This document shows, piece by piece, positions 1 through 60,258 of a stretch of DNA of 60,258 nucleotides. Location of the stretch: positions 1 through 60,258 of the forward strand of contig JAMCYI010000004.1 in NCBI GenBank assembly GCA_023474215.1, given 5' to 3'. Within the stretch, counting starts at the first letter, position 1, and each line of letters starts with the position of its first letter. A model generated the notes under the pieces. It had not been told where the DNA came from, ran no database searches, and was given only the letters and a program-made list of their open reading frames with translations. This DNA is from Patescibacteria group bacterium (GTDB lineage: Bacteria > Patescibacteriota > Minisyncoccia > UBA6257 > GWB1-50-10). Both the position numbers and the translations under genes were made by a program.

Positions 1-523
1 CCGGTGCCGAAGGAACCACGGTCGTCCCGGATCCGCCGGTCGTCGTTACCGTACCCATCATCGCGTTCACGGCCTTCATCGTAATGGGGCCGAAGTAACC
101 CGCTGCGGGCGAGATGCTGTTAGCTGCCTGGAATTTCGCGAGAGCGGCTTTCGTCAAAGAACCAAAGTAACCCGTCGCAGAAACCGTAAGGTATCCCTTG
201 GCATTCAAGAAGTTCTGCAATGCCGTGACATCAGCTCCCTTTGAACCGAGGGTGAGGACCTTGGTAAAGGTGTAGGAAGAGGTCGAAGGCGTTGAAGATC
301 CACCGGTCGTGGTCGGCTGGCCCGTCAACGCCGCTTGCACGTTGTTGATGGTAGCCTGATCAGCTCCGAAACTCTGCAGCAAACTCAAAATTGAGTCGAC
401 TTGCTGAGTCGAAAGACCGGCAGCTTGAGCCAAAGGAGCAAAGCTGGAACCCGCGAACCACAAAGCGGTCGCGACGACCAGCCCTACTGATATTGCTTTT
501 CGACTAAAACTATTCATTTTCAT
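1..523 (-). CDS. Secreted surface protein with peptidoglycan-binding domain (5' part, truncated by window edge)
   Basis: Manual translation from ATG at 523: MKMNSFSRKAISVGLVVATALWFAGSSFAPLAQAAGLSTQQVDSILSLLQSFGADQATINNVQAALTG...LTLGSKGADVTALQNFL...TGYFGSLTKAALAKFQAANSISPAAGYFGPIT. Signal peptide plus PG_binding_1-type motifs. Not in the ORF track because it has no stop in the window. Confidence 0.85.
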   Translation of the reverse strand, partial: MKMNSFSRKAISVGLVVATALWFAGSSFAPLAQAAGLSTQQVDSILSLLQSFGADQATINNVQAALTGQPTTTGGSSTPSTSSYTFTKVLTLGSKGADVTALQNFLNAKGYLTVSATGYFGSLTKAALAKFQAANSISPAAGYFGPITMKAVNAMMGTVTTTGGSGTTVVPSAP

Positions 524-800
524 TTTTTATTTTTTATTTGACTTTACTTACTATTTTCCCTGTCCTTTTGAGACAGAGTCGACCTTTGGTACTTGTTTTT
601 CGGAATGCCGCCCTGCGGAACCGTTCGACCTGGTCCGCCGACGACACTAGTAGCTATAAAACAGCGAATCCCCACTTGGAAGTGGGGAAACGCTAAAAGC
701 CTCTTATGCATAAATCCGCCGTGAGGCGGATTAAGCAATTCGTACTTCATAGCGCTTGGCCTCACTCCAAGCTCTAACTGATGTTTTCTATTATAACAAA
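524..800 (-). promoter_or_regulatory. Promoter (TTGAAT-N16-TATAAT with TG extension) and ~260-nt multi-hairpin 5' leader
   Basis: Minus strand ttgaat...tgttataat at about 790-817. Downstream hairpins include gcttgg/ccaagc, aatccgcc/ggcggatt and tccccact/agtgggga. Confidence 0.55.
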
Positions 801-819
801 CTACGAGAGAAATTCAAGA

Positions 820-948
820 ATTGGTGCATATCATCTACCAATCCCCGATCCCTCTACCAAGATAAAACGAAGAAATCGTGGGAATGTTACGAAAATAGAT
901 AATGGATAATAGATATTGGGCACCTGGGATTGGATATCGGCTAAAAAG
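820..948. repeat. Degenerate inverted heptamer array downstream of four-helix-bundle gene
   Basis: aatagataatggataatagatattggg...ggattggata opposed to tatcatctaccaatccccgatccctctacc. Confidence 0.55.
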
Positions 949-1311
949 CTAGGATTTATGCAGGTTTTTAGTTGTCGCTATATAGCCGTTCAATCTCACC
1001 AGGAGATTCCTGAGATCACCCACCAGATCCTCGGCTTTCTTGCCATCAACTATCCCCCTCTCTTTTAGTACATCAACCCAATGGATGGACTCAAATAAAG
1101 AACCCCTCGCATTGTAGTTAAATTTATTTCTATCGAGGTAATGAAACCGGCCAAAACCCTCTGCGACATTCGCCGCTATTGAGTCTATGGCAGTGATAAA
1201 CTGATCTCCAATTACCTTTCTCGTCCGCCAATCAAATTGCTCATAAAGCGCCCACCCTTTCCCCGAAATAATTCTTGCAAGCTTATAAACTTCTAGATCC
1301 CCCAACTCCAT
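949..1311 (-). CDS. Four helix bundle protein (IVP / 23S-intervening-sequence-protein family)
   Basis: 120 aa with family motifs DLEVYKLA, DQ...A.DSIAANVAEG.GR and ARGSL.E. Confidence 0.85.
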   Translation of the reverse strand: MELGDLEVYKLARIISGKGWALYEQFDWRTRKVIGDQFITAIDSIAANVAEGFGRFHYLDRNKFNYNARGSLFESIHWVDVLKERGIVDGKKAEDLVGDLRNLLVRLNGYIATTKNLHKS

Positions 1312-1314
1312 CTT

Positions 1315-1355
1315 ACGTCCATTATCCTCTATCTATTCTCTTCTATCCAGCATCT
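1315..1355. repeat. Degenerate heptamer array upstream of four-helix-bundle gene
   Basis: Minus strand ggataga-agagaat-agataga-ggataat-ggacgta just before the ATG; partly complementary to the downstream array. Confidence 0.5.
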
Positions 1356-1356
1356 G

Positions 1357-2109
1357 TCAGATGCGCCAGGAGACGGTGGCGAAAATGATCGATGAAATGA
1401 CGATAAAAAGGGTTATTTCCCGAAAAACAAAGGAGGAATTCAAAAACCCGCGCACATGGGCCAGCACCGTATCCCGGGATATGAGTAAAAGGAGCGACAT
1501 AAAGGCTGCCGCATTCAAGAAACCGAGAGGTAGAAAGACGACGATCGTCGCAAGCTCGGCGGAAAGAACGCCGAGGGTCATGCCGTAGAGGCGCATTTTG
1601 CGCGATTCCCACGAAGCGAAGGTTTGCCAATACTCCTTAAAGAGCCAGTAGACCACCGCAAAAGCGAAAAAGAGCCACCAAAACTCACTCCAGAATGAAT
1701 TTTCCGAAAATGAAGGTGTCCGCGAAAAAAGAACCGCAAAAAAGGAAAAGGCGACGGCGATGGAAGTCAAGCCGTACGCAAAAAACTTATTCGAAAAAAC
1801 GGCTCCCATGAGTCCCAAAAGGGCAAAGAGGATCAAGCCGTAGACCAGAAGGAGGAGACTCGGGAGCGAAAACGAGGCAAGCGCAAGGAGAAACACAATC
1901 TGAAGCAGCCAAAAAGAAAATCTGAAATCGCGGCGGGCGGCACCCGCTGTCAAGTAAACGTAGAGGAGAACGCATAAAAATCCAAAAACCGCGAAGAAAG
2001 AGAACGAAGCGAGGTAGACCAAGTAAAGCGCCGCAACCCCGAGGAGCGTTTTCTCAAGCAACCTCCACGTTGTTCGATTTATTAACGAAGATATGAACCT
2101 CTTTACCAT
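1357..2109 (-). CDS. Multi-pass membrane protein, unknown function
   Basis: 250 aa, about 8 hydrophobic segments, overlaps the clpB 3' end. Confidence 0.7.
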
Positions 2110-4681
2110 CTTTCAAAAGTCCCCTGACCATTTTGTCCGCCAAAGCATCCACGATCACCTTTTGGATCAAACGCTTGATCGGCCGCGCGCCGTAGTTCGG
2201 ATCGAACCCGTGCTCAACCAAATAGCGCCGAACTTCCGGTTTGATCTTCAAGGATATTCCCCTGCCGGCAAGGCGACGCTCGACCTCGCCAATCTGGATG
2301 TCGACGATATGTTCGACATCCTTCGGCGTCAGCGATTTGAAGATGATGGTCTCGTCGAGCCGGTTCAGAAATTCCGGCTTGAAGGTTTCCCGCAAGGATT
2401 CCATCACCTTTTCCCTGAATGATTCTTCTTTCGTTTCCAACTCCTCGGCTTCGCCGATCTCAAATCCCAAACCGGACATTTCTTTGAGGTAATGGCTTCC
2501 GACATTCGATGTCAAAATAATGATCGTATTCCTGAAATTGACCGTTTTCCCCTTGCCGTCGGTCAGCCGTCCGTTATCTAAAACCTGGAGGAGGATATTA
2601 AATACCTCCGGATGCGCTTTTTCGATCTCATCGAACAAGATCAAGCTGTAAGGCCGGTGCCGGACAATCTCCGTAAGCTGGCCGCCTTCTTCATGACCGA
2701 CGTACCCCGGCGGCGAACCGATGAGGCGCGATACCGCATGGCGTTCCATATATTCCGACATATCGATCCGGACGAGCGATTTTTCGTCGTTGAACATGAA
2801 AGCCGAGAGCGCACGCGCAAGTTCCGTCTTCCCGACGCCGGTCGGACCCAAAAACATAAAGGATCCGCTCGGCCGGTCTTCATCCGCGAGGCCGACGCGC
2901 GATCTGCGGAGCGCACGCGCAACCGCATTGATTGCCTCTTCCTGTCCCACCACGCGTTTTGCGAGCTCTTCTTCGATGCGGGCGAGTTTCTTCACCTCGG
3001 ATTCGAGCATTTTTGAGACCGGTATCCCCGTCCACCGCGAAACCACGGCAGCGATATCTTCCTCATCAACCGTTTCTTTGATGAATTTGCCGGCGCTTTG
3101 CTTTGTCTTTCCCCCTTTTTCCGTTTTTTGATAATCGCGCTCTGCCTTGGGAAGTTTCCCATACCGGATCTCTGCAACTTTGTCGAAATTCCCCTCCCGC
3201 TCGGCAAGCTCCGCCTCCCTCCGCAAATCCTCGATCTGCTTCCGAAGATCATGAAGGCCGCTTGCGCCCTTTTTCTCCGTTTCCCACCGCGCGGAAAGGT
3301 GGGTGTTCTCCAATTTCAATTTTTTGAGCTCTGCATTGATCTCTTTCAAGCGCGCCGGTGTCTTTTTCGAACCGTCCTTCGCGAGAGCCGATTTCTCAAC
3401 CTCGAGGCGCATAATCTCCTTCCGCACTCCTTCGATTTCGGAGGGAATGCTGTCCGATTCCAAGCGCCGCGCGGCAGCTGCCTCATCGATCAAATCGATC
3501 GCCTTGTCCGGCAAGAATCGATCGGTGATGTAGCGAGCGCTCAAATTGACCGCCGTAATGATGGCGTCATCGGTGATCTTCAAGCCGTGGTGCATTTCGT
3601 ATTTTTCTTTGAGTCCGCGGAGGATCGAGATCGAATCTTCAATCGAGGGTTCTTCAACCATCACCGGCTGGAAGCGCCGCTCGAGCGCCGCATCTTTCTC
3701 GATGTATTTTTGATATTCCTTCAAGGTCGTCGCGCCGATCGCGTGGAGTTCGCCGCGCGCAAGAGCCGGCTTCAAAAGATTCGAAGCATCAACCGCGCCT
3801 TCCGCGGCACCGGCGCCCACGATCATATGAATCTCGTCGATGAAGAGAATAATCTTTCCTTCCGCTTTTTCGATCTCCCGGAGAAACGCTTTCAACCGGT
3901 CCTCGAACTCGCCCCGAAACTTTGTTCCGGCGACCAAGGACCCCAGATCGAGCGTCAAAACTTCTTTATTTTTCAAAGGCTCCGGAACGTCGCCTTGAAC
4001 GATCTTTTCGGCGAGGCCTTCGACGATCGCGGTCTTTCCGACGCCCGGCTCGCCGATTAAAACCGGATTGTTCTTTGTGCGGCGCGAAAGGATCTGCATC
4101 ACCCGGCGGAGTTCTTCTTCCCGCCCGATCACCGGGTCGAGCTTCCCTTGCTTCGCCTTGTTTGTGAGATTGACGGCATATTTTTCGAGGACCTGGAACT
4201 TTGATTCCGGCGTCTCGTCCGTCACCCGAACCGACCCGCGAAGATCGTGAAGCGTGCGGTGCAGCAAGTCGCGCTTCACGCCCGCCTTCATCAAAATTTC
4301 GGCCGCCGGCGAAGGGACTTCGAGAAGCGCCAAGAACAAATGTTCGCAAGAAACGAACTCGTCCTTGTAGCGGCTTGCCACTTCCCCCGCTTTGTCCAAG
4401 ATCTTGATGATCTCCTGAGAAAGATACATTTGCCCCACGCTTCCGCTTGAAGCGAAAACCTTGGGGAGCAATTCGAGCGATTTTAAAACTTCGCGCTCGA
4501 GGCCCGGCAGATCGATGTTCATTTTTTCGAGGAGCGGGCGGACGAGCGTTTGATCGTCCCCCAAAAGCGCGTAAAGAAGATGAGTGGCCCGAAGTTCGCC
4601 GTGATTGTACCGGGCAACCATGTCCTGCGCCGATTGCAGGGCTTCCTGTGCTTTGATGGTAAACCGTTGAAAATTAGGCAT
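2054..4681 (-). CDS. clpB: ATP-dependent disaggregase ClpB
   Basis: 875 aa. Clp N-domain, Walker A GEPGVGKT and GPTGVGKT, Walker B LFIDEIH and LFDEIEK, coiled-coil M-domain, GYVG pore loop. Confidence 0.95.
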
Positions 4682-4699
4682 ATATGTTAATTATACGTC

Positions 4700-4748
4700 A
4701 TTCTACCTCCCTTTACGAGGATTAGCAAGAGAGCGGGTTGAGCGCTAA
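4700..4748 (-). promoter_or_regulatory. CIRCE-like (HrcA) operator overlapping a sigma70 promoter of clpB
   Basis: Plus strand 4722-4748 TTAGCAAGA-N9-GAGCGCTAA versus consensus TTAGCACTC-N9-GAGTGCTAA. Minus strand TTGCTA-N17-TAGAAT. Confidence 0.7.
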
Positions 4749-4752
4749 TACG

Positions 4753-6036
4753 CTATTGGCTTAGGCTGTCGGGGCGCTTGGCAAGCGTGACGGGAATGTT
4801 CAAGGTCTGATTCCCCCGCTGAACTTTCAACGTCACCGTGTCGCCGACGTTGTACTGGTCGATGAGCGATATGAGCGTATTTGTGGCGTCCACGGTGCTC
4901 CCATTCACCTCGAGGATGATGTCCTCCGCCTTGAGCCCCGCTTTCTCGGCAGGCGAACCGGGAACGATCGCCGGTCCGTTGGTATCGCCGCGAAGGAGCG
5001 CGCCGTGATCAACCGACAGGTTTTGCGTTTTTGCCATGTCTGCCGTAATGGAAAGATACCGCACGCCGAGGTACGGCGTTTCAATGACGCCGCTCTTTTG
5101 AACCGATTCGATGTCCTTCTTTGCTTGATTGATGGGTATCGCAAAACCGATGTTCTGCGCGCCCGAAACGATCGCCGTATTGATGCCGATGACATCGCCG
5201 TTCAAATCCAAGAGCGGCCCGCCGGAGTTGCCGGGGTTGATGGCTGCGTCGGTTTGCATGACGCCTTGGATCGTTTCAGAGCCGTAGGTCGCGCCCGACG
5301 CGGTGATCGTCCGCGCAAGACCCGAGAGGACGCCAACTGAGACGGTATTGCGGAATTCTCCGAGCGCGTTTCCGATTGCAATCATCGTCTGGCCGAGTTG
5401 CAATCCGTCGGAATTGCCGAGAGTCACCGTCGGAAGTCCGGTTGCATCGATCTTAATAAGCGCCAGATCCTGCACGGGATCGCGCGCCAAAACCTTCGCG
5501 TCGTATTTTTTTCCGTTATTCAAAAGGACGGTATAGGTGGCCGATGTATCGGAAACGACATGCTTATTCGTCACGATAAGGCCGTCGGGTGAGACGATGA
5601 ATCCCGAGCCGCCGCCAACTTCTTGGAGCTTGCTGCCTTTTTGGCACGGCACGTATGTTTGGAAGTTGCCACCGAAGCCGTTGCCGAAGAACTGCTGAAA
5701 CTCCGGCGGAAGGTTAGAGAACGGGCTGAATTCCTGCGGACACTGCTCGATGATCGGCACATCCTTCGAAACGACGATCGAGACGACGGCGGGCGACGCT
5801 TTCTTTACCGCATCGATGACCGCCTGCTCGTAACTATCTGCCGACTGGTACGGCGTCGTGGTCGCCCCGGCAGAACCGGTCGAAGTCGTGGACGTCGAGG
5901 AGGGCTTACCGCTCAAAAAATCCCAAATATTGCTCAAGAAATCCGCGTGAGCGGTACCGGAACTCGCGACCGACCCGACAAAACCGCCTACGAGAGCAGC
6001 AATAATAATGTAGGATGCTACTTTTTTACTGGACAT
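4753..6036 (-). CDS. htrA: HtrA/DegP-family serine protease with PDZ domain
   Basis: GSGFIVS, VTNKHVV, DLALIKI, QTDAAINPGNSGGPL, C-terminal PDZ, N-terminal signal/TM. Confidence 0.92.
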   Translation of the reverse strand: MSSKKVASYIIIAALVGGFVGSVASSGTAHADFLSNIWDFLSGKPSSTSTTSTGSAGATTTPYQSADSYEQAVIDAVKKASPAVVSIVVSKDVPIIEQCPQEFSPFSNLPPEFQQFFGNGFGGNFQTYVPCQKGSKLQEVGGGSGFIVSPDGLIVTNKHVVSDTSATYTVLLNNGKKYDAKVLARDPVQDLALIKIDATGLPTVTLGNSDGLQLGQTMIAIGNALGEFRNTVSVGVLSGLARTITASGATYGSETIQGVMQTDAAINPGNSGGPLLDLNGDVIGINTAIVSGAQNIGFAIPINQAKKDIESVQKSGVIETPYLGVRYLSITADMAKTQNLSVDHGALLRGDTNGPAIVPGSPAEKAGLKAEDIILEVNGSTVDATNTLISLIDQYNVGDTVTLKVQRGNQTLNIPVTLAKRPDSLSQ

Positions 6037-6048
6037 ATTTACTTACTA

Positions 6049-6828
6049 TTACTTGATCTCGTACTGAAGTGTTACAGAAACGTTTACCTCGTTGGAGCCG
6101 GGTTCGATGGTCGGCGCGGGCACCGCTGCACCGCCTGCCGAACCTACCGACATCGTTCTTGCATAATCATACATCGGCTGCACGGTATTGTTGCTTGCAT
6201 TGATGGAAAGAAGGCGGCCCACCGAAAATCCCGCTTCGCTTGCGATCTCTTGTGCCTGCGCTTCGGCTTTTTGGATCGCCTGCGCCCGAGCTTCGGCTTG
6301 AACCGACGTCGGATCGTCGATCGTGAAGTTGAGCGACGAAACCGAATTTGCGCCGTTCGAGACGACGCCCGAGAGGATATCGCCGATCTTCGAGAAATCC
6401 CTGACTTTAACGGCGAGGTTTTGCGTCACCGTATATCCGACGATGGTCGGCACGCAGGGCGTTACGCTCGAGAGCGGATTCTGACAATACTGGTACCGCG
6501 GCGAAATGTTGTAACCGCTCGTCTGAATGTCTTTTTGATCGACGCCTTCGCCCTTCACAAAGCCCACGACCTTATTCATGGCAGTGGTGTTCTGCGATTG
6601 GAGCGATCCCAAATCTTTGCCGCCTTCCGTCACGACGCTCGCCGTGAATTCGGCAACGTCGGGAGCGGCAGTCGCCTTACCGCTCGCGGTAACGTAAAAG
6701 CTCCGATACGACGACGGCTGGACCGCATTGCCGTACGTACCGGCCGCCGAAAGCGCCGCATAGCCGACCGCGAGCACCGCAAGAATGATTGCGACGTATA
6801 ATACCCCCTTTGTTTTCTCTGTATTCAT
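6049..6828 (-). CDS. SIMPL domain (DUF541) protein
   Basis: N-terminal TM; V.ASG.A.A.PD.A, DIQTS.Y.I.P.Y and IEPG..EV.VSVTL.YEI patterns. Confidence 0.85.
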   Translation of the reverse strand: MNTEKTKGVLYVAIILAVLAVGYAALSAAGTYGNAVQPSSYRSFYVTASGKATAAPDVAEFTASVVTEGGKDLGSLQSQNTTAMNKVVGFVKGEGVDQKDIQTSGYNISPRYQYCQNPLSSVTPCVPTIVGYTVTQNLAVKVRDFSKIGDILSGVVSNGANSVSSLNFTIDDPTSVQAEARAQAIQKAEAQAQEIASEAGFSVGRLLSINASNNTVQPMYDYARTMSVGSAGGAAVPAPTIEPGSNEVNVSVTLQYEIK

Positions 6829-6844
6829 ATTCCTATTATAACAA

Positions 6845-6932
6845 ATTTTGAATTATAGAATTTTGAATTTCGATTGAATTCGAGAATTCATAAATTAAAT
6901 AATTCATTCGAAATTAAATCATTCGAAATTTA
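6845..6932. repeat. Inverted heptamer-repeat element, copy A1 (AATTTTG/TTCGAAA flavour)
   Basis: aattttgaatttcgattgaattcgagaattcataaattaaataattcattcgaaattaaatcattcgaaatt; nearly identical to 8830-8908. Confidence 0.8.
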
Positions 6933-8216
6933 AACTATCTTTTTGATTCTTCGGATTACCTCATCTATCTCTTTTCTCGTTGTTGTAATGCCGAAGCTGA
7001 ACCGGACGCTCCCCCGCACGCGCTCTTCGGGAAACCCCAGGGCATGGAGAACATGCGACGGCGTGAACGCCCGGGCCGAACAGGCCGAACCGGCCGAAGC
7101 CGCGATCCCCGCTTGATCGAGCTGTACCAAAAAATCGCCGGTGAATTCGCTCGGGAAATAAACGTTCAGGATATGCGGCGCATCGGCATTCCCGTTGATC
7201 TCCGCTTTTTTATACGCAGCCTTGAGCTTCTTCCAAAAATAATTTTTGGCATCCCCGACATACTTTGCGTTTTTGTTCCGCGACGCATAGGCGAGTTCCA
7301 CCGCCTTTCCGAAGCCGGCGACCGCGGGCGTGTTCTCCGTGCCAGAACGAAAACCGAACTCTTGGCCGCCACCCGTCACCTGCGGTGACAGAAATTTCGA
7401 ATTTTGAATTTCGAATTTTGAATTTACGTACAAGGCGCCGACGCCTTTCGGGCCGTACACTTTTTGGCCGGAGAGGGTCATAAGGTCGACGCCGAGTTTT
7501 TCGACATCGCAATCGAGGTACATCAACGCCTGCGCAGCGTCGGTATGAAAGAGCGGGTAGGAGGAGAAACTTGCCTCACGAAAAGACGGGGTCTCACTCG
7601 GCCAGCGACTCGTTCGCCCCTTGGCTCTCGCCCTCGCTCTCTCGCTTCGCTCGAACCCTGCCCGCTCGGACTCCGAGACACTTTTCTTAGAGACAAGTTT
7701 CTCCTCCTTAAATTTTTCTATGACGCTTGAGATTTTTTTAATTGGCTGGATGGTACCGATTTCGTTGTTCACATACATCACGGAGACGAGGATGGTTCGT
7801 TCATCGAGCGCTTCTTCCAATTTTTTGAGATCGACGACCCCCTTTTTGTCGACTGGGAGGACGACGACCTCGACGCCGTCACGTTCAAGCTCATGGGCGG
7901 TATCGAGAACCGATTCGTGTTCGATAGCCGAAACGATTACCTTGGGGGTTGGTCCTCCGTACCCTCGCACGATCCCGCGGAGCGCTAGGTTATTCGCTTC
8001 CGTTGCGGACCCGGTAAAAATGACTTCGCGGAATTCGGCGCCGATCGAGCGGGCAAACACCTCGCGAGCGGCATCCACGGCGGCCATCGCTTCTTGGCCG
8101 AATGAGTGGAGCGAACCCGGGTTGCCGTATTTCTCGGAAAAATACGGCAGCATTGTTTTTAAAGCCTCCGGACGGACTGGAGTTGATGCCGCATAATCTA
8201 AATAAATCTTTTTCAT
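6930..8216 (-). CDS. iscS: Cysteine desulfurase (IscS/NifS-type) carrying two repeat-derived in-frame insertions
   Basis: YLDYAAST, GNPGSLH, FTGSATEANN, HTDAAQ, SGQKVYGPKGVG, RSGTEN, AGSAC. Start placed at MKKIY (8216); the track starts at 8231. Confidence 0.9.
   Translation of the reverse strand: MKKIYLDYAASTPVRPEALKTMLPYFSEKYGNPGSLHSFGQEAMAAVDAAREVFARSIGAEFREVIFTGSATEANNLALRGIVRGYGGPTPKVIVSAIEHESVLDTAHELERDGVEVVVLPVDKKGVVDLKKLEEALDERTILVSVMYVNNEIGTIQPIKKISSVIEKFKEEKLVSKKSVSESERAGFERSERARARAKGRTSRWPSETPSFREASFSSYPLFHTDAAQALMYLDCDVEKLGVDLMTLSGQKVYGPKGVGALYVNSKFEIQNSKFLSPQVTGGGQEFGFRSGTENTPAVAGFGKAVELAYASRNKNAKYVGDAKNYFWKKLKAAYKKAEINGNADAPHILNVYFPSEFTGDFLVQLDQAGIAASAGSACSARAFTPSHVLHALGFPEERVRGSVRFSFGITTTRKEIDEVIRRIKKIV
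7391..7425. repeat. Heptamer-repeat tract in frame within iscS
   Basis: gaaatttcgaattttgaatttcgaattttgaattt encodes NSKFEIQNSKF. Confidence 0.75.
7559..7708. mobile_element. Palindromic miniature element inserted in frame in iscS (150 bp)
   Basis: Perfect 15-bp inverted ends aggaggagaaacttg / caagtttctcctcct. Core ctcgccctcgctc...gcccgctcggactccgagac is shared with 20089, 34208 and 42156. Confidence 0.75.
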
Positions 8217-8228
8217 GGTTTCAAGTAT

Positions 8229-8362
8229 CAAACAAAAACCTAAATCCTAAGCACTAAATTCTAAACAATATCCAAATCCAAAATCATAATGACCGAAACG
8301 TGTTTGGTATTTGGCGCTTTGAGCTTTATTTAGGATTTAGGATTTGGAATTTAGGATTTCGT
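8229..8362. repeat. Inverted heptamer-repeat element (CTAAATC/GATTTAG flavour)
   Basis: cctaaatcctaagcactaaattctaaac ... tttaggatttaggatttggaatttaggatt, between the mgtC-family stop and iscS. Confidence 0.8.
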
Positions 8363-8363
8363 C

Positions 8364-8816
8364 TTATTCTGGGATTTCCTTCACGCCGATCTTGCGGGTA
8401 ATGAACAAGACGAGAGCCAAGCCGATCGCGCTTAAAAACGCGAACGAGAAAAGTCCGATGCCGCACAAGATGCCCAAGCTCGCAACGACCCACACCGTTG
8501 CCGCGGTCGTCAAACTCCGCACCTTATTCCCTTCATGAAGAATGACGCCGGCGCCCAAGAAACCGACGCCGACGACGATGTTCCCGACAACCGTAAGGAA
8601 TCCGCTGTTCCGCGCGATGACATCTGCGAGATTGCCGACTTGAACGACATACGGCAGCGTGATGCCGACCATCGTGAAGATGGCCGCACCCGCCGCAACC
8701 ATGAGATCAGTCCGAATACCCGCTTCTTTGCCCATAAGTTCCCGCTCGAGGCCGATGATCGCGCCGACCACGACCGCGGCACCCAGGCGAAGAAGCATGT
8801 CTTGAAGAGTTAACAT
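8364..8816 (-). CDS. MgtC/SapB family membrane protein
   Basis: LLRLGAAVVVGAIIGLERE...AGIRT...; GVGFLGAGVI; SLTTAATVW. Confidence 0.9.
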   Translation of the reverse strand: MLTLQDMLLRLGAAVVVGAIIGLERELMGKEAGIRTDLMVAAGAAIFTMVGITLPYVVQVGNLADVIARNSGFLTVVGNIVVGVGFLGAGVILHEGNKVRSLTTAATVWVVASLGILCGIGLFSFAFLSAIGLALVLFITRKIGVKEIPE

Positions 8817-8829
8817 GAGTTAATTATAC

Positions 8830-8908
8830 AATTTTGAATTTTGAATTTCGATTGAATTCGAGAATTCGTGAATTAAGTAATTTACTCGAAATTAAATCAT
8901 TCGAAATT
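8830..8908. repeat. Inverted heptamer-repeat element, copy A2
   Basis: aattttgaattttgaatttcgattgaattcgagaattcgtgaattaagtaatttactcgaaattaaatcattcgaaatt; near-duplicate of 6845-6932. Confidence 0.8.
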
Positions 8909-8911
8909 CTC

Positions 8912-9487
8912 TTATTCGTACCTGGGGTTGGTTTCTTTGACGCCGGCCTTGTAGTTCGCATACCGCGCAAGAGCAAAGAACAAACTCGAAAGCCGGTTCA
9001 TGAATATCCCCGATTCTTCCGATATCTTTTTCTTTTCGCCGAATTTCACGAGCGTCCGTTCGGCCCGCCTCGCCAAGGTCCGCGCAAAGTCGAGCGATGC
9101 TCCCATCGGACTCCCGCCGGGGATGATAAAATTTCTGATGGGCGGAATCTTCGAATCGATCTCCAAAATGACGCTTTCCATGAACTGCGATTTCTCCACA
9201 TCGATCTTTTTAAAATCCTTCACCGAATATTCGAAACCGACGGCTGCAACTTCCGCCTGGAGCATGAACAGGCTCTCCTCGACGAAGATGAGGATCTTGT
9301 CGAAGGAAAGTTTTTTGAGCTTGAAATTATTTTTCGGAGTTATCTTCGAGCGGCACACGCCGAGCCACGCGTTCAATTCGTCGAGATCGCCCAGCACGTC
9401 GAAGAGCGGCGAGCTTTTCGGCAGGCGCTTGTTCCCGTATAAACTCTTTCCTCCGTCCCCCCGGCCGGTATAGAAGTTAGTCTTCAT
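8912..9487 (-). CDS. PduO-type ATP:cob(I)alamin adenosyltransferase family protein
   Basis: FYTGRGDGGKS, LGDLDELNAWLG, FIIPGGS...LDFART.ARRAER, NRLSSLFFALARY. Confidence 0.9.
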   Translation of the reverse strand: MKTNFYTGRGDGGKSLYGNKRLPKSSPLFDVLGDLDELNAWLGVCRSKITPKNNFKLKKLSFDKILIFVEESLFMLQAEVAAVGFEYSVKDFKKIDVEKSQFMESVILEIDSKIPPIRNFIIPGGSPMGASLDFARTLARRAERTLVKFGEKKKISEESGIFMNRLSSLFFALARYANYKAGVKETNPRYE

Positions 9488-10268
9488 GACGATAACTTTT
9501 CTCTAATTGTACTCTATCCACGGGAGCTGAGCGATCCCACATATACTTGAACCACGCGCGATATCCATCCGCAAGATCAGCACTTCGAATAACAAAAAAG
9601 ACCGCTTTATTACTCATTTTACCAAGCATAAGACCCGCATAGGTTACGACATAATCACCAAATACCTGAATTCCGGAATTGAGAGCCGAATACCCCTTCG
9701 GTAAGAAACGGAATTCGCCCTTTCCCCCAAAACCCCTCAAGAGGTCGAGGCGGGATTTCATCTCATAATCATACAATCCGCGGAATACTATTTTTTTGCG
9801 ATTTGCTTCTCTGAAGAAAGCCGATCGTGCAGTCGACAAGCGATCGTCCTGCCATCCCCCCTTCGCGCCAATAAAATAGCTATCCTTACCAACGCGAAGA
9901 ATGTCCCGCCAAATATTTTTTTGACCCTCGAGACCCCGGTAAATATAAATCTCCTCCGATGCGACGCGGTGCTCAAACTTCTTTTTCAACTCCGGCAGAA
10001 TGGCCGCCAATTTTTCCTGTTTTTCCCCCAAGAGCTCCGTCAACTTATCCGGATCGACGGCATTGTATTTATTCTCCCCCGGTGAAACGATTTGAAAACA
10101 CAATCCTTTGTCAACAAGTCGCTGAATGGCATCGTAAGCATTCCGGCGATGGATACCGGCGGCAAGAGCGATCTCTGAAACAGATGATTCACCCTTCTCA
10201 ATAAGAGAGAGGTACATTTTTGCCTCATTGGGACTCAATCCCAAACTCTCAAATATTTCGTTTTCCAT
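9477..10268 (-). CDS. TrmB-family HTH transcriptional regulator
   Basis: LGLSPNEAKMYLSL...S.SEIA...GIHRRNAYDAI.RL..KGL winged helix plus C-terminal effector-like domain. Start placed at MENEIF. Confidence 0.8.
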   Translation of the reverse strand: MENEIFESLGLSPNEAKMYLSLIEKGESSVSEIALAAGIHRRNAYDAIQRLVDKGLCFQIVSPGENKYNAVDPDKLTELLGEKQEKLAAILPELKKKFEHRVASEEIYIYRGLEGQKNIWRDILRVGKDSYFIGAKGGWQDDRLSTARSAFFREANRKKIVFRGLYDYEMKSRLDLLRGFGGKGEFRFLPKGYSALNSGIQVFGDYVVTYAGLMLGKMSNKAVFFVIRSADLADGYRAWFKYMWDRSAPVDRVQLEKSYRHED

Positions 10269-10379
10269 ATTTTTAGTGGTGGCTATCGACACCCTATGGT
10301 GCTATTGGCCACTCAATAATAAAAGCATACGCTTCCCCACAGTTGTTTGTCAAACCACCTTAAGAAAGGAGTAATTACT

Positions 10380-10970
10380 ATGGATAAAGTATTGTGGGGA
10401 TATCTCTCAGTCGGCATAACCCTTGCGGGCTACGCCATCTATATCGCCTCGATGTACCGCACCACAGAACCCAAAAAGCGCATAAAACCCCATCCCCTAT
10501 CATGGGCACTCTTCGGATTTTTAACCGCCACGGGGTGGCTCATTCAAAAATCTCAGGACGGGCAAGCAGGAAGTTGGTGTCTCGGCGTTACGGCGCTCTT
10601 CTGCTTCGTCATCGCCGGAATCAGTTTTTGGAAATACCCATGGAAATTTGAGTGGAAGGATTGGGTTTGGATTGTTGCAGGGATGGCATTGTTTCTTTTT
10701 TATCTCATTACCAAGACCCCGACGCTTTCCGCAACGCTCGCAACATTGGCAGATCTTGTAGGTTACGGCCCCACACTCCGAAAAGGGTGGCGGGAGCCGC
10801 ACACCGACAATCCAACGAATTTTGCGTTCAATAGTGCGAAGTGCATCCCAGCCCTTCTTGCGCTTGCATCGTATTCTTGGGCAACTATGGTTTATCTCGT
10901 CATGCTTACTATTATGAACGGGGGTGTCACATTCATGCTCATCGCGAGACGGGCAAGAGTAAAAGTGTAA
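10380..10970 (+). CDS. Multi-pass membrane protein (PQ-loop-like), divergent from the TrmB regulator
   Basis: About 7 TM; AAGGAG Shine-Dalgarno at 10366-10371 before ATG 10380. Confidence 0.7.
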   Translation: MDKVLWGYLSVGITLAGYAIYIASMYRTTEPKKRIKPHPLSWALFGFLTATGWLIQKSQDGQAGSWCLGVTALFCFVIAGISFWKYPWKFEWKDWVWIVAGMALFLFYLITKTPTLSATLATLADLVGYGPTLRKGWREPHTDNPTNFAFNSAKCIPALLALASYSWATMVYLVMLTIMNGGVTFMLIARRARVKV

Positions 10971-10978
10971 ATTTATAC

Positions 10979-11018
10979 AAACAGACGGACTTCCCGAGAA
11001 GCCGTCTGTTTTTGTTTT
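10979..11018. terminator. Intrinsic terminator between convergent genes
   Basis: aaacagacgg...ccgtctgttt stem followed by a T-rich tract. Confidence 0.7.
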
Positions 11019-12053
11019 CTATATTTTTCGCACGATCGCAAAAGGGGTCATTTCGTCGGATTGGCCGAGCGGATTGTCCCGGAAGAGTTTTCCAATGAAT
11101 TTCTCCGAAGGCGCGCGGGTTGATTTGCCGAGCGAGAAGGCGCCACGGTAGTTGGCGTCGAGGATGACGGCCTCGCACCCCAAGGCTTTTTTGAACCGCC
11201 GGGCTGCCCCGTTCGGGTCTTTGGGCGCACGCTTCGCCGAATGCGCGTATTCCAAAACAAGGAAGGACATCGGGCAATCGATCGATTTCGCTTGTTTGCC
11301 GCAAATGCGGTAAAACATGCCTTTGATACCCAAGGGGCGAGTGAGAGCCGAGACGACCGCGGCAAAAAGGACGCGGGGGTAGCCGGCTTCCTCGATGAAG
11401 AGCTGCATCGCAAGCGCCGTCCCGTGGCCGAAGCCGCGGAATTCGCTCGAACCGTAATAATTGCCGACGCGCGCCCCAAGGAATCGCGCCAGGGACGACG
11501 GATGGATGTCGGACATGCTGACGACGCGCCCTTGCGTCACGGAAAGCGCTTTTTCACTCACAAAGAGGATATCGCCGGATCTCAGATATGGCTTTACATA
11601 TTCTTCGAGGATCGGCAGAAGATCGGTGTCACGCTCGGTAAGAAGGCGCGTCCGGACCGGCAGGCGTTGATACGTCACGCCATCCACGTCGATTTCGATC
11701 TTCTTTCCGGGATTCGCGACGAACTCGCCGGACGGCTTCCGCTCGACACCCGCCGACGATGTTTCATTGAAAGAAACCTTCTCGCCGCGGAAGAGCGCAA
11801 GAAGTTTTGCGGCGCGCTCTCCAATCGCCGCAGAACTCTCGTGGAGCGCGGCGCGCGATCGCAAAAGCTCGGTCACCTCCATATAAAGAATGTGGGCTTC
11901 ATCGATGCGGTCTTTTTTGAAAAGCGCTTCGGTGACGGGTGCGCCATCGCTCATTACGACTTCGACGGTTGCCGATCCGTCTTCGTGCGGAACGTAGCGG
12001 ATCACAAAACCCGTCTTATCCCTCATTTCGTCATACGTCTCCGGTTTTTCCAT
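11019..12053 (-). CDS. Protein with C-terminal F420-0:gamma-glutamyl ligase-like domain and unknown N-terminal domain
   Basis: P.RT.LL....DL...L..Y......GDILFVSEKA.S.TQGR and IDCP...D.N pattern in the C-terminal two thirds. Confidence 0.6.
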   Translation of the reverse strand: MEKPETYDEMRDKTGFVIRYVPHEDGSATVEVVMSDGAPVTEALFKKDRIDEAHILYMEVTELLRSRAALHESSAAIGERAAKLLALFRGEKVSFNETSSAGVERKPSGEFVANPGKKIEIDVDGVTYQRLPVRTRLLTERDTDLLPILEEYVKPYLRSGDILFVSEKALSVTQGRVVSMSDIHPSSLARFLGARVGNYYGSSEFRGFGHGTALAMQLFIEEAGYPRVLFAAVVSALTRPLGIKGMFYRICGKQAKSIDCPMSFLVLEYAHSAKRAPKDPNGAARRFKKALGCEAVILDANYRGAFSLGKSTRAPSEKFIGKLFRDNPLGQSDEMTPFAIVRKI

Positions 12054-12068
12054 AGTGAAGTGATTTTA

Positions 12069-12923
12069 TCACTTTCCTGAACTCTTCACGATCTCGCTGA
12101 TGTAATCTTCCACGCGGCGCTTCGGTTTCCAACCCAGCGCACGCGACTTTGCGGTATCGATCGAAGACGAACTCCGGTTCCCCTTTCGTTCCGGGAGCCA
12201 CTGGATCGGATGATTGAAAAGGTTTGCAATATCGACAATGGAATATTCTTCTTCAGAGCCTAAATGAAATCCGTCGCCGCTCCCTTTCGTTCCCACGAGC
12301 GTCAAACCGTCCACCACATCGTCGATGTGGGTGAACATACGCTTCTGGGCCCCCGGCAAAACGACGGGAAGTGGTTTGCCGGCGAGGTAATGCTGCTTGA
12401 AAATCTCGATCACGGTACCGTACTTGTCCGCGCGCTCGCCCGGGCCGTACACGTTGTAGAGATATGCGATGGCGAACGGCAGGTCGTACCACGCAGCATA
12501 ATTCTTGACGAGCTCCGCGTTCATTGCTTTCGCCCACGCATACGGACTTTGGTCTTTGCCGTTTCCCCTCTCGGCGAATTTCGTCGAGGAACCGACATAG
12601 ACGAGCTTGCACTTCTTCTTGCGCCAAAATTCGAGAACGCCGGCGGTCCCTGCAATGTTCAAATCCCAAACCATGTGAGGCTCGGAAAAACTGACCTCGA
12701 CGCGCGAATACTCGCCGAGATGGAACAAAAGATCGACGTCCTCCGGAACGTGACGAGCGACATCTTTCGTATGCCCCTCGCGATATGACACTTTTGGCAC
12801 GTGATTGTCATGCAAACCGGCGAAATAGTTGTCGAGAGAAATGACCGCATGGCCGTCTTCTGCAAGCCGGCGGCAAAGATGCGAACCTACGAATCCGGCT
12901 CCTCCGGTGACCAATACTTTCAT
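12069..12923 (-). CDS. NAD-dependent epimerase/dehydratase (extended SDR)
   Basis: VTGGAGFVGSHL, SS, YAWAK (YxxxK), YNVYGPG. Confidence 0.9.
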   Translation of the reverse strand: MKVLVTGGAGFVGSHLCRRLAEDGHAVISLDNYFAGLHDNHVPKVSYREGHTKDVARHVPEDVDLLFHLGEYSRVEVSFSEPHMVWDLNIAGTAGVLEFWRKKKCKLVYVGSSTKFAERGNGKDQSPYAWAKAMNAELVKNYAAWYDLPFAIAYLYNVYGPGERADKYGTVIEIFKQHYLAGKPLPVVLPGAQKRMFTHIDDVVDGLTLVGTKGSGDGFHLGSEEEYSIVDIANLFNHPIQWLPERKGNRSSSSIDTAKSRALGWKPKRRVEDYISEIVKSSGK

Positions 12924-12931
12924 TATTTGTG

Positions 12932-13003
12932 GGTGTCTAGAGAGGATCGAACTCTCGTAACCTGCTCCACAGGCAGGCGCTCTACCACTGAGCTATAGAC
13001 ACC
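12932..13003 (-). tRNA. tRNA-His(GTG)
   Basis: G-1 GTGTCTA TA GCTC..GAGC, anticodon arm CCTGC CT GTG GA GCAGG, T-arm GAGAG TTCGATC CTCTC, discriminator C. Confidence 0.95.
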
Positions 13004-13186
13004 ATTCTTTCCTGCCAAATTCAATAAGAGGTTAATGCCCGATGACGATACACTAACGGATTTTACGAAGTTTTAAATTGTCTAGAACTCGATACTCTTG
13101 GCAGTTATAAAACCTCTCCTTGATTTGATAGTAAACCCAAAATCCGTATTGTACAACTGTACTTACGCACAAGTGTGGTATGATGG

Positions 13187-13945
13187 GTGGGTATGGGAGG
13201 GTTTCTCGACAATCTCGGTCAAATTGTTTTGACCCATCAAGCGTGGAGCCATTACTTGATCGCGCTCGGCATCCTGATCCAAGGCGAACTGACCGTCCTC
13301 GTCTCCGTTTACCTGGTCCTCTCCGGGAGCCTCGGGTGGCTCGACTTCCTTATTCCAGCATTCCTCGGCATTTTGATCGGCGACTACCTCCTTTACTTTT
13401 TAGGAAGGATCTTCCGAAACACGAGATTCGGCTGGAAAATGTACAAGCGCCTCAAGCAAAACAAAACGACCCAGTTCTACACCTACTACGTTTCCAAAAA
13501 CCTCAGGAAGATCATCATCCTTTCGAAATTCCTCATCGGCACGAATTTCATAGCCCTCCTTGCGGTCGGCTGGACCAAGGTGAAATTCAGCAAATTCTTT
13601 AAAGCGCACCTCGTTGCCGTCATCGCATGGCTCGCCGGAGTCACATTCGTCGCCTACTTCCTTGCGGGCGGCGTGTACCTTTTGAAAGCGGAGAAAGTCT
13701 TCAGACAAGTCGAGATCGGTATCGGCGTCGTCCTCCTCATTATGATCGGAGGCGAGATCATCCTCAAGAAAACACTCGGTAAGGCGCTCTCTTTCGAATC
13801 GAAAGTAAAAGAGATCGGAGAAAAATTGAACGAGAAAATAGAAAGCGACAACCTGCAAAACGAGGGACAGCCGGAGACCGGCCGGATCAAAAGCGAACAC
13901 GCCGAGAATATTTTCAAGCGCGAGGAAGAAGAGGAAGATGATTGA
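13187..13945 (+). CDS. DedA/VTT family membrane protein
   Basis: GE.TVL...YL...G, GDYLLYFLGR, SKFLIG pattern; acidic C-tail overlaps the convergent gene. Confidence 0.8.
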   Translation: MGMGGFLDNLGQIVLTHQAWSHYLIALGILIQGELTVLVSVYLVLSGSLGWLDFLIPAFLGILIGDYLLYFLGRIFRNTRFGWKMYKRLKQNKTTQFYTYYVSKNLRKIIILSKFLIGTNFIALLAVGWTKVKFSKFFKAHLVAVIAWLAGVTFVAYFLAGGVYLLKAEKVFRQVEIGIGVVLLIMIGGEIILKKTLGKALSFESKVKEIGEKLNEKIESDNLQNEGQPETGRIKSEHAENIFKREEEEEDD

Positions 13946-14255
13946 TCTTCGCGGCCAAGATGAAGTCGTTCTCCGAGAGACCGCCGATCGCGTGCGTTGA
14001 AAGCGCGAGCTTTACCTTGTTGTAGAAGATGTAGATGTCGGGGTGGTGATCCTCCTCGTTCGCAATTTCAGCAACGGCATTCACGAACGCCATCGACTCT
14101 TTGAAGTCCTTGAACTCAAAATCACGGCCGATGCTTTTCTTGTCGTCGGCGAGTTTCCACCCCAGGGTCTCCGACAAGTATTTGTTCGCTTCTTCTTCTG
14201 TCATTGGAGGCATTCCCCCTTCGCACGGTACGCATTTTTTAGAAAGTAGGTCCAT
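13914..14255 (-). CDS. Pterin-4-alpha-carbinolamine dehydratase family
   Basis: C.PC.GG, F.FKDF.E..AFVN.VA.IA.EEDHHPDI, LSTHAIGGLSENDFILAAKI. Confidence 0.92.
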   Translation of the reverse strand: MDLLSKKCVPCEGGMPPMTEEEANKYLSETLGWKLADDKKSIGRDFEFKDFKESMAFVNAVAEIANEEDHHPDIYIFYNKVKLALSTHAIGGLSENDFILAAKINHLPLLPRA

Positions 14256-14342
14256 GGAGATAGTATAAACCTAAACTTCTGATTGTAAAATTCCGAACCC
14301 AATGTGATATAATGTAGAGGTAAGCATTGGGAGTACAGGAAT

Positions 14343-15032
14343 ATGCGTAAGGACAAAGAACAGGCACTTAAATTACGTCTCTCCGGCAAGAGCTACGCGG
14401 AGATCAGCAGAGAGCTAGGTATACCTAAAGCCACTTTATCAGATTGGTTTTCTCAACTTATACTTCCCCCCTTTGCTCAACAAAAAATTCAAAAGAGAAC
14501 AAGGGAACGCTCGCTTGCCGGACTATTAAACCGAAATAAAAACCAGACTGCACTTGCAATACGCCGGAGAGATAAAACGCGATCACGGGCACAAAAAATG
14601 ATTGGAAACATTTCAAGACGCGAACTCCTTCTTATTGGAACTGCATTATATTGGGCAGAAGGATATAAGAGGACAAAGGTTAAGAATGGCCGCGAGCTCA
14701 CCCATCACCCCGTCAGTTTAACCAATTCAGACCCGAACCTTATTAAATTATTCTTGCGATTTTTGCGGGAAATCTGCAATGTACCGGAAACAAAAATACA
14801 CGCCGATGTGCGGATCTACGAACACCTCAACGAAAAACAACTGCTGGAATTTTGGTCAAGAACGACAAACATACGCAAAGAAAAATTCAGCAAATTTTAC
14901 TACGGCATCAGCAAATCAAGCTTGGGAAAACGACCGTTTAACATCTTGCCTTTCGGCACAATACAGATTAGAGTAAATGACACAAAGCTATTCCATACGA
15001 TTATGGGATGGATTGAAGGGCTTCGAGTATAG
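14343..15032 (+). CDS. N-terminal HTH plus single-motif LAGLIDADG-like homing endonuclease
   Basis: A..LR..GKSY.EI...LGIPKATLS.W helix-turn-helix; IGTALYWAEG motif; LTNSDP.LI..F..FL pattern. AT-richer than neighbours. Confidence 0.65.
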   Translation: MRKDKEQALKLRLSGKSYAEISRELGIPKATLSDWFSQLILPPFAQQKIQKRTRERSLAGLLNRNKNQTALAIRRRDKTRSRAQKMIGNISRRELLLIGTALYWAEGYKRTKVKNGRELTHHPVSLTNSDPNLIKLFLRFLREICNVPETKIHADVRIYEHLNEKQLLEFWSRTTNIRKEKFSKFYYGISKSSLGKRPFNILPFGTIQIRVNDTKLFHTIMGWIEGLRV

Positions 15033-15053
15033 CGCGACCCTTAAAAACCGAAT

Positions 15054-15328
15054 GCCGTGGTAGCTCAGTGGTAGAGCATTCGCCTGAACTCTTCGGGCAC
15101 CGATTCAGCAATGAGCCGGAAAAAACTGGGTGAATTCGGGGAAACTTCGCAAGAACAATCCCGAGCCAAGCCCCAACAAGAAGGTTGGGGAAGGTGTAGA
15201 GACTATCCCTTCGGGGAGTACCTCGATGTAAATCGGGGGAAGCGCCCAGCTCCGCAGAAGCGGATGATGATATAGTCCAACTTCGCAGGAAGAGCGATTG
15301 GTCGGGGGTTCGATTCCCTCCCGCGGCA
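15054..15328 (+). tRNA. tRNA-Phe(GAA) split by a group I intron (exons 15054-15085 and 15289-15328)
   Basis: Joined exons: GCCGTGG TA GCTC AGTGGTA GAGC A TTCGC CT|GAA GA GCGAT TGGTC GGGGG TTCGATT CCCTC CCGCGGC A. Confidence 0.88.
15086..15288 (+). mobile_element. ORF-less group I self-splicing intron (203 nt, IC3-like)
   Basis: P AATTCGGGGAAAC, Q AATCCCGAGC, R GTAGAGACTA, S GATATAGTCC. P1 GCCU/GGGC with U.G at the 5' splice site, P10 ctcttc/gaagag, terminal omega-G. Confidence 0.88.
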
Positions 15329-15329
15329 C

Positions 15330-15368
15330 AAATTCGAAATGCGTCCTTGGTGGACGCGTTTTGAATTT
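15330..15368 (+). terminator. Hairpin/terminator after tRNA-Phe
   Basis: aaattcgaaa-tgcgtcc-ttggt-ggacgcg-ttttgaattt. Confidence 0.55.
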
Positions 15369-15403
15369 TATATCCCCGGGAATCAAATGAGGGTGAGTTT
15401 GTT

Positions 15404-16522
15404 TTATTGCTGGGGAGCAGAGGAAGTCGAAAGAAAGGGCGTCGGGTCGTACGAGTTCGCGGGATTCCACGCCATCCACGTATCGCCGTAGCCGGCATCG
15501 CGAACGGCGCTTATTTCGTCATCCACCATCGTCGCGTCGTACGGCGGCACGCCGAGCGTGAAATCCTGGATCCACGGCCGGACGATCACGGTCGAACTTG
15601 CAGGCATCAGTTTTTTGCCGTCTTCGAGCGTCTGGTAAACGACTTGGTACGGCTCTTCGGCGGGATTTGGAAAACCGAAATTGCCGGGCGTATAGAGCGA
15701 GGGGTAAACCATGGGATCGATGACATTAAAATATTTCGCGGCTTCCGCGACATGCTGGCCGATCCCCAACCCGCTATCCTTCACAAAACTGTACGCAAAG
15801 AGATCGGCCGAAAGGACAGCTTTGGGATATGCATCGCGGATGTGCGACGTAAGGTAGCTGAAGAACTGGTCGATGATGCCGGACATGGAAGACATGCCGT
15901 CGTAGACCGGATAGACGGCCGATTGAATGCTCCCCGAAGGAAAACGAATGTAATCGAAATTCACTTCGTCGAAGCCGAGCTTCAAAGCTCCGATGGCAGC
16001 CGCGACATTCGCGTCCCACACCAAATGGCTTGCGGGGTCGACCCAATATGAGGGTCCGCCGCTCGCCGACCACAACCCCCCCGACGTATCGCGGAGCGCA
16101 AGCTCGGGGTGTTCTTTCGCCATCGCATTGTCTTGAAAGACAACGATGCGGGCGATGGTATAGATGCCGTTTTGATGGAATTCATCGACGACGCGTTTCA
16201 TGCCGGGCCCCACATACGTTCCGTCGCCGTCCTTCACGTTGATCACAACGGCATTCAATCGCGTGGACTTAACGAGCCGAATCATCGCGCGGACATTCGA
16301 GGGAACGGAAACCGTCGCTGCGGTAAGATACACCGCGCGAACGTCGGAAGGCGATATGCCGACGGTCGAAGTTTCGGCGACAGGCGGCGTGCTCGTCGAT
16401 GCGGCGGGCGCCGACGCCCCTTCCGGCACGGGCGACGAGGGTGCAGCGCTCCGGAAACCAAAAACAACAAGAGCGATGCTTGCAATAAGTACTGCGAAAT
16501 TTACCCAGGAATCTTTTTTCAT
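15404..16522 (-). CDS. Putative glycoside hydrolase (DUF4015-like TIM barrel), membrane-anchored
   Basis: RAVYLT, VVI.VKDGDG, ARIVVFQD, GFDEVNFDYIRFP, PMVYPS, VRPWIQDF. The track start (16612) lies inside tRNA-Arg, so ATG 16522 is used. Confidence 0.75.
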   Translation of the reverse strand: MKKDSWVNFAVLIASIALVVFGFRSAAPSSPVPEGASAPAASTSTPPVAETSTVGISPSDVRAVYLTAATVSVPSNVRAMIRLVKSTRLNAVVINVKDGDGTYVGPGMKRVVDEFHQNGIYTIARIVVFQDNAMAKEHPELALRDTSGGLWSASGGPSYWVDPASHLVWDANVAAAIGALKLGFDEVNFDYIRFPSGSIQSAVYPVYDGMSSMSGIIDQFFSYLTSHIRDAYPKAVLSADLFAYSFVKDSGLGIGQHVAEAAKYFNVIDPMVYPSLYTPGNFGFPNPAEEPYQVVYQTLEDGKKLMPASSTVIVRPWIQDFTLGVPPYDATMVDDEISAVRDAGYGDTWMAWNPANSYDPTPFLSTSSAPQQ

Positions 16523-16582
16523 GCAGGAACTCAGTTCAATTCCGATTATCGGAGACTTTCTGCCAAAAACTAGCTCATCATG

Positions 16583-16654
16583 TCCCCTCGGTAGGAATCG
16601 AACCCACATCAAAGCCTTAGAAGAGCTCTGCTCTATCCATTGAGCTACGAGGGG
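16583..16654 (-). tRNA. tRNA-Arg(TCT)
   Basis: CCCCTCG TA GCTC AATGGATA GAGC A GAGCT CT TCT AA GGCTT TGAT GTGGG TTCGATT CCTAC CGAGGGG A. Confidence 0.95.
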
Positions 16655-16724
16655 AATTGAAGCCTCTTAGGGCTTGAAATCTGTTTTACAATATACCCAC
16701 TTTTGCCTAGAATGTAAATGAATT

Positions 16725-16795
16725 CGGGGCGTAGTGTAACGGTAGCACGAGTCCTTTGGGAGGATTTAGTTCCAGTTCAAATCTGGGCGCCCCGA
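16725..16795 (+). tRNA. tRNA-Pro(TGG)
   Basis: CGGGGCG TA GTGT AACGGTA GCAC G AGTCC TT TGG GA GGATT TAGT TCCAG TTCAAAT CTGGG CGCCCCG A. Confidence 0.93.
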
Positions 16796-16819
16796 CAAAA
16801 CATATTCACCTTATCTGTG

Positions 16820-16944
16820 CCCAGATTTGAACTGGGAAGGGGTCGGGAAACCGAGAGGTTTCCCGCAGTGGAAACACTAAAACCGCAAGGTGTTAGGGAG
16901 CAAGCGTCAGCGAGCGACGTTCAACTCTGGGCGCCCCGACAAAA
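16820..16944 (+). mobile_element. tRNA-anchored miniature element (Pro copy)
   Basis: Antisense T-arm cccagatttgaactgg, core gaaggggtcgggaaac...tttcccg...aaaaccgcaaggtgttagggagc, then gcgacg and a 3' tRNA copy ttcaactctgggcgccccgacaaaa. Confidence 0.8.
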
Positions 16945-16947
16945 TTT

Positions 16948-18504
16948 TTACATCTCTTCCAAAAGTTCCGGAAGCAGACTTTGGCCGGTCATCTCTTTCG
17001 GTTTCGGTATCCGCAGAAGATCGAGGGCCGTCGGCGCAACGTCGGAGAGCATACCAATGACGGGAAGCGGCGTCAAAACCGGCGTCGGCGTTCGCTTCTT
17101 GAATTGCTTTCCCACCAAATAGAACGGCACGGGACTCGGATCGTGCTTGGTTTCCGGTTCCCCGGTTTTCAGATCCAAAAGCACCTCCGCGTTCCCGTGA
17201 TCCGACGTCACCATGACCACGTGCCCCAAAGGCAAAGAAGTTCCGATGAGCCGCTTCAATTCGTCGTCGATGACCGTCACGGCGGCCTTGGTCGCCTCGT
17301 AGTTGCCGGTATGCGCGACCATGTCGGCGTTCGCATAATTCACCAAAATGAAATCAAATGTTCCTTCCCCCAAGGCAGCGATGACGCGATCGGTGATCGG
17401 GTGCGCCATCATCTCCGGATGATCGTCGTGATGAATGATGCCTTGCGACGGAATGAGGACGCGGTACTCGTTGGGAAACGGCGGCTCGCGAAGGCCGTTG
17501 AAAAAATAGGTGACGTGCGCGTATTTTTCCGTCTCCGCGACCCGAAGCTGCATTTTTCCCGCCTCGGCGAGCACTTCACCCAATGTTTTCTGCACCAAGG
17601 CATCGGGGAAAGCGACGGGCACCTGGAACGACCGGTCGTAGTTCGTCATGGTCGCAAGATAGAGATGCTCGAACGTTTTCACCCTGAAGTTTTTGAAATT
17701 CGGATCGGCAAAAGCCCCCACGATCTGCCGCATTCGATCTTCGCGGAAATTGAAGAAAATGACGGCATCGTTATCCGCAATCGGATGAGGCTCCCCTACC
17801 GCCGACGGCTCCAAATATTCATCGTTGAGATTCTTATCATAGGCCCGCGCCGCAACTTCTCCCGCCGCGGCAACCGGGGCGGTTTCGCCCGTCAAAACGC
17901 GATAGACCTTTTCGGTGCGATCCCAATGCTTGTCGCGATCCATGGCATAGTACCGGCCCGAAACGCTCGCAAGCATCTTCGAAGCATCAATGCCGGTATC
18001 CCGCGACAACTGCAGAAGGAGATTGGAAAACGAACGAGGGGCGCTGTCCCGCCCGTCGGAAAAAAGATGAAGGGAAAGATTTTGAACGCCGCCGTCGCGC
18101 GCCATTTTAATGAGCGCCTCGAGATGCTTGAGCGATGCGTGGACATTCGATTCCGTCAGGAGCCCCACGAGATGCAAACGCGACTTCCGTTCATTCACCC
18201 AATCGATCGCCGACACAAGAACTTTATTTTTAATAAAGCTCCCGTCCTCCACGGCGGAAGAAATCTTCGGAAAGTGTTCCCACGGAACGCGGCCGGCCCC
18301 TATCGTCACATGCCCGACCTCGCTGTTCCCCTCTTCGTCGTACGGCAAACCGACCGACATTCCGGAGGCTTGGAGGGCTCCGCAGGGGAAATTCGACCGC
18401 ATAAAACCGATGGTTTTCGGATCCGCTTTGTAAATCGGGTTCGATTCATCGAGATTCCCGACCCCCCATCCGTCGAGAACGACCAAAACCAGCGTTTGCT
18501 TCAT
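16948..18504 (-). CDS. gpmI: 2,3-bisphosphoglycerate-independent phosphoglycerate mutase
   Basis: LVVLDGWG, GNSEVGH, DGRDSAP, GRYYAMDRD, FNFREDRMRQ, ETEKYAHVTYFFNG, NYANADMVAHTG, SDHGNAE. Start at MKQTL. Confidence 0.95.
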   Translation of the reverse strand: MKQTLVLVVLDGWGVGNLDESNPIYKADPKTIGFMRSNFPCGALQASGMSVGLPYDEEGNSEVGHVTIGAGRVPWEHFPKISSAVEDGSFIKNKVLVSAIDWVNERKSRLHLVGLLTESNVHASLKHLEALIKMARDGGVQNLSLHLFSDGRDSAPRSFSNLLLQLSRDTGIDASKMLASVSGRYYAMDRDKHWDRTEKVYRVLTGETAPVAAAGEVAARAYDKNLNDEYLEPSAVGEPHPIADNDAVIFFNFREDRMRQIVGAFADPNFKNFRVKTFEHLYLATMTNYDRSFQVPVAFPDALVQKTLGEVLAEAGKMQLRVAETEKYAHVTYFFNGLREPPFPNEYRVLIPSQGIIHHDDHPEMMAHPITDRVIAALGEGTFDFILVNYANADMVAHTGNYEATKAAVTVIDDELKRLIGTSLPLGHVVMVTSDHGNAEVLLDLKTGEPETKHDPSPVPFYLVGKQFKKRTPTPVLTPLPVIGMLSDVAPTALDLLRIPKPKEMTGQSLLPELLEEM

Positions 18505-18571
18505 CGATTCAATTCTAATATAATAGGAACCATAAAGTCGATGGACATCAAAAGAATAAATTTTTTCACCT

Positions 18572-20089
18572 ATGGAACTCATCCCCTGGATTGTGGGCAT
18601 TGTTGCAGGTTTGGCAATCGGATACGGCGTTCGGGTTTCAATCGCCAAGCGCCTTCAAAACTCACTCGAGAAAAAAGCAGAAGCGGAACTTGAATCCGCA
18701 AAGTCGGAAGCAAAAGAGATCGTCGTCGAAGCGAAGGATAAGGCCTCCTCGATCCTCGAGAACGCCAACAAGGAAGAGCGCGACCGAAAACAGGAACTCC
18801 GGCAGCTTGAAGAACGCCTCTTGAAGCGCGAGGACCTGCTCGATCAAAAACTTCGGGAACTGGACAACGGCGAAAAATCGCTGAAGTCAAAAGAGAACGA
18901 GATCAAGGAAAAGGAAAATGACGTGGAACACCTCCGCGAGCGCGCCGTCGGCGAGCTTGAAAAGGTTTCGGGGCTCACGAGGGAGGAAGCGCGGAAGGCG
19001 ATGTTCGAAGAGATCGAAACATCCGCAAAACAAGATCTCGCAACGTCGCTCGCCAAACTCGAACGCGAGCGCGAAGAAGAAATAGAAAAGAAAGCGAACG
19101 AGATCATCACGACAGCGATCCAGCGGTATTCGAGGAACGCGATCGCCGATGTGACGACCTCCGTCGTCGGACTCCCCGACGAAGACATCAAAGCGAAGAT
19201 CATCGGAAAAGAAGGGAGAAATATCCGGGCCTTCGAGCGCTTGACCGGCGTTGAGGTCATCGTGGACGAAACGCCGGAGAACGTGGTCCTTTCGTCATTC
19301 GATCCGATGCGACGCGAACTCGCCAAAATGGCGCTCGAAAAGCTCATCAAGGACGGCAGGATCCACCCCGCAAAGATCGAAGAGAAAGTCGAGGAAGCGC
19401 GCCAAGAACTCGAACAAAGGATACAAAAGATAGGAGAAGAGGCGGCATACGAAGTCGGCATTTTAGACCTTCCAAAAGAAATCGTGAATCTCCTCGGCAG
19501 ATTGAATTTCAGGACGAGCTACGGCCAAAACGTACTGCTCCACTCGGTTGAAATGGCGCACATCGCCGGCATGATGGCAACCGAACTCCACCTGAACGTC
19601 GATGTCGCAAAGAAGGGGGCCCTTCTTCACGACATCGGGAAAGCCGTCGACCATGAAGTGGAAGGAACGCACGTTGAGATCGGCAGAAAACTCTTGAAGA
19701 AGTACGGCATTGCTGAAAACGTCATCCAAGCCATGGAATCGCACCACGAAGAATACCCGTATGCGACGCCGGAATCGTACCTCGTCGCGGCAGCAGATGT
19801 CATTTCCGCGGCGCGGCCCGGCGCTCGGCGCGATACGCTCGAAAAATACATCAAGAGACTGGAAGACATCGAAAAGGCGGTCGGCAGCTTCGAAGGGGTC
19901 AAGCAATCGTATGCCGTTTCGGCAGGACGGGAAGTCAGAGTTTTCGTCGTCCCCGAGAAGATCGACGATTTTGGAGCCCTGGAACTCGCAAAGAAGATAT
20001 CCAACAAGATCCAATCGGACGTCCAATACCCCGGCGAGATCAAGGTAACCGTCATCCGTGAGGTGCGGGCGGTGGAGTACGCGAGGTAG
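18572..20089 (+). CDS. rny: Ribonuclease Y
   Basis: N-terminal TM, coiled coil, KH IIGKEGRNIR, HD motif LLHDIGKA, AAD.ISAARPGARR. Confidence 0.96.
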   Translation: MELIPWIVGIVAGLAIGYGVRVSIAKRLQNSLEKKAEAELESAKSEAKEIVVEAKDKASSILENANKEERDRKQELRQLEERLLKREDLLDQKLRELDNGEKSLKSKENEIKEKENDVEHLRERAVGELEKVSGLTREEARKAMFEEIETSAKQDLATSLAKLEREREEEIEKKANEIITTAIQRYSRNAIADVTTSVVGLPDEDIKAKIIGKEGRNIRAFERLTGVEVIVDETPENVVLSSFDPMRRELAKMALEKLIKDGRIHPAKIEEKVEEARQELEQRIQKIGEEAAYEVGILDLPKEIVNLLGRLNFRTSYGQNVLLHSVEMAHIAGMMATELHLNVDVAKKGALLHDIGKAVDHEVEGTHVEIGRKLLKKYGIAENVIQAMESHHEEYPYATPESYLVAAADVISAARPGARRDTLEKYIKRLEDIEKAVGSFEGVKQSYAVSAGREVRVFVVPEKIDDFGALELAKKISNKIQSDVQYPGEIKVTVIREVRAVEYAR

Positions 20090-20238
20090 GCGAAAAGGCT
20101 CGTTAATCCTCGAAAACACGCGCCAGTCCGCCCCAACCGGCGGACTGCGCTCGTTCTCGTCCTCGCTCGCACCCACGGGGGCGCCGTGCCCGCTCGGACT
20201 CCGAAACGGTTTTCTCGAACCAACGAGCTTTTCCCGCC
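20089..20238. mobile_element. Palindromic miniature element after rny stop
   Basis: Outer arms aaaaggctcgtt / aacgagctttt; scaffold cgaaaacacg-[gtccgcc/ggcggac]-gcgctcgttctcgtcctcgctc-[insert]-gtgcccgctcggactccgaaacggttttctcg. Confidence 0.8.
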
Positions 20239-20322
20239 GATAGTTAAATTATGTAGTAATGTAGAGGTATATTTGTTATAATGGTTTCGAAGAACGGAAA
20301 GGTCGCTAAGTAAAAAACAACC

Positions 20323-20598
20323 ATGAAAAAGGACGGATTGGTAGAAGCTGTCATCAAGGCAGCAAACACGGAAACCAAGAAACAGGCTCAAGAAGCCGTT
20401 GAAGCGGTTTTCGACGCGATCGTAAAGTCGTTATCGAGAGGAGAAGAGGTCGCGATCGCCGGATTCGGCACATTCCGCGTTGCAAAAAGAGCGGCCAGAA
20501 TGGGCGTCAACCCGAAAACCGGGGAAAAGATCCAGATCGCAGCTTCCACGAAGCCGAAATTCAGAGCCGGAAAGCTCTTGAAGGAGGCGGTCAAATAG
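20323..20598 (+). CDS. hup: HU family DNA-binding protein
   Basis: GEEVAIAGFGTFRV..RAAR.G.NPKTGEKIQIAA...PKFRAGK.LKEAV. Confidence 0.95.
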   Translation: MKKDGLVEAVIKAANTETKKQAQEAVEAVFDAIVKSLSRGEEVAIAGFGTFRVAKRAARMGVNPKTGEKIQIAASTKPKFRAGKLLKEAVK

Positions 20599-20620
20599 GA
20601 GGCTAAGGAATATTTCTTAA

Positions 20621-20648
20621 CAAAAAACTCCCCATAGGGAGTTTTTTG
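20621..20648. terminator. Bidirectional intrinsic terminator
   Basis: caaaaaactccc-cata-gggagttttttg. Confidence 0.8.
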
Positions 20649-20668
20649 TTTTATTTATTCACTTTTCT

Positions 20669-21583
20669 TTATTGCTGAAGCAATTTCCTCACTAAATTGC
20701 TTATATCAATAAAGTTTTGGTAGGCGTCTTTGATCTTACTGAGTGACTCGCCGACCAAACCTTTGATTGATACGATTTGAGGGGTGCTGGTGCTTTCTGC
20801 CGTGTCAGTGGAAGTTGCAGTTGAAGTGGAAGGTGAAGTGGACGTTGCAACCGTCTCAGTCGAGGTTGCCTCGGTCGATGTCGCTTCGGTCGAGGTTGCC
20901 GTCAAAGGCTCCACGTCGCTCTTTAAAAACAATTGATAGGCTTGATTATTGAGATCTTTCGCGCCCTTGATGTCGCTTGATGCCGCGTCGAGCATCCCGC
21001 TGATGGCTTTTTGATTCTTCGATGAGAAGTTCAGCGTGGAAAGATCGCTTTGAATATTGTTCAACCTCTTTTCGGACGTCCCAATGGCGGAAAATTCCTG
21101 CCGTACCAAGAAGAAGTCCTGCAGCTGGTTCAAGAGAGGCACATAGTTCTTATCCCTCCACGTTTTAAAATCCGACGCCATTGACTTGATGTCGTCGAGG
21201 GTCGGCGAAGAGCTTGCAAGCGCCTGGCGTTCGGAATCGTAGTAAACCAAAGCGTTCGTCAGCCCATCCAGCGAGTTCTTTACCCAAACGTTGTAATCGG
21301 CATCCTTATCAACGGTCAGGAGCTTCAGCTCGAAGTCCTTCGCCTCGGCCGTCGAAAGATCCAGCACTTGATTGAAAGCGCTGACGCGGAGCGTTACGTC
21401 GCTCACGTCGCCTGCGTCCTTTGCGGAAAGAAGATTATCGAGCGCATCCTTCGCACTTTGAAAAACTTGATTGACCGCACTCGTACTCGTGCCGCTGTCG
21501 GCGAGAACCGGCGACGCGAAGCCAAGGCCCGCAAGCCCCATAACCGCCGTCACGATCAAAATTTTCTTTGCGTATTGATACAT
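20669..21583 (-). CDS. Exported helical protein with Thr/Ser-rich repeat linker
   Basis: Signal peptide ending FASPVLA; TSTEA-TSTEA-TSTET repeats near the C-terminus. Third gene of the ECF cassette. Confidence 0.7.
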   Translation of the reverse strand: MYQYAKKILIVTAVMGLAGLGFASPVLADSGTSTSAVNQVFQSAKDALDNLLSAKDAGDVSDVTLRVSAFNQVLDLSTAEAKDFELKLLTVDKDADYNVWVKNSLDGLTNALVYYDSERQALASSSPTLDDIKSMASDFKTWRDKNYVPLLNQLQDFFLVRQEFSAIGTSEKRLNNIQSDLSTLNFSSKNQKAISGMLDAASSDIKGAKDLNNQAYQLFLKSDVEPLTATSTEATSTEATSTETVATSTSPSTSTATSTDTAESTSTPQIVSIKGLVGESLSKIKDAYQNFIDISNLVRKLLQQ

Positions 21584-21584
21584 C

Positions 21585-22061
21585 TTATTGGGAAATTTGA
21601 TTCAACAGGTCGTTGATCTGCTGGTCCGTCGACGTCACGGAAACACCCGTCGTAAGCTTCGAGCCTTCCGACTGGAGAACTTCGGCATTCAAATGCGGAG
21701 CTTTATTGCTCGTGATCGCGGTAATGGTGTTATCGATCGTTTGGTTCACTTGATTGTTGTAGCTCACCTCATTCAAGGCAATATTAATGCTCATACCCTG
21801 AAGTTCGTTGTTGAGCGTCTCGGCGCTTGCGATCGGCAAGCCATTCGACTTCCCCGGTATAAAGAGGGGTGAAAAGGCATAGCCGACGACGATGAGGGCA
21901 ATGAGTGCGAACGAGGCCGCCCAAGCGGTGAAATACATGCGCACGCCAACCCTTCCGCCTCGTTCAAGGGAAAGAATGGTCGCCCTGCTCTTCGCAAGAA
22001 AAGCGGCATCAGGCTCTATAAGACTAAGCCTCTTCAGTTGTTTGGGAAAATCCCGATTCAT
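21585..22061 (-). CDS. Single-TM protein, candidate anti-sigma factor
   Basis: Overlaps the ECF sigma 3' end; short cytoplasmic N-terminus (LKRLSLIEPDAAFL..SR..IL), TM, then extracellular domain. Confidence 0.55.
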   Translation of the reverse strand: MNRDFPKQLKRLSLIEPDAAFLAKSRATILSLERGGRVGVRMYFTAWAASFALIALIVVGYAFSPLFIPGKSNGLPIASAETLNNELQGMSINIALNEVSYNNQVNQTIDNTITAITSNKAPHLNAEVLQSEGSKLTTGVSVTSTDQQINDLLNQISQ

Positions 22062-22593
22062 GTTTTTCTATTTCTTTCTTCAGTTGCTTCAAAGCGCGGT
22101 GCTGAATGACCCGTATCGCTCCTTCGCTCTTGTCGAGCGCGCCTGCGATCTCCCGATTCGTCATGTCATCGACGAACTTCATGATAAGGACATCCTGGTA
22201 CGCCGGCTCGAGAGAAGCAACGCAATTTTTCACCATTGCAAGGTCCGAATCAAAATCCAGTTTTTTGGCAAAATCCGGATCCGCGGAGAACGTTTCTTCC
22301 GGAACGACATCGATGTCGACCACCGGACGCTTGGTCCGCCAGTAATCGATGACCGCATTCCGAGCGACCTTATAAAGGTAGCTTGAAAAGGGCACCCCCC
22401 GCACATCGAACGTTTCGATATTCTTCCAAGCGCTCAAAAAAACTTCATGGGTAAGGTCTTCCGCCTCGCCCTTCCTTCCTCCGAGCTTCAAGAAGAAATA
22501 CCGGTATATCTTAGGGGCATACTTGTCGTATATTTCGCCAAATGAAGGGCTATCCCCTTTTTTGGCCTTTCTCAAGAGCTTTTCGTCCTCCAT
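22024..22593 (-). CDS. ECF-type RNA polymerase sigma factor
   Basis: AEDLTHEVFLSAW, F.SYLYKVARN.VIDY.R (region 2); L...Y..VL...F.D.M.N.EIA..L.KSEGAIRV.QHRAL (region 4). Confidence 0.92.
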   Translation of the reverse strand: MEDEKLLRKAKKGDSPSFGEIYDKYAPKIYRYFFLKLGGRKGEAEDLTHEVFLSAWKNIETFDVRGVPFSSYLYKVARNAVIDYWRTKRPVVDIDVVPEETFSADPDFAKKLDFDSDLAMVKNCVASLEPAYQDVLIMKFVDDMTNREIAGALDKSEGAIRVIQHRALKQLKKEIEKHESGFSQTTEEA

Positions 22594-22723
22594 AGGTTAA
22601 AACGACGCCGTTCCGATTTTGTTTCTGTGTTACAGATCCAGAGTGTAACACTCTGTAACAAGCGTCAGGAAAATGGTAGCAATAACCGCAGAAAAGGGCA
22701 AGAAATAAGAGGATTTTTTAAAT

Positions 22724-22852
22724 TGGAGCGGGTAAGGGGAGTGAAACCCATCGCTTCACGCAAGTGAAGCTCTTTGAAACCAAGCGGTTTCAATACTTCC
22801 GCAACGGGGAAACTCCCGTTTCCCCGACCCCCTTCTCAGGTTCGACTCCTGA
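22724..22852 (-). mobile_element. tRNA-anchored miniature element (Gly copy)
   Basis: tRNA-sense: ctcagg-agtcgaa-cctgag hairpin (antisense T-loop), gaagggggtcggggaaacgggagtttcccg core, gagc..gcgatg, then 3' copy ggtttcactccccttacccgctcca ending in CCA. Confidence 0.8.
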
Positions 22853-22863
22853 GATAGATTTTG

Positions 22864-22934
22864 AGCGGGTAAGGGGAGTCGAACCCCTCTCATCAGCTTG
22901 GAAAGCTGAGGTAATACCGATATACGATACCCGC
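22864..22934 (-). tRNA. tRNA-Gly(TCC)
   Basis: GCGGGTA acceptor, anticodon arm TCAGC TT TCC AA GCTGA, T-arm AGGGG TTCGACT CCCCT, TACCCGC T. Confidence 0.93.
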
Positions 22935-23015
22935 ACGTGACGGTTTTAATCTTAAACAAAAAGGCGATTCGGGGCAAGCTGGAAAAACGAATCGAATAAT
23001 GGTAAAGTCTAGGGA

Positions 23016-23648
23016 ATGAAATTTAAGGACAAGAAATCCGATATCATCGAGGACAAGCATTTGCGGCAAAAAATAGCGCTTCTCGTCGTGCCGGTCATTG
23101 CGATCGTCGGCCTCGCCGTTTATGCAGCAGCAGGCCAAAACACCACGGAACCGCCTCAAGGCTTCGTCGCCTCCCGGCAAAACCTTTCCGAGATCAGCAA
23201 GGATATCGCAAACTTGAACCAAGAGATGTCACGGGAGATCTCGACGATCCAAGAGGCCAAGAAGGCAGGTGATACGGGAAAAGCCCTGCAGGCCATTCAA
23301 AGCGCCAAACAGACGAATGCCGAAGCGGTCACAAAAGCTCAAAGTTTTTCCGCGGGCCTCGCAGAGATGTCAAAGTCCCTGAGCGGCTTCACCTCGACGA
23401 CGAGCCAAACGCTGGCCGCCCAAGCCGTCGCAACCGAAATTTCGCTGACCAACGAATTCATAACCTATACGAAACTTCTCGATAACTTCCTCACTCTCCT
23501 CTCGGCATCGATCACGAACGACAATCCGACCATCGAAAACAACATCAAAACCTCGCTTGCCGAAATCAACAAAAAGGTTGACGACATCAATAAACTGAAC
23601 CAAACGTTCCTTCAGGAGATCGCAAGCTTCGATAAATCCCTTCAATAA
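23016..23648 (+). CDS. Membrane-anchored coiled-coil hypothetical protein
   Basis: One N-terminal TM followed by long amphipathic helices. Confidence 0.7.
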   Translation: MKFKDKKSDIIEDKHLRQKIALLVVPVIAIVGLAVYAAAGQNTTEPPQGFVASRQNLSEISKDIANLNQEMSREISTIQEAKKAGDTGKALQAIQSAKQTNAEAVTKAQSFSAGLAEMSKSLSGFTSTTSQTLAAQAVATEISLTNEFITYTKLLDNFLTLLSASITNDNPTIENNIKTSLAEINKKVDDINKLNQTFLQEIASFDKSLQ

Positions 23649-23650
23649 CC

Positions 23651-24013
23651 ATGAAGTTTATCGGCAAATTCATCTTTCACATCTTTTCGAATATCATCGC
23701 GATACTCGTGACCAATTATGCGGTCCCGGGCTTCTTTTCCGGCGGGATACAGGACCTTGTGATCGCCGCGCTTATTCTTTCCGTCATCAACACATTCCTC
23801 AAGCCCCTTTTGAAACTCCTCTCGGGCCCGCTTATCCTTCTCACGTTCGGCCTTTTCACCATCGTCATCAACGCTGTTTCGATCTATATCCTTGACATAG
23901 TGAGCCAAGCGATTACAATTCAAGGATTGAAGGAGCTTATCATTGCGACGCTTATCATAAGCTTCATAAATTTCATCGTAAGCTCATCGGCAAAACTCGG
24001 ATATAAAAAATAA
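23651..24013 (+). CDS. Phage-holin-family / DUF360 membrane protein
   Basis: AALILSVINTFLKPLLKLLSGPLILLTFGLFTIVINA pattern. Confidence 0.8.
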   Translation: MKFIGKFIFHIFSNIIAILVTNYAVPGFFSGGIQDLVIAALILSVINTFLKPLLKLLSGPLILLTFGLFTIVINAVSIYILDIVSQAITIQGLKELIIATLIISFINFIVSSSAKLGYKK

Positions 24014-24220
24014 ATGATTCTTGCACTCCAAATAGCGGTTTCGATCATCCTCATCATCCTCGTCATCATTCAAGAGCGGGCAAGCGGCATTTCGGGCGTT
24101 TTCGGCGGGCAGGGCGCAACTCCCTACCAAACGAGAAGGGGGCTTGAAAAGACCATCTTCTATGCGACCATCGTATTCGCCGTCATTTTCGCGGCGCTTG
24201 CGATAGCGAATCTGCTCTAG
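24014..24220 (+). CDS. secG: Preprotein translocase subunit SecG
   Basis: LVIIQERASGISGVFGG...TRRGLEK.IFY.T two-TM pattern. Confidence 0.88.
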   Translation: MILALQIAVSIILIILVIIQERASGISGVFGGQGATPYQTRRGLEKTIFYATIVFAVIFAALAIANLL

Positions 24221-24299
24221 ATATAGACAGATAGAAACGGATATAATAGATATACAACATATCTCCGTCTTTATCCGTAGTATCCGTCTTATCTCGATT
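24218..24299. repeat. Degenerate inverted short-repeat element (GATA/TATCCG flavour)
   Basis: tagatatagacagatagaaacggatataatagatat opposed to atatctccgtctttatccgtagtatccgtcttatct; starts at the secG stop. Confidence 0.6.
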
Positions 24300-24301
24300 T
24301 C

Positions 24302-25912
24302 ATGAACTTACTTAGCATCATCTTCGATAAATTCTCAACGAAAGAAAGGAAGCTTTTTCTCGGCGGCATTATTCTCGTTGTCCTTCTCCTTATATTCCTG
24401 GTGTTCCTCATCATACGAGACTCTGGCACCTTCGTTTCCATTCCCGGAGGGTCCTATACGGAGGGTATCGTAGGTCAGCCGATCAACATCAATCCAATCC
24501 TCTCTGCAAACCCCACCGATCAGGAAATGAGCCTTCTTTTGTATTCCCGCCTTTCCAACCTCCTCCAAACATGGAATGCGAGCTCCGACGGCAAAACCTA
24601 CACCCTGGAGCTTAAAGATGGCTTGAAGTGGAGCGACGGGCAGCCCCTTACAAGCGATGACGTCCTCTTTACCATCAATACGGTGCAAAATTACAACGCC
24701 CATTCTCCTTTCTATCAAAGTTGGCAGGGCGTCTCGGCGGAGCGCGTGAGTTCCCTTCAAATAAAGATAACCCTTCCGAATCAAAACGTCTTCTTTATGG
24801 ACAATGTCGACAATCTCCCCGTAATACCGGAACACATTTACGGGTCGATACCGGCGGAGAACTACTCGCTCTCGGATTACAAACTGCAGCCGATCGGGAG
24901 CGGCCCCTATCTCTTCAAAAGTTTTGCAAAAAGGAAGGATGGCTTCATAACGTCGTATGAACTTGCCGCAAATCCCTTCTACGCCGGAACCAAGCCGCTT
25001 ATACCGACCTTCTCGTTCAAATTTTTCGAAAATACCGACGAAGTCACCCAAGCCCTGGAACTCCACCAGATCAACGGCTACGGCTCGATGTGGCCGACCG
25101 GCATCGACACCTCCCTCTTGAAAGGCTTTGTTGTCGACACGATCCCGGCATCCGACTACTACGCTGTCTTTTTCAATCCTGCCGTGAACCCCATACTGAA
25201 GGACCCGAACATACGGGCGGCCCTCACCATGAGCATCGATACGAATGAGATCATTGATAAGGTCCTCTCGCCGGAAGCGACGCCGGCGGCAGGACCGGTT
25301 CTCATTCCGGGAATTCCGGCCCCGACATCGACATCGAGCACATCGACGGCAGCAAGCCTTGTCAGCAAGTATAAATCGAAAAACAAAAACCAGCCCCTCA
25401 CCATCACCTTGTCGGTACCGGACGTTCAATTCTTGAAGAACGTGGCGCAAATCATCCAAAGCGACTGGGAAAGCATCGGCATCGATCAGGTGAACATTCA
25501 AACCGTCGATATGTCAGATCCGGTGAATTCCCCCCTTAAGACCAGGGATTATGACGCGCTTCTTTTCGGAAACTTCCTTCAAAATCCCGAAGATCTCTTC
25601 CCCTTCTGGCACTCCTCTCAAACAACCTATCCCGGCCTCAATCTTGCTTCGTACCAAAGCACGAAAGCCGACAATCTCATGGAAACGATCAGAGAAACCT
25701 CCGACGAGGGCACGCGGCAAACGCTTCTTGCAAATCTTCAATCGACCATCATGAACGATGACCCGGCAGCTTTTCTTTTCTCGCTCCCTTATCTATACAT
25801 CCACTCGGACGACCTTCGGGGATTTGCAAGCGGACACGTTGCATCGCCTTCCGACCTGTACCGCGACGTGAGCCACTGGTCGATCGCGGAAGTGCAAGTG
25901 ATAAAACCATGA
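24302..25912 (+). CDS. Peptide ABC transporter substrate-binding protein (family 5)
   Basis: Y.EGIVGQP..INP, DG.TYT..LK.G.KWSDG.PLT.DDV.FT, PIGSGPY, R.ALT..ID, D.FPFWHS. Confidence 0.88.
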   Translation: MNLLSIIFDKFSTKERKLFLGGIILVVLLLIFLVFLIIRDSGTFVSIPGGSYTEGIVGQPININPILSANPTDQEMSLLLYSRLSNLLQTWNASSDGKTYTLELKDGLKWSDGQPLTSDDVLFTINTVQNYNAHSPFYQSWQGVSAERVSSLQIKITLPNQNVFFMDNVDNLPVIPEHIYGSIPAENYSLSDYKLQPIGSGPYLFKSFAKRKDGFITSYELAANPFYAGTKPLIPTFSFKFFENTDEVTQALELHQINGYGSMWPTGIDTSLLKGFVVDTIPASDYYAVFFNPAVNPILKDPNIRAALTMSIDTNEIIDKVLSPEATPAAGPVLIPGIPAPTSTSSTSTAASLVSKYKSKNKNQPLTITLSVPDVQFLKNVAQIIQSDWESIGIDQVNIQTVDMSDPVNSPLKTRDYDALLFGNFLQNPEDLFPFWHSSQTTYPGLNLASYQSTKADNLMETIRETSDEGTRQTLLANLQSTIMNDDPAAFLFSLPYLYIHSDDLRGFASGHVASPSDLYRDVSHWSIAEVQVIKP

Positions 25913-26886
25913 CCTCATTCGAAAAGAATCTCCGCCGCTTCGAGAGCCAGCTTTCGAGCCGGAACATCAAAACGGCAAATTTCAAAGGACTCAAAGATCC
26001 GAAACCGGATGCCATCGTCATCTGCGGCATGGGCGGATCGGGCCTCGCGGGCGACATCATCCGGGAACACGCCGCAATCCTCAAGATCCCCGTTCCCGTC
26101 GTGACCCTAAAGAACGATGGATTGCTCCCACTCCCTTTCAAGCGCCCGTTCTATATTTGCATCTCTTTCTCGGGCAACACCGAAGAAACCATCCACTGTC
26201 TTACCGAAGCCTTGAAGGCGAAGAAAAAATCCGGCATCGCGATCGTAACGGGGAGAGGCGGGACAATGAGAAAAATTGCGGAAAAAAAGATGCTTCCGGC
26301 GTCTTATTTCGACCCCGGGGACTTGACACCGCGTGAAGCTTCTGGCATGATGTACTACGGAATAGCGAGCGTACTCCAGGCGATCTTCCCCGCAGTCGCC
26401 GTTCGGGACCTCTCCCGAACGATCAAGGCGGCTCAGTTTTCCGCACGCGGCATATCGCTAGCCGGGAAACTCAAAGGGAAAAATATTCTGGTGTATTCCG
26501 ACGAAGCACATGCGGCCCTGGGCTACATCTGGAAGATCAGCTTCAATGAAACAGGCAAGAACGCCGCATTTTGGAACACATATTCGGAAATCAATCATAA
26601 CGAGATCGTCGGCTTCGAAAACATCAAAGGGCCCTGGTTCGCCCTTTGGCTTACGGACCCCGCTCTCGAACGGAAGAATAAAGATAAAATAAAATTCGTC
26701 GCGCAAAAAATGAAACAGCGCGGCATTGAAAGCGCAATGATTCCCCTCGAAGGGAAAAATGACGAGGAAAAATTTTGGAACGGCGTCGCGTTCGCTTGGT
26801 GGACCGCACTCGGCCTCGCGAAGAAGAACGGCGTCGCGCCGGAAGAAACAAAAATCATCGACGAACTTAAAAAACGGTTTCAATAA
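25909..26886 (+). CDS. Bifunctional phosphoglucose/phosphomannose isomerase (SIS domain)
   Basis: GMGGSGLAG, SFSGNTEETI, K...NE.GK, E.NHNEI.G. Confidence 0.85.
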   Translation: MTSFEKNLRRFESQLSSRNIKTANFKGLKDPKPDAIVICGMGGSGLAGDIIREHAAILKIPVPVVTLKNDGLLPLPFKRPFYICISFSGNTEETIHCLTEALKAKKKSGIAIVTGRGGTMRKIAEKKMLPASYFDPGDLTPREASGMMYYGIASVLQAIFPAVAVRDLSRTIKAAQFSARGISLAGKLKGKNILVYSDEAHAALGYIWKISFNETGKNAAFWNTYSEINHNEIVGFENIKGPWFALWLTDPALERKNKDKIKFVAQKMKQRGIESAMIPLEGKNDEEKFWNGVAFAWWTALGLAKKNGVAPEETKIIDELKKRFQ

Positions 26887-26891
26887 CGTCT

Positions 26892-26975
26892 GGGCAGGTG
26901 GCGGAACCGGCAGACGCGCAGGCTTCAGGAGCCTGTGGGAGCAATCCCGTGAGGGTTCAAGTCCCTCTCTGCCCA
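26892..26975 (+). tRNA. tRNA-Leu(CAG)
   Basis: GGGCAGG acceptor, anticodon arm CAGGC TT CAG GA GCCTG, long variable arm, GAGGG TTCAAGT CCCTC. Confidence 0.95.
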
Positions 26976-27087
26976 CAATGAAAATTAAAAAAGTCGAATA
27001 ATTTTCAGAACTAAACACTCGGCGGGCCCCTTCACCGTCCGCGGTTTAGCACACACTCAATAAAAAGTCGTTAGAAAAATAAAAAAT

Positions 27088-28803
27088 ATGACTCCAAGAG
27101 GAGTAAAAACAAACATCAAACCGCCGGAAAAAGTGTCCGGCGACCACGTCCGCCTTGCGGCCCTCGGCGGACTTGAAGAAATCGGCCGCAACATGTCGTT
27201 CATCGAATACAAGAACGACATCGTCGCGATCGACATGGGCCTCCAGTTCCCCGAGGAAACGACGCCGGGCGTCGACTTCATCATCCCGAACGTCTCGTAC
27301 CTCGAAGAACGAAAAGAAAAGGTCAAAGCGGTCATCATCACACACGCCCACTACGACCACATCGGCGCCATGCCCTACCTTATGGGCAAACTCGGCAACC
27401 CTCCGGTATATGCCACGAGGATGTCGCGCGCCATTATCGAAAAGCGGCAGAACGAATTCACCAATGCACCGCGCCTCCGGGTGCAGGAAGTACGATATGG
27501 TGACCGCTTCAAGATCAGCGAGAACATCGAACTCGAATTTTTCGGCGTTGATCACACGATCCCCGAAACCATGGGCGTCATCGTAAAAACGCCCGTCGGG
27601 AATATCGTCCACTTCGCCGACTTCCGCATTGAATACAACGAGAAGGACGAGCCGCAAGGTCTCGAAACCTTCAAGCGCATCGGCGACATGGGCGTCCACA
27701 CCTTCATGGTGGACAGCACGAATGCCGAAGAAGAAGGCCATTCGCTTTCAGAAAAAGTCATCGAAAAGAACATCGAGATGCTCATCAAGCAGGCGAAAGG
27801 CAGGATCATCCTTGCAACCTTTTCTTCGATGATTACGAGAATCGCCGAGATCATCAAAATCGCCGAGAAACTCGGAAAGAAGGTTGCCGTGAACGGCCGA
27901 TCGATGCGGGACAACGTCCTCATCGCGAAAAACCTCGGATACGTCAAGACAAAGAACAAAGACACCTTGATCGCGGTCGAGGACATCCACAAATACAAAG
28001 ACAATGAGGTTCTCATCCTTTCGACCGGCGCCCAAGGAGAATCTTCCGCGGGCCTCATGAAGATCGTGACGGGAATCCACAAGTACATCAAGCTGAAGGT
28101 CGGCGACACCGTCATCTTTTCGTCTTCCGTCATCCCGGGAAACGAACGCGGCGTCCAAAACCTCAAGGACAACTTGGCGCGGCAGGGCGCGATCGTCTAC
28201 ACCTCATCCATCATCGACATCCACGTGAGCGGACACGCCATGAAGGATGATATCGATCTCGCTGTGCGGGCGCTTCGGCCGAAATTCGTCATGCCGGTCC
28301 ACGGTTATTACTTCATGCGATTCGCAAACGGCCAAAACGCCGTCCGCGCCGGCGTGCGGCCGGAAAACGTCCGACTTATGGATAACGGACAAGTCGCCCG
28401 CCTCACAAAAGAAGAGTTCGTCATAACGGGGGAAACCGTTCCAGCGAACTACGTTTTAGTCGACGGCCTCGGCGTCGGCGACATCGGCGAAGTGGTCCTT
28501 CGGGACCGCTTGCTGCTCGCTGAAGAAGGCATGTTCGTCGTCATCACGACCCTCGACCGGAAAACCGGTCGGGTCATAAAAAACCCGGACATCATTTCGC
28601 GCGGCTTCATTTACCTCCGCGAAAATCAGGAGCTTTTGGACGAGATCCGGCGGAAGGTGCGCGGCATCTTCGGCAGGATCCCCCGCCGCGAGGAAGTGGA
28701 CACCGATTATTTGAAAGCCCTCATTCGGGACCAGATCGGCCAATTCTTGTACAACAAGACGAAGCGGAGACCGATGGTCTTGCCGGTGATCATCGAGATC
28801 TAG
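27088..28803 (+). CDS. rnj: Ribonuclease J
   Basis: LGGLEEIGRNM, THAHYDHIGA, GVDHTIP, DFR, DSTNA, HVSGHA, PVHG, RRPMVLPVIIE. Confidence 0.95.
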   Translation: MTPRGVKTNIKPPEKVSGDHVRLAALGGLEEIGRNMSFIEYKNDIVAIDMGLQFPEETTPGVDFIIPNVSYLEERKEKVKAVIITHAHYDHIGAMPYLMGKLGNPPVYATRMSRAIIEKRQNEFTNAPRLRVQEVRYGDRFKISENIELEFFGVDHTIPETMGVIVKTPVGNIVHFADFRIEYNEKDEPQGLETFKRIGDMGVHTFMVDSTNAEEEGHSLSEKVIEKNIEMLIKQAKGRIILATFSSMITRIAEIIKIAEKLGKKVAVNGRSMRDNVLIAKNLGYVKTKNKDTLIAVEDIHKYKDNEVLILSTGAQGESSAGLMKIVTGIHKYIKLKVGDTVIFSSSVIPGNERGVQNLKDNLARQGAIVYTSSIIDIHVSGHAMKDDIDLAVRALRPKFVMPVHGYYFMRFANGQNAVRAGVRPENVRLMDNGQVARLTKEEFVITGETVPANYVLVDGLGVGDIGEVVLRDRLLLAEEGMFVVITTLDRKTGRVIKNPDIISRGFIYLRENQELLDEIRRKVRGIFGRIPRREEVDTDYLKALIRDQIGQFLYNKTKRRPMVLPVIIEI

Positions 28804-28808
28804 GGCTC

Positions 28809-28879
28809 GTCGCGTACCACCCGCTCAGGCTGTCTCCGGGGCGACGCCCAAGTCTTAGCCTTCGCAGGCGGTACGCGAC
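28809..28879. repeat. GC-rich palindromic hairpin after rnj stop
   Basis: gtcgcgtacc (28809-28818) / ggtacgcgac (28870-28879), with inner aggct/agcct. Confidence 0.55.
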
Positions 28880-28899
28880 TCACCATCAGTAGTAAAGTG

Positions 28900-28934
28900 C
28901 CCCCGGGAATCCTATGGACTCCCGGGGGTTTTCT
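28900..28934 (+). terminator. Intrinsic terminator hairpin 8 nt upstream of trpS start
   Basis: cccccgggaatcc-tat-ggactcccggggg-ttttct. Confidence 0.7.
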
Positions 28935-28942
28935 ATTCCATA

Positions 28943-29941
28943 ATGGATACTATGAAACCAGTGCTTGTGTCGGGCATCCAGCCGACGGGAAAACTGCATA
29001 TCGGGAATTACTTGGGATCACTGAAGAATTTCGTCGCGCTTCAAGACCTCGACGAATATCAATGCTTCTTTTTCATCGCCGACCTCCATTCCCTGACCGA
29101 AGACTTCAATCCGAAGGAAAAGGCAAGTCAAATACGGAACGTGGTCGCCGACTATCTCGCTGCGGGTCTCAATCCGAAGCAATCGGTCATTTTCCAGCAA
29201 TCGGAGATTCCGGCACACACGGAACTCGCCGTCATTTTGAACAACTTCGCCCCGATCGGAGAAATGGAACGAATGACGCAATTCAAGGACAAGTCCAAAA
29301 ACCAGGCCGGCAACATCAATATGGGCCTCTTCGACTATCCCGTCCTCATGGCGGCCGATATCCTTCTCTACGGCGCATCCGTCGTCCCCGTCGGCGAAGA
29401 TCAAGTACAGCACCTCGAGCTTGCCCGGACGCTCGCCCGAAGATTCAATGCAAAATTCGGCAAAACATTCGTCGAACCGAAGCCGATCCTCACGGAAGCG
29501 AAACGCATCATGAGCCTGGACGATCCGACGAAAAAAATGTCCAAGTCGCGGCCCCAAGGATGCCTCTTCCTCGACGACGAGCCGGATGTGATCCGCAAAA
29601 AGGTCCAGCGCGCAGTGACCGATTCCGGCAGCGAAATTAAATATGATCCGGAGCGGAAGCCTGCACTCTCGAATCTCATGAGCGTGTATGCGAACATGGC
29701 GGACGTCCGCATGGATCAAATCGAATCCGCGTTCAAAGGGAAGGGCTACGGCGACTTCAAAAAAGGCCTCGCCGAAGTCATCATACAAGCGCTCGCGCCG
29801 TTCCAAGAAAAGAAGCGGAAACTCCTTGCAAGCCCGGGCATCATCAAAAAAGCGCTCGCCGCCGGGAACAAAAAAGCGAGTTTGGTTGCCGATAAAAAAA
29901 TCGAGGAAATAAAAGAGAAAATAGGCATATCACTTGACTAG
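28943..29941 (+). CDS. trpS: Tryptophan--tRNA ligase
   Basis: SGIQPTGKLHIGNY, YPVLMAADIL, VPVGEDQVQHLEL, KKMSKS. Confidence 0.97.
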   Translation: MDTMKPVLVSGIQPTGKLHIGNYLGSLKNFVALQDLDEYQCFFFIADLHSLTEDFNPKEKASQIRNVVADYLAAGLNPKQSVIFQQSEIPAHTELAVILNNFAPIGEMERMTQFKDKSKNQAGNINMGLFDYPVLMAADILLYGASVVPVGEDQVQHLELARTLARRFNAKFGKTFVEPKPILTEAKRIMSLDDPTKKMSKSRPQGCLFLDDEPDVIRKKVQRAVTDSGSEIKYDPERKPALSNLMSVYANMADVRMDQIESAFKGKGYGDFKKGLAEVIIQALAPFQEKKRKLLASPGIIKKALAAGNKKASLVADKKIEEIKEKIGISLD

Positions 29942-29975
29942 GCAGCCCAACGATGTTATTATTTACAGAGTAATT

Positions 29976-30431
29976 ATGAGTATTGAAAATTTCCCGACCG
30001 AGCACCAATCAACATTCGAAGAAATGGAGCGCGAACTCGGCGACCCCGAGAGACTGCGACTCCCCGTCGATTTGGAAAAGTTGAGGGAAGAAGTCGCCGA
30101 AGAAGGACTCAAGAAGCTGATCGACAGCACCATCCAGTACTGCGAGCGATATACCGAAAGCGTCGCCGCATACAAGGAGTTGCTCACCGATCCTTCAAGA
30201 GACAAAGCCGACCAAGCGCAGCTCGATATGACGGAGCACGTCGTCCACGACGCGACCGTCGATGCGATCAACATCCTCGCGCGAGAGCTCAAGAAAGCGG
30301 GCTATGACACGCGTTGGATCGCTTCTTTCAGATCGAGAGCTGAGTATGGAAGGTTGGCTCTCCTCACGACATACCGAATTTTGGAAAGGCAATCACCCAA
30401 TAGAAAGGAGGGCGATAACAATGGAAAATAA
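29976..30431 (+). CDS. Hypothetical acidic helical protein
   Basis: Natural composition and codon use; start placed at MSIENF. Confidence 0.65.
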   Translation: MSIENFPTEHQSTFEEMERELGDPERLRLPVDLEKLREEVAEEGLKKLIDSTIQYCERYTESVAAYKELLTDPSRDKADQAQLDMTEHVVHDATVDAINILARELKKAGYDTRWIASFRSRAEYGRLALLTTYRILERQSPNRKEGDNNGK

Positions 30432-30609
30432 GATCCTCGGTAAAGCGGAAAAGGATGGCCTGGTCTTCAAATATATAAGGCTGGCCATCAACAAGAAGAA
30501 CGGCGCCAACGGCGAAGTAAGGAAAGAAATGGAAGAAATAAGGAAAATTCTTAATATGTCCCACGGGGACATCATAAAAGAGGCAAAACGACTCACCACC
30601 GGCGCATAG
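30421..30609 (+). CDS. Small hypothetical protein (62 aa)
   Basis: ATG 30421 preceded by AAGGAGG, overlaps the upstream stop; MENKILGKAEKDGLVFKYIRLAINKKNG... Confidence 0.6.
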   Translation: MENKILGKAEKDGLVFKYIRLAINKKNGANGEVRKEMEEIRKILNMSHGDIIKEAKRLTTGA

Positions 30610-30620
30610 TTTAAAAACCA

Positions 30621-30660
30621 AGGAGCGGTTTCATCAAAAGAACCGCTCCTACTTTTTTAT
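30621..30660. terminator. Intrinsic terminator at convergent junction with ileS
   Basis: aggagcggtt...aaccgctcct-acttttttat. Confidence 0.7.
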
Positions 30661-33600
30661 TCCGATCCAGATCGGGTCGCCGTCGAATTTCGTCTCGATC
30701 TCGACATCGAACTTGTCGGAACGCCTAAGAAGAATGTCCGAAGCGTTTATTTCTTTCATCAGGAGCTTTTTATTGCGCTCCACAATATTTTTAACCTCGG
30801 GTTGGGCTTCGACGAGAAGCGTTATCTTGTCTTTGGGGACAAACCCGCCGTCTTGGCGAAGATCTTGGATCATGCGCACGAGCTCGCGAACCGTTCCCTC
30901 TTCTTTGAGCTCCGGCGTGATCACCGTGTCGAGGACGAAATCCTCTTTTAACTTGGAGTCGAAGGTCACTTCTTTTACATTGATTTCATCCTTTAAAATT
31001 TCGAGAAGAGCCGCATCCATCTTCGATCTCGAATCCTTGACCGCGAGCGACGCGAGGGGCTGGCGTACTTTGATCCCCAATTCCGCACGCTTTGCGAGAG
31101 CAGCACTCGCGAGATCGCGCACCGTCTTCATGCCGTGTAACAATTTCGAGTTCCGAGTTTCGAGTTTTGGGCTGGTCTTAGGCCATTCCTCCAGGTGGAC
31201 CGAGAGCTCACCCTTCAAAGAGACGGACTGATAGAGCGCATCGGCGAAGAACGGCATAAAAGGAGCAAGGAGCTTGGTAAGTTCGGTAAGACAATACCGG
31301 AGCGTCGCCGACGCCGCGGCATAATCCTTCTTGTTGTCCGGCTTTTGGAGCCGCCTCCGCGAACGGCGGATATACCACCGCGAAAGGTCGTTCACGAACT
31401 CTTCAATCGACTTGCCGGCGCCGCCGATATCATACGCATCAAGGGCTTTGGTCGAAACAGCGATGGCTTCGTCGAGGCGCGCGATGACCCACCGATCGAG
31501 AACGTTCGATTTCGCGGTCGGCGCTTTATATTTGGCGCTTTTATCGGCGTACGTCCGGTAGAAAACGTACGAGTTGTACATCATGAGGATGAACTGACGG
31601 AGCACTTTCCCGAGGTCTGCTTCGTCGAAGCGCTTCGGTTCGCCCGGCGCATTCACGGTATAAAAATACCACCGGACGGTATCGGCGCCGTATTTTTGGA
31701 TCATGTCCCACGGGCTCACGGTATTTCCCTTTGACTTCGACATCTTTTGGGCGTTCTTATCGAGCAGGAGGCCCAAGGAGATCACGTTCCGGTACGGTGC
31801 TTTTTTCTTCAAGAGCGTTGCGACGGCAAGGAGCGTATAGAACCAGCCGCGCGTTTGATCGATCCCTTCAACGATGTAATCGGCGGGATACAGAAGCTTT
31901 GTCTTGTTCTCGAAAGGATAGTGGTCTTCGGCGAAGGGCATCGATCCGGAATCGAACCAAACGTCCGCGACCTCGGGAATCCGCTTCATCGTCCCGCCGC
32001 ATGTGCATTGAAAAACGGCTTCGTCGACGTACGGCTTATGGAGATCGATCTCGCCGGTATCGTTCCGGGGGATCATTTTGAGGCTGAGCTTCCGGATTTC
32101 GGCGAACGTTATAAAATCATCGCCCCGCTTTTCTTTTTCAGCGATCGCCTCGCGCTCCGTCCACCCTTCGGCAACCTGGAAAAGCATCCAAATCGGGTAC
32201 TCGTGCGTCACGAGAAGGATGTTCTTTCCTTCATACTTCAACTCGCATTCCTTGAGGAAATTCCACAAGCGCGTCCGAAGATCGCGGACCGACTCCCCTC
32301 CTTCGGGCCGCCGCTCGAATTTCGACTGAAAGGTCGGGAAAAGCACGTGGTATTTCTCATCGTGGCAGCCCATGAGGTCCGCCCCCAATTGGATCTCTTC
32401 AAGACGCTTGTCCACCTTCGCATCCGCCGTGCCCAGGATCCCAAGATCAATCTCATCGGTTTCCTTCGTCCGCAAAATATCGGACGTGATGACGACGTCG
32501 ATCTTCTTCCCTTTCCGGGCAAGCTCGTGCTTGAACTTTTTGATCGACAATTCGACTTGCCGCTTGCCACGGGCGGTCAGGTGGAATTTCGTTTTTGTCG
32601 CATCGATGATATCAAGGACGTTGTTTTCCGCTTCGCCGTGGCGCATGACCCAATAGCTGTTCTTCGGGCGGCCGAGTTTTTTTGCGAGCTCGCCGACGCC
32701 CCCTAAGACTTCGGTCCTGCCGCATTTTTTACAGACCCAAACCGGAAGCGGCGTTCCCCAATACCGTTCGCGCGAGATCGCCCAATCCTTGACATCCTTC
32801 AGCCATTCGCCGAATCTTCCGTTTTTGATGGTCGCAGGGACCCAGTTCACCGTCTTATTCGAAGCCAAAAGCTCGCGCTTCAATTTGGACATGCCGATGA
32901 ACCACGAATCGCGCGCGTAGTAAAGGATCGGCGTGCCACATCGCCAGCAAAACGGGTATTCGTGCTCGTACTTTTCGGTCTTTAAAAGGAAATTCCGCTC
33001 CTTGAGAAGTTCGAATATCTTTTCTTCGGTTTCTTTCGCCTTCACGTACATCCCCGCAAGCTCAGGGACATCGGCGGTGAATTTCCCCAACGTATCGACG
33101 GTATGATGTTTCGGCAAGCCGACCTTCGTTCCCAATTGGTAATCGTCCTCGCCGTACATGACGGCCGTATGAACGACGCCGGTCCCGTCTTCGGTCGTCA
33201 CGAAATCGGCCGGATATACCCGATACGAGCTCTCTGTTTTCAATTTTTTGACGTCGAAGAGCGGCTCATACCGCAAGCCGACGAGATCCTTGCCACTGAA
33301 AATATTGAGTATCTGGTATTTAGTATTGAGTACTTTATCTGCCAAAAGAGAAGCGATAATGTATTTTTCATCGCTCCCTTCAATACTGACTACTGTATAC
33401 TTGATACTCTCGCCAACTGCGAGGGCGACATTTCCGGGGAGCGTCCACGGCGTCGTCGTCCATGAAAGGACATAGGTATTGCCATCGGTCGTAAAGCTTC
33501 TGCCGATCGTCTGGTTCGGCAAAAGCCTGAACTTCATGTACACCGACATATCCTCGGTCGTCTTGTACCCTTGGGCGAGCTCGTGCGACGACAAGGCCGT

Positions 33601-34161
33601 CCCGCACCGCGTGCACCACGAAATCACCTTATGCCCCTGGTAGAGGAGTTTTTTCTTGTGGACCTCGGAGAAGATCCACCACAAGGTCTCCATGTAGTTC
33701 TTGTCGTACGTGATGTACGGATGATCCATGTCGAGCCAAAAGCCGATGCGCTCAGTGATCCGTTCCCACTCGTCCTTGTATTCCCATACCGACTCGCGGC
33801 ATTTTTTATTGAACGCCGCAATGCCGTATTCTTCGATCTCTTTCTTCGATCTCAACCCGAGCTTTTTTTCAACCTCGATCTCAACCGGCAGACCGTGCGT
33901 ATCCCATCCGGCCCGGCGCGGAACGGAAAATCCGGCCATTGTCCTGTACCGGAGGACGATGTCCTTGAACGAGCGCGAGAGCACATGATGGATCCCCGGA
34001 CGGCCGTTCGCCGTGGGGGGGCCTTCATAAAAAACGAACTTCTTTTTAGCTTTGTTCTTTTTGAGCGATTTCTCGAAAATGCCGTTTTCTTTCCAGAATT
34101 TCAACACCTTCTCTTCGACTTCCGGCAGGGAGAATGCGGAATTGTCCAAATTATCAAGCAT
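30649..34161 (-). CDS. ileS: Isoleucine--tRNA ligase (type 2) with inserted histidine-phosphatase domain
   Basis: FYEGPPTANG, GWDTHGLPVE, WTTTPWTLPGN, GTGVVH, DWAISRERYWGTP, KMSKSKGN; insert with MRHGEAENN. Confidence 0.95.
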   Translation of the reverse strand: MLDNLDNSAFSLPEVEEKVLKFWKENGIFEKSLKKNKAKKKFVFYEGPPTANGRPGIHHVLSRSFKDIVLRYRTMAGFSVPRRAGWDTHGLPVEIEVEKKLGLRSKKEIEEYGIAAFNKKCRESVWEYKDEWERITERIGFWLDMDHPYITYDKNYMETLWWIFSEVHKKKLLYQGHKVISWCTRCGTALSSHELAQGYKTTEDMSVYMKFRLLPNQTIGRSFTTDGNTYVLSWTTTPWTLPGNVALAVGESIKYTVVSIEGSDEKYIIASLLADKVLNTKYQILNIFSGKDLVGLRYEPLFDVKKLKTESSYRVYPADFVTTEDGTGVVHTAVMYGEDDYQLGTKVGLPKHHTVDTLGKFTADVPELAGMYVKAKETEEKIFELLKERNFLLKTEKYEHEYPFCWRCGTPILYYARDSWFIGMSKLKRELLASNKTVNWVPATIKNGRFGEWLKDVKDWAISRERYWGTPLPVWVCKKCGRTEVLGGVGELAKKLGRPKNSYWVMRHGEAENNVLDIIDATKTKFHLTARGKRQVELSIKKFKHELARKGKKIDVVITSDILRTKETDEIDLGILGTADAKVDKRLEEIQLGADLMGCHDEKYHVLFPTFQSKFERRPEGGESVRDLRTRLWNFLKECELKYEGKNILLVTHEYPIWMLFQVAEGWTEREAIAEKEKRGDDFITFAEIRKLSLKMIPRNDTGEIDLHKPYVDEAVFQCTCGGTMKRIPEVADVWFDSGSMPFAEDHYPFENKTKLLYPADYIVEGIDQTRGWFYTLLAVATLLKKKAPYRNVISLGLLLDKNAQKMSKSKGNTVSPWDMIQKYGADTVRWYFYTVNAPGEPKRFDEADLGKVLRQFILMMYNSYVFYRTYADKSAKYKAPTAKSNVLDRWVIARLDEAIAVSTKALDAYDIGGAGKSIEEFVNDLSRWYIRRSRRRLQKPDNKKDYAAASATLRYCLTELTKLLAPFMPFFADALYQSVSLKGELSVHLEEWPKTSPKLETRNSKLLHGMKTVRDLASAALAKRAELGIKVRQPLASLAVKDSRSKMDAALLEILKDEINVKEVTFDSKLKEDFVLDTVITPELKEEGTVRELVRMIQDLRQDGGFVPKDKITLLVEAQPEVKNIVERNKKLLMKEINASDILLRRSDKFDVEIETKFDGDPIWIGIKK

Positions 34162-34207
34162 TGATGCTCATTTTACCAGAAAATTTACATCTAACAACTC
34201 TCCCAAA

Positions 34208-34363
34208 CGGCTCTGATTTCTTCAAGAAAACCGTTGCGGAGTCCGAGCGGGCACGGTCCCAGCCAGTCCGTGGACCGGCTGGGGAGCGAGGATGAGGATG
34301 AGCACGAGCGCGCGTTTCACGCCGGGAAACGCGACGAGTGTTTGCGAGAAGAAATCAGAGCCG
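34208..34363. mobile_element. Palindromic miniature element between argS and ileS
   Basis: Perfect 16-bp arms cggctctgatttcttc / gaagaaatcagagccg; reverse-orientation scaffold aaaaccgttgcggagtccgagcgggcac...gcgagg...gagcgc...gtgtttgcg. Confidence 0.82.
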
Positions 34364-34372
34364 ATCCGTCCT

Positions 34373-35959
34373 CTACATCTCTTCCGGCGGCACAATACCC
34401 AAAAGGCGAAAGGCGTTCTCAAAAACGATGGCGGATGCGGCAACCAAGGCGAGTTTCGGCCGTTCACGCTCGCTGCCGATCACCTTTTCTTCTTCATAAA
34501 AATTGTGGAACGATTTGACGGCCCCCATGAGATACCGGGTAAGCCGATGGACTTCGTAATCCCGCGCCGACTCGGCAACAACATCGGGAAAAAAGGCAAG
34601 GCGGACCATCAGTTCGCGCTCGGCAACCGAACCCAAAGCACTGAGGTCTTGCGTCTTTGCTTTCACCGGAACGCCGGCCTTCGCGAGGATCTTTTTTGCG
34701 CGTACGAGAGCATACTCGGCATAAAACACGGGATTTTTCGACGAACGCTCCTTCGCCAAATCCAAATCGAAATCGATGTGAGAATTCGCGCCGACCGCAA
34801 GGAAGAAAAACTTCGCGACATCGACGCCGACCTCATCCACGAGATCCTCGAACGTGACGAACGTCCCTTTCCGCTTCGACATTTTGACAAACTCTTCCCC
34901 TTTCTTGATGAGAATGGCCTGCGTTATCACAACGTCCGATCTTTTGAATTTCAAGATGTCCGCGACCGCCTGGATCCGCCGCACATAGCCGTAATGGTCG
35001 GGGCCCAAAACATTGATCTTCCAGTCAAACCCCCGTTTTTTGGTCTCGAGATAGTGGCCGGCATCGACCAAAAAATATGTCGGGAGGTTATCTTTCGTAA
35101 GAAGCACCCGGTCCTTGTCGTCGCTAAAATCGGTCGTTTTGAGCCACACGGCACCGTCGCGTTCATATACCTTTCCCGACTTCCGAAGGAGCCGCAACGC
35201 CTTTTCAGGAAGTTTCTTCTTCCGAACGCTCCGTTCCGATGTATACCGATCGAAATGTATGCCGGATTTTTTTTCGATGACGTGCTTGATGCCCTCCAAA
35301 AAATCATCCGCCGCCCGCTCGCCGACGGCCTCCGGGTTTTCCCGATGCCGTTCCACGAACGCGCGGTTCCTGCCCGCCCATTCTTTGACGTATTCGCCTT
35401 GATAAAATTCTTCGGAGCTTTCGATGAATCCCAATGCGGCAAGGATCGATCTTCCGAGCGTTAAAACCTGATTGCCGCTGTCGTTCACGTAGTATTCGCG
35501 TTCGACGTCGGCACCGGCAAAAGCAAGGACATTCGAAAGCGCGGTTCCGTAAAAACCGCCGCGGCCGTTCGCAAGCGTCAGGGGTCCCGTGGGGTTTGCC
35601 GATATGAATTCGACTTGCACGCGCCCCTTGACCGACCGGGAAGAACCGTACTTCATGCCTGCTTTTATAATCTCGCCGATCTCCCTTTGAAGTGACTTCT
35701 TCGAGACCCAAAAATTAATGAAGCCGTTTTCCGAAACGCCGATCCGGTCCACCGCGTCGATCGGAGACCTCCGAAACGAATCCGCGAACTCGTTTGCCGC
35801 TTCCCGCGGAGATCTTTTTTCGGACCTTGCAAGCGCAAATGCGATGTTTGTCGCATAGTCGGCATCGGTCGCCTTTTTATCCGGAACTTCGACCGAAAAT
35901 CCGGTCTCAAGACCGGTCACCTCCTTCAGCTTTCTTTCTATTTCCTCTTTTATCGTCAT
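34373..35959 (-). CDS. argS: Arginine--tRNA ligase
   Basis: DYATNIA, GFINF, VEFISANPTGPL, EYYVNDSGNQ, YFLVDAGHY, GPDHYGY, KMSKRKG, NPVFYAEYA.VR. Start placed at MTIKEE (35959). Confidence 0.95.
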   Translation of the reverse strand: MTIKEEIERKLKEVTGLETGFSVEVPDKKATDADYATNIAFALARSEKRSPREAANEFADSFRRSPIDAVDRIGVSENGFINFWVSKKSLQREIGEIIKAGMKYGSSRSVKGRVQVEFISANPTGPLTLANGRGGFYGTALSNVLAFAGADVEREYYVNDSGNQVLTLGRSILAALGFIESSEEFYQGEYVKEWAGRNRAFVERHRENPEAVGERAADDFLEGIKHVIEKKSGIHFDRYTSERSVRKKKLPEKALRLLRKSGKVYERDGAVWLKTTDFSDDKDRVLLTKDNLPTYFLVDAGHYLETKKRGFDWKINVLGPDHYGYVRRIQAVADILKFKRSDVVITQAILIKKGEEFVKMSKRKGTFVTFEDLVDEVGVDVAKFFFLAVGANSHIDFDLDLAKERSSKNPVFYAEYALVRAKKILAKAGVPVKAKTQDLSALGSVAERELMVRLAFFPDVVAESARDYEVHRLTRYLMGAVKSFHNFYEEEKVIGSERERPKLALVAASAIVFENAFRLLGIVPPEEM

Positions 35960-36009
35960 AAATCTTATTTTTAGTATATACCAAGATGAGGTACTATGAA
36001 TACCATACG

Positions 36010-36441
36010 ATGGCCATATTTGCGGAAAACAAAAGAGCTCTCTTCGACTACGAGATCCTCGGGGCATTCGAGGCCGGCATTGTGCTGAAAGGCTACGAAG
36101 CAAAGGCCGTAACGAGCGGCCGCGTGAACCTTTCGGGATCCTACGCTTCCCTCGTGCGGGGCGAGCTTTGGATCGTGAATCTCGACATCCCGCCCTATCA
36201 GCCAAAGAATATCCCCGGCCCGTACGATCCCAAGCGGTCGAGAAAACTCCTCGTCACCAAAAGCGAACTCAATGAACTTGTCGGAAAGACGAAGGGGTTG
36301 ACACTTATTCCGATGAAGATGTATAGTAAGCGCGGCAAAATAAAGCTCGAGATCGGACTCGCAAAATCGAGGAAGAAGAAAGACAAGCGCGAGGTCATCA
36401 AGCAACGCGAAACTCAGAAAGAAATCAAACGTTTTATCTAG
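36010..36441 (+). CDS. smpB: SsrA-binding protein SmpB
   Basis: AENKRA.FDYEI...EAGIVL.GYE.K, DPKRSRKLL, KLEIGLAKSRKK.DKRE.IK.RE. Confidence 0.96.
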   Translation: MAIFAENKRALFDYEILGAFEAGIVLKGYEAKAVTSGRVNLSGSYASLVRGELWIVNLDIPPYQPKNIPGPYDPKRSRKLLVTKSELNELVGKTKGLTLIPMKMYSKRGKIKLEIGLAKSRKKKDKREVIKQRETQKEIKRFI

Positions 36442-36605
36442 AGCCCACCTCAAGAGTATCTTTCGTCACGAGCCTCCGGTTTTCCGAGCGAGGCAAGGAA
36501 CGACGACGAAGCTGTATCGGCAAGGCAGATCCAGCGAGGAGGAGTGACGAAGCCGCAGCCGGAAAAGCGAAGGTACAGTAGAAAGGATATTCTTGAGGTG
36601 GGCTC
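36441..36605. mobile_element. Large palindromic element between smpB and ssrA
   Basis: Arms gagcccacctcaaga(gtatctttc) / (gaaaggatat)tcttgaggtgggctc; inside, two degenerate units gcgagg...gacgaagcYgYa.cgg. Confidence 0.7.
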
Positions 36606-36609
36606 CTAT

Positions 36610-36946
36610 GGGGGCGCACGCTTCGACAGGAAAGCTCTTTGAAAGTAGCAAGCCGAGGGGCGGTAAACTCGTAAAACTGCCGCACAAAAGAACTGACAAC
36701 AACAAAGTTGCAGCCCCGGCATTGGCGTTCGCTTAATGCCGGCCCCGGTTCCATGAGAATCGGGCATCGGTCCTCTCTTCCCGCAGGAGGATAACCGGTG
36801 TCATATCGCGGGATCGCTCGCCCCAAGGGGTTCCCCATACCGGCGAGTTAAACCATCGGGAACGATTTTGCTCTCTTTTCGAGAACTAAGCTTGTAGAAT
36901 ACTCTCAAATAATTTCTTGGACGAGGGTCCAATCCCTCCGCCTCCA
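36610..36946 (+). ncRNA. ssrA: tmRNA (one-piece); tag (A)DNNKVAAPALAFA*
   Basis: 5' GGGGGCG...TTCGACAGG; 3' GGACGAGGGTCCAATCCCTCCGCCTCCA; tag ORF gac aac aac aaa gtt gca gcc ccg gca ttg gcg ttc gct taa; adjacent to smpB. Confidence 0.92.
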
Positions 36947-36986
36947 CAATCAAAAAGGCCGGCATGAATGCCGGCCTTTTTGATTG
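36947..36986 (+). terminator. Terminator of ssrA
   Basis: caatcaaaaaggccggca-tgaa-tgccggcctttttgattg. Confidence 0.8.
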
Positions 36987-36995
36987 GTTGCTGCA

Positions 36996-37024
36996 GAGCG
37001 ACTCGCGACGGTCCAATCCCTCCC
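36996..37024 (+). repeat. Partial tRNA-anchored element module with duplicated tmRNA T-arm
   Basis: gagc-gactc-gcgacg-gtccaatccctcc repeats tmRNA ggtccaatccctcc and matches the 3' module of the tRNA elements. Confidence 0.55.
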
Positions 37025-37062
37025 CGTTTGCATTTTGGCGCATTTTTTATTAGTATTCTCGT

Positions 37063-37599
37063 ATCGCTTATCAAAGACCATACAGACCAGCGCCCACCCC
37101 GCGGCAGAGAATAAACGGGGAAATAACGGCCATTGAGCTTCGTGTCATCGACGAATCGGGAGAAAATCTCGGCGTCATGAAGAAAGAAGAGGCTCTTGCG
37201 AAGGCCATGCTCGCGGGACTCGACCTTATCGAGATCGCTCCGCAAGCCGTGCCTCCCGTCGCGAGGATCATGAGCTTCGATAAATGGCGGTATCAAAGGG
37301 AAAAAGAAGAAAAGCGATCGAAGCAGGCACAAAAACAAAAAGAACTGAAGCAGGTGCAGATCTCAGCCCGGATCGCCGAGAACGACATGGCGATGAAAGC
37401 GAAACAGGCCGAGAAATTCCTTGCGGAAGGCCACAAGGTTGAAATTCACCTCCGGCTCCGGGGAAGAGAAAAGGCGAACAAAGAATGGGCACTGGGACGC
37501 ATAAAAGAATTCACGGGGAAAATAACCATACCGTACCAAGTGACCATGGAACCGCGGCAAGGAGGAAGAGGATACCTCATGCAAATAACCAAGAAATAA
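37063..37599 (+). CDS. infC: Translation initiation factor IF-3, probable non-AUG (ATC) start
   Basis: The frame is open upstream of track ATG 37177 to a stop at 37051 and encodes RINGEITAIELRVIDESGENLG. ATC at 37063 fits known infC autoregulatory starts. Confidence 0.9.
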   Translation: MAYQRPYRPAPTPRQRINGEITAIELRVIDESGENLGVMKKEEALAKAMLAGLDLIEIAPQAVPPVARIMSFDKWRYQREKEEKRSKQAQKQKELKQVQISARIAENDMAMKAKQAEKFLAEGHKVEIHLRLRGREKANKEWALGRIKEFTGKITIPYQVTMEPRQGGRGYLMQITKK

Positions 37600-37600
37600 T

Positions 37601-37771
37601 ATGAAGAAAAGCGTATCAAAAAGGATCAGAATAACGAAATCGGGCAAGGTTCTTCGCCGGGCAATGGCCCTGGGCCATTCGCGGGCGAATAAAAGAACAG
37701 TGCAGATCAAGCGCAAAAAAAACGCCCGCACCTTGGGAAACGTCGATGTACAAAAACTTATCAATAACTAA
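37601..37771 (+). CDS. rpmI: 50S ribosomal protein L35
   Basis: MKKSVSKRIRITKSGKVLRRAMALGHSRANKRTVQIKRKK..., between infC and rplT (too short for the track). Confidence 0.9.
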   Translation: MKKSVSKRIRITKSGKVLRRAMALGHSRANKRTVQIKRKKNARTLGNVDVQKLINN

Positions 37772-38118
37772 TGCCAAGAGTAAAACGAGGCACAATTGCC
37801 CATAAAAAAAGAGAAAAGCTCCTCAAAAAGAGCAAGGGATATAAGTGGAGCCGAAAATCAAAGGAGCGCGCCGCACGCGAAGCGCTTCTTCATGGTCTTG
37901 CGAGAAAGCTAAAGGGCAGAAAGGAAAAGAAGAGGGCTTACCGCACGCTTTGGGAGACCGAAATCAATGCGGGAGCGAGACTCCAAGGCACGACCTACAG
38001 CAAGCTCATCGGTGCGTTGAAAAAGGCAGACATCAAACTCGACAGAAAGATCCTTGCCGAACTTGCCGGCAACGAACCGGACACTTTTAAAGCAATAATC
38101 GACTCCCTTAAGGGGTAG
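37771..38118 (+). CDS. rplT: 50S ribosomal protein L20
   Basis: MPRVKRG...KR....KGY, RK.KKR.YR.LW...INAGAR, LDRKILAELA. Confidence 0.96.
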   Translation: MPRVKRGTIAHKKREKLLKKSKGYKWSRKSKERAAREALLHGLARKLKGRKEKKRAYRTLWETEINAGARLQGTTYSKLIGALKKADIKLDRKILAELAGNEPDTFKAIIDSLKG

Positions 38119-38605
38119 TCGTCTGCTTCTTCGGCTGCTGCACCTTCCTCGTAATGGAGGTGTACGCTTTTTTGAGATTCGATTTCAAATTCGGGGCCTT
38201 CAGCATCCGCAAGGCATCTTTGTAGAGGAACCAGCCGTACCCTTGGTGTTCCCGCGGCACGATGGTGACCGACTGCGTTTTCGTTTCCGCCAAATAGTAG
38301 ATCACGAGGCGCGGGATCCGCTTTTTTTCCTTCGTATAAAAGACAAATCGATCGGAAACCTTGAACCAGTTGATGAACCGCAAGTTCGGCGCTTTGATGC
38401 CCGTTTCTTCCTCGACTTCCCGCAAGGCTGCCTTAAAGCTCTTTTCTCCTTCGGCCAGCTTCCCCTTCGGGAAATTCCAATAACTGCCCCCGTGGTACAA
38501 GAGCAGAAACTTTATCCCTTCCTCCGCCCGCCTGAAGATGATCACGCCTGCGGAGATCGAAAGGTCGCCCTCTTTTTTATTACTCACCGATGATTGGTCC
38601 GGCAT
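38108..38605 (-). CDS. NUDIX hydrolase (Ap4A-hydrolase-like)
   Basis: SAGVII, WNFPKGKLAEGE...AALREVEEETGI NUDIX box, EH..Y.W. Confidence 0.88.
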   Translation of the reverse strand: MPDQSSVSNKKEGDLSISAGVIIFRRAEEGIKFLLLYHGGSYWNFPKGKLAEGEKSFKAALREVEEETGIKAPNLRFINWFKVSDRFVFYTKEKKRIPRLVIYYLAETKTQSVTIVPREHQGYGWFLYKDALRMLKAPNLKSNLKKAYTSITRKVQQPKKQTTTP

Positions 38606-39248
38606 GGTCTCGTAAAATAGGTTGTTTTAACGTTTGTTTCGGTAAAATGAGGTCCGGCACCATAAAGAGAAGGATCGCTCCAGCAAATGCCGCAAGGGAT
38701 CCCAAAATGAAGATGAAATCAAACCCCAAGAGGAGCGCAATGCCGCCGCCAACGAATGCCATGACGGAAGAAATGATGTCGATGCCGAAGTGGTCGAGCG
38801 TCCACTCGAGCGAGTAGTGATCTTTATCCAAATGCCTCGAAAAGATCGCCGGCCAGGAAGAAGAATACAGAGCGAACGCAAGACCCTGTACCACCATGGA
38901 AGCGAGGAGCGCCGGGACGCTCCGGACGGCCAAAAAGATCAAACACACGAGGCCGCCGAGTAAAAGTCCGATGAGGAGGGCGTAAAAGTCATCCTTTTCC
39001 CCCTCATGCTTGTCCAAGTAGAACGAAATGGGCACTTCGGAGATCGCCTTCACCAAATAGTACAGCGCAGCAGCAGCTCCGACGGTAAATACGTTCGCCG
39101 CGCCGATCCGTTGCAATATAAAAACCGCAAAGATCGGAGAAATGAGCCCCCATCCTCCCCAAAACAAATAGTCGGAGAGGATGAAGAACCGCACTACTTT
39201 GTTCATCTTCATTTCGCCGAAGCTTATTTTAAAGCGAGGGAATTTCAT
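38580..39248 (-). CDS. Half-size MFS-like membrane protein
   Basis: About 6 TM; LISPIFAVFI...GA...VG.AAA.Y.L..A. Confidence 0.7.
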   Translation of the reverse strand: MKFPRFKISFGEMKMNKVVRFFILSDYLFWGGWGLISPIFAVFILQRIGAANVFTVGAAAALYYLVKAISEVPISFYLDKHEGEKDDFYALLIGLLLGGLVCLIFLAVRSVPALLASMVVQGLAFALYSSSWPAIFSRHLDKDHYSLEWTLDHFGIDIISSVMAFVGGGIALLLGFDFIFILGSLAAFAGAILLFMVPDLILPKQTLKQPILRDHAGPIIGE

Positions 39249-39266
39249 AGGTTCGATAGTTAGAGA

Positions 39267-41759
39267 CTAGCCTTTTGAAACTTGAAAATCAAATGCCCCA
39301 TTTTGGAACGTGATGGTAACCGTGTCGCCGTTGCCGAGGCTTCCATCGAGGATCTTGTTCGCTAAAACGCTTTTAATGTCATCGGATATGACCTTCCGCA
39401 AGGGGCGCGCGCCGAAAACCGGATCGTACCCCCGCCTTCCAAGCTCACCCAATACCGCATCGTCGTATACGATATCGATGCCCTTATCCTCCCCCAACGC
39501 CTCCTTCAATTCATTGACCGACAATCCGGCGATCTTCTTGATCTCGTCTTCCTTCAAGTCCCTGAAAACGACGATATCCGAGAACCGATTCAAGAGTTCG
39601 GGCCTGAAAAAATCGGACAGCTTTTGCTTCAATTCGCCCGCAATATCCTCGACCCGCTTCCCTTTTTCAATCTCCGATTTTATGAAGTCGGAGTTGGCAT
39701 TCGACGTCGCGATAATGATGGTATTTTGGAAATCGACAGTCTTCCCCAAGCTGTCGGTCAGCCGCCCGTCGTCGAATACTTGAAGGAAAAGGTTCAAAAC
39801 GTCGGGGTGGGCCTTTTCAAACTCGTCGAGCAGCACCAAGGTATAAGGATTATCCGAAACGGCGTCGGTCAACGTTCCGGTCTTCGATCCGTCGGGAGTG
39901 CCGATCAGCCGGAAAATGCTCGTCTTGTCCTGATACTCGGACATATCGAAGCGCTGCATGGCCGTTTTTGAACCGAACTGCACTTCCGCAAGGATCTTCG
40001 AAAGTTCGGTCTTTCCAACGCCGGTCGGACCAACAAAAAGAAATGCGGCGATCGGTCCCCCCTTCCGAGAAAGCCCGCTCCGATATTCCCGAAGCGCCCG
40101 AGCAACCGCGGAAACTGCCGCGTCCTGATTGATGAGCTTTTTATGAATGACATCCTCGAGCCCCAAAAGCTTCGAGGCTTCGTCCGCCGTAACCCTTTGG
40201 ATCGGAATTCGCGAAAGGTTTTCCGCAACCATATCCACGTCTTGGACAGAGATCGATTTCTTTTTGTTTTCGACCGCCTCGGCAAGCGTTTGCTTCAGGA
40301 GATCGACGGCGCTTCCCGGCAAAAGCTTTGCGTGAAAATACCGCTTCGCAAGATAGACAGATTCCTTAATGACGCTGAAAGGGACGAAAACGCGGTACTG
40401 CCGCTCGAGGAGAAGACTTTGGTAGATCAAGAATTTGACGGCTTCTTCTTCACTGATCTCGTCGACCCGGACCACCTCGAATTGTTCGAGAAAATCAGAC
40501 CGCGGCTCGATGTATGTTTTGAATTCACGGGGATACGTTTCACCGATCACGGGAATGGCCGCGCTTTTTACGATCGGCAAAATAATATCGATCGCATTCA
40601 CGGTTTCTTTCGACGTTCGGAAAAGGTCGTGCATATTGGGGACAAAGAGAACGATATTCCCCGCAAGAAGGATCTCCTCGGTGATGTCGTTCAAACGAGC
40701 GGTCAAAACCTCCGGCGTAGCATTCCCCAGGAGATTGCCGATCTCGAGGGACACCAGCCGCTTATCAAAGAGTTCTTCGGGAACTTCGTCTTTTATGATG
40801 GAAAACGCCAAATGATCGATAATGGTCGACTTTCCCGCCCCTGCTTCGCCGACCAAAATGGCGTTCGGCTTCCCGGGCCGCGCGATGACCTGAAGGAGCT
40901 CCTCATATTCTTTTTCGTGGCCGATGAGAAAACCGACGGCTTCGGAGCGCGCCAAGTCGGTAAGGTCCGTCGAAAATTTGTCGAGCGTCGGCGTCGGCCG
41001 GGCCGTCCAAGCACGATTCATGGTCCGATGCCTCAAGAATCCCGGCCGGTGGGCAAAGCCGCCGATGATCTTCGGCATGAACCGCGGGGCGCCGAATATC
41101 TTCCGCCATTTGCCGAACACTACCGCGGATTCGACGTCCTCCTTTTTAATGCCTGATGCAATGAAAACCTTTTCAAGGTCGGCGTCGCCGACATCAAAGA
41201 TACCGGCAAACAGATTCCGAGGATAAATAAAAACATCGTTATGACTGCGCGCATTTTCATATGCCCGGGACACCAAATCGCCCAAAACCGAAAGATAACT
41301 TTCTTTCGAAAACTTTCCCTTGCCATCAAAAGCGACGGCAGCTTTTTGGAGAAGGATCTCGGGTTTCACATCCAAGCGCTTCAAAATTTCACAGATATCG
41401 TCACGCTCAACGAGAAGTTCCAAAAGAACGAGATAAAAACTCACATTGGCCCCTTTCGATTTTCTGAATGCGGAGCTTAAAATGCGGTATGAGGATGGCG
41501 TCAGAGCGTCGCCGACGTTCCCTTTCCCGCGCCCGATCTCCACAAGGTTCCGCTCGCCGTCCCCAATGTGCATGGCTCGATCGGCAAGAAACAAAGCAAA
41601 AAGAATGCCGAGAGCGATAAGCCTCGCGTTCTGCGACAAGAGTAAAACCAGCGTCACGGCAACCACGACGACATATGCCGAATAACCGAGGAGCCGCGCG
41701 AGAAAATCACCCGCTTGGCTCAAAAATATCCGTTTGCTTTTAAAATACAGATCAGACAT
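39267..41759 (-). CDS. Membrane-anchored Clp/Hsp100 AAA+ ATPase with degenerate NBD1
   Basis: Two N-terminal hydrophobic helices. NBD1 GEAGAGKST with LFVPNMHD in place of LFIDEIH; NBD2 [33 protein letters not shown]. Confidence 0.85.
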   Translation of the reverse strand: MSDLYFKSKRIFLSQAGDFLARLLGYSAYVVVVAVTLVLLLSQNARLIALGILFALFLADRAMHIGDGERNLVEIGRGKGNVGDALTPSSYRILSSAFRKSKGANVSFYLVLLELLVERDDICEILKRLDVKPEILLQKAAVAFDGKGKFSKESYLSVLGDLVSRAYENARSHNDVFIYPRNLFAGIFDVGDADLEKVFIASGIKKEDVESAVVFGKWRKIFGAPRFMPKIIGGFAHRPGFLRHRTMNRAWTARPTPTLDKFSTDLTDLARSEAVGFLIGHEKEYEELLQVIARPGKPNAILVGEAGAGKSTIIDHLAFSIIKDEVPEELFDKRLVSLEIGNLLGNATPEVLTARLNDITEEILLAGNIVLFVPNMHDLFRTSKETVNAIDIILPIVKSAAIPVIGETYPREFKTYIEPRSDFLEQFEVVRVDEISEEEAVKFLIYQSLLLERQYRVFVPFSVIKESVYLAKRYFHAKLLPGSAVDLLKQTLAEAVENKKKSISVQDVDMVAENLSRIPIQRVTADEASKLLGLEDVIHKKLINQDAAVSAVARALREYRSGLSRKGGPIAAFLFVGPTGVGKTELSKILAEVQFGSKTAMQRFDMSEYQDKTSIFRLIGTPDGSKTGTLTDAVSDNPYTLVLLDEFEKAHPDVLNLFLQVFDDGRLTDSLGKTVDFQNTIIIATSNANSDFIKSEIEKGKRVEDIAGELKQKLSDFFRPELLNRFSDIVVFRDLKEDEIKKIAGLSVNELKEALGEDKGIDIVYDDAVLGELGRRGYDPVFGARPLRKVISDDIKSVLANKILDGSLGNGDTVTITFQNGAFDFQVSKG

Positions 41760-42099
41760 GGAATACGCCCAAAAATACCGCGACCAGGACCGGCGGGATC
41801 AAAAGCCAAATAATGTACAAGGCAACGGCTGCAAAAAAGACGATCGCATAAAAGACCGAGGCGACCAAGATCCGCACCGCCCTCAGAAAGAACCCCAGAA
41901 CGTAACCGGCGAACGTGTAGTCCTTATAGAGCGGAGTAAAAAGATTTTTGAGGGTTATTTTCCATGCCAAGACCTTGTCGAAATCGTGCAGCCGATCGAG
42001 GACGTAATTAGAGTACAACTTCGCGCTTCGAACGTACCAATGCCTTAAAAAATCAACGATCCGCCACAGGAACTTCTGCCCTAAATAGGCCAAAACCAT
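41752..42099 (-). CDS. Small membrane protein translationally coupled to the Clp-like ATPase
   Basis: 115 aa, F.RHWY and PLYKDYT..G..LGF..R, hydrophobic C-terminus; 8-nt overlap. Confidence 0.7.
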   Translation of the reverse strand: MVLAYLGQKFLWRIVDFLRHWYVRSAKLYSNYVLDRLHDFDKVLAWKITLKNLFTPLYKDYTFAGYVLGFFLRAVRILVASVFYAIVFFAAVALYIIWLLIPPVLVAVFLGVFHV

Positions 42100-42155
42100 A
42101 CTCCTTCATTATACTGTCTCACTCCATGAATTTCTAATTACCCCAATCAGCTTTC

Positions 42156-42437
42156 GGGAAGCCGGCTCGCTTTTCTCAAACACGCTGTCAATCCGCCCCA
42201 GCCGGCGGATTGCGCTCGCTCTCGACCTCGCTCGGAGAGGATCGGAAAGGTTCGTGCGGCAGCTCTCGGAGGTTCAAAAGCTCGGTTCCGCCGGTGAGGC
42301 GGATTTTGAACCGAGAGCGCAGGGCGGCGCTTGCCGCCGGAGCAAGCGAACGCCCGGTGCCGGTAGGGCCTTTCCGATCCTCTCCACCATGCCCGCTCGG
42401 TCTCCGAGACGGTTTGATCAGAGCGAGCCGGCTTCCC
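42156..42437. mobile_element. Nested palindromic miniature element after murB stop (282 bp)
   Basis: 16-bp arms gggaagccggctcgct / agcgagccggcttccc; inner 17-bp arms ggagaggatcggaaagg / cctttccgatcctctcc; same scaffold as 20089 and 34208. Confidence 0.85.
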
Positions 42438-43378
42438 TATTGCACATATCGCACCTCTTCCTCAAGGAGGATGCCGAATTTCCTATGTACCTTCTTCCTT
42501 AAAATATTTGCGAGCTTCCGCACGTCGGCGGCCTTCGCGCGCCCCTTATTGACGAAGAGGTTCCCGTGGAAAGAAGCGATCTCGATACCCCCAACGCGCA
42601 TCCCCTTCGAACCGACCGACTCCAAAAGGTATCCGGCCGGTATTTTTCCATCGATGATTTTCGATCGGTCGATCCTTTCAAGGGATTTTCGCGGAACATC
42701 GGCGGCGAGGACATTCTTAAAGAAACTTCCGGGACATTTGATCCCCGGCTTGTACTTTTTCTCGCGTATCGCAATGATATGCCTCGAGATCCGTCTCAAG
42801 GCCGCCGCATTCCCCGCCTTGAATCCAAGCCGAATCCGCAAAACAAGCCACTGCCGTTCTTTAAAGACGCTTTGGCGATAAGCGAAGTTGCACTCGCGTT
42901 TCGAGATCCACCGCTTTTTTTTACCGTCCCAAATTTCAACGGACTTGACGATCTCGGCGATGGAGTGGCCGTATGCACCGGCATTTCCGACGACCGCACC
43001 ACCGACCGTTCCCGGTATCCCCGAGAGCGTCTCGAGCCCCGAAAGTCCCCGGCCGATGGATCTTTTCACAACTTCGCCGAGAAGGACGCCGCCGTCCGCC
43101 ACACACTCTTTTCCTTGAAAAGAGATTTTCCCTCCAAAAAACCGCAAAACAAGCCCCTTCAACTTTCCATCGGGAAAGACAGTGTTGCTTCCCCCCGCAA
43201 ATATCGTGAGGGGCATCTTATTTTTTTTCGCCCATTCTGCAATATCGACGAATTTCTCGGGCGTCTCGGCAATGGCAAGATACTCAGAAACTCCGCCGAT
43301 CTTGAACGTCGAAAGCGGAGCGAGTTTTGCGTCTTTTTTGATCTTAAATTGAGTGAAAACCTCCGGCCGAGTCATCAA
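42437..43378 (-). CDS. murB: UDP-N-acetylenolpyruvoylglucosamine reductase
   Basis: STFKIGG, GGSN, GLETLSGIPGTVGGAVVGNAGAYG, FAYRQS.F, GSFFKN, HGNLFVN, LEEEV. Confidence 0.95.
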   Translation of the reverse strand: MMTRPEVFTQFKIKKDAKLAPLSTFKIGGVSEYLAIAETPEKFVDIAEWAKKNKMPLTIFAGGSNTVFPDGKLKGLVLRFFGGKISFQGKECVADGGVLLGEVVKRSIGRGLSGLETLSGIPGTVGGAVVGNAGAYGHSIAEIVKSVEIWDGKKKRWISKRECNFAYRQSVFKERQWLVLRIRLGFKAGNAAALRRISRHIIAIREKKYKPGIKCPGSFFKNVLAADVPRKSLERIDRSKIIDGKIPAGYLLESVGSKGMRVGGIEIASFHGNLFVNKGRAKAADVRKLANILRKKVHRKFGILLEEEVRYVQ

Positions 43379-43417
43379 ATTACCCTTCAGTATATGCTAA
43401 ACTGAAGGTGTTCACAA

Positions 43418-44791
43418 ATGGAAGAAAAACTCATCGAGAGCATCTCCGGCGTTCGGGGCGTAGTCGGTAAAACACTCACCCCCGACGTCGTCGTGCGGTA
43501 TGCCGAAGCTTTTGCGAGATTTTCGAAACGCGGGACGATCGTTATCGGACGCGACGGGAGATATCACGGCGCTTCCTTCTATGACATCCTCCGGGGAACA
43601 CTCATTGCAGGCGGCTGCCGAGTGGTTGACATCGGCGTCTGCCCGACGCCGACCGTGGAACTTGCCGTCCTGCACTCCCGGGCGGCGGGCGGCGCCATTG
43701 TGACCGCAAGCCACAATCCGCAAGAATGGAACGGCTTGAAGTTCCTCGATAAAGCCGGCATTTTTCTGAATGCCGAAGAAAACAAAAGGCTTCTTGCGTG
43801 CGCCGCGGAAGGCCCGGCGTATCCCGGGTACCGGTCGGTTGGATCTCTCAACGACGGATCCTTCTTCGTCCGCGATCACATTGAGTGCATCCTCGCAATG
43901 AAAGCGATCGACGTGCCGTCGGTAAGAAGAAGAAAATTGAAGGTTGTCGTCGACGCCGTCAACGCTTCGGGCTCCCTCATTGTTCCGGAACTTCTCCGCG
44001 GACTCGGCTGCAAAGTCGTTGCCATGAATTGCGAGCCAACCGGCGTATTCCCCCGAAAACCGGAACCGCTCCCCGAAAACATCACCGCCGTCATGAAGCG
44101 AGTGCGGAAAGAAAAGGCGGACCTCGGCGTCGTCGTCGACCCGGATGCCGACCGGCTCGTCCTGGTAACAGAAAAAGGGGAACCCTTCAATGAGGAATAC
44201 ACCATCGCTCAAGCCGTCGACCTTGTCTTCAAAAAAATACCGAAACAAAAACGGATCGCCGTCGTGAATCTCTCGACGACCCGGGCCGTTGATGAAATAG
44301 CGAAACGGCGGAACGGCAGGGTTCTTCGATCGGCCGTCGGTGAAATCAACGTAGTACAAAAGATGAAAAAGGTGCATGCGACGATCGGCGGCGAAGGCAG
44401 CGGCGGCGTGATCCTCCCCGAGGTTCATTACGGACGCGACGCCTTGGTCGGCATTGCGCTTGCACTCGAAAACCTCGCCGAATTTGGCGGGACGCTCTCT
44501 GAATACAAAAAAACGCTTCCATCGCTTGAGATCGTAAAAAAGAAAATCAGCATCGGAAAAAGAAAACCCGACGCCGTGATCGAAATGCTCAAAGACCGAT
44601 TTTCAAAGTTCAAGATAAACACCGACGATGGATTGAAAGTCGATGCTCCGGACTACTGGATCCACGTCAGAAAATCGAATACGGAACCCGTGATGCGCAT
44701 TATTGCAGAAGCGAGGACCAAACGAGAAGCCGAAATTCACATCGCCGAAATCGAGCACATCATGGAAAAACAACAAGGAGGGTTACGCTGA
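43418..44791 (+). CDS. glmM: Phosphoglucosamine mutase / alpha-D-phosphohexomutase
   Basis: SGVRG, GRDGR, PTPT, TASHNPQEWNGLKF, DPDADR, GGEGSGG, RKSNTEP. Confidence 0.85.
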   Translation: MEEKLIESISGVRGVVGKTLTPDVVVRYAEAFARFSKRGTIVIGRDGRYHGASFYDILRGTLIAGGCRVVDIGVCPTPTVELAVLHSRAAGGAIVTASHNPQEWNGLKFLDKAGIFLNAEENKRLLACAAEGPAYPGYRSVGSLNDGSFFVRDHIECILAMKAIDVPSVRRRKLKVVVDAVNASGSLIVPELLRGLGCKVVAMNCEPTGVFPRKPEPLPENITAVMKRVRKEKADLGVVVDPDADRLVLVTEKGEPFNEEYTIAQAVDLVFKKIPKQKRIAVVNLSTTRAVDEIAKRRNGRVLRSAVGEINVVQKMKKVHATIGGEGSGGVILPEVHYGRDALVGIALALENLAEFGGTLSEYKKTLPSLEIVKKKISIGKRKPDAVIEMLKDRFSKFKINTDDGLKVDAPDYWIHVRKSNTEPVMRIIAEARTKREAEIHIAEIEHIMEKQQGGLR

Positions 44792-44821
44792 CGCGCACCC
44801 TCCCGCTTTTTGGGATCGGCT

Positions 44822-45022
44822 TCACTCTTCCAGATGGCCGACCGACCCACCTTCAAGCCGATCGAACTGGAAAAAAACCTCTTTTGCATCCGGATTATTC
44901 TTCTCCTTCACGCTGAACCCAAGGGGGTGGATCTCAAGGTCTATCTTATCCTCGAGGAAGCTTTTGATCACTGCGTCAAAGAGATACTCCTCTTCTCTTC
45001 TCGTCAACTTGTCGCGTTCCAT
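44822..45022 (-). CDS. Small acidic hypothetical protein (66 aa)
   Basis: Fills the gap, natural composition, TATAAT upstream. Confidence 0.5.
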   Translation of the reverse strand: MERDKLTRREEEYLFDAVIKSFLEDKIDLEIHPLGFSVKEKNNPDAKEVFFQFDRLEGGSVGHLEE

Positions 45023-45071
45023 GATGCCTCCGATGTTTTATTGCCGGTAAGTTCTAATGTTTATTATAGCA

Positions 45072-45180
45072 GTGCGCCCACGAGGAATTGAACGTCGCTT
45101 TGCTCCCTAACACCTTGCGGTTTTAGTATTTCCACCACGGGGAAACTCCCGTTTCCCCGACCCCCTTCCCGTTCAATTCA
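45072..45180 (-). mobile_element. tRNA-anchored miniature element (Arg-CCG copy)
   Basis: tRNA-sense: gaattgaac (antisense T-loop), gggaagggggtcggggaaacgggagtttcccc, aaaaccgcaaggtgttagggagc-aaa-gcgacg, then copy ttcaattcctcgtgggcgcac. Confidence 0.82.
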
Positions 45181-45181
45181 G

Positions 45182-45253
45182 TGCGCCCACGAGGAATTGA
45201 ACCTCGATTTTATCCTTCGGAGGGATACGCTCTATCCGTTGAGCTATGGGCGC
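45182..45253 (-). tRNA. tRNA-Arg(CCG)
   Basis: GCGCCCA TA GCTC AACGGATA GAGC G TATCC CT CCG AA GGATA AAAT CGAGG TTCAATT CCTCG TGGGCGC A. Confidence 0.95.
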
Positions 45254-46553
45254 TCACACCCATGATGATACCGAGGGTTAACCAAAACATCAACTGGCCG
45301 GACTCCAAATCCCAAAAAAAGTGGTCCACCATCCCAAAAGCAAGCCACGAAACGCCGAGAACGAGCGGAAAGAAAAGATTTAAACCCTGCTCGCTCTTCC
45401 GCTCTTTCCAAAACTCTTTTGCTGCGGGCCAAAAAACACTCCACAGAAACCCGACGAACAAAGCGAGCCCAACGAGACCCGTTTCCGATGCAATAAGGAG
45501 ATAGAGATTGTGCGCCGGCTGCCACTGCCAGCTCGAATGCATGCCTTGGCCTTGATACAATCCCGCCGTAAGGCCGGCAAGAACTTCGTTGCCGACACCG
45601 ACGCCGAAAATCGGATGCGATCGGATGAGATCGAACGCTATCAGCCCGTAATCGACCCGATATGTCACCGAGGGTTCGGTAAGAGAAACGCTGTCCCGCG
45701 CCGTGGCAAGCCCCTTGAAACCGAACGCGGAAAAGACGACGAAAAGGAGGAGGATGCCGATCAAAAAGAGCGACCGCCGCCTCAAAAAAGCCTCGGAAAG
45801 CCCGTAGACGATCGTCGTCCCAACGGCGAAAACAAAAACGGCAAGCCCCGACCGGGAAAAAGTAAGGAGGATCGCCGAAAGAATGAGAAAAAGAGCGGCG
45901 ACGATCCCGAGCCTTTTCAACGCATCCCGCTTCTCATCGCCAGTCCTCGAAAAAACAAAGAGGAGTGCGACAAATCCAAAAACCAAGAATCCCGCAAGAA
46001 TGTTCGCATGCGGCATCGTGCCGTAGATCCGCAAAAAATCGCCGAAGGCGGTCGAGGCCCGCGCAACCCCTTCCGTCATGGGGCCGAGAACGGATTCGCC
46101 GAGAATGCGAAGGCCCACGCTCGCTTGATCCCTGAATTGCAGAAGGCCGACGACAGCTTCGGCGACGGCGGAACACCCAAGAACCAAGAAAGTATTTTTC
46201 AAGTTTAAAAAACCGTCGCTCATCATGCGGGCAATAATAAGAGCGAAAAGAGCGAAAAGAGCGAGATGAAAAAACGCGTAAACGGCCAAACCGAAACTCA
46301 AGGAGAAAAAGACGGAAACAAGGGCGGCAGCGAGGAACGACAGAAGCCACCACGCCCGCCGATCGAGCGATATTTTTCTCAAATTCAGGACGACAAAAAG
46401 CAAAACAATGATATCGAGGCCGTACAGGAAGAATGAACCGTAGGAAATCGGGATCTTGAACGGCTCGGGAAAGGAAGTGATGAACTTTTTGGTTCCGATT
46501 GGAACCAAAAAAACCAAGAGATAAAACAGCAACTTGTTCAGCGAATTTTTCAT
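45210..46553 (-). CDS. O-antigen ligase-family membrane protein
   Basis: Multi-TM; RIYGTMPHANILAG, TFSRSG, P..GVG.GN, PAHN.YL....ETG. Start placed at MKNSL. Confidence 0.85.
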   Translation of the reverse strand: MKNSLNKLLFYLLVFLVPIGTKKFITSFPEPFKIPISYGSFFLYGLDIIVLLFVVLNLRKISLDRRAWWLLSFLAAALVSVFFSLSFGLAVYAFFHLALFALFALIIARMMSDGFLNLKNTFLVLGCSAVAEAVVGLLQFRDQASVGLRILGESVLGPMTEGVARASTAFGDFLRIYGTMPHANILAGFLVFGFVALLFVFSRTGDEKRDALKRLGIVAALFLILSAILLTFSRSGLAVFVFAVGTTIVYGLSEAFLRRRSLFLIGILLLFVVFSAFGFKGLATARDSVSLTEPSVTYRVDYGLIAFDLIRSHPIFGVGVGNEVLAGLTAGLYQGQGMHSSWQWQPAHNLYLLIASETGLVGLALFVGFLWSVFWPAAKEFWKERKSEQGLNLFFPLVLGVSWLAFGMVDHFFWDLESGQLMFWLTLGIIMGVSAHSSTDRAYPSEG

Positions 46554-46582
46554 TCGTTTTAAGAATACCAGATCCATCGGCC

Positions 46583-46852
46583 TTACATCACGTACACCCG
46601 GTCCCCTTCTCGAACCTTGTCCTTTACCTTGATGCCTATTTCATCCCCCGGTCCGGCCTCGCGCACGGATTCATGCTCGATCTGGATGGATTGCACAACG
46701 TCGTCGAAATCGGTTGTTGCGCCGACGAATCGCACGGCATCGCCGACCTTGACCGGCTTCACGAGTTTCATGGCGGCAACACCGACATGGCCAAAGTAAT
46801 GCGTTACGATACCGACCATGACGGCCTTTCCGGCATCTTGGGAATTTGGCAT
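46583..46852 (-). CDS. Small translation-elongation-factor-like beta-barrel protein
   Basis: VG.VTHYF.H.GVAA, L.VGD.V.F.G.TTDF...V.SIQIEH.....A.PGDEIGIKV...VREGD.VY. Confidence 0.75.
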   Translation of the reverse strand: MPNSQDAGKAVMVGIVTHYFGHVGVAAMKLVKPVKVGDAVRFVGATTDFDDVVQSIQIEHESVREAGPGDEIGIKVKDKVREGDRVYVM

Positions 46853-46890
46853 AGTATTTTCGCCTTTCTTACCCGACCTTTCCCGATAAC

Positions 46891-47544
46891 TTAAAGAATT
46901 TTTCCGTGAATGCCGTCTCTCTTCTCTTCAATCTCCACCAACTTCATCACTTGATCCAAAAGTTTCGAGGGATCGTTCGAAAAAACGACATTTGACGATC
47001 CGCGGTGGGCCTTTTCAAGGATTTCCCGGAGCATGTCGGCCGTTCCGCCGGTACCTTCCAAAACGCCGATCGGCTTATGATCTTCAAAGCCAATGGTAAA
47101 TTCGTTCAAGGTCCCCATCCTTCCGCAAATAGTGATGATGGCATCAGCCGATCTCGTCAAGAGCAAATTCCGCCCCGAGTAATCAAAGCCGGTATAGACA
47201 ATAAGGTCGTGATAATCGAGCGGTAAATGGTACGTCTTCACGTGAGCAAGCTTTGAAACCGCCGGCGAAAGTCCGATCACAATGCCGCCGGCTTCCTTCG
47301 CGCCTTTTGCCGCCCAGTACGGCATTCCCGTCGTTGCACCCGTCACGAGAATCAAATCGCGTTTCGCGATCTCCCGGCCGATGGCCTCGGCCTTCTCAAA
47401 TGAATCTTTCGAACAGTGTCCGGTTTCGGCGGCGCCGGAAACGCAAATTTTATATTTCAAATGATAGGTATGGTTGTGATTTTCGAATCTTCCCAATCCA
47501 TCCTTTTTCCCTTGTTCTTTTTCCTTCGATTTTTTGATAGGCAT
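46891..47544 (-). CDS. LOG/SLOG-family nucleotide-binding protein
   Basis: VTGATTGMP, AKEAGG.VIGLSP, GRN..L.RSADA.I...G..GTL.E. Start placed at MPIKK. Confidence 0.85.
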   Translation of the reverse strand: MPIKKSKEKEQGKKDGLGRFENHNHTYHLKYKICVSGAAETGHCSKDSFEKAEAIGREIAKRDLILVTGATTGMPYWAAKGAKEAGGIVIGLSPAVSKLAHVKTYHLPLDYHDLIVYTGFDYSGRNLLLTRSADAIITICGRMGTLNEFTIGFEDHKPIGVLEGTGGTADMLREILEKAHRGSSNVVFSNDPSKLLDQVMKLVEIEEKRDGIHGKIL

Positions 47545-47551
47545 ACTCGAA

Positions 47552-48907
47552 TTATAACAGCACCGAATCCCCCCGTGAAGGAGCGAGGACGTCGAGGGAA
47601 AATTTTTCCTTGATCTTTTCCGCAAGGACGTCGGAAGCATTCCCGTCGCCTTGGACCACAAAGACCTTTTTCACACCCTTCCCCAACCGAAAAACCCAAT
47701 CGAGGAGCTGGCTTTGGTCGGCGTGAGCCGAATAACCGCTGATCGAAAGGATCGTCGCCTTTACCTCGACGGCCTGGCCGAGGATCTCGACGCGGCGTTC
47801 TCCATCCAAAAGCCTCCGCCCCAAGGAATTCACCGATTGATACCCGACAATAAGGAGCGTGCTCCGAGGATCGGAAAGATAACGGACCTCATGGTGTAAA
47901 ATCCTTCCGCCATTCGACATCCCGGCGCCGGCTATCACGATCTTGGGCGGCTGGACATCGTTGATCTTTTTTGACTCTTCTTTCGTAAGCGTCGTCGTAA
48001 GGCCGGGAAAATCAAAAATATTTTCGCCCGACCGCACCACATCAATGAAGCCTTCGTTGAAATACAACGGGTTTTGGGAATACTTCCGATAGACATCCGT
48101 AAGCTTGATGGCAAGAGGGCTGTCGACAAAAACCGGCACGGCGGGGATTTCTTTCTTCTCGACCATGTCATTCAACTCGAAGAGCATCTCTTGGGTCCGC
48201 TCGAGAGCGAAAGCTGGGATCATAAGGACGCCTCCTCGGCGGACGGAACCTTGAACATCTTCCCGCAATATCTCTTTCCGCTTATCTAAATCCTCATGGA
48301 TCCGGTCGCCGTATGCGGACTCCACAAGCGCATAATCGGCATCCATCGGATACTCCGTCCCCGTAATAAGGGGTGACGGATTGTTCCCGAGGTCGCCGGA
48401 AAAGACGATCTTTTTCCCCTCAACCGACACCACAAGCGAAGACGAACCTAAAATGTGGCCCGCATTGAAAAATTCCACTGAAAACGGCCCGACCGCGACC
48501 GTTTTATGATATGCAAATCCTTGCCACAGGCCGAGCGTCCGATCGATATCATCGCCGTCGTAGAGCGGCTGATGGCCCCTTTTTACCGCTTCTTCACCGA
48601 ACAAATGCGCCGTATCTTCAAGCATGGGCAAAGCAAAATCATTGGTCGGCTCCGTTGAATAAATTGCCCCGCGAAAACCATCCTTCACAAGCTTAGGAAG
48701 ACGACCGATGTGATCGATGTGGGCATGCGTCACAAAAACCGCCTGCACCTCGCGCGGATTATACGGGAACTGCTCATAATTCAAATCTTCGCAAAAGCTT
48801 TCCCCTTGATTCAATCCGCAATCGACGAGGATCTTCGTATCACCGGATTCCAAAAGATAATTGGAGCCGGTGACGATCTTGGCCCCGCCGCAAAAAGTAA
48901 GCTTCAT
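47552..48907 (-). CDS. MBL-fold beta-CASP RNA-processing nuclease family
   Basis: GGA..VTGSNYL, VDCG, THAHIDHIGRLP, NAGHILGS, FSGDLG, ES.YGDR.H, AGM.NGGRI.HH, SAHAD. Confidence 0.9.
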   Translation of the reverse strand: MKLTFCGGAKIVTGSNYLLESGDTKILVDCGLNQGESFCEDLNYEQFPYNPREVQAVFVTHAHIDHIGRLPKLVKDGFRGAIYSTEPTNDFALPMLEDTAHLFGEEAVKRGHQPLYDGDDIDRTLGLWQGFAYHKTVAVGPFSVEFFNAGHILGSSSLVVSVEGKKIVFSGDLGNNPSPLITGTEYPMDADYALVESAYGDRIHEDLDKRKEILREDVQGSVRRGGVLMIPAFALERTQEMLFELNDMVEKKEIPAVPVFVDSPLAIKLTDVYRKYSQNPLYFNEGFIDVVRSGENIFDFPGLTTTLTKEESKKINDVQPPKIVIAGAGMSNGGRILHHEVRYLSDPRSTLLIVGYQSVNSLGRRLLDGERRVEILGQAVEVKATILSISGYSAHADQSQLLDWVFRLGKGVKKVFVVQGDGNASDVLAEKIKEKFSLDVLAPSRGDSVLL

Positions 48908-48914
48908 CCCGCCA

Positions 48915-50198
48915 TTATACCCCGCTTTGCTCGTTCGCAAAACGTTCGGCGACAAGCTCCTTTACGATTTCCCTCTCATTCCACGGAATCGTCCTCTTTT
49001 TTGCAATATGAATAGAAGACTCGCTTCCCTTTCCGGTTGCAACGACAACGTCCCCCGGCAAAGCCCCATAGAGAGCTTTTCGGAGAGCTTCACGGCGATC
49101 GAGGACCTTCCAGTAGTTCTTTGAAATTTGGAACTTGGAATTTGGGGTTTGCAAAAGTCCGGCCTCTATCTCATGTATGATGGCTTCCGGGTCTTCGTCG
49201 TAAGGATCTTCGTCGGTCAAAATAACTTCGTCGCAGAATTTTGCGGCGATGCCGCCCATAACCTTCCGCTTCCACTTATCCCGCCCGCCGCCGGCGGAAC
49301 CAAGAACACAGATCAATTTTCCACCGGATTCTTCGGCGAACGAGCTTTGCGCAGCCGAATAAATCTTCTCGAGCGAGTCCGGAGTGTGGGCATAATCGAC
49401 GATCGCCGCGAATGGTTCCTTTATCACAAGATCAAACCGCCCCGGCGTTCCGGCGAATTCCCGAAAGGCCTTTTGGACCGCCGCAAGCGGCACGCCGCGA
49501 ACGGTCGCAAACCGGAGGGCGGCGGCAGCATTTAAAATGTTGAAATCGGGCATAAGCCAATCGGCGATCGCCCGGCGGCCGGAAGCAGTCTTAAGATCCC
49601 ATCCCCACGACTCCGCTTCACGGACGAAATATTGCCTGTCAAACGGAAAGATTTCGGCATCGGGAGCGCCTTCGACGGCGCGGATGAAATAATCCTTGTT
49701 TTCATCTTCGGCGTTCACAAAAAACTGCTTTGGCCTTTTGCGTGACCGAAGGACATCTTGAAAAAATCTGACCTTGGCCGCCCGATAATTCTCGAACGAA
49801 CCGTGCGATTCGATATGTTCGGGAGAAAGGTTCATAAAAAATGCCGCATCCCAATCGATGAACCGATCGCGCCACTGAACGACGCCCTGTGAAGTGACTT
49901 CCACAAAGGCATATTCGGCACCCGCGCGGACCGCATCCCTCAAGAAGCGCTGAATGAAAAACCTACCCGGCATGGTATTGCCCGAGACCTTTTTTGTTTC
50001 AGAGCCGACGATCCGCCGCTTCACGGAAGAAAGAAGGGCTGTTTTTTTTCCAGCCGATTCCAGAACGGCATTCAAAAGTTCGAGCGTGCTCGATTTTCCC
50101 TTTGTGCCGGTAACGCCGATGACCGTGAGATGCCGGCTCGGCCGGCCGTATATGACATTTCCGAGAAACGCCAGCAAAAAATGATAAATTTTCCTCAT
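48915..50198 (-). CDS. murE: UDP-N-acetylmuramoyl-tripeptide synthetase (MurE family)
   Basis: GVTGTKGKSST, EVTSQG, NLSPEHIESHGSFENY..AK, GRF, VDYAHTPDSL, GGGRDKWKR..MG, DEDPYDEDP, GKGSE. Confidence 0.88.
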   Translation of the reverse strand: MRKIYHFLLAFLGNVIYGRPSRHLTVIGVTGTKGKSSTLELLNAVLESAGKKTALLSSVKRRIVGSETKKVSGNTMPGRFFIQRFLRDAVRAGAEYAFVEVTSQGVVQWRDRFIDWDAAFFMNLSPEHIESHGSFENYRAAKVRFFQDVLRSRKRPKQFFVNAEDENKDYFIRAVEGAPDAEIFPFDRQYFVREAESWGWDLKTASGRRAIADWLMPDFNILNAAAALRFATVRGVPLAAVQKAFREFAGTPGRFDLVIKEPFAAIVDYAHTPDSLEKIYSAAQSSFAEESGGKLICVLGSAGGGRDKWKRKVMGGIAAKFCDEVILTDEDPYDEDPEAIIHEIEAGLLQTPNSKFQISKNYWKVLDRREALRKALYGALPGDVVVATGKGSESSIHIAKKRTIPWNEREIVKELVAERFANEQSGV

Positions 50199-50779
50199 TT
50201 TTTTTCACCCAACACCTTCAGGGCGCCCCGGAGCTTTTCTTCAACGCCCGCATTGGGAACGTCGTTCATCGCGGAAAGCACCCCTTTTACCGTACGCCGG
50301 TCATATCCCAATCCCACGAGAGCATCTTCAACCTCGACGTTCACTTCGGTCGCCTTATCGAGCCCCTTCACCTCAGAAACGTTGATCTTATTCTGAAGTT
50401 CCAAGATGATCCGTTCCGCGGTCTTCTTTCCAATGCCCGGGGCGCGCGACAAGACGTCGGCTTTTTTACCGACGATCGCCGCCATGACATTGGGGAACGA
50501 GTCCAGGTCAAGAATGAGAAGCGCCGTCCGGGGGCCGACGCCGGAGACCGTGATGAGCATCTCGAAGAATTTCAGCTCCCCTTCGTTGAGAAAACCGTAA
50601 AGCTCCAGCGCATCCTCTTTGACGTGGAGGTGCGAGTAGACAAAGACCTCTTCGCCCCTCGGCGGGAGCTTGTACAACGTTTCAGCATTGGAGGATACCT
50701 TGAACCCGACGCCGCCGACGTCAATAACAAAGAAGTTTTCCTTCTTTTCGACAATCTTTCCGGAAAGCGAGTATATCAT
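50195..50779 (-). CDS. ruvA: Holliday junction branch migration protein RuvA
   Basis: DVGGVGF.V, Y.HLHVKEDALELYGF, ITVSGVGPR.A, PGIGKKTAERIILEL. Confidence 0.95.
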   Translation of the reverse strand: MIYSLSGKIVEKKENFFVIDVGGVGFKVSSNAETLYKLPPRGEEVFVYSHLHVKEDALELYGFLNEGELKFFEMLITVSGVGPRTALLILDLDSFPNVMAAIVGKKADVLSRAPGIGKKTAERIILELQNKINVSEVKGLDKATEVNVEVEDALVGLGYDRRTVKGVLSAMNDVPNAGVEEKLRGALKVLGEKK

Positions 50780-50789
50780 CACCAATCAT

Positions 50790-50919
50790 TATACCCTCTC
50801 CGAAATCCAAAGCCCAAATGACAAATGTCAAATCAATATCAAGGCTCAAATTTCAAATTTTGACATTCGGCTGTTTGGATTTAATTTGATATTTGGAATT
50901 TGGATTTTGAAATTGACAT
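50790..50919. repeat. Inverted heptamer-repeat element (CAAAT/ATTTG flavour) ending in the rpsT -35 box
   Basis: cgaaatccaaagcccaaatgacaaatgtcaaatc ... ttggatttaatttgatatttggaatttggattttgaaattgaca; TTGACA-N17-TACTAT follows. Confidence 0.75.
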
Positions 50920-50953
50920 ATCCCCCCGCAAAAGGTACTATATATCTACTTAT

Positions 50954-51229
50954 ATGCCTATCACGAAATCAGCAAAAAAGGCGCTCCGAAAAAGCTCCCG
51001 AAGGCGCGAAATGAACCTCGGAAGAAAGAAAAAAATGAGATCCGAGATCAACGCTTTCAAAAAGCTCGTCGACGCCGGAAAATTTGACGAAGCAAAGAAG
51101 GCTCTCCCGACCGTCTATCAAGCCCTCGATAAAATGTCCAAGGTTAAATTCATCAAAAAAGGGAGGGCAAATCGGCTGAAATCGAGGCTTTCCCAAAAAC
51201 TCAATTCAGCTCAAAACAAAGTCAAGTAA
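50954..51229 (+). CDS. rpsT: 30S ribosomal protein S20
   Basis: MPITKSAKKALRKS.RR...N...K..MRS.I, LDKM.K...IKK.RANRLKSRL. Confidence 0.95.
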   Translation: MPITKSAKKALRKSSRRREMNLGRKKKMRSEINAFKKLVDAGKFDEAKKALPTVYQALDKMSKVKFIKKGRANRLKSRLSQKLNSAQNKVK

Positions 51230-52009
51230 CGCTTCCGGGAGGTCCAATTTCCCGCTTTTTACCGAAACATCGTACGCCGCAAGGCGTGCGATTTCTTTTC
51301 CGGCTGCCTGGAGCGCCAGCGAATTGAAGATATGGCCGGAGTCGGCGCCTTCCAAAAACAGCTTTTCAAGAAAGACAATCTTTTCCGTCCATCGTCCCGC
51401 TCCAATGATCCTCCGCGAAAGCGTCCACACCTCGTCGAAGTTCGGAAACGAAGAAATCTTGTTCAAATCCTCCAAGGAGACGGTCTTTTTGCCGAGAAAT
51501 CCGGCTTTTTCTATTTCGCTCGCTGCAATCCAACTCCTCCCTTCTTTTTTGCCGGCCAAGTAATCGAGGAAAAACGAAAGGGCGTCGGGGGAAAAAGAAA
51601 ACCCTCTCTTTTCCGTCTCATCCGACACGAACGAAGAAAGGCTTCGCCCCGCGAGCTCCTCAAACTCGTAGGACGTGACGGGTTTTTCAAGAAGAAAGCC
51701 GAACGCCTTCAGCGGCTTTCCCCGATCCAAAACAAAAAGATGAACCGAAGGATCGGCAGCCTCTTCTTTTAAAAATTTTATCCATTCCTTGTCCGCAAGC
51801 GACCCGCCTTCTTCCACGGTCGCGATCTTCAATCCGCCGAAGATCGATTGTTGCCGGCAAAAATCCTTTACCCCCCTCCACGCATCGGGATTTTCTTCCA
51901 CGTCGGCATCCATCCGCTCGCTTATTTCCCCTTCTTCAAGACGACCAATGAGTTCCGCAAATTTCGCGTTTCGCCGCAGTGAATCGGGGCCGAATAAATA
52001 CGTGATCAT
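51206..52009 (-). CDS. holA: DNA polymerase III delta subunit (HolA-like)
   Basis: MITYLFGPDS.RR, ..S.F...K.A.., AS.EIEK; divergent. Start placed at MITYL. Confidence 0.65.
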   Translation of the reverse strand: MITYLFGPDSLRRNAKFAELIGRLEEGEISERMDADVEENPDAWRGVKDFCRQQSIFGGLKIATVEEGGSLADKEWIKFLKEEAADPSVHLFVLDRGKPLKAFGFLLEKPVTSYEFEELAGRSLSSFVSDETEKRGFSFSPDALSFFLDYLAGKKEGRSWIAASEIEKAGFLGKKTVSLEDLNKISSFPNFDEVWTLSRRIIGAGRWTEKIVFLEKLFLEGADSGHIFNSLALQAAGKEIARLAAYDVSVKSGKLDLPEALLDFVLS

Positions 52010-52080
52010 CTCTTTTTCATAATTGTACAACAAAAAACGGCGTATCCCACAAGGGCAGGATACGCCGCTCGACACACGTC

Positions 52081-52503
52081 TTACTGGGTGGATGCCCAAA
52101 GTCTTCCTTGGCTCAAATGAACCGTCCAGATCCTCGTCGGGGGGTTATAAGAATTTCCCGTAAAGACCTGGGAAACGCTCTGGTAAGACCCCCGGACTTG
52201 GGCCGTGATGGACATTTGTGGATACTGGGTATAATCCCAGTAAAAGAACCACGATCCGCCCGGAGGAACATCGTTGGCATAAAATTCATCTCCCCACCGG
52301 CCCGCTTGGCGAAAATCGATGGCAACGCCGGTGTTATTAATGCATCGTATACCGCCGAACGTGATGGGGAACCCGCCTTTTTGGATTACCTTCCCCTGCC
52401 CCACGTCGACGACGGTCAACTGAAGGGGATAAAAAGCCATGCATCCGCCAAACACTGCCGCGAATGCCAGGACGGCGGCAAACATTCCTATTCTCGTTTT
52501 CAT
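52081..52503 (-). CDS. Putative lipoprotein, unknown function
   Basis: MKTRIGMFAAVLAFAAVFGGC lipobox-like signal; beta-rich aromatic body. Confidence 0.65.
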   Translation of the reverse strand: MKTRIGMFAAVLAFAAVFGGCMAFYPLQLTVVDVGQGKVIQKGGFPITFGGIRCINNTGVAIDFRQAGRWGDEFYANDVPPGGSWFFYWDYTQYPQMSITAQVRGSYQSVSQVFTGNSYNPPTRIWTVHLSQGRLWASTQ

Positions 52504-52657
52504 TTTATACCTCCACCGATCTACATCGGCATTTTATTTCAGAAACTCTGTGTTATTTAAAACTTTATGTGCTGTCTTTATGTTGCGATTATACATCTTT
52601 TTTGAAAAAACGTCAATAATCGTTACGAATCACCAAAATTACGCTATAATGCAACCA

Positions 52658-54325
52658 ATGCTTCAATCGAAAAAAGACGTGGAAGAGGCCCTCCAAAGAC
52701 AGCGGCGCGAAGCGGAGGAAAACGACGCCAAGCGGCGGGCTGCGGAACGCGGATTCCCCTACCTCGACCTCATATCGGCAAAGGCGCCGACCGAAATCCA
52801 AGCCATGTCCCTCGTTCCGGAAAACGAGGCGCGGGAAGCGCTTCTCGCACCCCTCCAAATTTCGAGAAAGAAGCTTCGCGTGGCCGTCTTCGACCCCGAA
52901 CTCCCAAAGACAAAAGAGCTTCTCGAAAAACTCAAGGAAGCCCATGAGGTTTCCGCGAACGTCTCGTCGATGACGAGCCTCGCCCACGCGTGGAGCTACT
53001 ACCGGTACGTGGTCCCCGAAAAAGAGATCACCGGCAAGGTGGACATCAATGAAAAGACGCTGAATGAATTGAGGGAAAAAATAAAGAGCTTGGAAAACCT
53101 GAACGCGGAACTTGCCGGATTTTCGAGCCCTTACCTTTCACAGGTCCTTGAGATCATTCTCTCGGGAGCGATCGCGCTCGGCGCTTCCGACATCCACCTC
53201 GAACCGACGGAAGAACACGGGACTCTCCGGCTCCGCATCGACGGCCTTCTTCATACCGCGTACGACAAGTTCAACCTCATGATGTATCGATCGATCGTCA
53301 CGAGGATCAAGCTGCTTTCAAGCCTGAAGCTCAATGTTTCGAACGAACCGCAGGATGGACGGTTCACTATCGGCCTTTCCGACCGCAACATCGAAATCAG
53401 AACCTCCATTATCCCCTCCGACTACGGGGAAACGGTGGTACTCCGGCTCCTGGACCCGAAAGCGCTCAAGGTCAACCTCGAGGAATTAGGGTGGCGGCCC
53501 GACGATCTCGCGATCGTTTACGATGAAATCAAAAAACCGAACGGCCTCATTTTAAATACCGGCCCGACCGGATCGGGAAAAACAACGACGCTCTATGCGT
53601 TCCTCCGGAAGGTCTTCAAGCCCGAAATGAAAATCATCACCGTCGAAGATCCGATCGAATACCATCTGCCGGGCATCTCCCAAACACAAGTTGATGCGGC
53701 TGCCGGGTATACGTTCGCTTCCGGCCTCCGATCTATCTTGCGACAAGACCCGAACGTCATCCTGGTCGGCGAGATCAGGGACAAAGAAACGGCCGACATC
53801 GCCCTCAACGCTTCTTTGACCGGCCACTTGGTCTTTTCAACACTCCACACGAACGATGCCGTCGGCGCCATTCCCCGCCTTATCGATCTCGGGGTGCCAA
53901 CGAACATCTTGGGGCCGTCTCTCAGCCTCATTATCGCGCAGAGGCTTGTACGGGTTCTCTGCAATGCATGCAAAACGGAAGTCAAACCAGATGAAGCCTT
54001 GAAAAACAAAATACAATCGTTTTTAAACGCCATTCCGAAAAGGGTGGACAGGTCCCCCTACGCGGACTACAAGATCTACGAAAGCCGCGGGTGCGACCAA
54101 TGCGGGCACATCGGCTATAAAGGAAGGACGTCGATCTTCGAACTCTTTTCCGTGGACGAATCGGTCGAAGGAGCGATCTACAAAAACCCGACCGAAATGG
54201 AATTGAAAAAACTCGCGAAGGACAACGGCATGGTCACCATGCAAGAAGACGGCGTTTTGAAGGTGCTGCGCGGCACGACAAGTTTTTCGGAAGTCGAACG
54301 ATTGACCGGACCGATCGCGTGGTAG
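52658..54325 (+). CDS. pilB: GspE/PilB-family type IV pilus assembly ATPase
   Basis: ASDIHLEP, RLRIDG, PQDGRF, GE.VVLRLL, GPTGSGKTTTLY, TVEDPIEY, LRQDPNVILVGEIRD, TGHLVFSTLHTN, C..C motifs. Start placed at MLQSK. Confidence 0.9.
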   Translation: MLQSKKDVEEALQRQRREAEENDAKRRAAERGFPYLDLISAKAPTEIQAMSLVPENEAREALLAPLQISRKKLRVAVFDPELPKTKELLEKLKEAHEVSANVSSMTSLAHAWSYYRYVVPEKEITGKVDINEKTLNELREKIKSLENLNAELAGFSSPYLSQVLEIILSGAIALGASDIHLEPTEEHGTLRLRIDGLLHTAYDKFNLMMYRSIVTRIKLLSSLKLNVSNEPQDGRFTIGLSDRNIEIRTSIIPSDYGETVVLRLLDPKALKVNLEELGWRPDDLAIVYDEIKKPNGLILNTGPTGSGKTTTLYAFLRKVFKPEMKIITVEDPIEYHLPGISQTQVDAAAGYTFASGLRSILRQDPNVILVGEIRDKETADIALNASLTGHLVFSTLHTNDAVGAIPRLIDLGVPTNILGPSLSLIIAQRLVRVLCNACKTEVKPDEALKNKIQSFLNAIPKRVDRSPYADYKIYESRGCDQCGHIGYKGRTSIFELFSVDESVEGAIYKNPTEMELKKLAKDNGMVTMQEDGVLKVLRGTTSFSEVERLTGPIAW

Positions 54326-54344
54326 ACAAACTCCCGAACGGCGA

Positions 54345-54522
54345 AATAAAATTCCCCGAGCACGTACATGCTCGGGGAATTTCTTCTCGCTGATGAAAGG
54401 TCTGTGGGCATAATGCCGTAAGGAGAGGCTTTATTAAGATTCGCTCGAGGAGGTGCCCAGCCGGAACCAAGCAGTCCGAAATCTGGAGCAAATCTCCTGC
54501 CCACAGGCCTCTCATCAGTGAC
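54345..54522 (-). ncRNA. Candidate standalone structured ncRNA (6S-like size)
   Basis: Minus-strand promoter TTGACA(54558-54553)-N17-TAATAT(54535-54530); long closing stem ctgatga.aggYctgtgggca / tgcccacagRcct.tcatcag; terminator at 54349-54382. Confidence 0.55.
54349..54382. terminator. Perfect 14-bp hairpin, bidirectional terminator candidate
   Basis: aaattccccgagca-cgtaca-tgctcggggaattt. Confidence 0.75.
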
Positions 54523-54614
54523 AGGCCCTATATTAGCATAAACGGTTTTAAATGTCAACCCTCGAAGAAACCGGCCCAGTGGGTGTATAATAAGAGAGAA
54601 AATAAGCAGATAAA

Positions 54615-55622
54615 ATGCCTAAAAATCAAGAAAAGACCAATGTCCCCGATGAAACGCAGAGCATCGAACAGCTCCTCCGCCCGCAGAGCTTCGCGGAATA
54701 TGTCGGCCAGGAGAAGATCAAAGATCACTTGAGGCTCATCTTGTCGGCGGCAAAAGGCCGGCACGAAAGTTCGGACCATCTGCTTTTTTACGGGCAAGCG
54801 GGACTTGGAAAGACGACGCTCGCTTACATCATCGGACAAGAAATGGGCGTCGGCGTCAGATCGACATCCGGACCGGCTCTCGAAAAACCGGGGGACATTG
54901 CGGCCATCCTCTCAAACTTGGAGCCGAACGAAATCCTCTTCATCGACGAGATCCACCGCATCAATAAATTGGTCGAGGAAATCTTTTACCCGGCCATGGA
55001 ATCCCGAAAGCTCCATCTTGTGATCGGCAAGGGGCCGGCGGCAAAAACATTCACCTTGGACCTGCCCCCCTTCACCGTCATCGGAGCAACCACGAAAGTG
55101 AACCTTCTTTCGGCGCCTCTCCGTTCCCGCTTCGGCGCAACATTCAGATTGGATTATTACCAAGACGACGATATTGAAAAAATCATCAAGCGCTCCGCAA
55201 AGATATTGAACGTCGCGATAACCGACGGCGCCGTGCGCCTTCTCGCCGGAGCATCGCGGTTCACGCCCCGGGTCGCAAACCGACTCTTGAAGCGCGCGCG
55301 CGACTATGCACAAGTGAAGGGGGTCCCGGAAATCGACGAAAACGTGGTGCTGCGAACCCTTGAAATGCTCGAGATCGATCCTCGGGGACTTGAAAACGCG
55401 GATCGGGAGCTTTTGAATGTGATCATAACGAAATTCAGCGGCGGGCCGGTCGGTCTCAAAACGCTTGCGGCGTCCTTGAACGACGAAATGGACACGATCG
55501 AGGAAGTATACGAACCGTTTCTCATGAAACTGGGATTCCTTCAACGAACGCCTTCCGGAAGGGTAGCAACAAAGCTTGCCTACGAGCACCTGGGGCTCGA
55601 GAAAGAAAAGAAACTCTTGTGA
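54615..55622 (+). CDS. ruvB: Holliday junction branch migration ATPase RuvB
   Basis: LRPQSF.EYVGQ, GLGKTTLA, SGPALEKPGD, LFIDEIHR, GATT, TPRVANRLLKR, LQRTPSGR. Confidence 0.97.
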   Translation: MPKNQEKTNVPDETQSIEQLLRPQSFAEYVGQEKIKDHLRLILSAAKGRHESSDHLLFYGQAGLGKTTLAYIIGQEMGVGVRSTSGPALEKPGDIAAILSNLEPNEILFIDEIHRINKLVEEIFYPAMESRKLHLVIGKGPAAKTFTLDLPPFTVIGATTKVNLLSAPLRSRFGATFRLDYYQDDDIEKIIKRSAKILNVAITDGAVRLLAGASRFTPRVANRLLKRARDYAQVKGVPEIDENVVLRTLEMLEIDPRGLENADRELLNVIITKFSGGPVGLKTLAASLNDEMDTIEEVYEPFLMKLGFLQRTPSGRVATKLAYEHLGLEKEKKLL

Positions 55623-56068
55623 TCATCGAAGTTCGATCGAAAAACGAAACACTCGCGCTGGCAAAATTGTTCGCCGAGAGCATATCCCCAAATGAGAAGG
55701 GGCCGCTCGTCATTGCGCTCCAGGGCGACCTTGGTGCCGGAAAAACCACGTTCATCAAAGGGCTTGCGCGCGGGCTGGGCATCCGAAAAAACATCACAAG
55801 CCCAACTTTTCTTATGGTAAGAAGGTATGAAATCCCCCGTCACCGAGGCGGCTTCAAAAATTTCTATCACGTCGATGCTTATCGGATGAGCTCCGCGCGC
55901 GACCTTGAAACGACGGGGCTCGCCGACGCTCTTCGCGACAAGCGGAGCATCATTGCCGTTGAGTGGGCCGACCGCATCCGAAAAAACCTCCCGCGGAAAG
56001 TCATCCGCATCGCGATCGCCCATCAAAAAGAAAACGAGCGAACAATCCTATTCTCGACAAAAAAATGA
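55619..56068 (+). CDS. tsaE: tRNA threonylcarbamoyladenosine biosynthesis ATPase TsaE
   Basis: L.GDLGAGKTTFIKG, ITSPTF, YHVDAYR, VEWAD. Confidence 0.93.
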   Translation: MIIEVRSKNETLALAKLFAESISPNEKGPLVIALQGDLGAGKTTFIKGLARGLGIRKNITSPTFLMVRRYEIPRHRGGFKNFYHVDAYRMSSARDLETTGLADALRDKRSIIAVEWADRIRKNLPRKVIRIAIAHQKENERTILFSTKK

Positions 56069-58524
56069 AAGAATTACTCCTTATCGACGCCAACTCGCTG
56101 ATCCACCGGGCATTTCACGCCCTTCCTCCGCTCACGTCGGACAGCGGTGCGCCATCGGGCGCGCTGTACGGGCTTTCCAGCATTCTCCTGAAGACCCTCA
56201 AAGAGCAAAAACCGGACTATGTTGCGGCGGCATTTGATCGCCCCGAACCGACATTCAGGAAAGAAATGTTCGACGATTATAAAGGGACGAGACCGAAGGC
56301 GCCCGACGAACTCATATCCCAAATCATCGAAGCGAGGAAACTTTTCGAAACATTCGGAATAAGAACGTTCGAAAAGGCCGGCTTTGAAGCCGATGACATC
56401 ATTGGAACTCTCGCCCGCCGGTTCGGAGCACATGAAGGACTTTCGGTCCGGATATTGACCGGCGACCTCGACACCCTTCAATTGGTGCAAGGGGAAAAAG
56501 TGGTGGTCGAGATCCTCAAAAAAGGCGTCAGCGAGACCATCGTCTATGACGAGGGGGCTGTCCGGGAACGGTACGGCTTGAAGCCGGAATTTTTAGTCGA
56601 TTACAAAGGCCTGGTCGGAGACAAATCGGACAACATCCCCGGCGTAAAAAACGTCGGACCAAAAACAGCGGAAAGGCTCCTTTTAAAATACGGCAGGCTC
56701 GAAGACGTCTTTTCGGCCAAAGCAAAAGACGATCCCGCCGCCCAAAAACTTCTCCCCTTCAAGAAAACGGCGTTCCTTTCAAAAGAACTCGCAACAATAA
56801 ACGACCGTGTCCCGATTACGGCGGAACTATCGGACCTTACATTCGAATCTCTGCCAGTGGAAGATTTAAGAAACTACTTCCTTGCGTGGAATTTCGGGAG
56901 CCTTTCAAAACGCTTGGAGGGAAATCCCCTTCGGGAAAAAGAAAATCAAAACGGAACGGCGGACAGAGAAACACTGAACGCGCTTTTTTTGTCTTCGTCG
57001 GCGGATTTGAACGAGACGACGCTCCAAACAAAAAATTTCGAGGTGGCTTGGGAATGGAAGCCGATCATAAAAGAGCTTCTTCAAGCCAAGAGAGGGGCTC
57101 CTCCGAATATTTTCGACATCTCAATCGCCTACTGGCTCCTCCACCCCGACACGGGCAAGATCTCGAAAGAGGAGGTTGCAAAAGAACTCCTCGGCAAGGA
57201 CCGCACGGACGACTCCGACTGGCGGAATATCTTCGCCCTCCTTAAGGAAAAGATCAAAAAGAACGGCCTTGAAAGGATTTTTTATGAAATTGAGATGCCG
57301 ACCGTCGGAATCCTCGCAAAAATGGAGCTTGCGGGGATAAAAATAGACACCGCTTCGGCCCAGGACGTACTCGGCAACCTCGAGGGGGAGCTTAAAAAAC
57401 TTGCCGAAGGAATTTACCGTGAGGCCGGCATTCCCTTTAACATCAATTCCCCGCGCGAAGTTTCCGGAATAGTCTTTGAAAAACTGGGGCTGCCGCCAGC
57501 AAAAAGGAAAAGGACCAAATCGGGGATCTTTTCGACGTCGTCCGAAATGATGTCTCATCTTCGGGGAACGAGAGTCGTCGATCTCATTTTAAGCTACCGG
57601 GAAGCGTTCAAAATGAAGTCGACCTACCTTGAGCCGATCATCCACATGACGGACGCCGACGGAAGGCTCCGAACGACCTTTCTGCAAACCGGCACAGCGA
57701 CCGGAAGGATTGCTTCGGAAAAACCGAATCTCCAGAATATCCCCCAAGAATCCCCGTGGTCTGAAAAAATACGAAATGTATTCGTGGCCGAAGAAGGGTG
57801 GAGTTTTGCCTCCTTCGATTATTCTCAGCTTGAGTTGCGGCTTTTGGCGCACGTTTCAAAGGACGCAAACCTCAAGGAGGCTTTTGCGCGCGGGCAAGAC
57901 ATTCACGCCATGACCGCAGCGGAAGTCTTCGGAGTCCGCCCGGAATTGGTCACAAAAGAAGAGCGTCGAATCGGGAAAACGCTGAACTTCGGCGTCGTCT
58001 ACGGCATGGGTCCCCGGGCATTCAGCGCAACATCCGACACAAGCCTCGTTGAAGCAGAGAAATTCATCGCAACATACTTCGAAAAATTTCCAGCCGTCCG
58101 CGCATGGCAAGAGGAAATTAAAAGATCGGTTGCCAAAGAAGGGTTTGTCCAGAACATCAACGGCCGGAAGCGGTGGTTCCCCGAACCGGCAAATAAAAGA
58201 ATAGCCTCCGAGAACGAGCGGGCAGCCGTCAATATGACCATTCAAAGTCTCGGCGCGGATATTTTAAAGCAAGCCATGATCGCTTCCTCGAAGCTTATCG
58301 ACGCATCGGAAAAGCTTCGGGGGAAGATAAGGATGCTCCTTACCATTCACGATGAATTGCTCTTTGAAATCCGCGATGATATTCTAAAAGAAACCACAGC
58401 AAGCATCGCAGATATCATGGAAAACGCCGAGCACCTTTCCGTCCCCCTGAAGGTCGAGGTAAGGGCCGGAAAAACGTGGGGAGCCCTAAAAACATACCAT
58501 CATGAACCCCATAAACTTCTTTAA
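56065..58524 (+). CDS. polA: DNA polymerase I (5'-3' exonuclease plus polymerase; eroded 3'-5' exo region)
   Basis: LLLIDANSLIHRAFHA, EADDIIG, GDKSDNIPGV, FNINSP, TATGRIASEKPNLQNIP, DYSQLELR, K.LNFGVVYGM, IHDELLFE. Start ATG 56065. Confidence 0.95.
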   Translation: MKELLLIDANSLIHRAFHALPPLTSDSGAPSGALYGLSSILLKTLKEQKPDYVAAAFDRPEPTFRKEMFDDYKGTRPKAPDELISQIIEARKLFETFGIRTFEKAGFEADDIIGTLARRFGAHEGLSVRILTGDLDTLQLVQGEKVVVEILKKGVSETIVYDEGAVRERYGLKPEFLVDYKGLVGDKSDNIPGVKNVGPKTAERLLLKYGRLEDVFSAKAKDDPAAQKLLPFKKTAFLSKELATINDRVPITAELSDLTFESLPVEDLRNYFLAWNFGSLSKRLEGNPLREKENQNGTADRETLNALFLSSSADLNETTLQTKNFEVAWEWKPIIKELLQAKRGAPPNIFDISIAYWLLHPDTGKISKEEVAKELLGKDRTDDSDWRNIFALLKEKIKKNGLERIFYEIEMPTVGILAKMELAGIKIDTASAQDVLGNLEGELKKLAEGIYREAGIPFNINSPREVSGIVFEKLGLPPAKRKRTKSGIFSTSSEMMSHLRGTRVVDLILSYREAFKMKSTYLEPIIHMTDADGRLRTTFLQTGTATGRIASEKPNLQNIPQESPWSEKIRNVFVAEEGWSFASFDYSQLELRLLAHVSKDANLKEAFARGQDIHAMTAAEVFGVRPELVTKEERRIGKTLNFGVVYGMGPRAFSATSDTSLVEAEKFIATYFEKFPAVRAWQEEIKRSVAKEGFVQNINGRKRWFPEPANKRIASENERAAVNMTIQSLGADILKQAMIASSKLIDASEKLRGKIRMLLTIHDELLFEIRDDILKETTASIADIMENAEHLSVPLKVEVRAGKTWGALKTYHHEPHKLL

Positions 58525-59812
58525 GGACCTGAGTTTTTATGCCAAGCAGGAAGGAGACAAAAAACCCCTTTTCCTTCTTGGGTTGTTTGTTGTCATAGCC
58601 ATCGTAAACATCGCTTTCGTACCCGGGATCATTACCGTCGCTGAACTTCTCGTGCTCCTTTTTATCTTCCTTACCCTCCTTGCCTCGTATCGGAATTTGC
58701 TGCGGGCAAGTTTTCAAAATAAAGCAAAGAACCTCGAATTGGAATCGGTGATCGAAAACATAAAGGATGGCGTCGTCGTTTACGACACCAATTTCCGGAT
58801 CCTCGACCTGAATAAAGCAACGGAAGAAATTTTCAATATATCGAAGGAAGAGGTTTTGGGGGTTCACGTGCAACCCGGAATGACGGCAAGCCCGCGCCTC
58901 AGAACCTTCGTGGAAACCATTTTCCCCTCGCTTGCGTCGTCCATCAACACCGTCTCCGACACGGGGTGGCCGAAAGTAGTCGACCTCACCTTTGAAGACC
59001 CTCACCTTGAGATCAGGACCTCTTTAAATCAAATTGCCGATCAAAGCGGCAAGGTGGTCGCTTTCCTTAAAATCATATCGAACAACACGCGGGAAAATAC
59101 CATTCTTGAATCAAAAAGCGAATTCCTGACCGTGTCGGCCCATCAGCTCAGAACACCCCTGACAGCGATCAATTGGACATTTGAAAGCTTGAAATCGTCC
59201 CTCTCAAAGGCGGGCGAAAAAACCGACCCCACCATCACAAATCTCGTCGACGAAGGGTGGGGGCTTGCCAAGCGATCACTCAAGATCATCGAAGATCTTT
59301 TGAGTGCCGCGAAAATAGAGGAAGGGAAGTTCGGATTTAATTTTGTCGAAACCGACCTCATGGAACTCCTAAAAACCATCCGGCAATCCGCCGAGGTAGT
59401 TGCCAAAGAGTATGGCATAACCGTAAATCTTTCCGGGAGCGGAACCTTCATTGTTCGAGCCGATCCAGAACGCCTCGGCATGGCCGTGACGAACATCCTT
59501 GATAATGCCATCAAATATAACGCGAAAGGAGGGAGCGTCGATATGCTCGTGGAGCCGGAACCGACCGATCGAACATTCGTCCGCTGCAGCATCTCCGATA
59601 CCGGCATTGGAATACCGAAGGAAAATTTGCCGAAGATTTTCCAAAAATTCTATCGCAGTGAAAATGCCCAACGCGTGGAGCCGAACGGCAGCGGTCTCGG
59701 CATGTATATAACCAAAAACATCATCGAGTCGCACGGCGGAACGATCCACGTCGAGTCGCAAATCGGTCGGGGAACGACGTTTTGGTTCACGCTCCCCGTT
59801 ATCCAGCGGTGA
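58502..59812 (+). CDS. Sensor histidine kinase (2 TM, PAS, HisKA, HATPase)
   Basis: AHQLRTPLTAI, N.LDNAIKYN, SDTGIGIP, IFQKFYR, GSGLGM, G.I.VES..GRGTTFWFTLP. Confidence 0.92.
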   Translation: MNPINFFKDLSFYAKQEGDKKPLFLLGLFVVIAIVNIAFVPGIITVAELLVLLFIFLTLLASYRNLLRASFQNKAKNLELESVIENIKDGVVVYDTNFRILDLNKATEEIFNISKEEVLGVHVQPGMTASPRLRTFVETIFPSLASSINTVSDTGWPKVVDLTFEDPHLEIRTSLNQIADQSGKVVAFLKIISNNTRENTILESKSEFLTVSAHQLRTPLTAINWTFESLKSSLSKAGEKTDPTITNLVDEGWGLAKRSLKIIEDLLSAAKIEEGKFGFNFVETDLMELLKTIRQSAEVVAKEYGITVNLSGSGTFIVRADPERLGMAVTNILDNAIKYNAKGGSVDMLVEPEPTDRTFVRCSISDTGIGIPKENLPKIFQKFYRSENAQRVEPNGSGLGMYITKNIIESHGGTIHVESQIGRGTTFWFTLPVIQR

Positions 59813-59817
59813 ACGTC

Positions 59818-60258
59818 ATGTCCGGGCACAGTCACTGGAAACAAATCAAAATAAAGAAGGCGGTGAGCGATGAAAAACGCGGCAAGGAATTTTCAAAACT
59901 CCTTGCCGCAATATCGATCGCAGCTCGAGCGGAAGCAAATCCGGATTTCAACCCGAGGCTCCGGACCGCGGTTTTAAAGGCAAAGGAGGCACAAGTACCC
60001 CAAGAAAACATCGATCGCGCGATACAAAAATCAAAGGACTCTTTCAATGATTTGGAGGAGATCACTTTGGAGTGTTATGGACCCGGCGGCGCCGCGATCA
60101 TCGTCGAAGCGGTGACATCGAGCCCCGGAAGGACCATCAATGACCTGAAGCTCATATTGAAAGAAAAAGGAGGGAAGCTCGGCGAGCCGGGAAGCGTGCG
60201 GTGGGCATTTGAGAAAGATGAGGGAGGCAATTGGAAGGCGAAATTCACCCAAAAGATC
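59818..60258 (+). CDS. YebC/PmpR family protein (truncated by window edge)
   Basis: Manual translation MSGHSHWKQIK.KK...DEKRGK.FSK...NPRLR.AV.KAK...VP.ENI.RAI...YGPGG. Confidence 0.92.
   Translation, partial: MSGHSHWKQIKIKKAVSDEKRGKEFSKLLAAISIAARAEANPDFNPRLRTAVLKAKEAQVPQENIDRAIQKSKDSFNDLEEITLECYGPGGAAIIVEAVTSSPGRTINDLKLILKEKGGKLGEPGSVRWAFEKDEGGNWKAKFTQKI

What the first reader, a model, noticed from the sequence alone, without database searches (positions are those of the whole stretch)
820..1355. Four-helix-bundle gene bracketed by inverted heptamer arrays: possible gene-carrying version of the heptamer elements
Seen: the gene is preceded by GATAG-type 7-mers (ggataga agagaat agataga ggataat) and followed by complementary TATCC/TATCT 7-mers, which also face a further GATAG-type array at 820-870. 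This resembles the architecture of the empty arrays elsewhere in the window. Established: this family is of unknown function and shares a fold with the RNA-binding DGR accessory protein Avd. Inference: gene plus arrays form a small mobile or RNA-guided unit, and the empty arrays are its non-autonomous relatives.
Basis: partly seen in the sequence, partly recalled or inferred. Interest (0 to 1): 0.75.

Follow-up and report, generated by a model that had tools for sequence, protein, structure and literature searches.

The report
IVS-type four-helix-bundle gene cassette
A small gene of unknown function sits between two mirror-image runs of short repeats. Relatives show that gene and repeats are gained, lost or replaced together as one block, and the same layout holds across this gene family and a second, unrelated one, which gives a testable handle on both.

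Summary
The core observation holds. The 120-aa gene at 949-1311 (minus strand) is a PF05635/TIGR02436 four-helix-bundle ("23S rRNA IVS") protein. A 31-nt GATAG-type array (1318-1348) precedes it and its reverse complement (891-919) follows it: 19/23 complementary, hairpin z = -5.6. The claimed third array at 820-870 is not significant.

The bracket is a family rule. 39 of 44 homologous genes from other CPR genomes have complementary flanks, against 6 of 70 control genes. Units differ from locus to locus; period 7 is commonest.

At this exact site, relatives are filled (466 and 475 nt), filled with a different subfamily (424 nt, 25% identical protein), decayed (195 nt) or empty (1 nt). So arrays plus gene are one insertion unit.

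The known Coxiella 23S rRNA IVS has the same layout: tandem heptamers, a 28-bp stem and RNase III cutting. GxxExxY nuclease genes carry analogous 9-nt arrays.

Mismatches in the arms show no G:U excess (73 vs 72), which points to a DNA-level role for the arms.

I found no evidence of recent transposition, RNA guidance, or shared units with the gene-less arrays.

Verdict: a new variant of the IVS-type element. How it moves is unknown.

The parts
891..1356 (-). Whole insertion unit (466 nt), lying between the stop codon of the membrane gene and the conserved GTAAC motif
   Evidence: the same interval is 475 nt in L010, 424 nt in L067 (a different FHB subfamily), 195 nt in L064 (decayed) and 1 nt in L061 (empty). 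GC is 42.5% against 51.8% for the window, in the lowest 1.2% of windows.
1318..1348 (-). 5' array GGATAGA AGAGAAT AGATAGA GGATAAT GGA. It is the left arm of the inverted repeat and contains promoter-like hexamers TGGATA-17-GATAAT, with the -10 box ending 9 nt before the ATG.
   Evidence: (I1). A -10 box 6-12 nt before the ATG is seen at 12 of 48 genes in this window.
949..1311 (-). Four-helix-bundle protein gene (120 aa), PF05635 / TIGR02436
   Evidence: Pfam E = 9e-18 and TIGR02436 E = 6e-18. AF2 pLDDT 91 with four helices. Foldseek: 2GSC TM 0.87-0.93, 2RLD, bAvd 4DWL TM 0.75-0.83. dN/dS is far below 1 in orthologue pairs.
920..948 (-). Spacer between the stop codon and the 3' array. In the orthologue L010 the equivalent stretch is itself the complementary arm.
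891..919 (-). 3' array CCAATATCTATTATCCATTATCTATTTTC, the reverse complement of the 5' array (right arm)
   Evidence: TRF 894-915, period 7, 3.1 copies. IR I1. 22-bp closing stem in folds.
853..890 (-). Host sequence just outside the cassette: GTAACATTCCCACGATTTCTTCGTTTTATCT. It is conserved in filled and empty alleles and is probably the terminator region of the membrane gene (a strong hairpin in L067).
822..860 (-). Claimed 'further array' (GGTAGAG GGATCGG GGATTGG TAGATGA). Not supported as a partner of the 3' array.
   Evidence: 15-nt, 80% IR (I5). Hairpin z = -0.99.
1357..2109 (-). Upstream host gene, a 250-aa membrane protein with no Pfam match. Used as the anchor for the filled/empty test.
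790..817 (-). Promoter-like site TTGAAT-16-TATAAT of the downstream surface-protein gene, conserved in all lineages

Best explanation
This is a free-standing member of the kind of element known from 23S rRNA genes as an ORF-carrying intervening sequence (IVS). It is a roughly 466-nt insertion cassette made of a four-helix-bundle gene plus two terminal arrays of about 7-nt units in inverted orientation.

**Shown**
- Arrays and gene form one unit. The unit sits exactly between the stop codon of a host gene and that gene's terminator region.
- In related species the unit is present, replaced by a different subfamily, decayed or absent as a block.
- The protein is under purifying selection.
- The bracket is a family-wide rule.

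**Inferred**
- The arrays are the cassette's ends and act first at the DNA level. They behave like multi-site terminal inverted repeats and are kept alike by copying between arms.
- The 5' array also supplies the gene's own leaderless-type promoter.
- In read-through transcripts from the upstream gene, the two arms pair into a roughly 22-bp duplex. RNase III would cut this duplex, as it does in the Coxiella rRNA IVS. That is why such cassettes are tolerated inside operons and rRNA genes.

**Speculative**
- The Avd-like pentameric protein binds the nucleic acid of its own ends and helps rare movement or maintenance.
For: **Family and fold:**

**Bracket in the window:**

**Bracket across genomes**
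- IR score >=10 in 39/44 homologues against 6/70 controls, MWU p = 6e-14, Fisher p = 1e-18.
- Complementarity is locus-specific: the true partner ranks first in 19/44 loci and in the top 3 in 31/44.
- Flanks are tandem in 29/44 upstream and 18/44 downstream cases, against 0/88 shuffles.
- In a re-scan of the control ORFs, six scored IR >=12. Three are further PF05635 genes, two are GxxExxY genes, and the sixth adjoins a GxxExxY cassette.

**Block gain, loss and replacement at this site**
- Insert sizes are 466, 475, 424, 195 and 1 nt.
- FHB in WIN and L067 are 24.6% identical, while ClpB is 83% identical.
- L011 carries a 141-nt deletion allele.

**Foreign-looking composition:**

**Purifying selection:** dN/dS = 0.044/0.835. 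Arms are kept although synonymous sites are saturated.

**DNA-level reading**
- 73 G:U-type against 72 A:C-type mismatches.
- L049 shows a new inverted copy of the 3' arm beside it.
- Unit length is family-specific: about 7 nt here and 9 nt for GxxExxY, which also has a conserved CACGAA core.

**Own promoter:**

**Dependence on host transcription:** the upstream gene is co-directional in 39-41 of 43 loci, against 76% background (p = 0.011 to 0.0006). Gaps are about 55 nt.

**Precedent:** PMC4990558 describes the Coxiella IVS. Three tandem GACAGAT heptamers precede the S23p ORF, their number varies between strains, the terminal stem is 28 bp, and RNase III cleaves at the first repeat.
Against: - No recent movement was seen. 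All contigs at >=95% identity keep the same synteny, and no near-identical protein occurs elsewhere among 5.8 billion clusters.
- No target-site duplication or conserved terminal nucleotides could be defined.
- The four-helix bundle has no known catalytic fold, so any transposition would need host or trans-acting enzymes.
- Array units are idiosyncratic. They do not track protein similarity across non-syntenic loci (rho = 0.05, Mantel 509/2000). This argues against sequence-specific end recognition by the protein.
- If the gene's own promoter is used, its mRNA lacks the 5' arm, so the RNA stem forms only in read-through transcripts.
- RNase III cleavage was not tested, and rnc was not located for this organism.
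- The whole-transcript fold is not unusually stable (z = -1.1).
- The polarity of events at the site is unresolved, because ClpB distances are star-like. The empty allele may be ancestral or may be a precise loss.
- One cyanobacterial plasmid homologue shows no obvious arrays.
Confidence: 0.55

Rival explanations
1. The arrays work purely at the RNA level. They are 5'/3' UTR pairing elements selected to form a stem that controls stability, processing or translation of the FHB mRNA. The gene is an ordinary resident host gene, not an insertion.
For: - A 22-bp closing stem is predicted.
- Complementarity is retained despite saturated neutral divergence.
- The Coxiella stem is an RNase III substrate.
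- There is a strong co-orientation bias with upstream genes.
Against: - Non-Watson-Crick positions show no G:U excess (73 vs 72), unlike stems under RNA selection.
- The -35 and -10 hexamers lie inside the 5' arm, with the -10 box 9 nt before the ATG. The gene's own transcript would therefore lack that arm.
- The block is present, absent or replaced at one site, and its composition looks foreign.
Confidence: 0.2
2. The cassette is an autonomous DNA transposon-like element. The four-helix-bundle protein binds the tandem units at both ends, as multi-site transposon ends are bound, and drives excision and insertion. The gene-less arrays are its non-autonomous derivatives.
For: - The ends are inverted arrays of repeated short units.
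- The block is gained and lost at the outer edges of the arrays.
- Two subfamilies occupy the same site.
- Unit length differs by cargo family: about 7 nt against 9 nt, with a conserved core for GxxExxY.
- The gene-less arrays and the cassette are both missing from one lineage.
Against: - The protein has no catalytic fold.
- Units differ from locus to locus and do not co-vary with the protein.
- The gene-less arrays in this window share no units with this cassette.
- There are no multi-copy near-identical elements and no TSD.
- There are no near-identical copies in other contexts.
Confidence: 0.12
3. The flanks are only an AT-rich promoter and terminator that resemble each other by chance or low complexity. 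On this view there is no meaningful architecture.
For: - The 5' array contains promoter-like hexamers.
- The periodicity of the 5' array is weak.
- The third array is not significant.
Against: - z = -5.6 for the arm pair.
- 39/44 homologues against 6/70 controls.
- Partner-specific complementarity.
- 0/88 shuffled flanks are tandem.
Confidence: 0.03
4. The gene is the Avd accessory protein of a diversity-generating retroelement, or the cassette RNA is copied by a reverse transcriptase acting in trans (retro-mobility). In that case the arm duplex would play the part of the long-range duplex that flanks the template in DGR RNA.
For: - The fold matches bAvd and the DGR RNP.
- DGR RNAs carry a long-range duplex flanking TR (10.1101/2023.10.23.563531).
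- DGRs are common in CPR (own knowledge).
Against: - A crude YxDD scan of ORFs of 200 aa or more found no RT-like gene in the window, and only one YLDD match (L015, not followed up) within 3 kb in the 50 homologous loci.
- No TR/VR repeat pair was seen.
- The subfamily is absent from viral contigs.
- bAvd Pfam matches are weak or absent for this subfamily.
Confidence: 0.08

Closest known systems
ORF-carrying intervening sequences (IVS) of 23S rRNA genes (Leptospira, Coxiella burnetii, Xanthomonas; S23p / PF05635 ORF)
   Same: - Same protein family.
- The ORF is enclosed by terminal inverted repeats that form a long stem.
- In Coxiella the 5' side consists of tandem heptamers (GACAGAT x3, copy number variable between strains) directly before the ATG, and the stem is cut by RNase III (PMC4990558).
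- Both are regarded as selfish, horizontally spread elements whose way of moving is unknown.
   Different: - This cassette lies between protein-coding genes, not in rRNA helix 25 or 45.
- Its protein is under strong purifying selection. The Coxiella ORF is reported as decaying and probably unexpressed.
- It has promoter-like hexamers of its own.
- The family-wide rule, and the filled, empty and replaced alleles shown here, were not found described in the papers I could search.
ORF-less rRNA IVS (Salmonella, Yersinia and Photorhabdus, helix 25/45; about 80-110 nt)
   Same: These are short stem-loops without a gene, sporadic between copies and strains. They are analogous to the gene-less inverted arrays of this window (6836-6936, 8225-8365, 8822-8916, 50800-50920).
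   Different: - The arrays here lie in intergenic regions and 5' leaders, are built of tandem units, and differ in sequence at every site.
- No processing data exist for them.
REP/REPIN sequences with RAYT (TnpA-REP) genes
   Same: A single-copy gene is flanked by inverted copies of a short structured repeat, and the same repeat also occurs without the gene elsewhere in the genome.
   Different: - RAYT is a Y1 HUH transposase with a known catalytic fold.
- REPs are near-identical genome-wide. Here each locus has its own units, and the gene-less arrays do not match the gene's arrays.
Transposon ends with multiple subterminal binding sites (Tn7 TnsB sites, Mu L1-3/R1-3, plant CACTA and Ac/Ds subterminal repeats)
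   Same: Several short direct repeats at each end, with the two ends in inverted orientation. This is the nearest formal analogue of the arrays. The comparison rests on my own knowledge.
   Different: - Those sites are conserved within an element family and are bound by a DDE transposase.
- No such enzyme, TSD or conserved tip is seen here.
DGR accessory protein Avd (bAvd, PDB 4DWL, 8UB7)
   Same: Same fold: TM 0.75-0.83. [quoted passage not shown]
   Different: No RT gene, TR/VR pair or phage context was found. Sequence similarity is not detectable for this subfamily.
Heptamer direct repeats of Cyanobacteria, Beggiatoaceae and Bacteroidetes (STRR; TAACTGA repeats, PMC4679880)
   Same: Intergenic tandem 7-nt units, often ending just before start codons, of unknown function and with a patchy phylogenetic distribution.
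   Different: Those are mainly direct arrays of one genome-wide unit. They are not paired with their complement across a gene, and no link to PF05635 genes is reported.

Membership tests
PF05635 / TIGR02436 four-helix-bundle ('23S rRNA IVS protein', S23p) | Match to the family profile above the curated threshold | tested here: met
   Pfam 64.9 bits (cut-off 33.8). TIGR02436 65.1 bits (cut-off 24).
PF05635 / TIGR02436 four-helix-bundle ('23S rRNA IVS protein', S23p) | Four-helix up-down bundle like XCC0516 (2GSC) and BT_0352 (2RLD) | tested here: met
   AF2 pLDDT 91, helices 7-24, 28-54, 63-84 and 90-116. Foldseek TM 0.87-0.93 to 2GSC. Profile hits to 2RLD and 2GSC.
PF05635 / TIGR02436 four-helix-bundle ('23S rRNA IVS protein', S23p) | Homopentameric ring | not tested
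   Both PDB relatives are deposited with five chains. No multimer model was made.
rRNA-type intervening sequence (IVS) element | ORF or loop enclosed by terminal inverted repeats able to form a stem of about 20-30 bp | tested here: met
   23-nt arms, 19/23 complementary. 22-bp stem in MFE and centroid folds.
rRNA-type intervening sequence (IVS) element | Located inside an rRNA gene (helix 25 or 45 of 23S) | tested here: not met
   It lies between a membrane-protein gene and a PG_binding_1 gene. There is no Rfam hit in 1-2500.
rRNA-type intervening sequence (IVS) element | Excised from the transcript by RNase III | not testable with these tools
   This needs RNA end-mapping or in-vitro cleavage. 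The only evidence is the precedent in Coxiella.
rRNA-type intervening sequence (IVS) element | Sporadic presence or absence between related genomes | tested here: met
   Insert of 466 / 475 / 424 / 195 / 1 nt at the orthologous site in five lineages.
Diversity-generating retroelement (Avd component) | Adjacent reverse transcriptase and a TR/VR repeat pair | tested here: not met
   The crude YxDD scan found none in the window and one unverified YLDD match (L015) among the 50 homologous loci. The neighbours are ClpB, a membrane protein and a surface protein.
REPIN/RAYT-type or MITE/IS-type mobile element | Many near-identical copies of the terminal repeat, or of the whole element, in the genome | tested here: not met
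   The arm sequence is unique in the 60-kb window. Units differ between loci and sites. The closest protein anywhere is the 71% orthologue. Only 60 kb of this genome was available.
REPIN/RAYT-type or MITE/IS-type mobile element | Encoded transposase with a known catalytic fold, and target-site duplication | tested here: not met
   The protein is a four-helix bundle only. No direct repeat is seen at the junctions.

The most novel reading that the evidence does not exclude
PF05635 four-helix-bundle genes and GxxExxY PD-(D/E)XK genes may be the cargo of one previously unrecognised class of minimal mobile cassettes. The ends of these cassettes are inverted arrays of tandem short units, with a family-specific unit length of about 7 nt and 9 nt respectively. 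On this reading the encoded protein recognises the repeated ends as DNA or RNA and promotes copying or insertion at stop-codon-proximal sites and into rRNA helices. rRNA IVSs and many gene-less hairpin arrays in CPR genomes would then be products of the same process. This would give the Avd-like fold a first function outside DGRs.
Probability: 0.2. Interest if true: 0.85.

Novelty: new variant of a known kind. Interest (0 to 1): 0.68.

Why it matters
PF05635 ('23S rRNA IVS protein', four-helix-bundle protein) is a large family: 4,219 clusters at 50% identity match this subfamily's profile. The literature read here still calls it functionally uncharacterised. GxxExxY proteins are in the same position.

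- **A structural rule for both families.** Both are systematically bracketed by inverted tandem arrays. The bracket travels with the gene as one insertion block. This turns two 'hypothetical protein' families into a defined genetic element with clear parts.
- **A link to rRNA IVSs.** The result ties free-standing copies to the rRNA IVS.
- **Direct experiments become possible.** These include binding of the protein to its own arrays, RNase III cleavage of read-through RNA, and arm-swap or arm-deletion constructs.
- **Relevance to genome annotation.** The result may explain part of the abundant hairpin and heptamer arrays in CPR intergenic regions and leaders. These matter for promoter and terminator annotation in these genomes.

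Tried and rejected
- **Rfam scan of 1-2500 at E <= 1:** nothing found.
- **Other four-helix-bundle genes in the window:** none.
- **Other GATAGA-type arrays in the window:** none beyond chance.
- **The 820-870 'third array':** hairpin not significant.
- **Contexts of the identical protein:** all nine contigs have the same synteny, so they say nothing about mobility.
- **RNA-stem signature from G:U against A:C mismatches:** no bias in either family.
- **Protein/unit co-variation (Mantel test):** not significant. Only the most similar non-syntenic pairs show slightly higher cross-complementarity (10.2 against about 8.2).
- **Protein-level remnant in L064 or L061:** not significant with HMMER. 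Only a 26-nt, 85% nucleotide match across the stop codon in L064, colinear with the downstream homology.
- **Viral contigs:** no relatives of this subfamily.
- **Plasmid collection:** one cyanobacterial homologue without obvious arrays.
- **Density of periodic hairpins in the four syntenic 13-21-kb regions:** too few to test a copy-number correlation.
- **Literature:** six searches found no description of the bracket beyond the Coxiella IVS note.
- **DGR reading:** rejected for lack of RT and TR/VR.
- **Arm polarity as evidence on gene orientation:** considered and rejected. The purine-rich polarity of the 5' arm is the same on both strands, so it cannot say anything about gene orientation.
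Full report
**What is there**

The window comes from a CPR (Patescibacteria, Paceibacteria/Jorgensenbacteria-like) genome. The same locus occurs at 99.3% identity in GCA_023380715.1 and at 95.5% in GCA_027423705.1.

On the minus strand the gene order is ClpB (2054-4681), a 250-aa membrane protein (1357-2109), a 120-aa ORF (949-1311), and a PG_binding_1 surface protein (start at 523).

The 120-aa ORF is a clear PF05635 / TIGR02436 four-helix-bundle protein.
- An AlphaFold model (pLDDT 91) has four helices.
- It superposes on XCC0516 (2GSC, TM 0.87-0.93), on BT_0352 (2RLD) and, more loosely, on the DGR protein bAvd (4DWL, TM 0.75-0.83).
- It is the only such gene in the window.

**The observation**

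Read on the coding strand, the 45 nt between the membrane gene's stop codon and the ATG contain GGATAGA AGAGAAT AGATAGA GGATAAT GGA (1348->1318). After the stop codon, beyond a 29-nt spacer, comes CCAATATCTATTATCCATTATCTATTTTC (919->891).

- The two are reverse complements: 23-nt arms, 19/23 paired.
- Joined by a short loop, they fold at -27.6 kcal/mol, and 0 of 200 shuffles are as stable (z = -5.6).
- A 22-bp closing stem is kept in the MFE and centroid structures of the whole 481- and 571-nt RNAs. Those long folds as a whole are not exceptional (z about -1.1 to -1.4).
- The 3' array is a clean period-7 repeat (TRF). The 5' array is closer to period 14.
- The 'further array at 820-870' is not supported. 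It is only a 15-nt, 80% match, and the hairpin has z = -0.99.

**The bracket is a family rule**

I fetched 50 loci encoding homologues (40-86% identity) from GTDB species representatives. Nearly all are CPR, with a few from Chloroflexi and Aerophobetes. By eye almost every one has a tandem array before the ATG and its reverse complement after the stop codon, with different units in different loci: GTAATTA, GTAACTT, GAAATAG, GAGATAA, GGATATT and others.

- The best ungapped complementarity between 80 nt upstream and 80 nt downstream reaches a score of 10 or more in 39/44 of these genes. Only 6/70 other genes in the same loci reach it (MWU p = 6e-14, Fisher p = 1e-18).
- The true downstream flank is the best partner of its upstream flank in 19 of 44 loci, and among the top three in 31. 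So the complementarity is locus-specific and is not a composition effect.
- Tandem structure is present in 29/44 upstream and 18/44 downstream flanks, against 0/88 shuffled flanks.
- Period 7 is the commonest (19 flanks, plus 6 at period 14), but periods 8, 10 and 11 also occur.
- A re-scan of the control ORFs found six with a high score. Three are further PF05635 genes. Two are GxxExxY PD-(D/E)XK genes (PF13366/TIGR04256). The sixth is the gene next to one of those.

I followed the GxxExxY lead with 80 metagenomic loci.
- 43/76 have complementary flanks, against 0/52 control genes (p = 1.5e-13).
- The units are almost always 9 nt long.
- They share a conserved core, CACGAA upstream and TTCGTG downstream.
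- Cultured examples exist in a Gemmatirosa plasmid and a Treponema plasmid.

**Filled, empty, replaced and decayed alleles**

All contigs carrying the identical protein have the same synteny. I therefore used the membrane protein as an anchor for more distant relatives. The order ClpB - membrane - - PG_binding is conserved in four lineages whose ClpB proteins are 82-90% identical.

The interval between the membrane gene's stop codon and a conserved GTAAC...TTCGTTTTATCT motif varies as follows.

| Lineage | Interval (nt) | State |
|---|---|---|
| Window | 466 | Filled |
| L010 | 475 | Filled; orthologous FHB 71% identical, with different arrays that are still complementary |
| L067 | 424 | Filled with an FHB of another subfamily (24.6% identical) and TAGGGAA/CCCTAAT arrays |
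| L064 | 195 | Remnant; array-like flanks and a 26-nt match across the FHB stop codon |
| L061-63 | 1 | Empty |

- The empty allele has no arrays, so the arrays belong to the insert.
- One close relative (L011) has a 141-nt deletion that removes part of the 5' array and 36 codons.
- The cassette is a compositional outlier. Its GC is 42.5% against 51.8% for the window, and GC3 is 0.47 against 0.61-0.70 in neighbouring genes.
- Proteins 71-73% identical occur in unrelated contexts, including two in one MAG with different units.
- Against recent mobility, there is no near-identical copy in any other context among 5.8 billion protein clusters, and no relative in viral contigs.
- The order of events at the site cannot be resolved, because the lineages are roughly equidistant.

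**How it may work**

Five results bear on the mechanism.

1. **The protein is functional.** dN/dS is far below 1 in orthologue pairs (for example 0.044/0.835). Synonymous sites between the window and L010 are saturated (pS = 0.76), yet both keep complementary arms. Something therefore maintains the complementarity.
2. **That something does not look like selection on a sense-strand RNA helix.** Among non-Watson-Crick positions in the arms, G:U-type and A:C-type mismatches are equal. The counts are 43 vs 38 for FHB and 30 vs 34 for GxxExxY, 73 vs 72 pooled. A DNA-level process fits better, such as copying between arms or symmetric binding sites. In L049 a new inverted copy of the 3' arm lies right beside it.
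3. **The 5' array probably holds the gene's own promoter.**
   - It contains TGGATA-17-GATAAT, with the -10 box ending 9 nt before the ATG.
   - In this window, 12 of 48 genes have a TATAAT-like box 6-12 nt before the ATG, which is a leaderless-type arrangement.
   - About 9 of 31 homologous loci show the same, and only 6 of 31 have an SD-like motif.
   - The gene's own mRNA would therefore lack the 5' arm, and the stem can form only in read-through RNA.
4. **Cassettes depend on host transcription.** They sit tightly between genes (gaps of about 55 nt) and are co-directional with the upstream gene in 39-41 of 43 loci, against a 76% background. Here the cassette lies before the host gene's terminator region.
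5. **There is a direct precedent.** The Coxiella 23S IVS has an S23p ORF preceded by three tandem GACAGAT heptamers whose number varies between strains. It has a 28-bp terminal stem, and RNase III cuts at the first repeat (PMC4990558).

Putting these together, I read the cassette as an IVS-type insertion element outside rRNA.
- Its inverted arrays are its ends, acting at the DNA level, and also its promoter.
- When transcribed through, they make an RNase III-type duplex that renders the insertion harmless.
- Whether the Avd-like protein binds these ends is open. Family-specific unit lengths and the conserved GxxExxY core hint at protein-end recognition.
- However, FHB units do not track protein similarity (rho = 0.05, Mantel 509/2000).

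**The gene-less arrays**

- The window has inverted arrays without a gene at 6836-6936 and 8822-8916 (two related copies), 8225-8365 and 50800-50920.
- In the syntenic region of the FHB-less lineage (L069-72) all three nearby sites lack them. The gaps there are 37, -4 and -4 nt.
- L074 has other arrays where the window has none, for example a 113-nt insertion between the TATAAT box and the ATG of clpB.
- Units differ at every site, and none match the FHB arrays.
- So the gene-less arrays are dynamic insertions of the same architectural kind. They are not recognisably non-autonomous copies of this cassette.

**Comparison and novelty**

- The element meets the protein-family and stem criteria of an ORF-carrying IVS but is not in an rRNA gene.
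- It is not a DGR. A crude YxDD scan found no RT-like gene beside it and only one unverified match in the 50 related loci, and no TR/VR pair was seen.
- It is not REP/RAYT- or IS-like, since it has no conserved multi-copy repeat, catalytic fold or TSD.
- Six literature searches found the heptamer observation only for Coxiella. None described the general bracket, the second cargo family or the allelic series.
- I rate it a new variant of a known kind, with a moderately high interest score.

Noticed in passing
window 6836-6936 and 8822-8916; 8225-8365; 50800-50920: These are gene-less inverted period-7 arrays in intergenic regions, each abutting the TATAAT box of the next gene. The first two are related copies. 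They are absent at the orthologous sites of lineage L069-72, and other lineages have different arrays at the same or other sites, for example a 113-nt insertion in the clpB leader of L074.
   Followed up: partly
window 6933-8216 (-), at 7393-7425 and 7559-7708: The Aminotran_5 (cysteine-desulfurase-like) gene carries lineage-specific in-frame insertions. A heptamer array encodes a duplicated NSKFEIQ, and a 150-nt palindrome (19-nt arms, 95% complementary) encodes about 43 extra residues. Relatives are 389, 430 and 470 aa long, with different inserts at the same spots.
   Followed up: partly
window 31144-31167 and 33298-33411, inside the 1170-aa ORF 30649-34161 (-): There is a period-7 array (TTTCGAG) and a 32-nt inverted repeat inside a long coding region. 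They may be further in-frame repeat insertions.
   Followed up: no
window-wide; for example 8 nt before clpB (ATG at 4681), and 6 nt before the ATGs at 6828 and 8816: A TATAAT-like hexamer ends 6-12 nt upstream of the ATG in 12 of 48 predicted genes, mostly at 6, 8 or 9 nt. This suggests leaderless or near-leaderless transcripts in this organism.
   Followed up: partly
window 524-785 (-): The 5' leader of the PG_binding_1 surface-protein gene is about 260 nt long (270-420 nt in relatives). It has conserved hairpins (for example CCGCCTCACGGCGG) in four lineages, and 16 of 45 predicted pairs show compensatory changes. There is no Rfam match. It is a candidate new cis-regulatory RNA.
   Followed up: partly
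window 850-1350 compared with L002/L003: Between two haplotypes that differ by 5-10% in the flanking DNA, the cassette tract 850-1350 has a single difference. The tract edge at 1350/1351 nearly coincides with the cassette's 5' edge. The genomes are mosaics (no differences in 4000-7400), so this may be one recombination tract. It is also consistent with exchange of the cassette between strains.
   Followed up: partly
L076-L155; L156 (NZ_CP007129.1, about 437.6 kb); L157 (NZ_AP025289.1, about 331.3 kb): GxxExxY PD-(D/E)XK genes (PF13366/TIGR04256) from many environments are bracketed by inverted arrays of 9-nt units with core CACGAA / TTCGTG. 43/76 have such flanks, against 0/52 control genes.
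   Followed up: partly
L049:3370-3500 compared with L044: In one of two orthologous cassettes (91% identical proteins), an extra purine-rich array has appeared between the stop codon and the 3' array. It is complementary to that 3' array, so it looks like a local inverted duplication creating a gene-less hairpin.
   Followed up: no
window 36441-36605, 42156-42437, 54341-54521: These are further long inverted repeats (24-46-nt arms, 76-88% complementary) that are not built of heptamers. Their nature was not examined.
   Followed up: no

What the first reader, a model, noticed from the sequence alone, without database searches (positions are those of the whole stretch)
6845..8908. Cluster of intergenic inverted heptamer-repeat elements, two nearly identical
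Seen: three consecutive intergenic gaps (6845-6932, 8229-8362, 8830-8908) are filled by 80-130 bp of 7-mer arrays arranged as a left array and a reverse-complement right array. Copies 6845 and 8830 share a ~70-nt string almost base for base. This points to duplication of a unit rather than independent slippage. Each lies right after a stop codon; two end just before a TATAAT. Related elements with other heptamer flavours occur at 24218 and 50790. Inference: a family of foldback elements whose repeat alphabet drifts while the architecture is kept. They could be terminators or RNA-processing signals, or a selfish MITE-like system.
Basis: partly seen in the sequence, partly recalled or inferred. 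Interest (0 to 1): 0.75.

Follow-up and report, generated by a model that had tools for sequence, protein, structure and literature searches.

The report
Heptamer-repeat foldback elements between genes
The tiny spaces between genes of this ultra-small (Patescibacteria) bacterium are filled by fast-changing, AT-rich 7-base repeat arrays that fold back on themselves; they are real, vary between strains, also sit in-frame inside enzymes, and one repeat type (AATTTYG) turns up in many unrelated bacterial phyla.

Summary
Three consecutive gaps between minus-strand genes (6829-6929, 8217-8363, 8817-8911) hold AT-rich elements built from ~7-nt units, with a left arm and a reverse-complement right arm. 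E1 and E3 are 93% identical over 72 nt. The 50796-50911 element is of the same kind. The 24214-24301 element is a foldback with ~9-nt units.

Each element starts 0-3 nt after the upstream stop codon. Each ends at the downstream gene's -10 box, which lies 6-8 nt before the ATG, suggesting leaderless promoters.

The elements are not fixed. E2 is absent in conspecific strains, and the E5 slot holds an unrelated heptamer array in another strain. The E1 and E3 sites are empty in a sister species. Orthologous gaps in five related lineages carry other repeat types.

The same arrays and foldbacks sit in-frame in loops of the cysteine desulfurase gene. AATTTYG arrays occur in 119 or more genome stretches from many phyla.

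No target-site duplication, transposase or canonical terminator features were found.

Best reading: repeat DNA resembling cyanobacterial STRR heptamer arrays, made by 7-nt slippage plus inverted duplication, copied locally and swapped by short-patch recombination, with side effects on expression. I rate it a new variant of a known kind.

The parts
8817..8911 (-). E3: AATTTCG/CRAAATT foldback filling the gap between Cob_adeno_trans and MgtC. The repeat unit shared with E1 is 8822-8908. In sense orientation it reads: stop, GAG, AATTTCG arm, AATGATTTAATTT core, CRAAATT arm, then the TTGTATAAT -10 box (8828-8823), 6 nt, ATG.
   Evidence: (TCGAAA-17-TATAAT, 10/12)
8217..8363 (-). E2: a 147-nt AAATCCT/ATTTAGG long hairpin between MgtC and the aminotransferase, followed by UUUUUGUUUG. 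It is present (diverged) in two related lineages and absent in conspecific strains L002, L004 and L007, where the MgtC stop overlaps the ATG (ATGA).
   Evidence: (z -4.3)
6829..6929 (-). E1: a copy of the E3 unit (6844-6930) between the aminotransferase and SIMPL. It carries an internal TTCTATAATT (6857-6852) homologous to E3's -10 box, upstream of the resident TTGTTATAAT (6840-6835). The site is empty in sister lineage L008.
7391..7427 (-). An in-frame AATTTYG heptamer array (4.7 units) inside the aminotransferase CDS. It encodes NSKFEIQNSKF in a loop that is 6 residues shorter in solved cysteine desulfurases.
50796..50911 (.). E5: a CAAATGA/AATTTGR foldback filling the slot between the ruvA -10 box (50793-50788, minus strand) and the rpsT -35 box (TTGACA, 50913-50918). 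In strain GCA_027423705.1 it is replaced by an unrelated 40-nt GGATAC-type heptamer array.
24214..24301 (+). An AT-rich foldback after a stop codon and before the ATG at 24302. Its units are about 9 nt (TCCGTCTTA), not 7.
   Evidence: z -3.3
31142..31171 (-). An in-frame heptamer array (TTTCGAG type, peptide KLETRNSKL) inside the isoleucyl-tRNA synthetase-like ORF 30649-34161. A second, looser array lies at 33295-33341.

Best explanation
These are heptanucleotide-repeat foldback elements. They are a Patescibacteria version of the intergenic heptamer tandem repeats known from cyanobacteria (STRR), Xanthomonas (GGGAATC) and Beggiatoaceae (TAACTGA).

Inferred mechanism:
(1) Unconstrained DNA between a stop codon and the next gene's -10 box grows by 7-nt replication slippage.
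(2) An inverted copy of the array arises, and the two arms are kept complementary by hairpin-templated correction or by selection. This gives a left array and a reverse-complement right array whose unit sequence drifts.
(3) Whole units are occasionally copied to nearby slots. E1 was copied from an E3-like unit, including its TATAATT box.
(4) Alleles are exchanged between strains and lineages by very short-patch homologous recombination, so slots are filled, emptied or replaced.
(5) The same arrays are tolerated in-frame in surface loops of proteins, in the orientation that has no stop codon.

Shown: existence, periodicity, inverted symmetry, copying, polymorphism, lineage-specific turnover, position relative to stop codons and -10 boxes, in-frame CDS copies, and wide taxonomic spread of the AATTTYG type.

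Inferred: slippage, arm homogenisation, recombination as the exchange route, and any effect on expression. Possible effects are uncoupling of overlapping genes, a 3' RNA hairpin, and an AT-rich region upstream of leaderless promoters.
For: - Period 7 dominates in the window and in 865 kb of other genomes (281 arrays against 11-65 for periods 4-12). That second set was selected for one such array per locus.
- The arms are significantly self-complementary. Orthologous E2 copies in three lineages all fold strongly (z -4.3, -3.0, -5.1) although the arm sequences differ.
- Orthologous gaps in L008, L011, L131/132, L133 and L135 carry different types or are empty.
- The period-7 register tends to continue from the last codons of the upstream gene into its own element (0.334 against 0.297 +/- 0.017 for permuted partners; 33/2000).
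- E1 and E3 are near-identical, and E1 contains an extra TATAATT homologous to E3's -10 box.
- All AATTTYG copies in about 79 kb lie within 2.1 kb of each other.
- The filled and empty E2 alleles differ by 151 nt plus about 10 mostly synonymous substitutions within +/-30 nt. The next 4 kb is identical, and the empty allele resembles the empty L011 allele.
- The E5 slot is replaced wholesale, with identical flanks up to the two promoter boxes.
- No transposase was found in the window.
- -10 boxes peak 6 and 8 nt before the ATG, with no Shine-Dalgarno peak, so the space upstream is weakly constrained.
- In-CDS inserts are heptamer arrays or foldbacks at the DNA level.
- Literature: heptanucleotide repeats are the most abundant long simple-repeat class in many bacteria, with slippage proposed as the cause (Mrazek 2007, as summarised in PMC4679880 and PMC4692102). 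Xanthomonas GGGAATC arrays include inverted pairs and vary between close species (PMC4692102).
Against: - Local slippage alone does not explain why the same AT-rich heptamer (AATTTYG), often with the same AATGATTTAATTT core, appears in many phyla, including genomes of 56-65% GC and housekeeping genes.
- It also does not explain why 'CAAATGA-family' elements share 88-95% identity over 35-38 nt at non-orthologous sites in different species. Both facts point to some form of transfer or insertion.
- The orientation bias next to start codons (CRAAATT on the sense strand 21 times against 3) suggests selection or a directional mechanism.
- The continuity test is only modestly significant.
- No experiment or transcript data bear on any step.
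Confidence: 0.5

Rival explanations
1. These are selected cis-regulatory modules. The hairpin in the mRNA right after the stop codon would stabilise the upstream message, act as an RNase III/RNase Y processing site, or insulate and terminate read-through. The A-rich CRAAATT arm on the sense strand would act as an upstream or leader enhancer, or as a 7-nt-per-monomer binding array for OB-fold proteins (Csp, S1), for the downstream leaderless or non-Shine-Dalgarno gene.
For: - The elements sit exactly between the stop codon and the -10 box.
- E2 is kept as a hairpin in three lineages. In all three it folds better on the sense strand than on the antisense strand (by 3.6, 3.8 and 12 kcal/mol), and in the window it is followed by a U-tract.
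- Across phyla, arrays within 15 nt of a start codon read CRAAATT on the sense strand 21 times against 3. TAACTGA repeats likewise lie just upstream of start codons, and Csp and S1 were proposed as binders, with CspB binding one heptamer per protein (PMC4679880).
- The genome encodes RNase Y and RNase J.
Against: - The elements are dispensable. E2 is absent in conspecific strains, E1 and E3 are absent in the sister lineage, and the slots carry unrelated sequences.
- E1 and E3 fold no better than many shuffles (z -1.2 to -2.4).
- The sense-over-antisense advantage holds in only 12 of 18 elements.
- Promoter-like and terminator-like sites are not enriched over shuffles.
- Canonical terminators exist elsewhere in the window.
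- A (CAAAATT)3-containing fragment upstream of Lyngbya jamI had no promoter activity on its own in E. coli (PMC2799420).
- In-frame CDS copies cannot serve this role.
Confidence: 0.25
2. These are true MITE-like transposable elements. The heptamer arrays would be arrays of transposase-binding sites in terminal inverted repeats, mobilised in trans by an enzyme encoded elsewhere. Solo arrays, including those in coding sequences, would be remnants or insertions.
For: - Fixed polarity of the foldbacks: AATTTYG first and CRAAATT second in 12 cases against 3.
- Near-identical E1 and E3.
- A CAAATGA family at non-orthologous sites within and between species.
- A shared AATGATTTAATTT core in elements from Patescibacteria, Latescibacterota, Bdellovibrionales and others.
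- AT-rich arrays inside housekeeping genes of genomes at 54-58% GC, and in 56-65% GC genomes generally, which look inserted rather than home-grown.
Against: - There is no clean target-site duplication. The E2 filled and empty alleles differ by clustered substitutions typical of allele replacement.
- No transposase was found in 60 kb.
- There are only two E1/E3 copies in about 79 kb, and they lie close together.
- Each slot has its own repeat type, unlike classical MITE families.
- There are only 5 matches in 2.9 million viral contigs.
Confidence: 0.15
3. This is chance low-complexity AT-rich spacer DNA with no repeat structure beyond its composition.
For: The RNA-fold z-scores of E1 and E3 are weak.
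Against: Shuffles never reproduce the period-7 arrays, the E1/E3 alignment score (65 against a shuffle maximum of 27) or the inverted symmetry of E2, E3 and E5.
Confidence: 0.01

Closest known systems
Cyanobacterial STRR (short tandemly repeated repetitive) heptamers, and heptanucleotide long simple-sequence repeats in general (Mazel 1990 and Mrazek 2007, from my own knowledge and as cited in PMC4679880 and PMC4692102)
   Same: The units are 7 nt in tandem arrays. They are mostly intergenic, differ in length and sequence between close relatives, and have no known function. Slippage has been proposed as the origin.
   Different: Here the arrays are short (3-5 units) and paired with a reverse-complement arm. 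Each slot has its own unit sequence, rather than about 100 copies of one heptamer per genome. The host is a Patescibacteria genome.
Xanthomonas GGGAATC and Nostoc GGGGAYT heptamer repeats (PMC4692102)
   Same: They are intergenic heptamer arrays, and some form inverted pairs able to make stem-loops. [quoted passage not shown]
   Different: Those repeats are G-rich and form quadruplexes. The elements here are AT-rich with no G-runs.
TAACTGA direct repeats of Beggiatoaceae, Cyanobacteria and Bacteroidetes (PMC4679880)
   Same: The same heptamer is scattered over distant phyla with no evident transfer mechanism. Arrays lie a few nucleotides upstream of start codons with a strand preference, and only one orientation is stop-free.
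   Different: The unit is different. Those are mostly direct arrays (one inverted case in 170). The elements here are typically foldbacks that fill the whole spacer.
REP/BIME elements of enterobacteria and pseudomonads
   Same: They are imperfect palindromes in the spacers of co-directional genes, just after stop codons, and their presence varies between strains. They form hairpins in mRNA.
   Different: REPs are 20-40 nt, GC-rich, share one conserved sequence per genome in hundreds of copies, and are linked to RAYT transposases. None of that is seen here.
Rickettsia palindromic elements (RPE) and enterobacterial small mobile sequences found inside genes (PMC2759123, PMC2229807)
   Same: They are palindromic non-coding repeats that are also found inserted in-frame in conserved protein-coding genes, adding loops to the proteins.
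   Different: RPEs are 100-150 bp families with conserved sequence and no heptamer sub-structure. No sequence relationship was tested.
MITEs such as Neisseria Correia elements (from my own knowledge)
   Same: They are small foldbacks in intergenic regions that abut or create -10 boxes and form RNA hairpins.
   Different: Correia elements have defined 26-bp terminal inverted repeats, a TA target duplication and hundreds of near-identical copies. None of these was found here.

Membership tests
Heptanucleotide tandem repeats (STRR / long simple-sequence repeat class) | Head-to-tail copies of a 7-nt unit, three or more copies | tested here: met
   TRF finds 8328-8359 with 4.6 copies, 7393-7425 with 4.7, 50883-50914 with 4.6, 6844-6870 with 3.7 and 8830-8848 with 2.7. 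Period 7 exceeds other periods and shuffles.
Heptanucleotide tandem repeats (STRR / long simple-sequence repeat class) | Located mainly in non-coding DNA | tested here: met
   Four intergenic elements in the window. Of 122 AATTTYG arrays in other genomes, 80 are intergenic by crude ORF calls.
Heptanucleotide tandem repeats (STRR / long simple-sequence repeat class) | One heptamer sequence present in many copies per genome | tested here: inconclusive
   Only about 79 kb of this genome was seen. Each repeat type occupies 1-3 loci.
MITE | Terminal inverted repeats | tested here: inconclusive
   The arms are 74-94% complementary over 16-27 nt and significant against shuffles. However, they are repeat arrays without defined termini.
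MITE | Target-site duplication flanking the insertion | tested here: not met
   The E2 filled/empty junction has no direct repeat beyond the overlapping ATGA and carries about 10 flanking substitutions. At E1 there is only a possible, degenerate 15-nt duplication of the C-terminal codons and -10 box.
MITE | Many dispersed near-identical copies | tested here: not met
   There are two copies (E1, E3) plus one in-CDS array, all within 2.1 kb, and none in the other roughly 77 kb. The metagenome scan for the core found 0 matches.
MITE | Cognate transposase with matching ends | tested here: not met
   Pfam scans of about 54 window ORFs found no transposase, RAYT or recombinase. The rest of the genome was not testable.
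REP/BIME | Short conserved GC-rich palindrome repeated across the genome, with RAYT | tested here: not met
   The elements are 19-33% GC, slot-specific in sequence, and no RAYT gene is present in the window.
Intrinsic (Rho-independent) terminator | Short GC-rich stem followed by a U-tract | tested here: not met
   The scan finds none at E1, E2 or E3. The stems are AU-rich. Only E2 is followed by UUUUUGUUUG. Canonical examples exist at 20599-20668 and 10971-11018.
Rfam RNA families | Match to a curated covariance model | tested here: not met
   Nothing at gathering threshold. There are only sub-threshold plant-miRNA hairpin hits on E2.
RPE-like in-frame palindromic insertions | Palindromic repeat inserted in-frame in a conserved gene, adding a loop | tested here: met
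   Heptamer arrays or foldbacks sit at 3-5 loop hot spots of the cysteine desulfurase in this clade. The loops are absent from solved structures. Arrays were also found in 8 Pfam-confirmed housekeeping genes of other phyla. Sequence homology to Rickettsia RPEs was not tested.

The most novel reading that the evidence does not exclude
AATTTYG foldbacks, and their solo arrays, may be a pan-bacterial class of ultra-small (about 20-120 nt) horizontally spreading insertion elements. They would enter intergenic spacers and, in-frame, housekeeping genes in well over a dozen phyla by a mechanism that needs no element-encoded transposase and leaves no classical target duplication. The window's cluster would then be one active patch of it.
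Probability: 0.25. Interest if true: 0.85.

Novelty: new variant of a known kind. Interest (0 to 1): 0.6.

Why it matters
Heptanucleotide repeats have been known since 1990 and were shown in 2007 to be the commonest long simple repeats in bacteria. Their origin and function are still open.

This locus offers an unusually clean natural experiment for four reasons:
- Slots are bounded to the base by a stop codon and a -10 box.
- Strains more than 99.9% identical in the flanks have the slots filled, emptied or refilled with a different heptamer array.
- Copying of a whole unit between neighbouring slots is visible.
- The same arrays are written in-frame into essential enzymes.

It also shows that one AT-rich heptamer array is shared by distant phyla, including genomes of 56-65% GC. 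That is hard to reconcile with purely local slippage.

For Patescibacteria annotation there are practical consequences. These elements explain variable gene starts (for example the TTG 8231 call, and an N-terminal extension called in P0002). They also explain the highly variable lengths of conserved proteins, and they point to leaderless promoters.

Tried and rejected
1. A protein-database search with the array-encoded peptide (NSKFEIR)x6 gave 945 word candidates but none at E<=1e-3. It was uninformative, because the query is short and low in complexity.
2. A metagenome scan for the E1/E3 core TTCGATTGAATTCGAGAATTC gave 0 matches. The collection evidently lacks the contig that carries it (L003), so this says little about copy number.
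3. Rfam searches at gathering and at E-value thresholds matched no real family.
4. The consensus promoter/terminator scan was not enriched over shuffles. Only E3's TCGAAA-17-TATAAT stands out.
5. Covariation analysis of E2 was not feasible. There are only three orthologues and the 3' half aligns poorly. I used per-sequence folding instead.
6. Sense versus antisense folding, used as a test for RNA-level selection, gave 12 of 18 elements better in sense, which is not significant.
7. The viral contig scan gave only 5 hits, so there is no sign of a phage vector.
8. The canonical terminator reading and the classical MITE reading were rejected for the reasons given in the membership table.
9. A full-text search for the repeat sequences, and for repeats in Patescibacteria, found no description of these elements. 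The only literature instance is an unremarked (CAAAATT)3 upstream of Lyngbya jamI.
Full report
**1. What is there**

The genes in the 2-10 kb region are all on the minus strand. Read in gene direction, the order is:
- TrmB-family regulator (9477-10292)
- Cob_adeno_trans gene (8912-9487)
- E3
- MgtC (8364-8816)
- E2
- class-V aminotransferase / cysteine desulfurase (6930-8216)
- E1
- SIMPL/DUF541 (6049-6828)
- HtrA-like protease
- ClpB

The aminotransferase starts at ATG 8216 and is 428 aa, as in public assemblies. It does not start at the TTG at 8231 that a mechanical ORF list gives.

The three gaps are 95, 147 and 101 nt long and 19-33% GC, in a window of about 52% GC.

The best protein matches are Patescibacteria of the Wolfebacteria, Liptonbacteria, Jorgensenbacteria and Minisyncoccia neighbourhood. 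The window is 99.9% identical to contig JAMCRU010000002.1 of GCA_023380715.1.

**2. Check of the observation**

Periodicity:
- Tandem Repeats Finder reports period-7 arrays at 6844-6870, 8328-8359, 8830-8848 and 50883-50914. It also reports one inside the aminotransferase gene at 7393-7425.
- A strict scan finds four arrays at period 7, 0-2 at every other period from 4 to 15, and essentially none in 30 dinucleotide-preserving shuffles.
- E2's right arm (ATTTAGG x4.6) is a clean heptamer array. E1 and E3 have only about three clean AATTTTG/AATTTCG units, and the rest is irregular 7/8/15-nt units.

Inverted symmetry is significant. Shuffles reach the observed self reverse-complement score 15/500 times for E1, 0/500 for E2, 1/500 for E3 and 0/500 for E5. 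As single-stranded RNA, only E2 folds much better than shuffles (z -4.3). E1, E3 and E5 give z -1.2 to -2.4.

E1 and E3 are 87% identical over 87 nt and 93% over 72 nt. Their local alignment score is 65, against 14 +/- 2.6 (maximum 27) for shuffles.

Of about 35 gaps of 40 nt or more in the window, only four have a strong period-7 signal: E1, E2, E3 and the ruvA/rpsT gap. The element at 24214-24301 is a significant foldback (z -3.3), but its units are about 9 nt.

**3. Anatomy relative to the genes**

In sense orientation each element begins 0-3 nt after the upstream stop codon.

E1 and E3 end at TTGTTATAAT and TTGTATAAT, exactly 6 nt before the ATG. The spacing TATAAT-N6-ATG is conserved for these two genes in the related lineages.

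Across 54 crude gene calls in the window, strong -10-like hexamers pile up 6 and 8 nt before the ATG (9 genes). Shine-Dalgarno-like motifs show no preferred spacing. I infer that leaderless or near-leaderless promoters are common here.

E5 fills the slot between the ruvA -10 box (minus strand) and the rpsT promoter TTGACA-17-TACTAT (plus strand).

**4. Comparison with relatives: the elements are not fixed**

Within the species:
- E2 is present in the window and in L001, L003, L005 and L006.
- E2 is absent in L002 (GCA_027423705.1) and in two independent read-set assemblies, L004 and L007. In those, the MgtC stop codon and the aminotransferase start codon overlap as ATGA.
- The two alleles differ by 151 nt plus about ten mostly synonymous substitutions within about 30 nt of the junction. 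The next 4 kb is identical, and the 10 kb on the other side is 99.94% identical.
- At these flanking positions the empty allele resembles the empty allele of the more distant L011. This pattern fits allele replacement by a very short recombination tract. It does not fit excision or transposition.
- At the ruvA/rpsT slot, GCA_027423705.1 carries an unrelated 40-nt array (CAGATAC TGGATAG TGGATAC CAAATAT) in place of the 116-nt E5. The flanks are identical right up to the two promoter boxes.

Between lineages (aminotransferase 62-75% identical to the window's by BLASTP; loci L008, L011, L131/132, L133, L135):
- The E1 site is empty in L008, where the stop codon lies inside TTGTTATAAT. In L011 it holds a 165-nt CAAATxx foldback, and other arrays fill it elsewhere.
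- The E3 site holds 24 nt of TACGAAA-type units in L008 and a GTTACYR foldback in L132.
- E2 is present but diverged in L008 and L132, and absent in L011 and L135.
- Gaps that are minimal in the window (SIMPL|HtrA, HtrA|ClpB) hold foldbacks in other lineages.
- Many of these fold strongly (z -5.1, -5.05, -3.2, -3.0, -2.7). Some are direct arrays only (z about 0).

**5. Copying between loci**

E1 contains an internal TTCTATAATT that aligns with E3's -10 box TTGTATAATT. It lies 12 nt upstream of the resident -10 box of the SIMPL gene, which is conserved in L008 and L011. So E1 looks like a copy of an E3-type unit that runs from just after the stop codon through the -10 box.

In the window plus 19 kb of flanking sequence, every AATTTYG copy (E1, E3 and the in-CDS array) lies within 2.1 kb.

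A second family (CAAATGA type) links E5, two gaps of L011 and the interior of L132's E2. These share 88-95% identity over 35-38 nt at non-orthologous sites.

Other repeat types seen in relatives (GTTAC, AAATACT) occur elsewhere in this genome: in a gap at L144:15340-15445 and inside a Wzy_C gene.

**6. The same elements inside genes**

Cysteine desulfurase homologues of this clade range from 376 to 569 aa. The length differences sit at a few loop positions, and the inserted peptides are translations of heptamer arrays (NSKFEIRNSKF, FKIRNS, RESGIGY and others).

At the DNA level these are arrays or complete foldbacks. An example in L132 is TTTAGGG AATCGGG TATAGGG ... CCCTAGT CCCTAGA CCCCATA.

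Solved cysteine desulfurases lack these segments. The window's NSKFEIQNSKF loop is 6 residues longer, and residues 167-220 are an extra insert.

The isoleucyl-tRNA synthetase-like gene in the window also carries arrays.

**7. Beyond this clade**

The hits come from:
- many Patescibacteria classes;
- Bacteroidota, including a complete Flavobacterium genome and a Chryseobacterium type strain;
- Acidobacteriota at 56-65% GC;
- Verrucomicrobiota, Planctomycetota, Chloroflexota, Bdellovibrionota, Latescibacterota, a cyanobacterium and others.

A few hits (Bacillus, Acinetobacter, Treponema) look like chance.

By crude ORF calls, 80 of 122 arrays are intergenic. Of the 42 in ORFs, 32 have the stop-free CRAAATT strand as the coding strand. 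Eight of ten tested ORFs are Pfam-confirmed housekeeping genes.

Arrays within 15 nt of a start codon read CRAAATT on the sense strand 21 times against 3.

A same-type inverted partner lies within 300 nt in 15 of 122 cases, where fewer than 1 is expected. The order is AATTTYG first and CRAAATT second in 12 cases against 3.

A core AATGATTTAATTT between the arms recurs in E1, E3 and in elements from several phyla.

Only 5 matches were found in viral contigs.

**8. What it is not**

- There is no Rfam family match.
- There is no canonical terminator. The stems are AU-rich, and there is no U-tract except after E2. The genome does have textbook terminators at 20599-20668 and 10971-11018.
- No transposase, RAYT or recombinase gene was found among the window's ORFs.
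- There is no clean target-site duplication.

**9. Interpretation**

The closest known things are the heptanucleotide tandem repeats of bacteria:
- STRR of heterocystous cyanobacteria (from my own knowledge);
- the general excess of 7-nt long simple repeats, for which slippage was proposed (Mrazek 2007, as summarised in PMC4679880 and PMC4692102);
- GGGAATC arrays of Xanthomonas, which include inverted pairs and vary between close species (PMC4692102);
- TAACTGA arrays, which sit just upstream of start codons and are scattered over phyla with no known vehicle (PMC4679880).

I take the window's elements to be a foldback variant of this kind in Patescibacteria. I infer the following steps:
- Arrays grow by 7-nt slippage in the only weakly constrained DNA available. 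The period-7 register tends to continue from the last codons of the upstream gene (p about 0.02).
- The arms are kept complementary.
- Units are copied to nearby slots.
- Alleles are exchanged by short-patch recombination.

Expression effects are possible but untested. They include uncoupling of an ATGA overlap, a 3' hairpin, and an AT-rich region upstream of leaderless promoters. E2 is the best candidate for a selected RNA hairpin: it is conserved as a hairpin in three lineages, folds better on the sense strand in all three, and is followed by a U-tract in the window.

What this model does not explain is the cross-phylum identity of the AATTTYG arrays and their presence inside conserved genes of GC-rich genomes. 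That keeps an insertion or transfer mechanism open.

**10. Verdict**

They are not shown to be MITEs, and they are not canonical terminators. The novelty rating is a new variant of a known kind.

Noticed in passing
window 7559-7708 (minus strand, inside the aminotransferase CDS): A 150-nt in-frame insert with a near-perfect 19-bp terminal inverted repeat (AGGAGGAGAAACTTG...) and a GC-rich centre. It folds at -72.5 kcal/mol (z -4.8). It encodes about 50 residues that are absent from solved cysteine desulfurases. Similar inserts (EEKLVS...SETxFxExSFSS) sit at the same site in P0009 and P0087. It is a palindromic, RPE-like element of a different type from the heptamer foldbacks.
   Followed up: partly
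window 15054-15329 (+): A tRNA-Phe(GAA) gene interrupted by a 203-nt group I intron (Rfam RF00028, 53 bits; ARAGORN with introns allowed). Plain tRNA scans miss it.
   Followed up: partly
window-wide; e.g. 6840-6835, 8828-8823, 50793-50788, and upstream of 4681, 13193, 14255, 34161, 42099, 48907: Strong -10 boxes (often TGnTATAAT) lie 6 or 8 nt before the ATG of at least 9 of 54 genes, and there is no Shine-Dalgarno spacing peak. This suggests that leaderless mRNAs are common in this organism.
   Followed up: partly
window 4721-4749 (minus strand, upstream of clpB): A conserved CIRCE-like inverted repeat, TTAGCGCTC-N9-TCTTGCTAA, followed by TAGAAT and TATAAT boxes. It is conserved in all related lineages although the surrounding spacers turn over. 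It is probably a heat-shock (HrcA-type) operator.
   Followed up: no
L002/L143/L145 (GCA_027423705.1) versus the window: The two conspecific assemblies are a mosaic. Blocks of 99.9-100% identity alternate with a block of about 97.7% (ClpB region, window 1250-4000), which indicates frequent homologous recombination in the population.
   Followed up: partly
L095:6900-7500, L100, L127 (Chitinophagaceae MAG CAZIZP01): A roughly 274-nt unit, tandemly duplicated and also present on two other contigs (86-96% identity). It is itself made of consecutive heptamer arrays of many types (GCCATTA, GTTTTAT, GTTATCA, AATTTTG, TTAGCAT and others). This is a larger heptamer-array repeat family in Bacteroidota.
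   Followed up: partly
L142:14838-17481 (about 3-6 kb beyond the right end of the window): dnaN and dnaA lie just outside the window, and cumulative GC skew falls steadily across the whole window. The window therefore probably lies on one replichore next to the replication origin.
   Followed up: no
window 15330-15375: The hairpin after tRNA-Phe (GCGTCC-TTGGT-GGACGC) is flanked by AAATTCGAAAT and GTTTTGAATTT. The same AATTYG motif therefore extends a GC-rich terminator-like stem.
   Followed up: no
window 18572-20089, 27088-28803, 47552-48907: RNase Y, RNase J and a further beta-CASP RNase-like protein are encoded in the window. This is relevant to how AU-rich hairpin-containing transcripts would be processed.
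   Followed up: no

What the first reader, a model, noticed from the sequence alone, without database searches (positions are those of the whole stretch)
7391..7425. Heptamer tracts have entered essential proteins in frame
Seen: the same type of 7-mer tract lies inside coding regions. Examples: iscS 7391-7425 (NSKFEIQNSKF), ileS 31143-31168 (KLETRNSKL), ileS 33301-33334 (VLNTKYQILNI) and murE 49121-49151 (QTPNSKFQISK). Three heptamers make 21 nt, i.e. 7 codons, so the frame can survive. Inference: the repeat system generates short peptide loops in housekeeping enzymes.
Basis: partly seen in the sequence, partly recalled or inferred. Interest (0 to 1): 0.65.

Follow-up and report, generated by a model that had tools for sequence, protein, structure and literature searches.

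The report
In-frame 7-base repeats inside essential genes
Short runs of a 7-base DNA repeat really do sit in frame inside housekeeping enzymes of this tiny-genome (Patescibacteria) bacterium, adding about 7 to 11 amino acids at variable linker or loop positions (modelled as a loop only for IscS), and the same thing recurs at the same positions in many relatives, so it looks like a regular way these proteins gain lineage-specific loops.

Summary
Three of the four claimed tracts are genuine period-7 arrays far beyond chance: iscS 7393-7425, ileS 31143-31168 and murE 49120-49151. The window holds 10 such tracts against 0.42 in shuffles. The fourth, ileS 33301-33334, is not significant and aligns gap-free with orthologues.

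The iscS tract is exactly 21 nt (3 units, 7 codons) longer than the 2-unit sequence at the same spot in a relative. The murE tract is an 8-12 aa clade-specific insertion. The ileS tract adds only 2 aa.

In 1.14 Mb of related Patescibacteria DNA, strong tandem arrays are almost only period 7 (68, against 0-4 for any other period). About 87% lie inside long ORFs. They cluster at a few recurrent sites with different units in different lineages, and 0 of 175 orthologues is frameshifted.

Best reading: these are heptanucleotide simple-sequence repeats that grow by slipped-strand events. Selection then filters them: net 3-unit steps, no in-frame stop, A-rich sense strand, about 27-35 nt, variable sites.

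Two things are unresolved: a rival or complementary route through mobile palindromic elements, and why the period is 7.

This is a new variant of a known kind. The comparators are heptanucleotide SSRs, the NeuO repeat and Rickettsia RPEs.

The parts
6930..8216 (-). iscS/nifS-type cysteine desulfurase CDS (428 aa) that hosts the tract
   Evidence: Pfam Aminotran_5 E 4e-72. PDB cysteine desulfurases E 1e-86. The PLP-lysine and active-site cysteine columns are invariant in a 48-sequence alignment.
7393..7425 (-). Heptamer array in iscS. The sense strand reads (AAATTCA AAATTCG)x2 AAATT and encodes NSKFEIQNSKF. It is 21 nt longer than the 2-unit form in relative L013.
   Evidence: Coil after strand 261-265, with pLDDT falling from 83 to 45. 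No RNA structure (z -0.47).
30649..34161 (-). ileS CDS (1170 aa, with an inserted His_Phos_1 domain)
   Evidence: Pfam tRNA-synt_1, Anticodon_1, His_Phos_1.
31143..31168 (-). Decayed heptamer array in ileS. The sense strand reads AAACTCG AAACTCG GAACTCG AAATTG and encodes KLETRNSKL. It adds 2 aa relative to tract-free orthologues. Relatives carry cleaner arrays at the same site.
33301..33334 (-). Claimed ileS tract VLNTKYQILNI. It is not confirmed: weak periodicity and no insertion.
   Evidence: TRF 71% matches. Below threshold. Gap-free alignment with L087, L088 and L096.
48915..50198 (-). MurE-like Mur ligase CDS (427 aa)
   Evidence: Pfam Mur_ligase_M and Mur_ligase_C. PDB MurE E 1e-49.
49120..49151 (-). 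Decaying heptamer array in murE. The sense strand reads CAAACCC CAAATTC CAAGTTC CAAATTT CAAAG and encodes QTPNSKFQISK. It is an 8-12 aa clade-specific insertion. The peptide KFQISKNYW is invariant in six of the seven clade sequences compared, down to 61% identity; L163 (86% identical) has KFHISNNYW.
   Evidence: L162 has CAAATTC x3 plus CAAATTT. L220 (another Patescibacterium) has SEIQNSKFKIRN at the same site.
6844..6877 (-). Intergenic array of the same unit family (iscS to the SIMPL-family gene spacer). It lies directly upstream of TGTTATAAT.
8829..8855 (-). Intergenic array of the same family, upstream of TTGTATAAT and the mgtC-like gene. It shares the module GAATTCTCGAATTCAATCGAAATTCAAAATTC with 6851-6890.
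8225..8362 (-). Intergenic hairpin of about 125 nt (mgtC-like gene to iscS) whose two arms are heptamer arrays (AAATCCT type and its complement), followed by a U-run.
   Evidence: dG -34.2, z -3.75. Inverted repeats I1, I2, I4, I5.
50800..50925 (-). Intergenic region with heptamer arrays in inverted orientation; the hairpin signal is weaker.
   Evidence: z -1.58.

Best explanation
The tracts are heptanucleotide simple-sequence repeats (microsatellites with a 7-nt unit) that arise and turn over at the DNA level inside coding sequence. They are translated as part of the protein.

Proposed steps:
1. Seed. A-rich Lys/Asn/Ser/Glu codons at variable positions give chance two-unit seeds, for example AAATTCGAAATTC = NSKF.
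2. Slippage. Slipped-strand mispairing, which in prokaryotes is unusually favoured for 7-nt units, adds or removes units.
3. Frame filter. In an essential gene only net changes of three units (21 nt = 7 codons) survive. The typical product is one 7-aa gain, giving a 27-35 nt tract that encodes about 11 residues.
4. Content filter. A 7-nt repeat is read in all three frames in turn. Only units free of stop triplets persist, or arrays with a patch substitution in every third unit. Arrays whose sense strand is A-rich, and so encode hydrophilic peptides, also persist.
5. Placement and length. Only variable sites tolerate the tracts, so the same few sites are hit again and again in different lineages. 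Long arrays are purged because they frameshift too often.
6. Fate. An array is either re-homogenised or re-expanded (iscS, ileS) or decays by point mutation while its peptide becomes a conserved part of the protein (murE).

Shown: the periodicity, the in-frame state, the exact +21 nt step, the recurrent sites, the filters, and lineage-specific unit patterns.
Inferred: slippage as the generating event, and the reason for period 7.
For: Period specificity.
- In 1.14 Mb of related loci, arrays with at least p+7 net matches number 68 for period 7 and 0-4 for every other period from 4 to 15.
- Perfect tandem 7-mer duplications number 324 against 92 expected, and 35 against 0 for three or more units. 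Other k give ratios of 1.1-2.7 for k=4-9 (k=6 is 626 against 366; k=8 is 70 against 26); k=10-12 have only 2-5 cases. For three or more units, other k give at most 6 above chance.

Exact quantum. The window's iscS equals L013 plus 21 nt within an existing 2-unit seed.

In-frame and tolerated.
- 86 arrays lie in ORFs of 200 aa or more against 13 outside.
- 0 of 175 IscS, IleS and MurE orthologues is frameshifted.

Selection filters.
- The sense strand has A>T in 74 arrays against 8.
- Stop-containing units make up 27% against 45% expected. The longer arrays built on such units carry TAA>CAA/TAT/GAA/TCA changes in every third unit (for example L126, L128, L140, L146), and the shortest (about 19-20 nt) end before the stop would come into frame.
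- Coding arrays pile up at 27-35 nt, while AAATTCN arrays outside ORFs reach 130 nt.

Recurrent sites with different units.
- In IleS, most of the 46 arrays found in 81 genes cluster at about 5 recurrent sites, with a few singletons; most lie in low-occupancy alignment columns.
- The IscS loop is 12 aa canonically and 10-54 aa in the 120 nearest homologues.

Turnover.
- Window (AAATTCA AAATTCG)x2, L298 (AAATTCG AAATTTG)x2, L299 AAATTCA x3.
- Four of the five differences between window and L298 fall as two pairs 14 nt apart (P about 0.005).
- At the ileS site, unit distance is 1.13 within a lineage against 1.97 between orthologous units.

Location. Coil after a strand in an AF2 model (mean pLDDT 86). 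Gaps against solved structures.

Background from papers.
- Heptanucleotide repeats are the most abundant long-SSR class in most prokaryote genomes, and a polymerase-slippage explanation was proposed (Mrazek et al. 2007, as summarised in PMC4679880 and PMC4692102).
- neuO is translated in full only when its AAGACTC copy number is divisible by 3 (PMC13001214).
Against: - A two-unit seed cannot slip by 21 nt in one simple misalignment. Three units must be added in one processive event or through frameshifted intermediates, and neither has been observed.
- No within-population length variants were seen. Only assembled contigs were available, and these drop rare variants.
- Some insertions are not pure arrays. 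L082 has a private 36-nt insert with 15 non-repeat bases. L295 has an 88-nt hairpin element twice in one gene.
- The ileS tract is only +2 aa and many IscS loops are +4 aa, so gain is often accompanied by loss of neighbouring residues, which slippage alone does not explain.
- Why 7, and not the frame-neutral 6 or 9, is unexplained.
- The loci were chosen by homology to three tract-bearing genes, although the comparison between periods within those loci is an internal control.
Confidence: 0.6

Rival explanations
1. The coding tracts are insertions, or half-copies, of small mobile non-autonomous elements built from heptamer arrays. These would be MITE-like or Rickettsia-palindromic-element-like, and would land in frame at permissive sites instead of growing in place.
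For: - The same unit family (AAATTCN, AAATCCN) occurs at 6 loci in the window, all in one orientation.
- Two intergenic copies share a composite module of more than 30 nt.
- Intergenic hairpins have arms made of heptamer arrays (z -3.75 and -4.8).
- In L295 an 88-nt hairpin element of this kind sits twice, in frame, at both variable sites of one IscS, with 90% identity between copies.
- L028 carries the same composite array in two genes.
- L082 has a private 36-nt insert with non-repeat bases.
- The window's own IscS carries a roughly 150-nt in-frame insert bounded by a 19-nt, 95% complementary inverted repeat.
Against: - The three window tracts have no inverted-repeat partner and no structure (z -0.47, +0.91, +1.04).
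- The iscS gain is exactly three units inside a pre-existing two-unit seed, with no extra bases or target duplication.
- Units within one genome are nearly as diverse as between genomes (2.80 against 3.10 mismatches, p about 0.02).
- No transposase link was found or sought.
Confidence: 0.2
2. The arrays are functional nucleic-acid signals kept by selection, and the peptide is a side effect. Candidates are binding sites for a DNA- or RNA-binding protein, internal promoter or UP-like elements, or mRNA signals.
For: - Intergenic arrays of the same family abut -10-like boxes (TGTTATAAT, TTGTATAAT), and TCGAAA lies 17 nt upstream as a possible -35 (my reading of the sequences).
- There is a strong orientation bias relative to the gene.
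- Arrays keep about the same size, 4-5 units.
Against: - No -10 box follows the coding tracts (sequence).
- Units at one homologous site differ completely between lineages: AATCTAC, AAATCCT, GGGTTTG and TAGGGTN in the IscS loop.
- Units also differ within one genome, which no single reader protein would tolerate.
- The murE array is decaying at the DNA level while its peptide is conserved.
- The orientation and size biases are explained by stop avoidance, peptide hydrophilicity and frameshift load.
Confidence: 0.07
3. The tracts are contingency (phase-variation) switches of the NeuO type that turn the genes on and off.
For: A non-triplet SSR inside a CDS is the classic architecture. neuO uses an A-rich heptamer (AAGACTC) and is ON when the copy number is divisible by 3 (PMC13001214).
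Against: - The hosts are single-copy housekeeping enzymes.
- Arrays are short (4-5 units, against 3-53 in neuO).
- 0 of 175 orthologues and none of the contigs laid on the window are out of frame.
- In neuO, 66% of genomes are OFF (PMC13001214).
Confidence: 0.03
4. The periodicity is a chance by-product of codon usage in Lys/Asn-rich segments, and no special process is involved.
For: This is the likely explanation for ileS 33301-33334, which is below threshold and aligns gap-free.
Against: For the other three tracts, both the shuffles and the comparison between periods exclude it.
Confidence: 0.02

Closest known systems
Heptanucleotide long simple-sequence repeats of prokaryotes (Mrazek, Guo & Shah 2007), including cyanobacterial STRR, TAACTGA repeats of Beggiatoaceae and cyanobacteria (PMC4679880) and GGGAATC/GGGGATT repeats of Xanthomonas and Nostoc (PMC4692102)
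   Same: - Head-to-tail 7-nt units, usually a handful of copies.
- Strongly over-represented relative to other unit lengths.
- Extensive unit and length variation between relatives.
- AAATTCN arrays of four or more units occur in more than 119 GTDB loci, including Nostocales, Bacteroidota and Patescibacteria.
   Different: - The described families are mainly intergenic and under-represented in coding regions (PMC4692102). TAACTGA carries stops in all frames and occurs in ORFs only at their edges (PMC4679880).
- Here about 87% of arrays lie inside long ORFs, in conserved housekeeping enzymes, at internal positions.
- In the AAATTCN scan, 12 of 16 Patescibacteria arrays lie in ORFs of 200 aa or more, against 2 of 29 in cyanobacteria. 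This is a hand tally, and an ORF is only a proxy for a gene.
neuO heptanucleotide VNTR (AAGACTC) of E. coli K1 prophage CUS-3
   Same: - An A-rich 7-nt unit inside a CDS.
- Three units encode a 7-aa peptide.
- The protein is made only when the unit number keeps the frame (PMC13001214).
   Different: - neuO is a dispensable, phase-variable modification gene with 3-53 units at its 5' end and mostly OFF alleles.
- Here the arrays are short, internal, in essential enzymes, and never out of frame.
Rickettsia palindromic elements (RPE; Ogata et al. 2000, as reviewed in PMC10969869)
   Same: - Repetitive DNA inserted in frame into unrelated housekeeping genes of a reduced-genome, host-dependent bacterium, at positions compatible with the fold.
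- The window's 7559-7708 insert and the L295 elements resemble this closely.
   Different: - RPEs are palindromic elements of about 100-150 bp belonging to defined families.
- The three tracts examined are 26-33 nt, are not palindromic, have no structure, and in iscS grew from a local seed.

Membership tests
Heptanucleotide simple-sequence repeat (long SSR) | Head-to-tail copies of a 7-nt unit, longer than chance allows | tested here: met
   TRF. Score against shuffles: 10 against 0.42. Met for iscS, ileS-1 and murE; not for ileS 33301-33334.
Heptanucleotide simple-sequence repeat (long SSR) | Copy number differs between relatives by whole units | tested here: met
   iscS: 2 units in L013/P0010 against 5 in the window, L297, L298 and L299, a difference of exactly 21 nt.
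Heptanucleotide simple-sequence repeat (long SSR) | Length polymorphism within a population (ongoing slippage) | tested here: inconclusive
   Only assembled contigs of 4 runs could be laid on the window. No indel appeared in the tract, but contigs drop rare variants. The metagenome pattern scan found nothing.
Phase-variable contingency locus (NeuO type) | A non-triplet repeat inside the CDS so that unit number sets the frame | tested here: met
Phase-variable contingency locus (NeuO type) | Out-of-frame (OFF) alleles common among strains or relatives | tested here: not met
   0 of 175 orthologous loci show the gene in two frames. No indels in contigs.
Phase-variable contingency locus (NeuO type) | The host gene is dispensable (surface or modification function) | tested here: not met
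   The hosts are IscS, IleS and MurE-like proteins.
In-frame palindromic mobile element (RPE / MITE) | Terminal inverted repeats or overall hairpin structure | tested here: not met
   Tract regions fold no better than shuffles (z -0.47, +0.91, +1.04). Met instead by the separate insert 7559-7708 (19-nt arms, 95%).
In-frame palindromic mobile element (RPE / MITE) | Several near-identical copies at unrelated sites in one genome | tested here: inconclusive
   Six loci share the unit family and two intergenic copies share a composite module. However, the coding tracts share only units, and only 60 kb of the genome is available.
In-frame palindromic mobile element (RPE / MITE) | Target-site duplication and a partner transposase | not tested
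   No duplication is evident at the iscS gain. Transposase linkage needs the whole genome.
Cyanobacterial STRR | Tandem heptamers in intergenic DNA of heterocystous cyanobacteria | tested here: not met
   The organism is a Patescibacterium and the tracts are intragenic. The resemblance is in unit length only.

The most novel reading that the evidence does not exclude
Patescibacteria, and perhaps Bacteroidota and cyanobacteria too, may possess a heptamer-specific generator of repeats. This could be an unusual processive replication or repair behaviour, or a family of mobile heptamer-array elements. It would continually write, erase and rewrite 7-nt arrays at variable sites of essential proteins, making it a major and so far undescribed source of the lineage-specific insertions typical of these proteins, including longer heptamer-armed hairpin modules inserted in frame.
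Probability: 0.3. Interest if true: 0.8.

Novelty: new variant of a known kind. Interest (0 to 1): 0.6.

Why it matters
- Non-triplet microsatellites are expected to be purged from essential genes, because each unit step is a frameshift. Here they are common: 46 arrays in 81 IleS genes. They also occur in GltX, LeuS, UvrA, SecA, Pgk and MurE-like genes of other Patescibacteria.
- This offers a concrete, testable mutational route to the many lineage-specific loops of Patescibacteria proteins, namely a 7-aa quantum from three 7-nt units.
- It gives a natural system for asking why prokaryotic slippage favours 7 nt.
- It supplies hypervariable markers inside universal genes for strain typing.
- It warns annotators and structure modellers that such loops are repeat-derived.
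- It implies a standing frameshift load on essential genes in these small genomes.

Tried and rejected
- One genome-specific template unit (telomerase-like idea). Within-locus unit pairs are only slightly more alike than between-genome pairs (2.80 against 3.10 mismatches, p about 0.02). Single genomes hold very different units. Rejected as the main cause.
- Hairpin or RNA structure in the coding tracts. None found.
- Conserved hairpin centre ACGTTTCGG as an element signature. Not enriched in the window (29 against 29.4 expected).
- Further copies of the 19-nt inverted repeat of the iscS insert. None in the window.
- Copies of the L082 private insert. None in 299 loci.
- Population length variants. 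Only contigs were available and they show no indels. A degenerate flank-gap-flank scan of metagenome contigs found nothing.
- Frameshifted orthologues at tracts. None.
- Literature. No paper on heptamer repeats in Patescibacteria/CPR turned up in 6 full-text searches. Mrazek 2007 itself is not held and is cited through PMC4679880 and PMC4692102.
- Fold of the 145-nt iscS insert. Not better than shuffles (z -0.12), although its terminal inverted repeat is significant.
Full report
**What is there**

The window is from a Patescibacteria (Paceibacteria-type) genome of about 52% G+C. A 99%-identical MAG (WY2.bin70) and relatives labelled Jorgensenbacteria, Wolfebacteria, Paceibacterota and the like were found with the three host proteins.

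The three host genes are intact:
- A cysteine desulfurase, 6930..8216 on the minus strand (Pfam Aminotran_5, E 4e-72; PDB cysteine desulfurases E 1e-86).
- IleS, 30649..34161 on the minus strand.
- A MurE-like Mur ligase, 48915..50198 on the minus strand.

**The observation**

- *iscS, 7393-7425.* On the plus strand this is AATTTCGAATTTTG x2.4 with 100% matches. On the sense strand it reads GTA AAT TCA AAA TTC GAA ATT CAA AAT TCG AAA TTT, which is VNSKFEIQNSKF.
- *ileS, 31143-31168.* Period 7, 3.4 copies, 88% matches.
- *murE, 49120-49151.* CAAACCC CAAATTC CAAGTTC CAAATTT CAAAG.
- *Against chance.* With a +1/-2 score the window has 10 period-7 tracts of score 9 or more, against 0.42 in dinucleotide shuffles. 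Other periods give 0-3. The three coding tracts score 17, 11 and 10.
- *Unit family.* A three-unit AAATTCN pattern with up to 3 mismatches hits 14 times against 0.35 expected. All hits are on the gene-sense strand, in 6 loci: three intergenic sites plus iscS, murE and the hairpin upstream of iscS.
- *The failed example.* ileS 33301-33334 does not reach threshold and aligns without gaps to orthologues. I treat it as chance.
- *Not an artefact.* The iscS tract is present unchanged in an independent assembly and in contigs of three public runs.

**Are they insertions?**

- *iscS.* The segment between GPKGxGALY and GGGQE is 12 aa in nearly all bacteria and archaea sampled (VRKGTKIEPLIH type). It is 18 aa in the window, and 6 aa longer than in PDB 9wep. 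The closest relative without the expansion, L013/P0010 (about 60% identity), has GTA AAT TCG AAA TTC CTG (VNSKFL). The window has the same flanks plus exactly 21 nt, which is three units or seven codons.
- *murE.* The tract is an 8-aa insertion against Thermotoga MurE 4bub and 9-12 aa against distant Patescibacteria. It is shared by a clade down to 61% identity. L162 has a clean CAAATTC x3.
- *ileS.* The tract region is only 2 aa longer than in tract-free orthologues and in PDB 8c8u. Relatives at about 80% identity have the same length with cleaner arrays, for example L083 AATTCAA AATTCGA AATTCGA GATTCGA.
- *Structure.* In an AlphaFold model of the IscS (mean pLDDT 86) the tract residues are coil after strand 261-265. 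Confidence falls from 83 to 45. The MurE and IleS tract positions were not modelled.

**How general is it?**

- *Period specificity.* In the 175 related loci (1.14 Mb), strong tandem arrays number 68 for period 7 and 0-4 for each other period from 4 to 15. Perfect two-unit duplications of 7-mers number 324 against 92 expected. Arrays of three or more units number 35 against 0, whereas other k give at most 6 above chance.
- *Position relative to genes.* Of arrays scoring 12 or more, 86 lie in ORFs of 200 aa or longer and 13 lie outside. That is roughly the gene density I would expect for such genomes, so coding sequence is not avoided.
- *IleS.* 46 arrays occur in 81 genes. Most cluster at about five recurrent sites, near window residues 210, 750, 875, 1000 and 1040, with a few singletons. 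Most sit in alignment columns that few sequences occupy.
- *IscS.* Among the 120 nearest homologues the loop ranges from 10 to 54 aa. A second site ranges from 18 to 71 aa. Both are filled with heptamer-type peptides.
- *Same site, different units.* The IscS loop carries AATCTAC x5 (L002), AAATCCT x5 (L003), AGAATTA-like (L004) and GGGTTTG-like (L008). A further relative in run X8 carries TAGGGTN.
- *Across phyla.* AAATTCN arrays of four or more units occur in more than 119 loci of the GTDB species set.
- *Other Patescibacteria.* Such arrays lie in frame in GltX, UvrA, a LeuS-type synthetase, Pgk, SecA and a MurE-like ligase. In the ligase the site is the same as in the window.
- *Bacteroidota.* They lie in frame in IleS and an IcmF-like mutase.
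- *ORF tally by phylum.* By my hand tally, 12 of 16 Patescibacteria arrays lie in long ORFs. The figures are 8 of 23 for Bacteroidota and 2 of 29 for cyanobacteria. Some long ORFs in high-GC contigs are clearly spurious.

**Signatures of a DNA-level process filtered by selection**

1. No orthologue among the 175 is frameshifted.
2. The sense strand is A-rich in 74 arrays and T-rich in 8.
3. Units that contain a stop triplet are depleted (27% against 45% expected). The longer arrays built on such units carry a substitution in every third unit, exactly where the stop would come into frame. Examples are AAGCTAA AAGCTAA AAGCcAA AAGCTAA in L128, and likewise L126, L140, L146, L082 and L033. The shortest such arrays (about 19-20 nt) end before the stop is reached.
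4. Coding arrays pile up at 27-35 nt and then stop, whereas AAATTCN arrays outside ORFs reach 130 nt. A length of 27-35 nt is what one 21-nt gain on a 12-14 nt seed gives (inference).
5. The arrays have no RNA or DNA secondary structure of their own.

**Turnover**

- The iscS arrays of related lineages have the same length but different internal patterns: window (AAATTCA AAATTCG)x2, L298 (AAATTCG AAATTTG)x2, L299 AAATTCA x3 plus AAATTCG, and L297 a decayed form of the L298 pattern.
- Four of the five differences between window and L298 form two pairs 14 nt apart (P about 0.005 for position alone). In each pair one change is synonymous and the other alters the amino acid. That points to DNA-level copying and not to peptide selection (inference).
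- At the ileS site, units within a lineage differ by 1.13 on average, and 'orthologous' units between lineages by 1.97. That is no better than the 2.00 for non-orthologous units.
- At murE the reverse holds (1.92 against 2.25), and the peptide KFQISKNYW is invariant in six of the seven clade sequences compared (L163 has KFHISNNYW). That array is old and decaying, and its product has become part of the protein.
- The second strain in run X3 equals the L297 type and has the same length.

**Mechanism**

The best-supported account is heptanucleotide slippage plus purifying selection, as set out under Best explanation. Two points come from papers:
- Heptanucleotide repeats are the commonest long-SSR class in most prokaryote genomes, and a polymerase-footprint explanation for slippage at 7 nt was proposed (Mrazek et al. 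2007, as reported in PMC4679880 and PMC4692102).
- A coding heptanucleotide array is translated in full only when its copy number is divisible by three (neuO; PMC13001214).

Two things are not explained. One is how three units are added to a two-unit seed without a lethal intermediate; the options are a single processive event, template switching to another array, or polyploidy masking the intermediates. The other is why 7 is preferred over the frame-neutral 6 or 9.

**The rival that remains**

Part of the phenomenon looks like mobile DNA.
- The spacer between the mgtC-like gene and iscS (8225-8362) is a 125-nt hairpin whose arms are heptamer arrays (dG -34.2, z -3.75). L298 has the same architecture (z -4.8).
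- In L295 an 88-nt element of this kind occurs twice in frame in one IscS, at both variable sites, with 90% identity between the copies.
- The window's own IscS carries a roughly 50-aa in-frame insert bounded by a 19-nt, 95% complementary inverted repeat (7559-7577 / 7690-7708). This resembles Rickettsia palindromic elements (PMC10969869).

The three tracts under review lack these features, and iscS grew from a local seed. I therefore rank mobility second for them, at 0.2. The two routes may well feed each other.

A regulatory role is unlikely for the coding tracts. They have no -10 box, their units are not conserved, and the murE array is decaying. The intergenic arrays of the same family, in contrast, sit directly upstream of TATAAT boxes and may matter for transcription.

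**Comparison with known systems, and novelty**

The tracts pass the tests for heptanucleotide SSRs. They fail those for phase-variable contingency loci, RPE/MITE elements and STRR (see Membership tests).

I found no paper describing heptamer arrays in Patescibacteria/CPR, or their systematic in-frame occurrence in conserved housekeeping enzymes. The search covers open-access text only. I rate the finding a new variant of a known kind, with interest 0.6.

**Limits**

- The related loci were picked through the three host genes.
- ORFs stand in for genes.
- No raw reads, RNA or proteomic data were available.
- Only 60 kb of the genome was seen.

Noticed in passing
window 7559-7708 (minus strand, inside iscS): A roughly 150-nt, roughly 50-aa in-frame insert (EEKLVSKKSVSESERAGFERSERARARAKGRTSRWPSETPSFREASFSS) that is absent from solved IscS structures. 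It is bounded by a 19-nt inverted repeat with 95% complementarity, so it resembles a MITE or RPE. Related peptides sit at the same site in homologues P0017, P0026 and P0060. There is no other copy of the repeat arms in the window, and the overall fold is no better than shuffles.
   Followed up: partly
window 8225-8362 (between the mgtC-like gene and iscS); also 50800-50925: Long imperfect hairpins whose two arms are heptamer arrays in opposite orientation (dG -34.2, z -3.75 for the first; z -1.6 for the second). The first is followed by UUUUUGUUUG, so it may be a terminator or a small mobile element. L298 has the same architecture in its spacer between iscS and the SIMPL-family gene (z -4.8).
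   Followed up: partly
window 6851-6890 and 8829-8870 (minus strand): Two intergenic regions share the module GAATTCTCGAATTCAATCGAAATTCAAAATTC...AAAATTG, followed directly by TATAAT-type boxes upstream of the SIMPL-family and mgtC-like genes. This looks like a repeated promoter module built from heptamers. The relative L297 has no spacer at all between iscS and the SIMPL-family gene.
   Followed up: partly
window 30649-34161 (ileS), residues 504-669: A histidine-phosphatase (His_Phos_1, E 1e-23) domain is inserted in the middle of IleS. The 80 relatives retrieved have similar lengths (about 1150-1270 aa), so the insertion seems to be shared by the group.
   Followed up: no
L295 8217-8304 and 8463-8550 (IscS of another Patescibacterium, P0011): The same 88-nt heptamer-armed hairpin element occurs twice in frame in one gene, with 90% identity between the copies, at the two variable sites. 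It encodes RNSKPEARNPKQ...VSDLGFRNSDL. P0020 and P0027 carry related modules.
   Followed up: partly
L082 4610-4650 (ileS of WY5.bin131, near window residue 884): A private 36-nt insertion, GCTTCGGGGGGCAAG plus CAAATTCGAAATTCAAAATTG (ASGGKQIRNSKL), absent from relatives at about 80% identity. It is an array that arrived together with non-repeat bases.
   Followed up: partly
L295 519-842: Three tandem copies of a 129-nt unit (two identical, the third 92% identical over 66 nt) near the start of that locus. Not examined.
   Followed up: no
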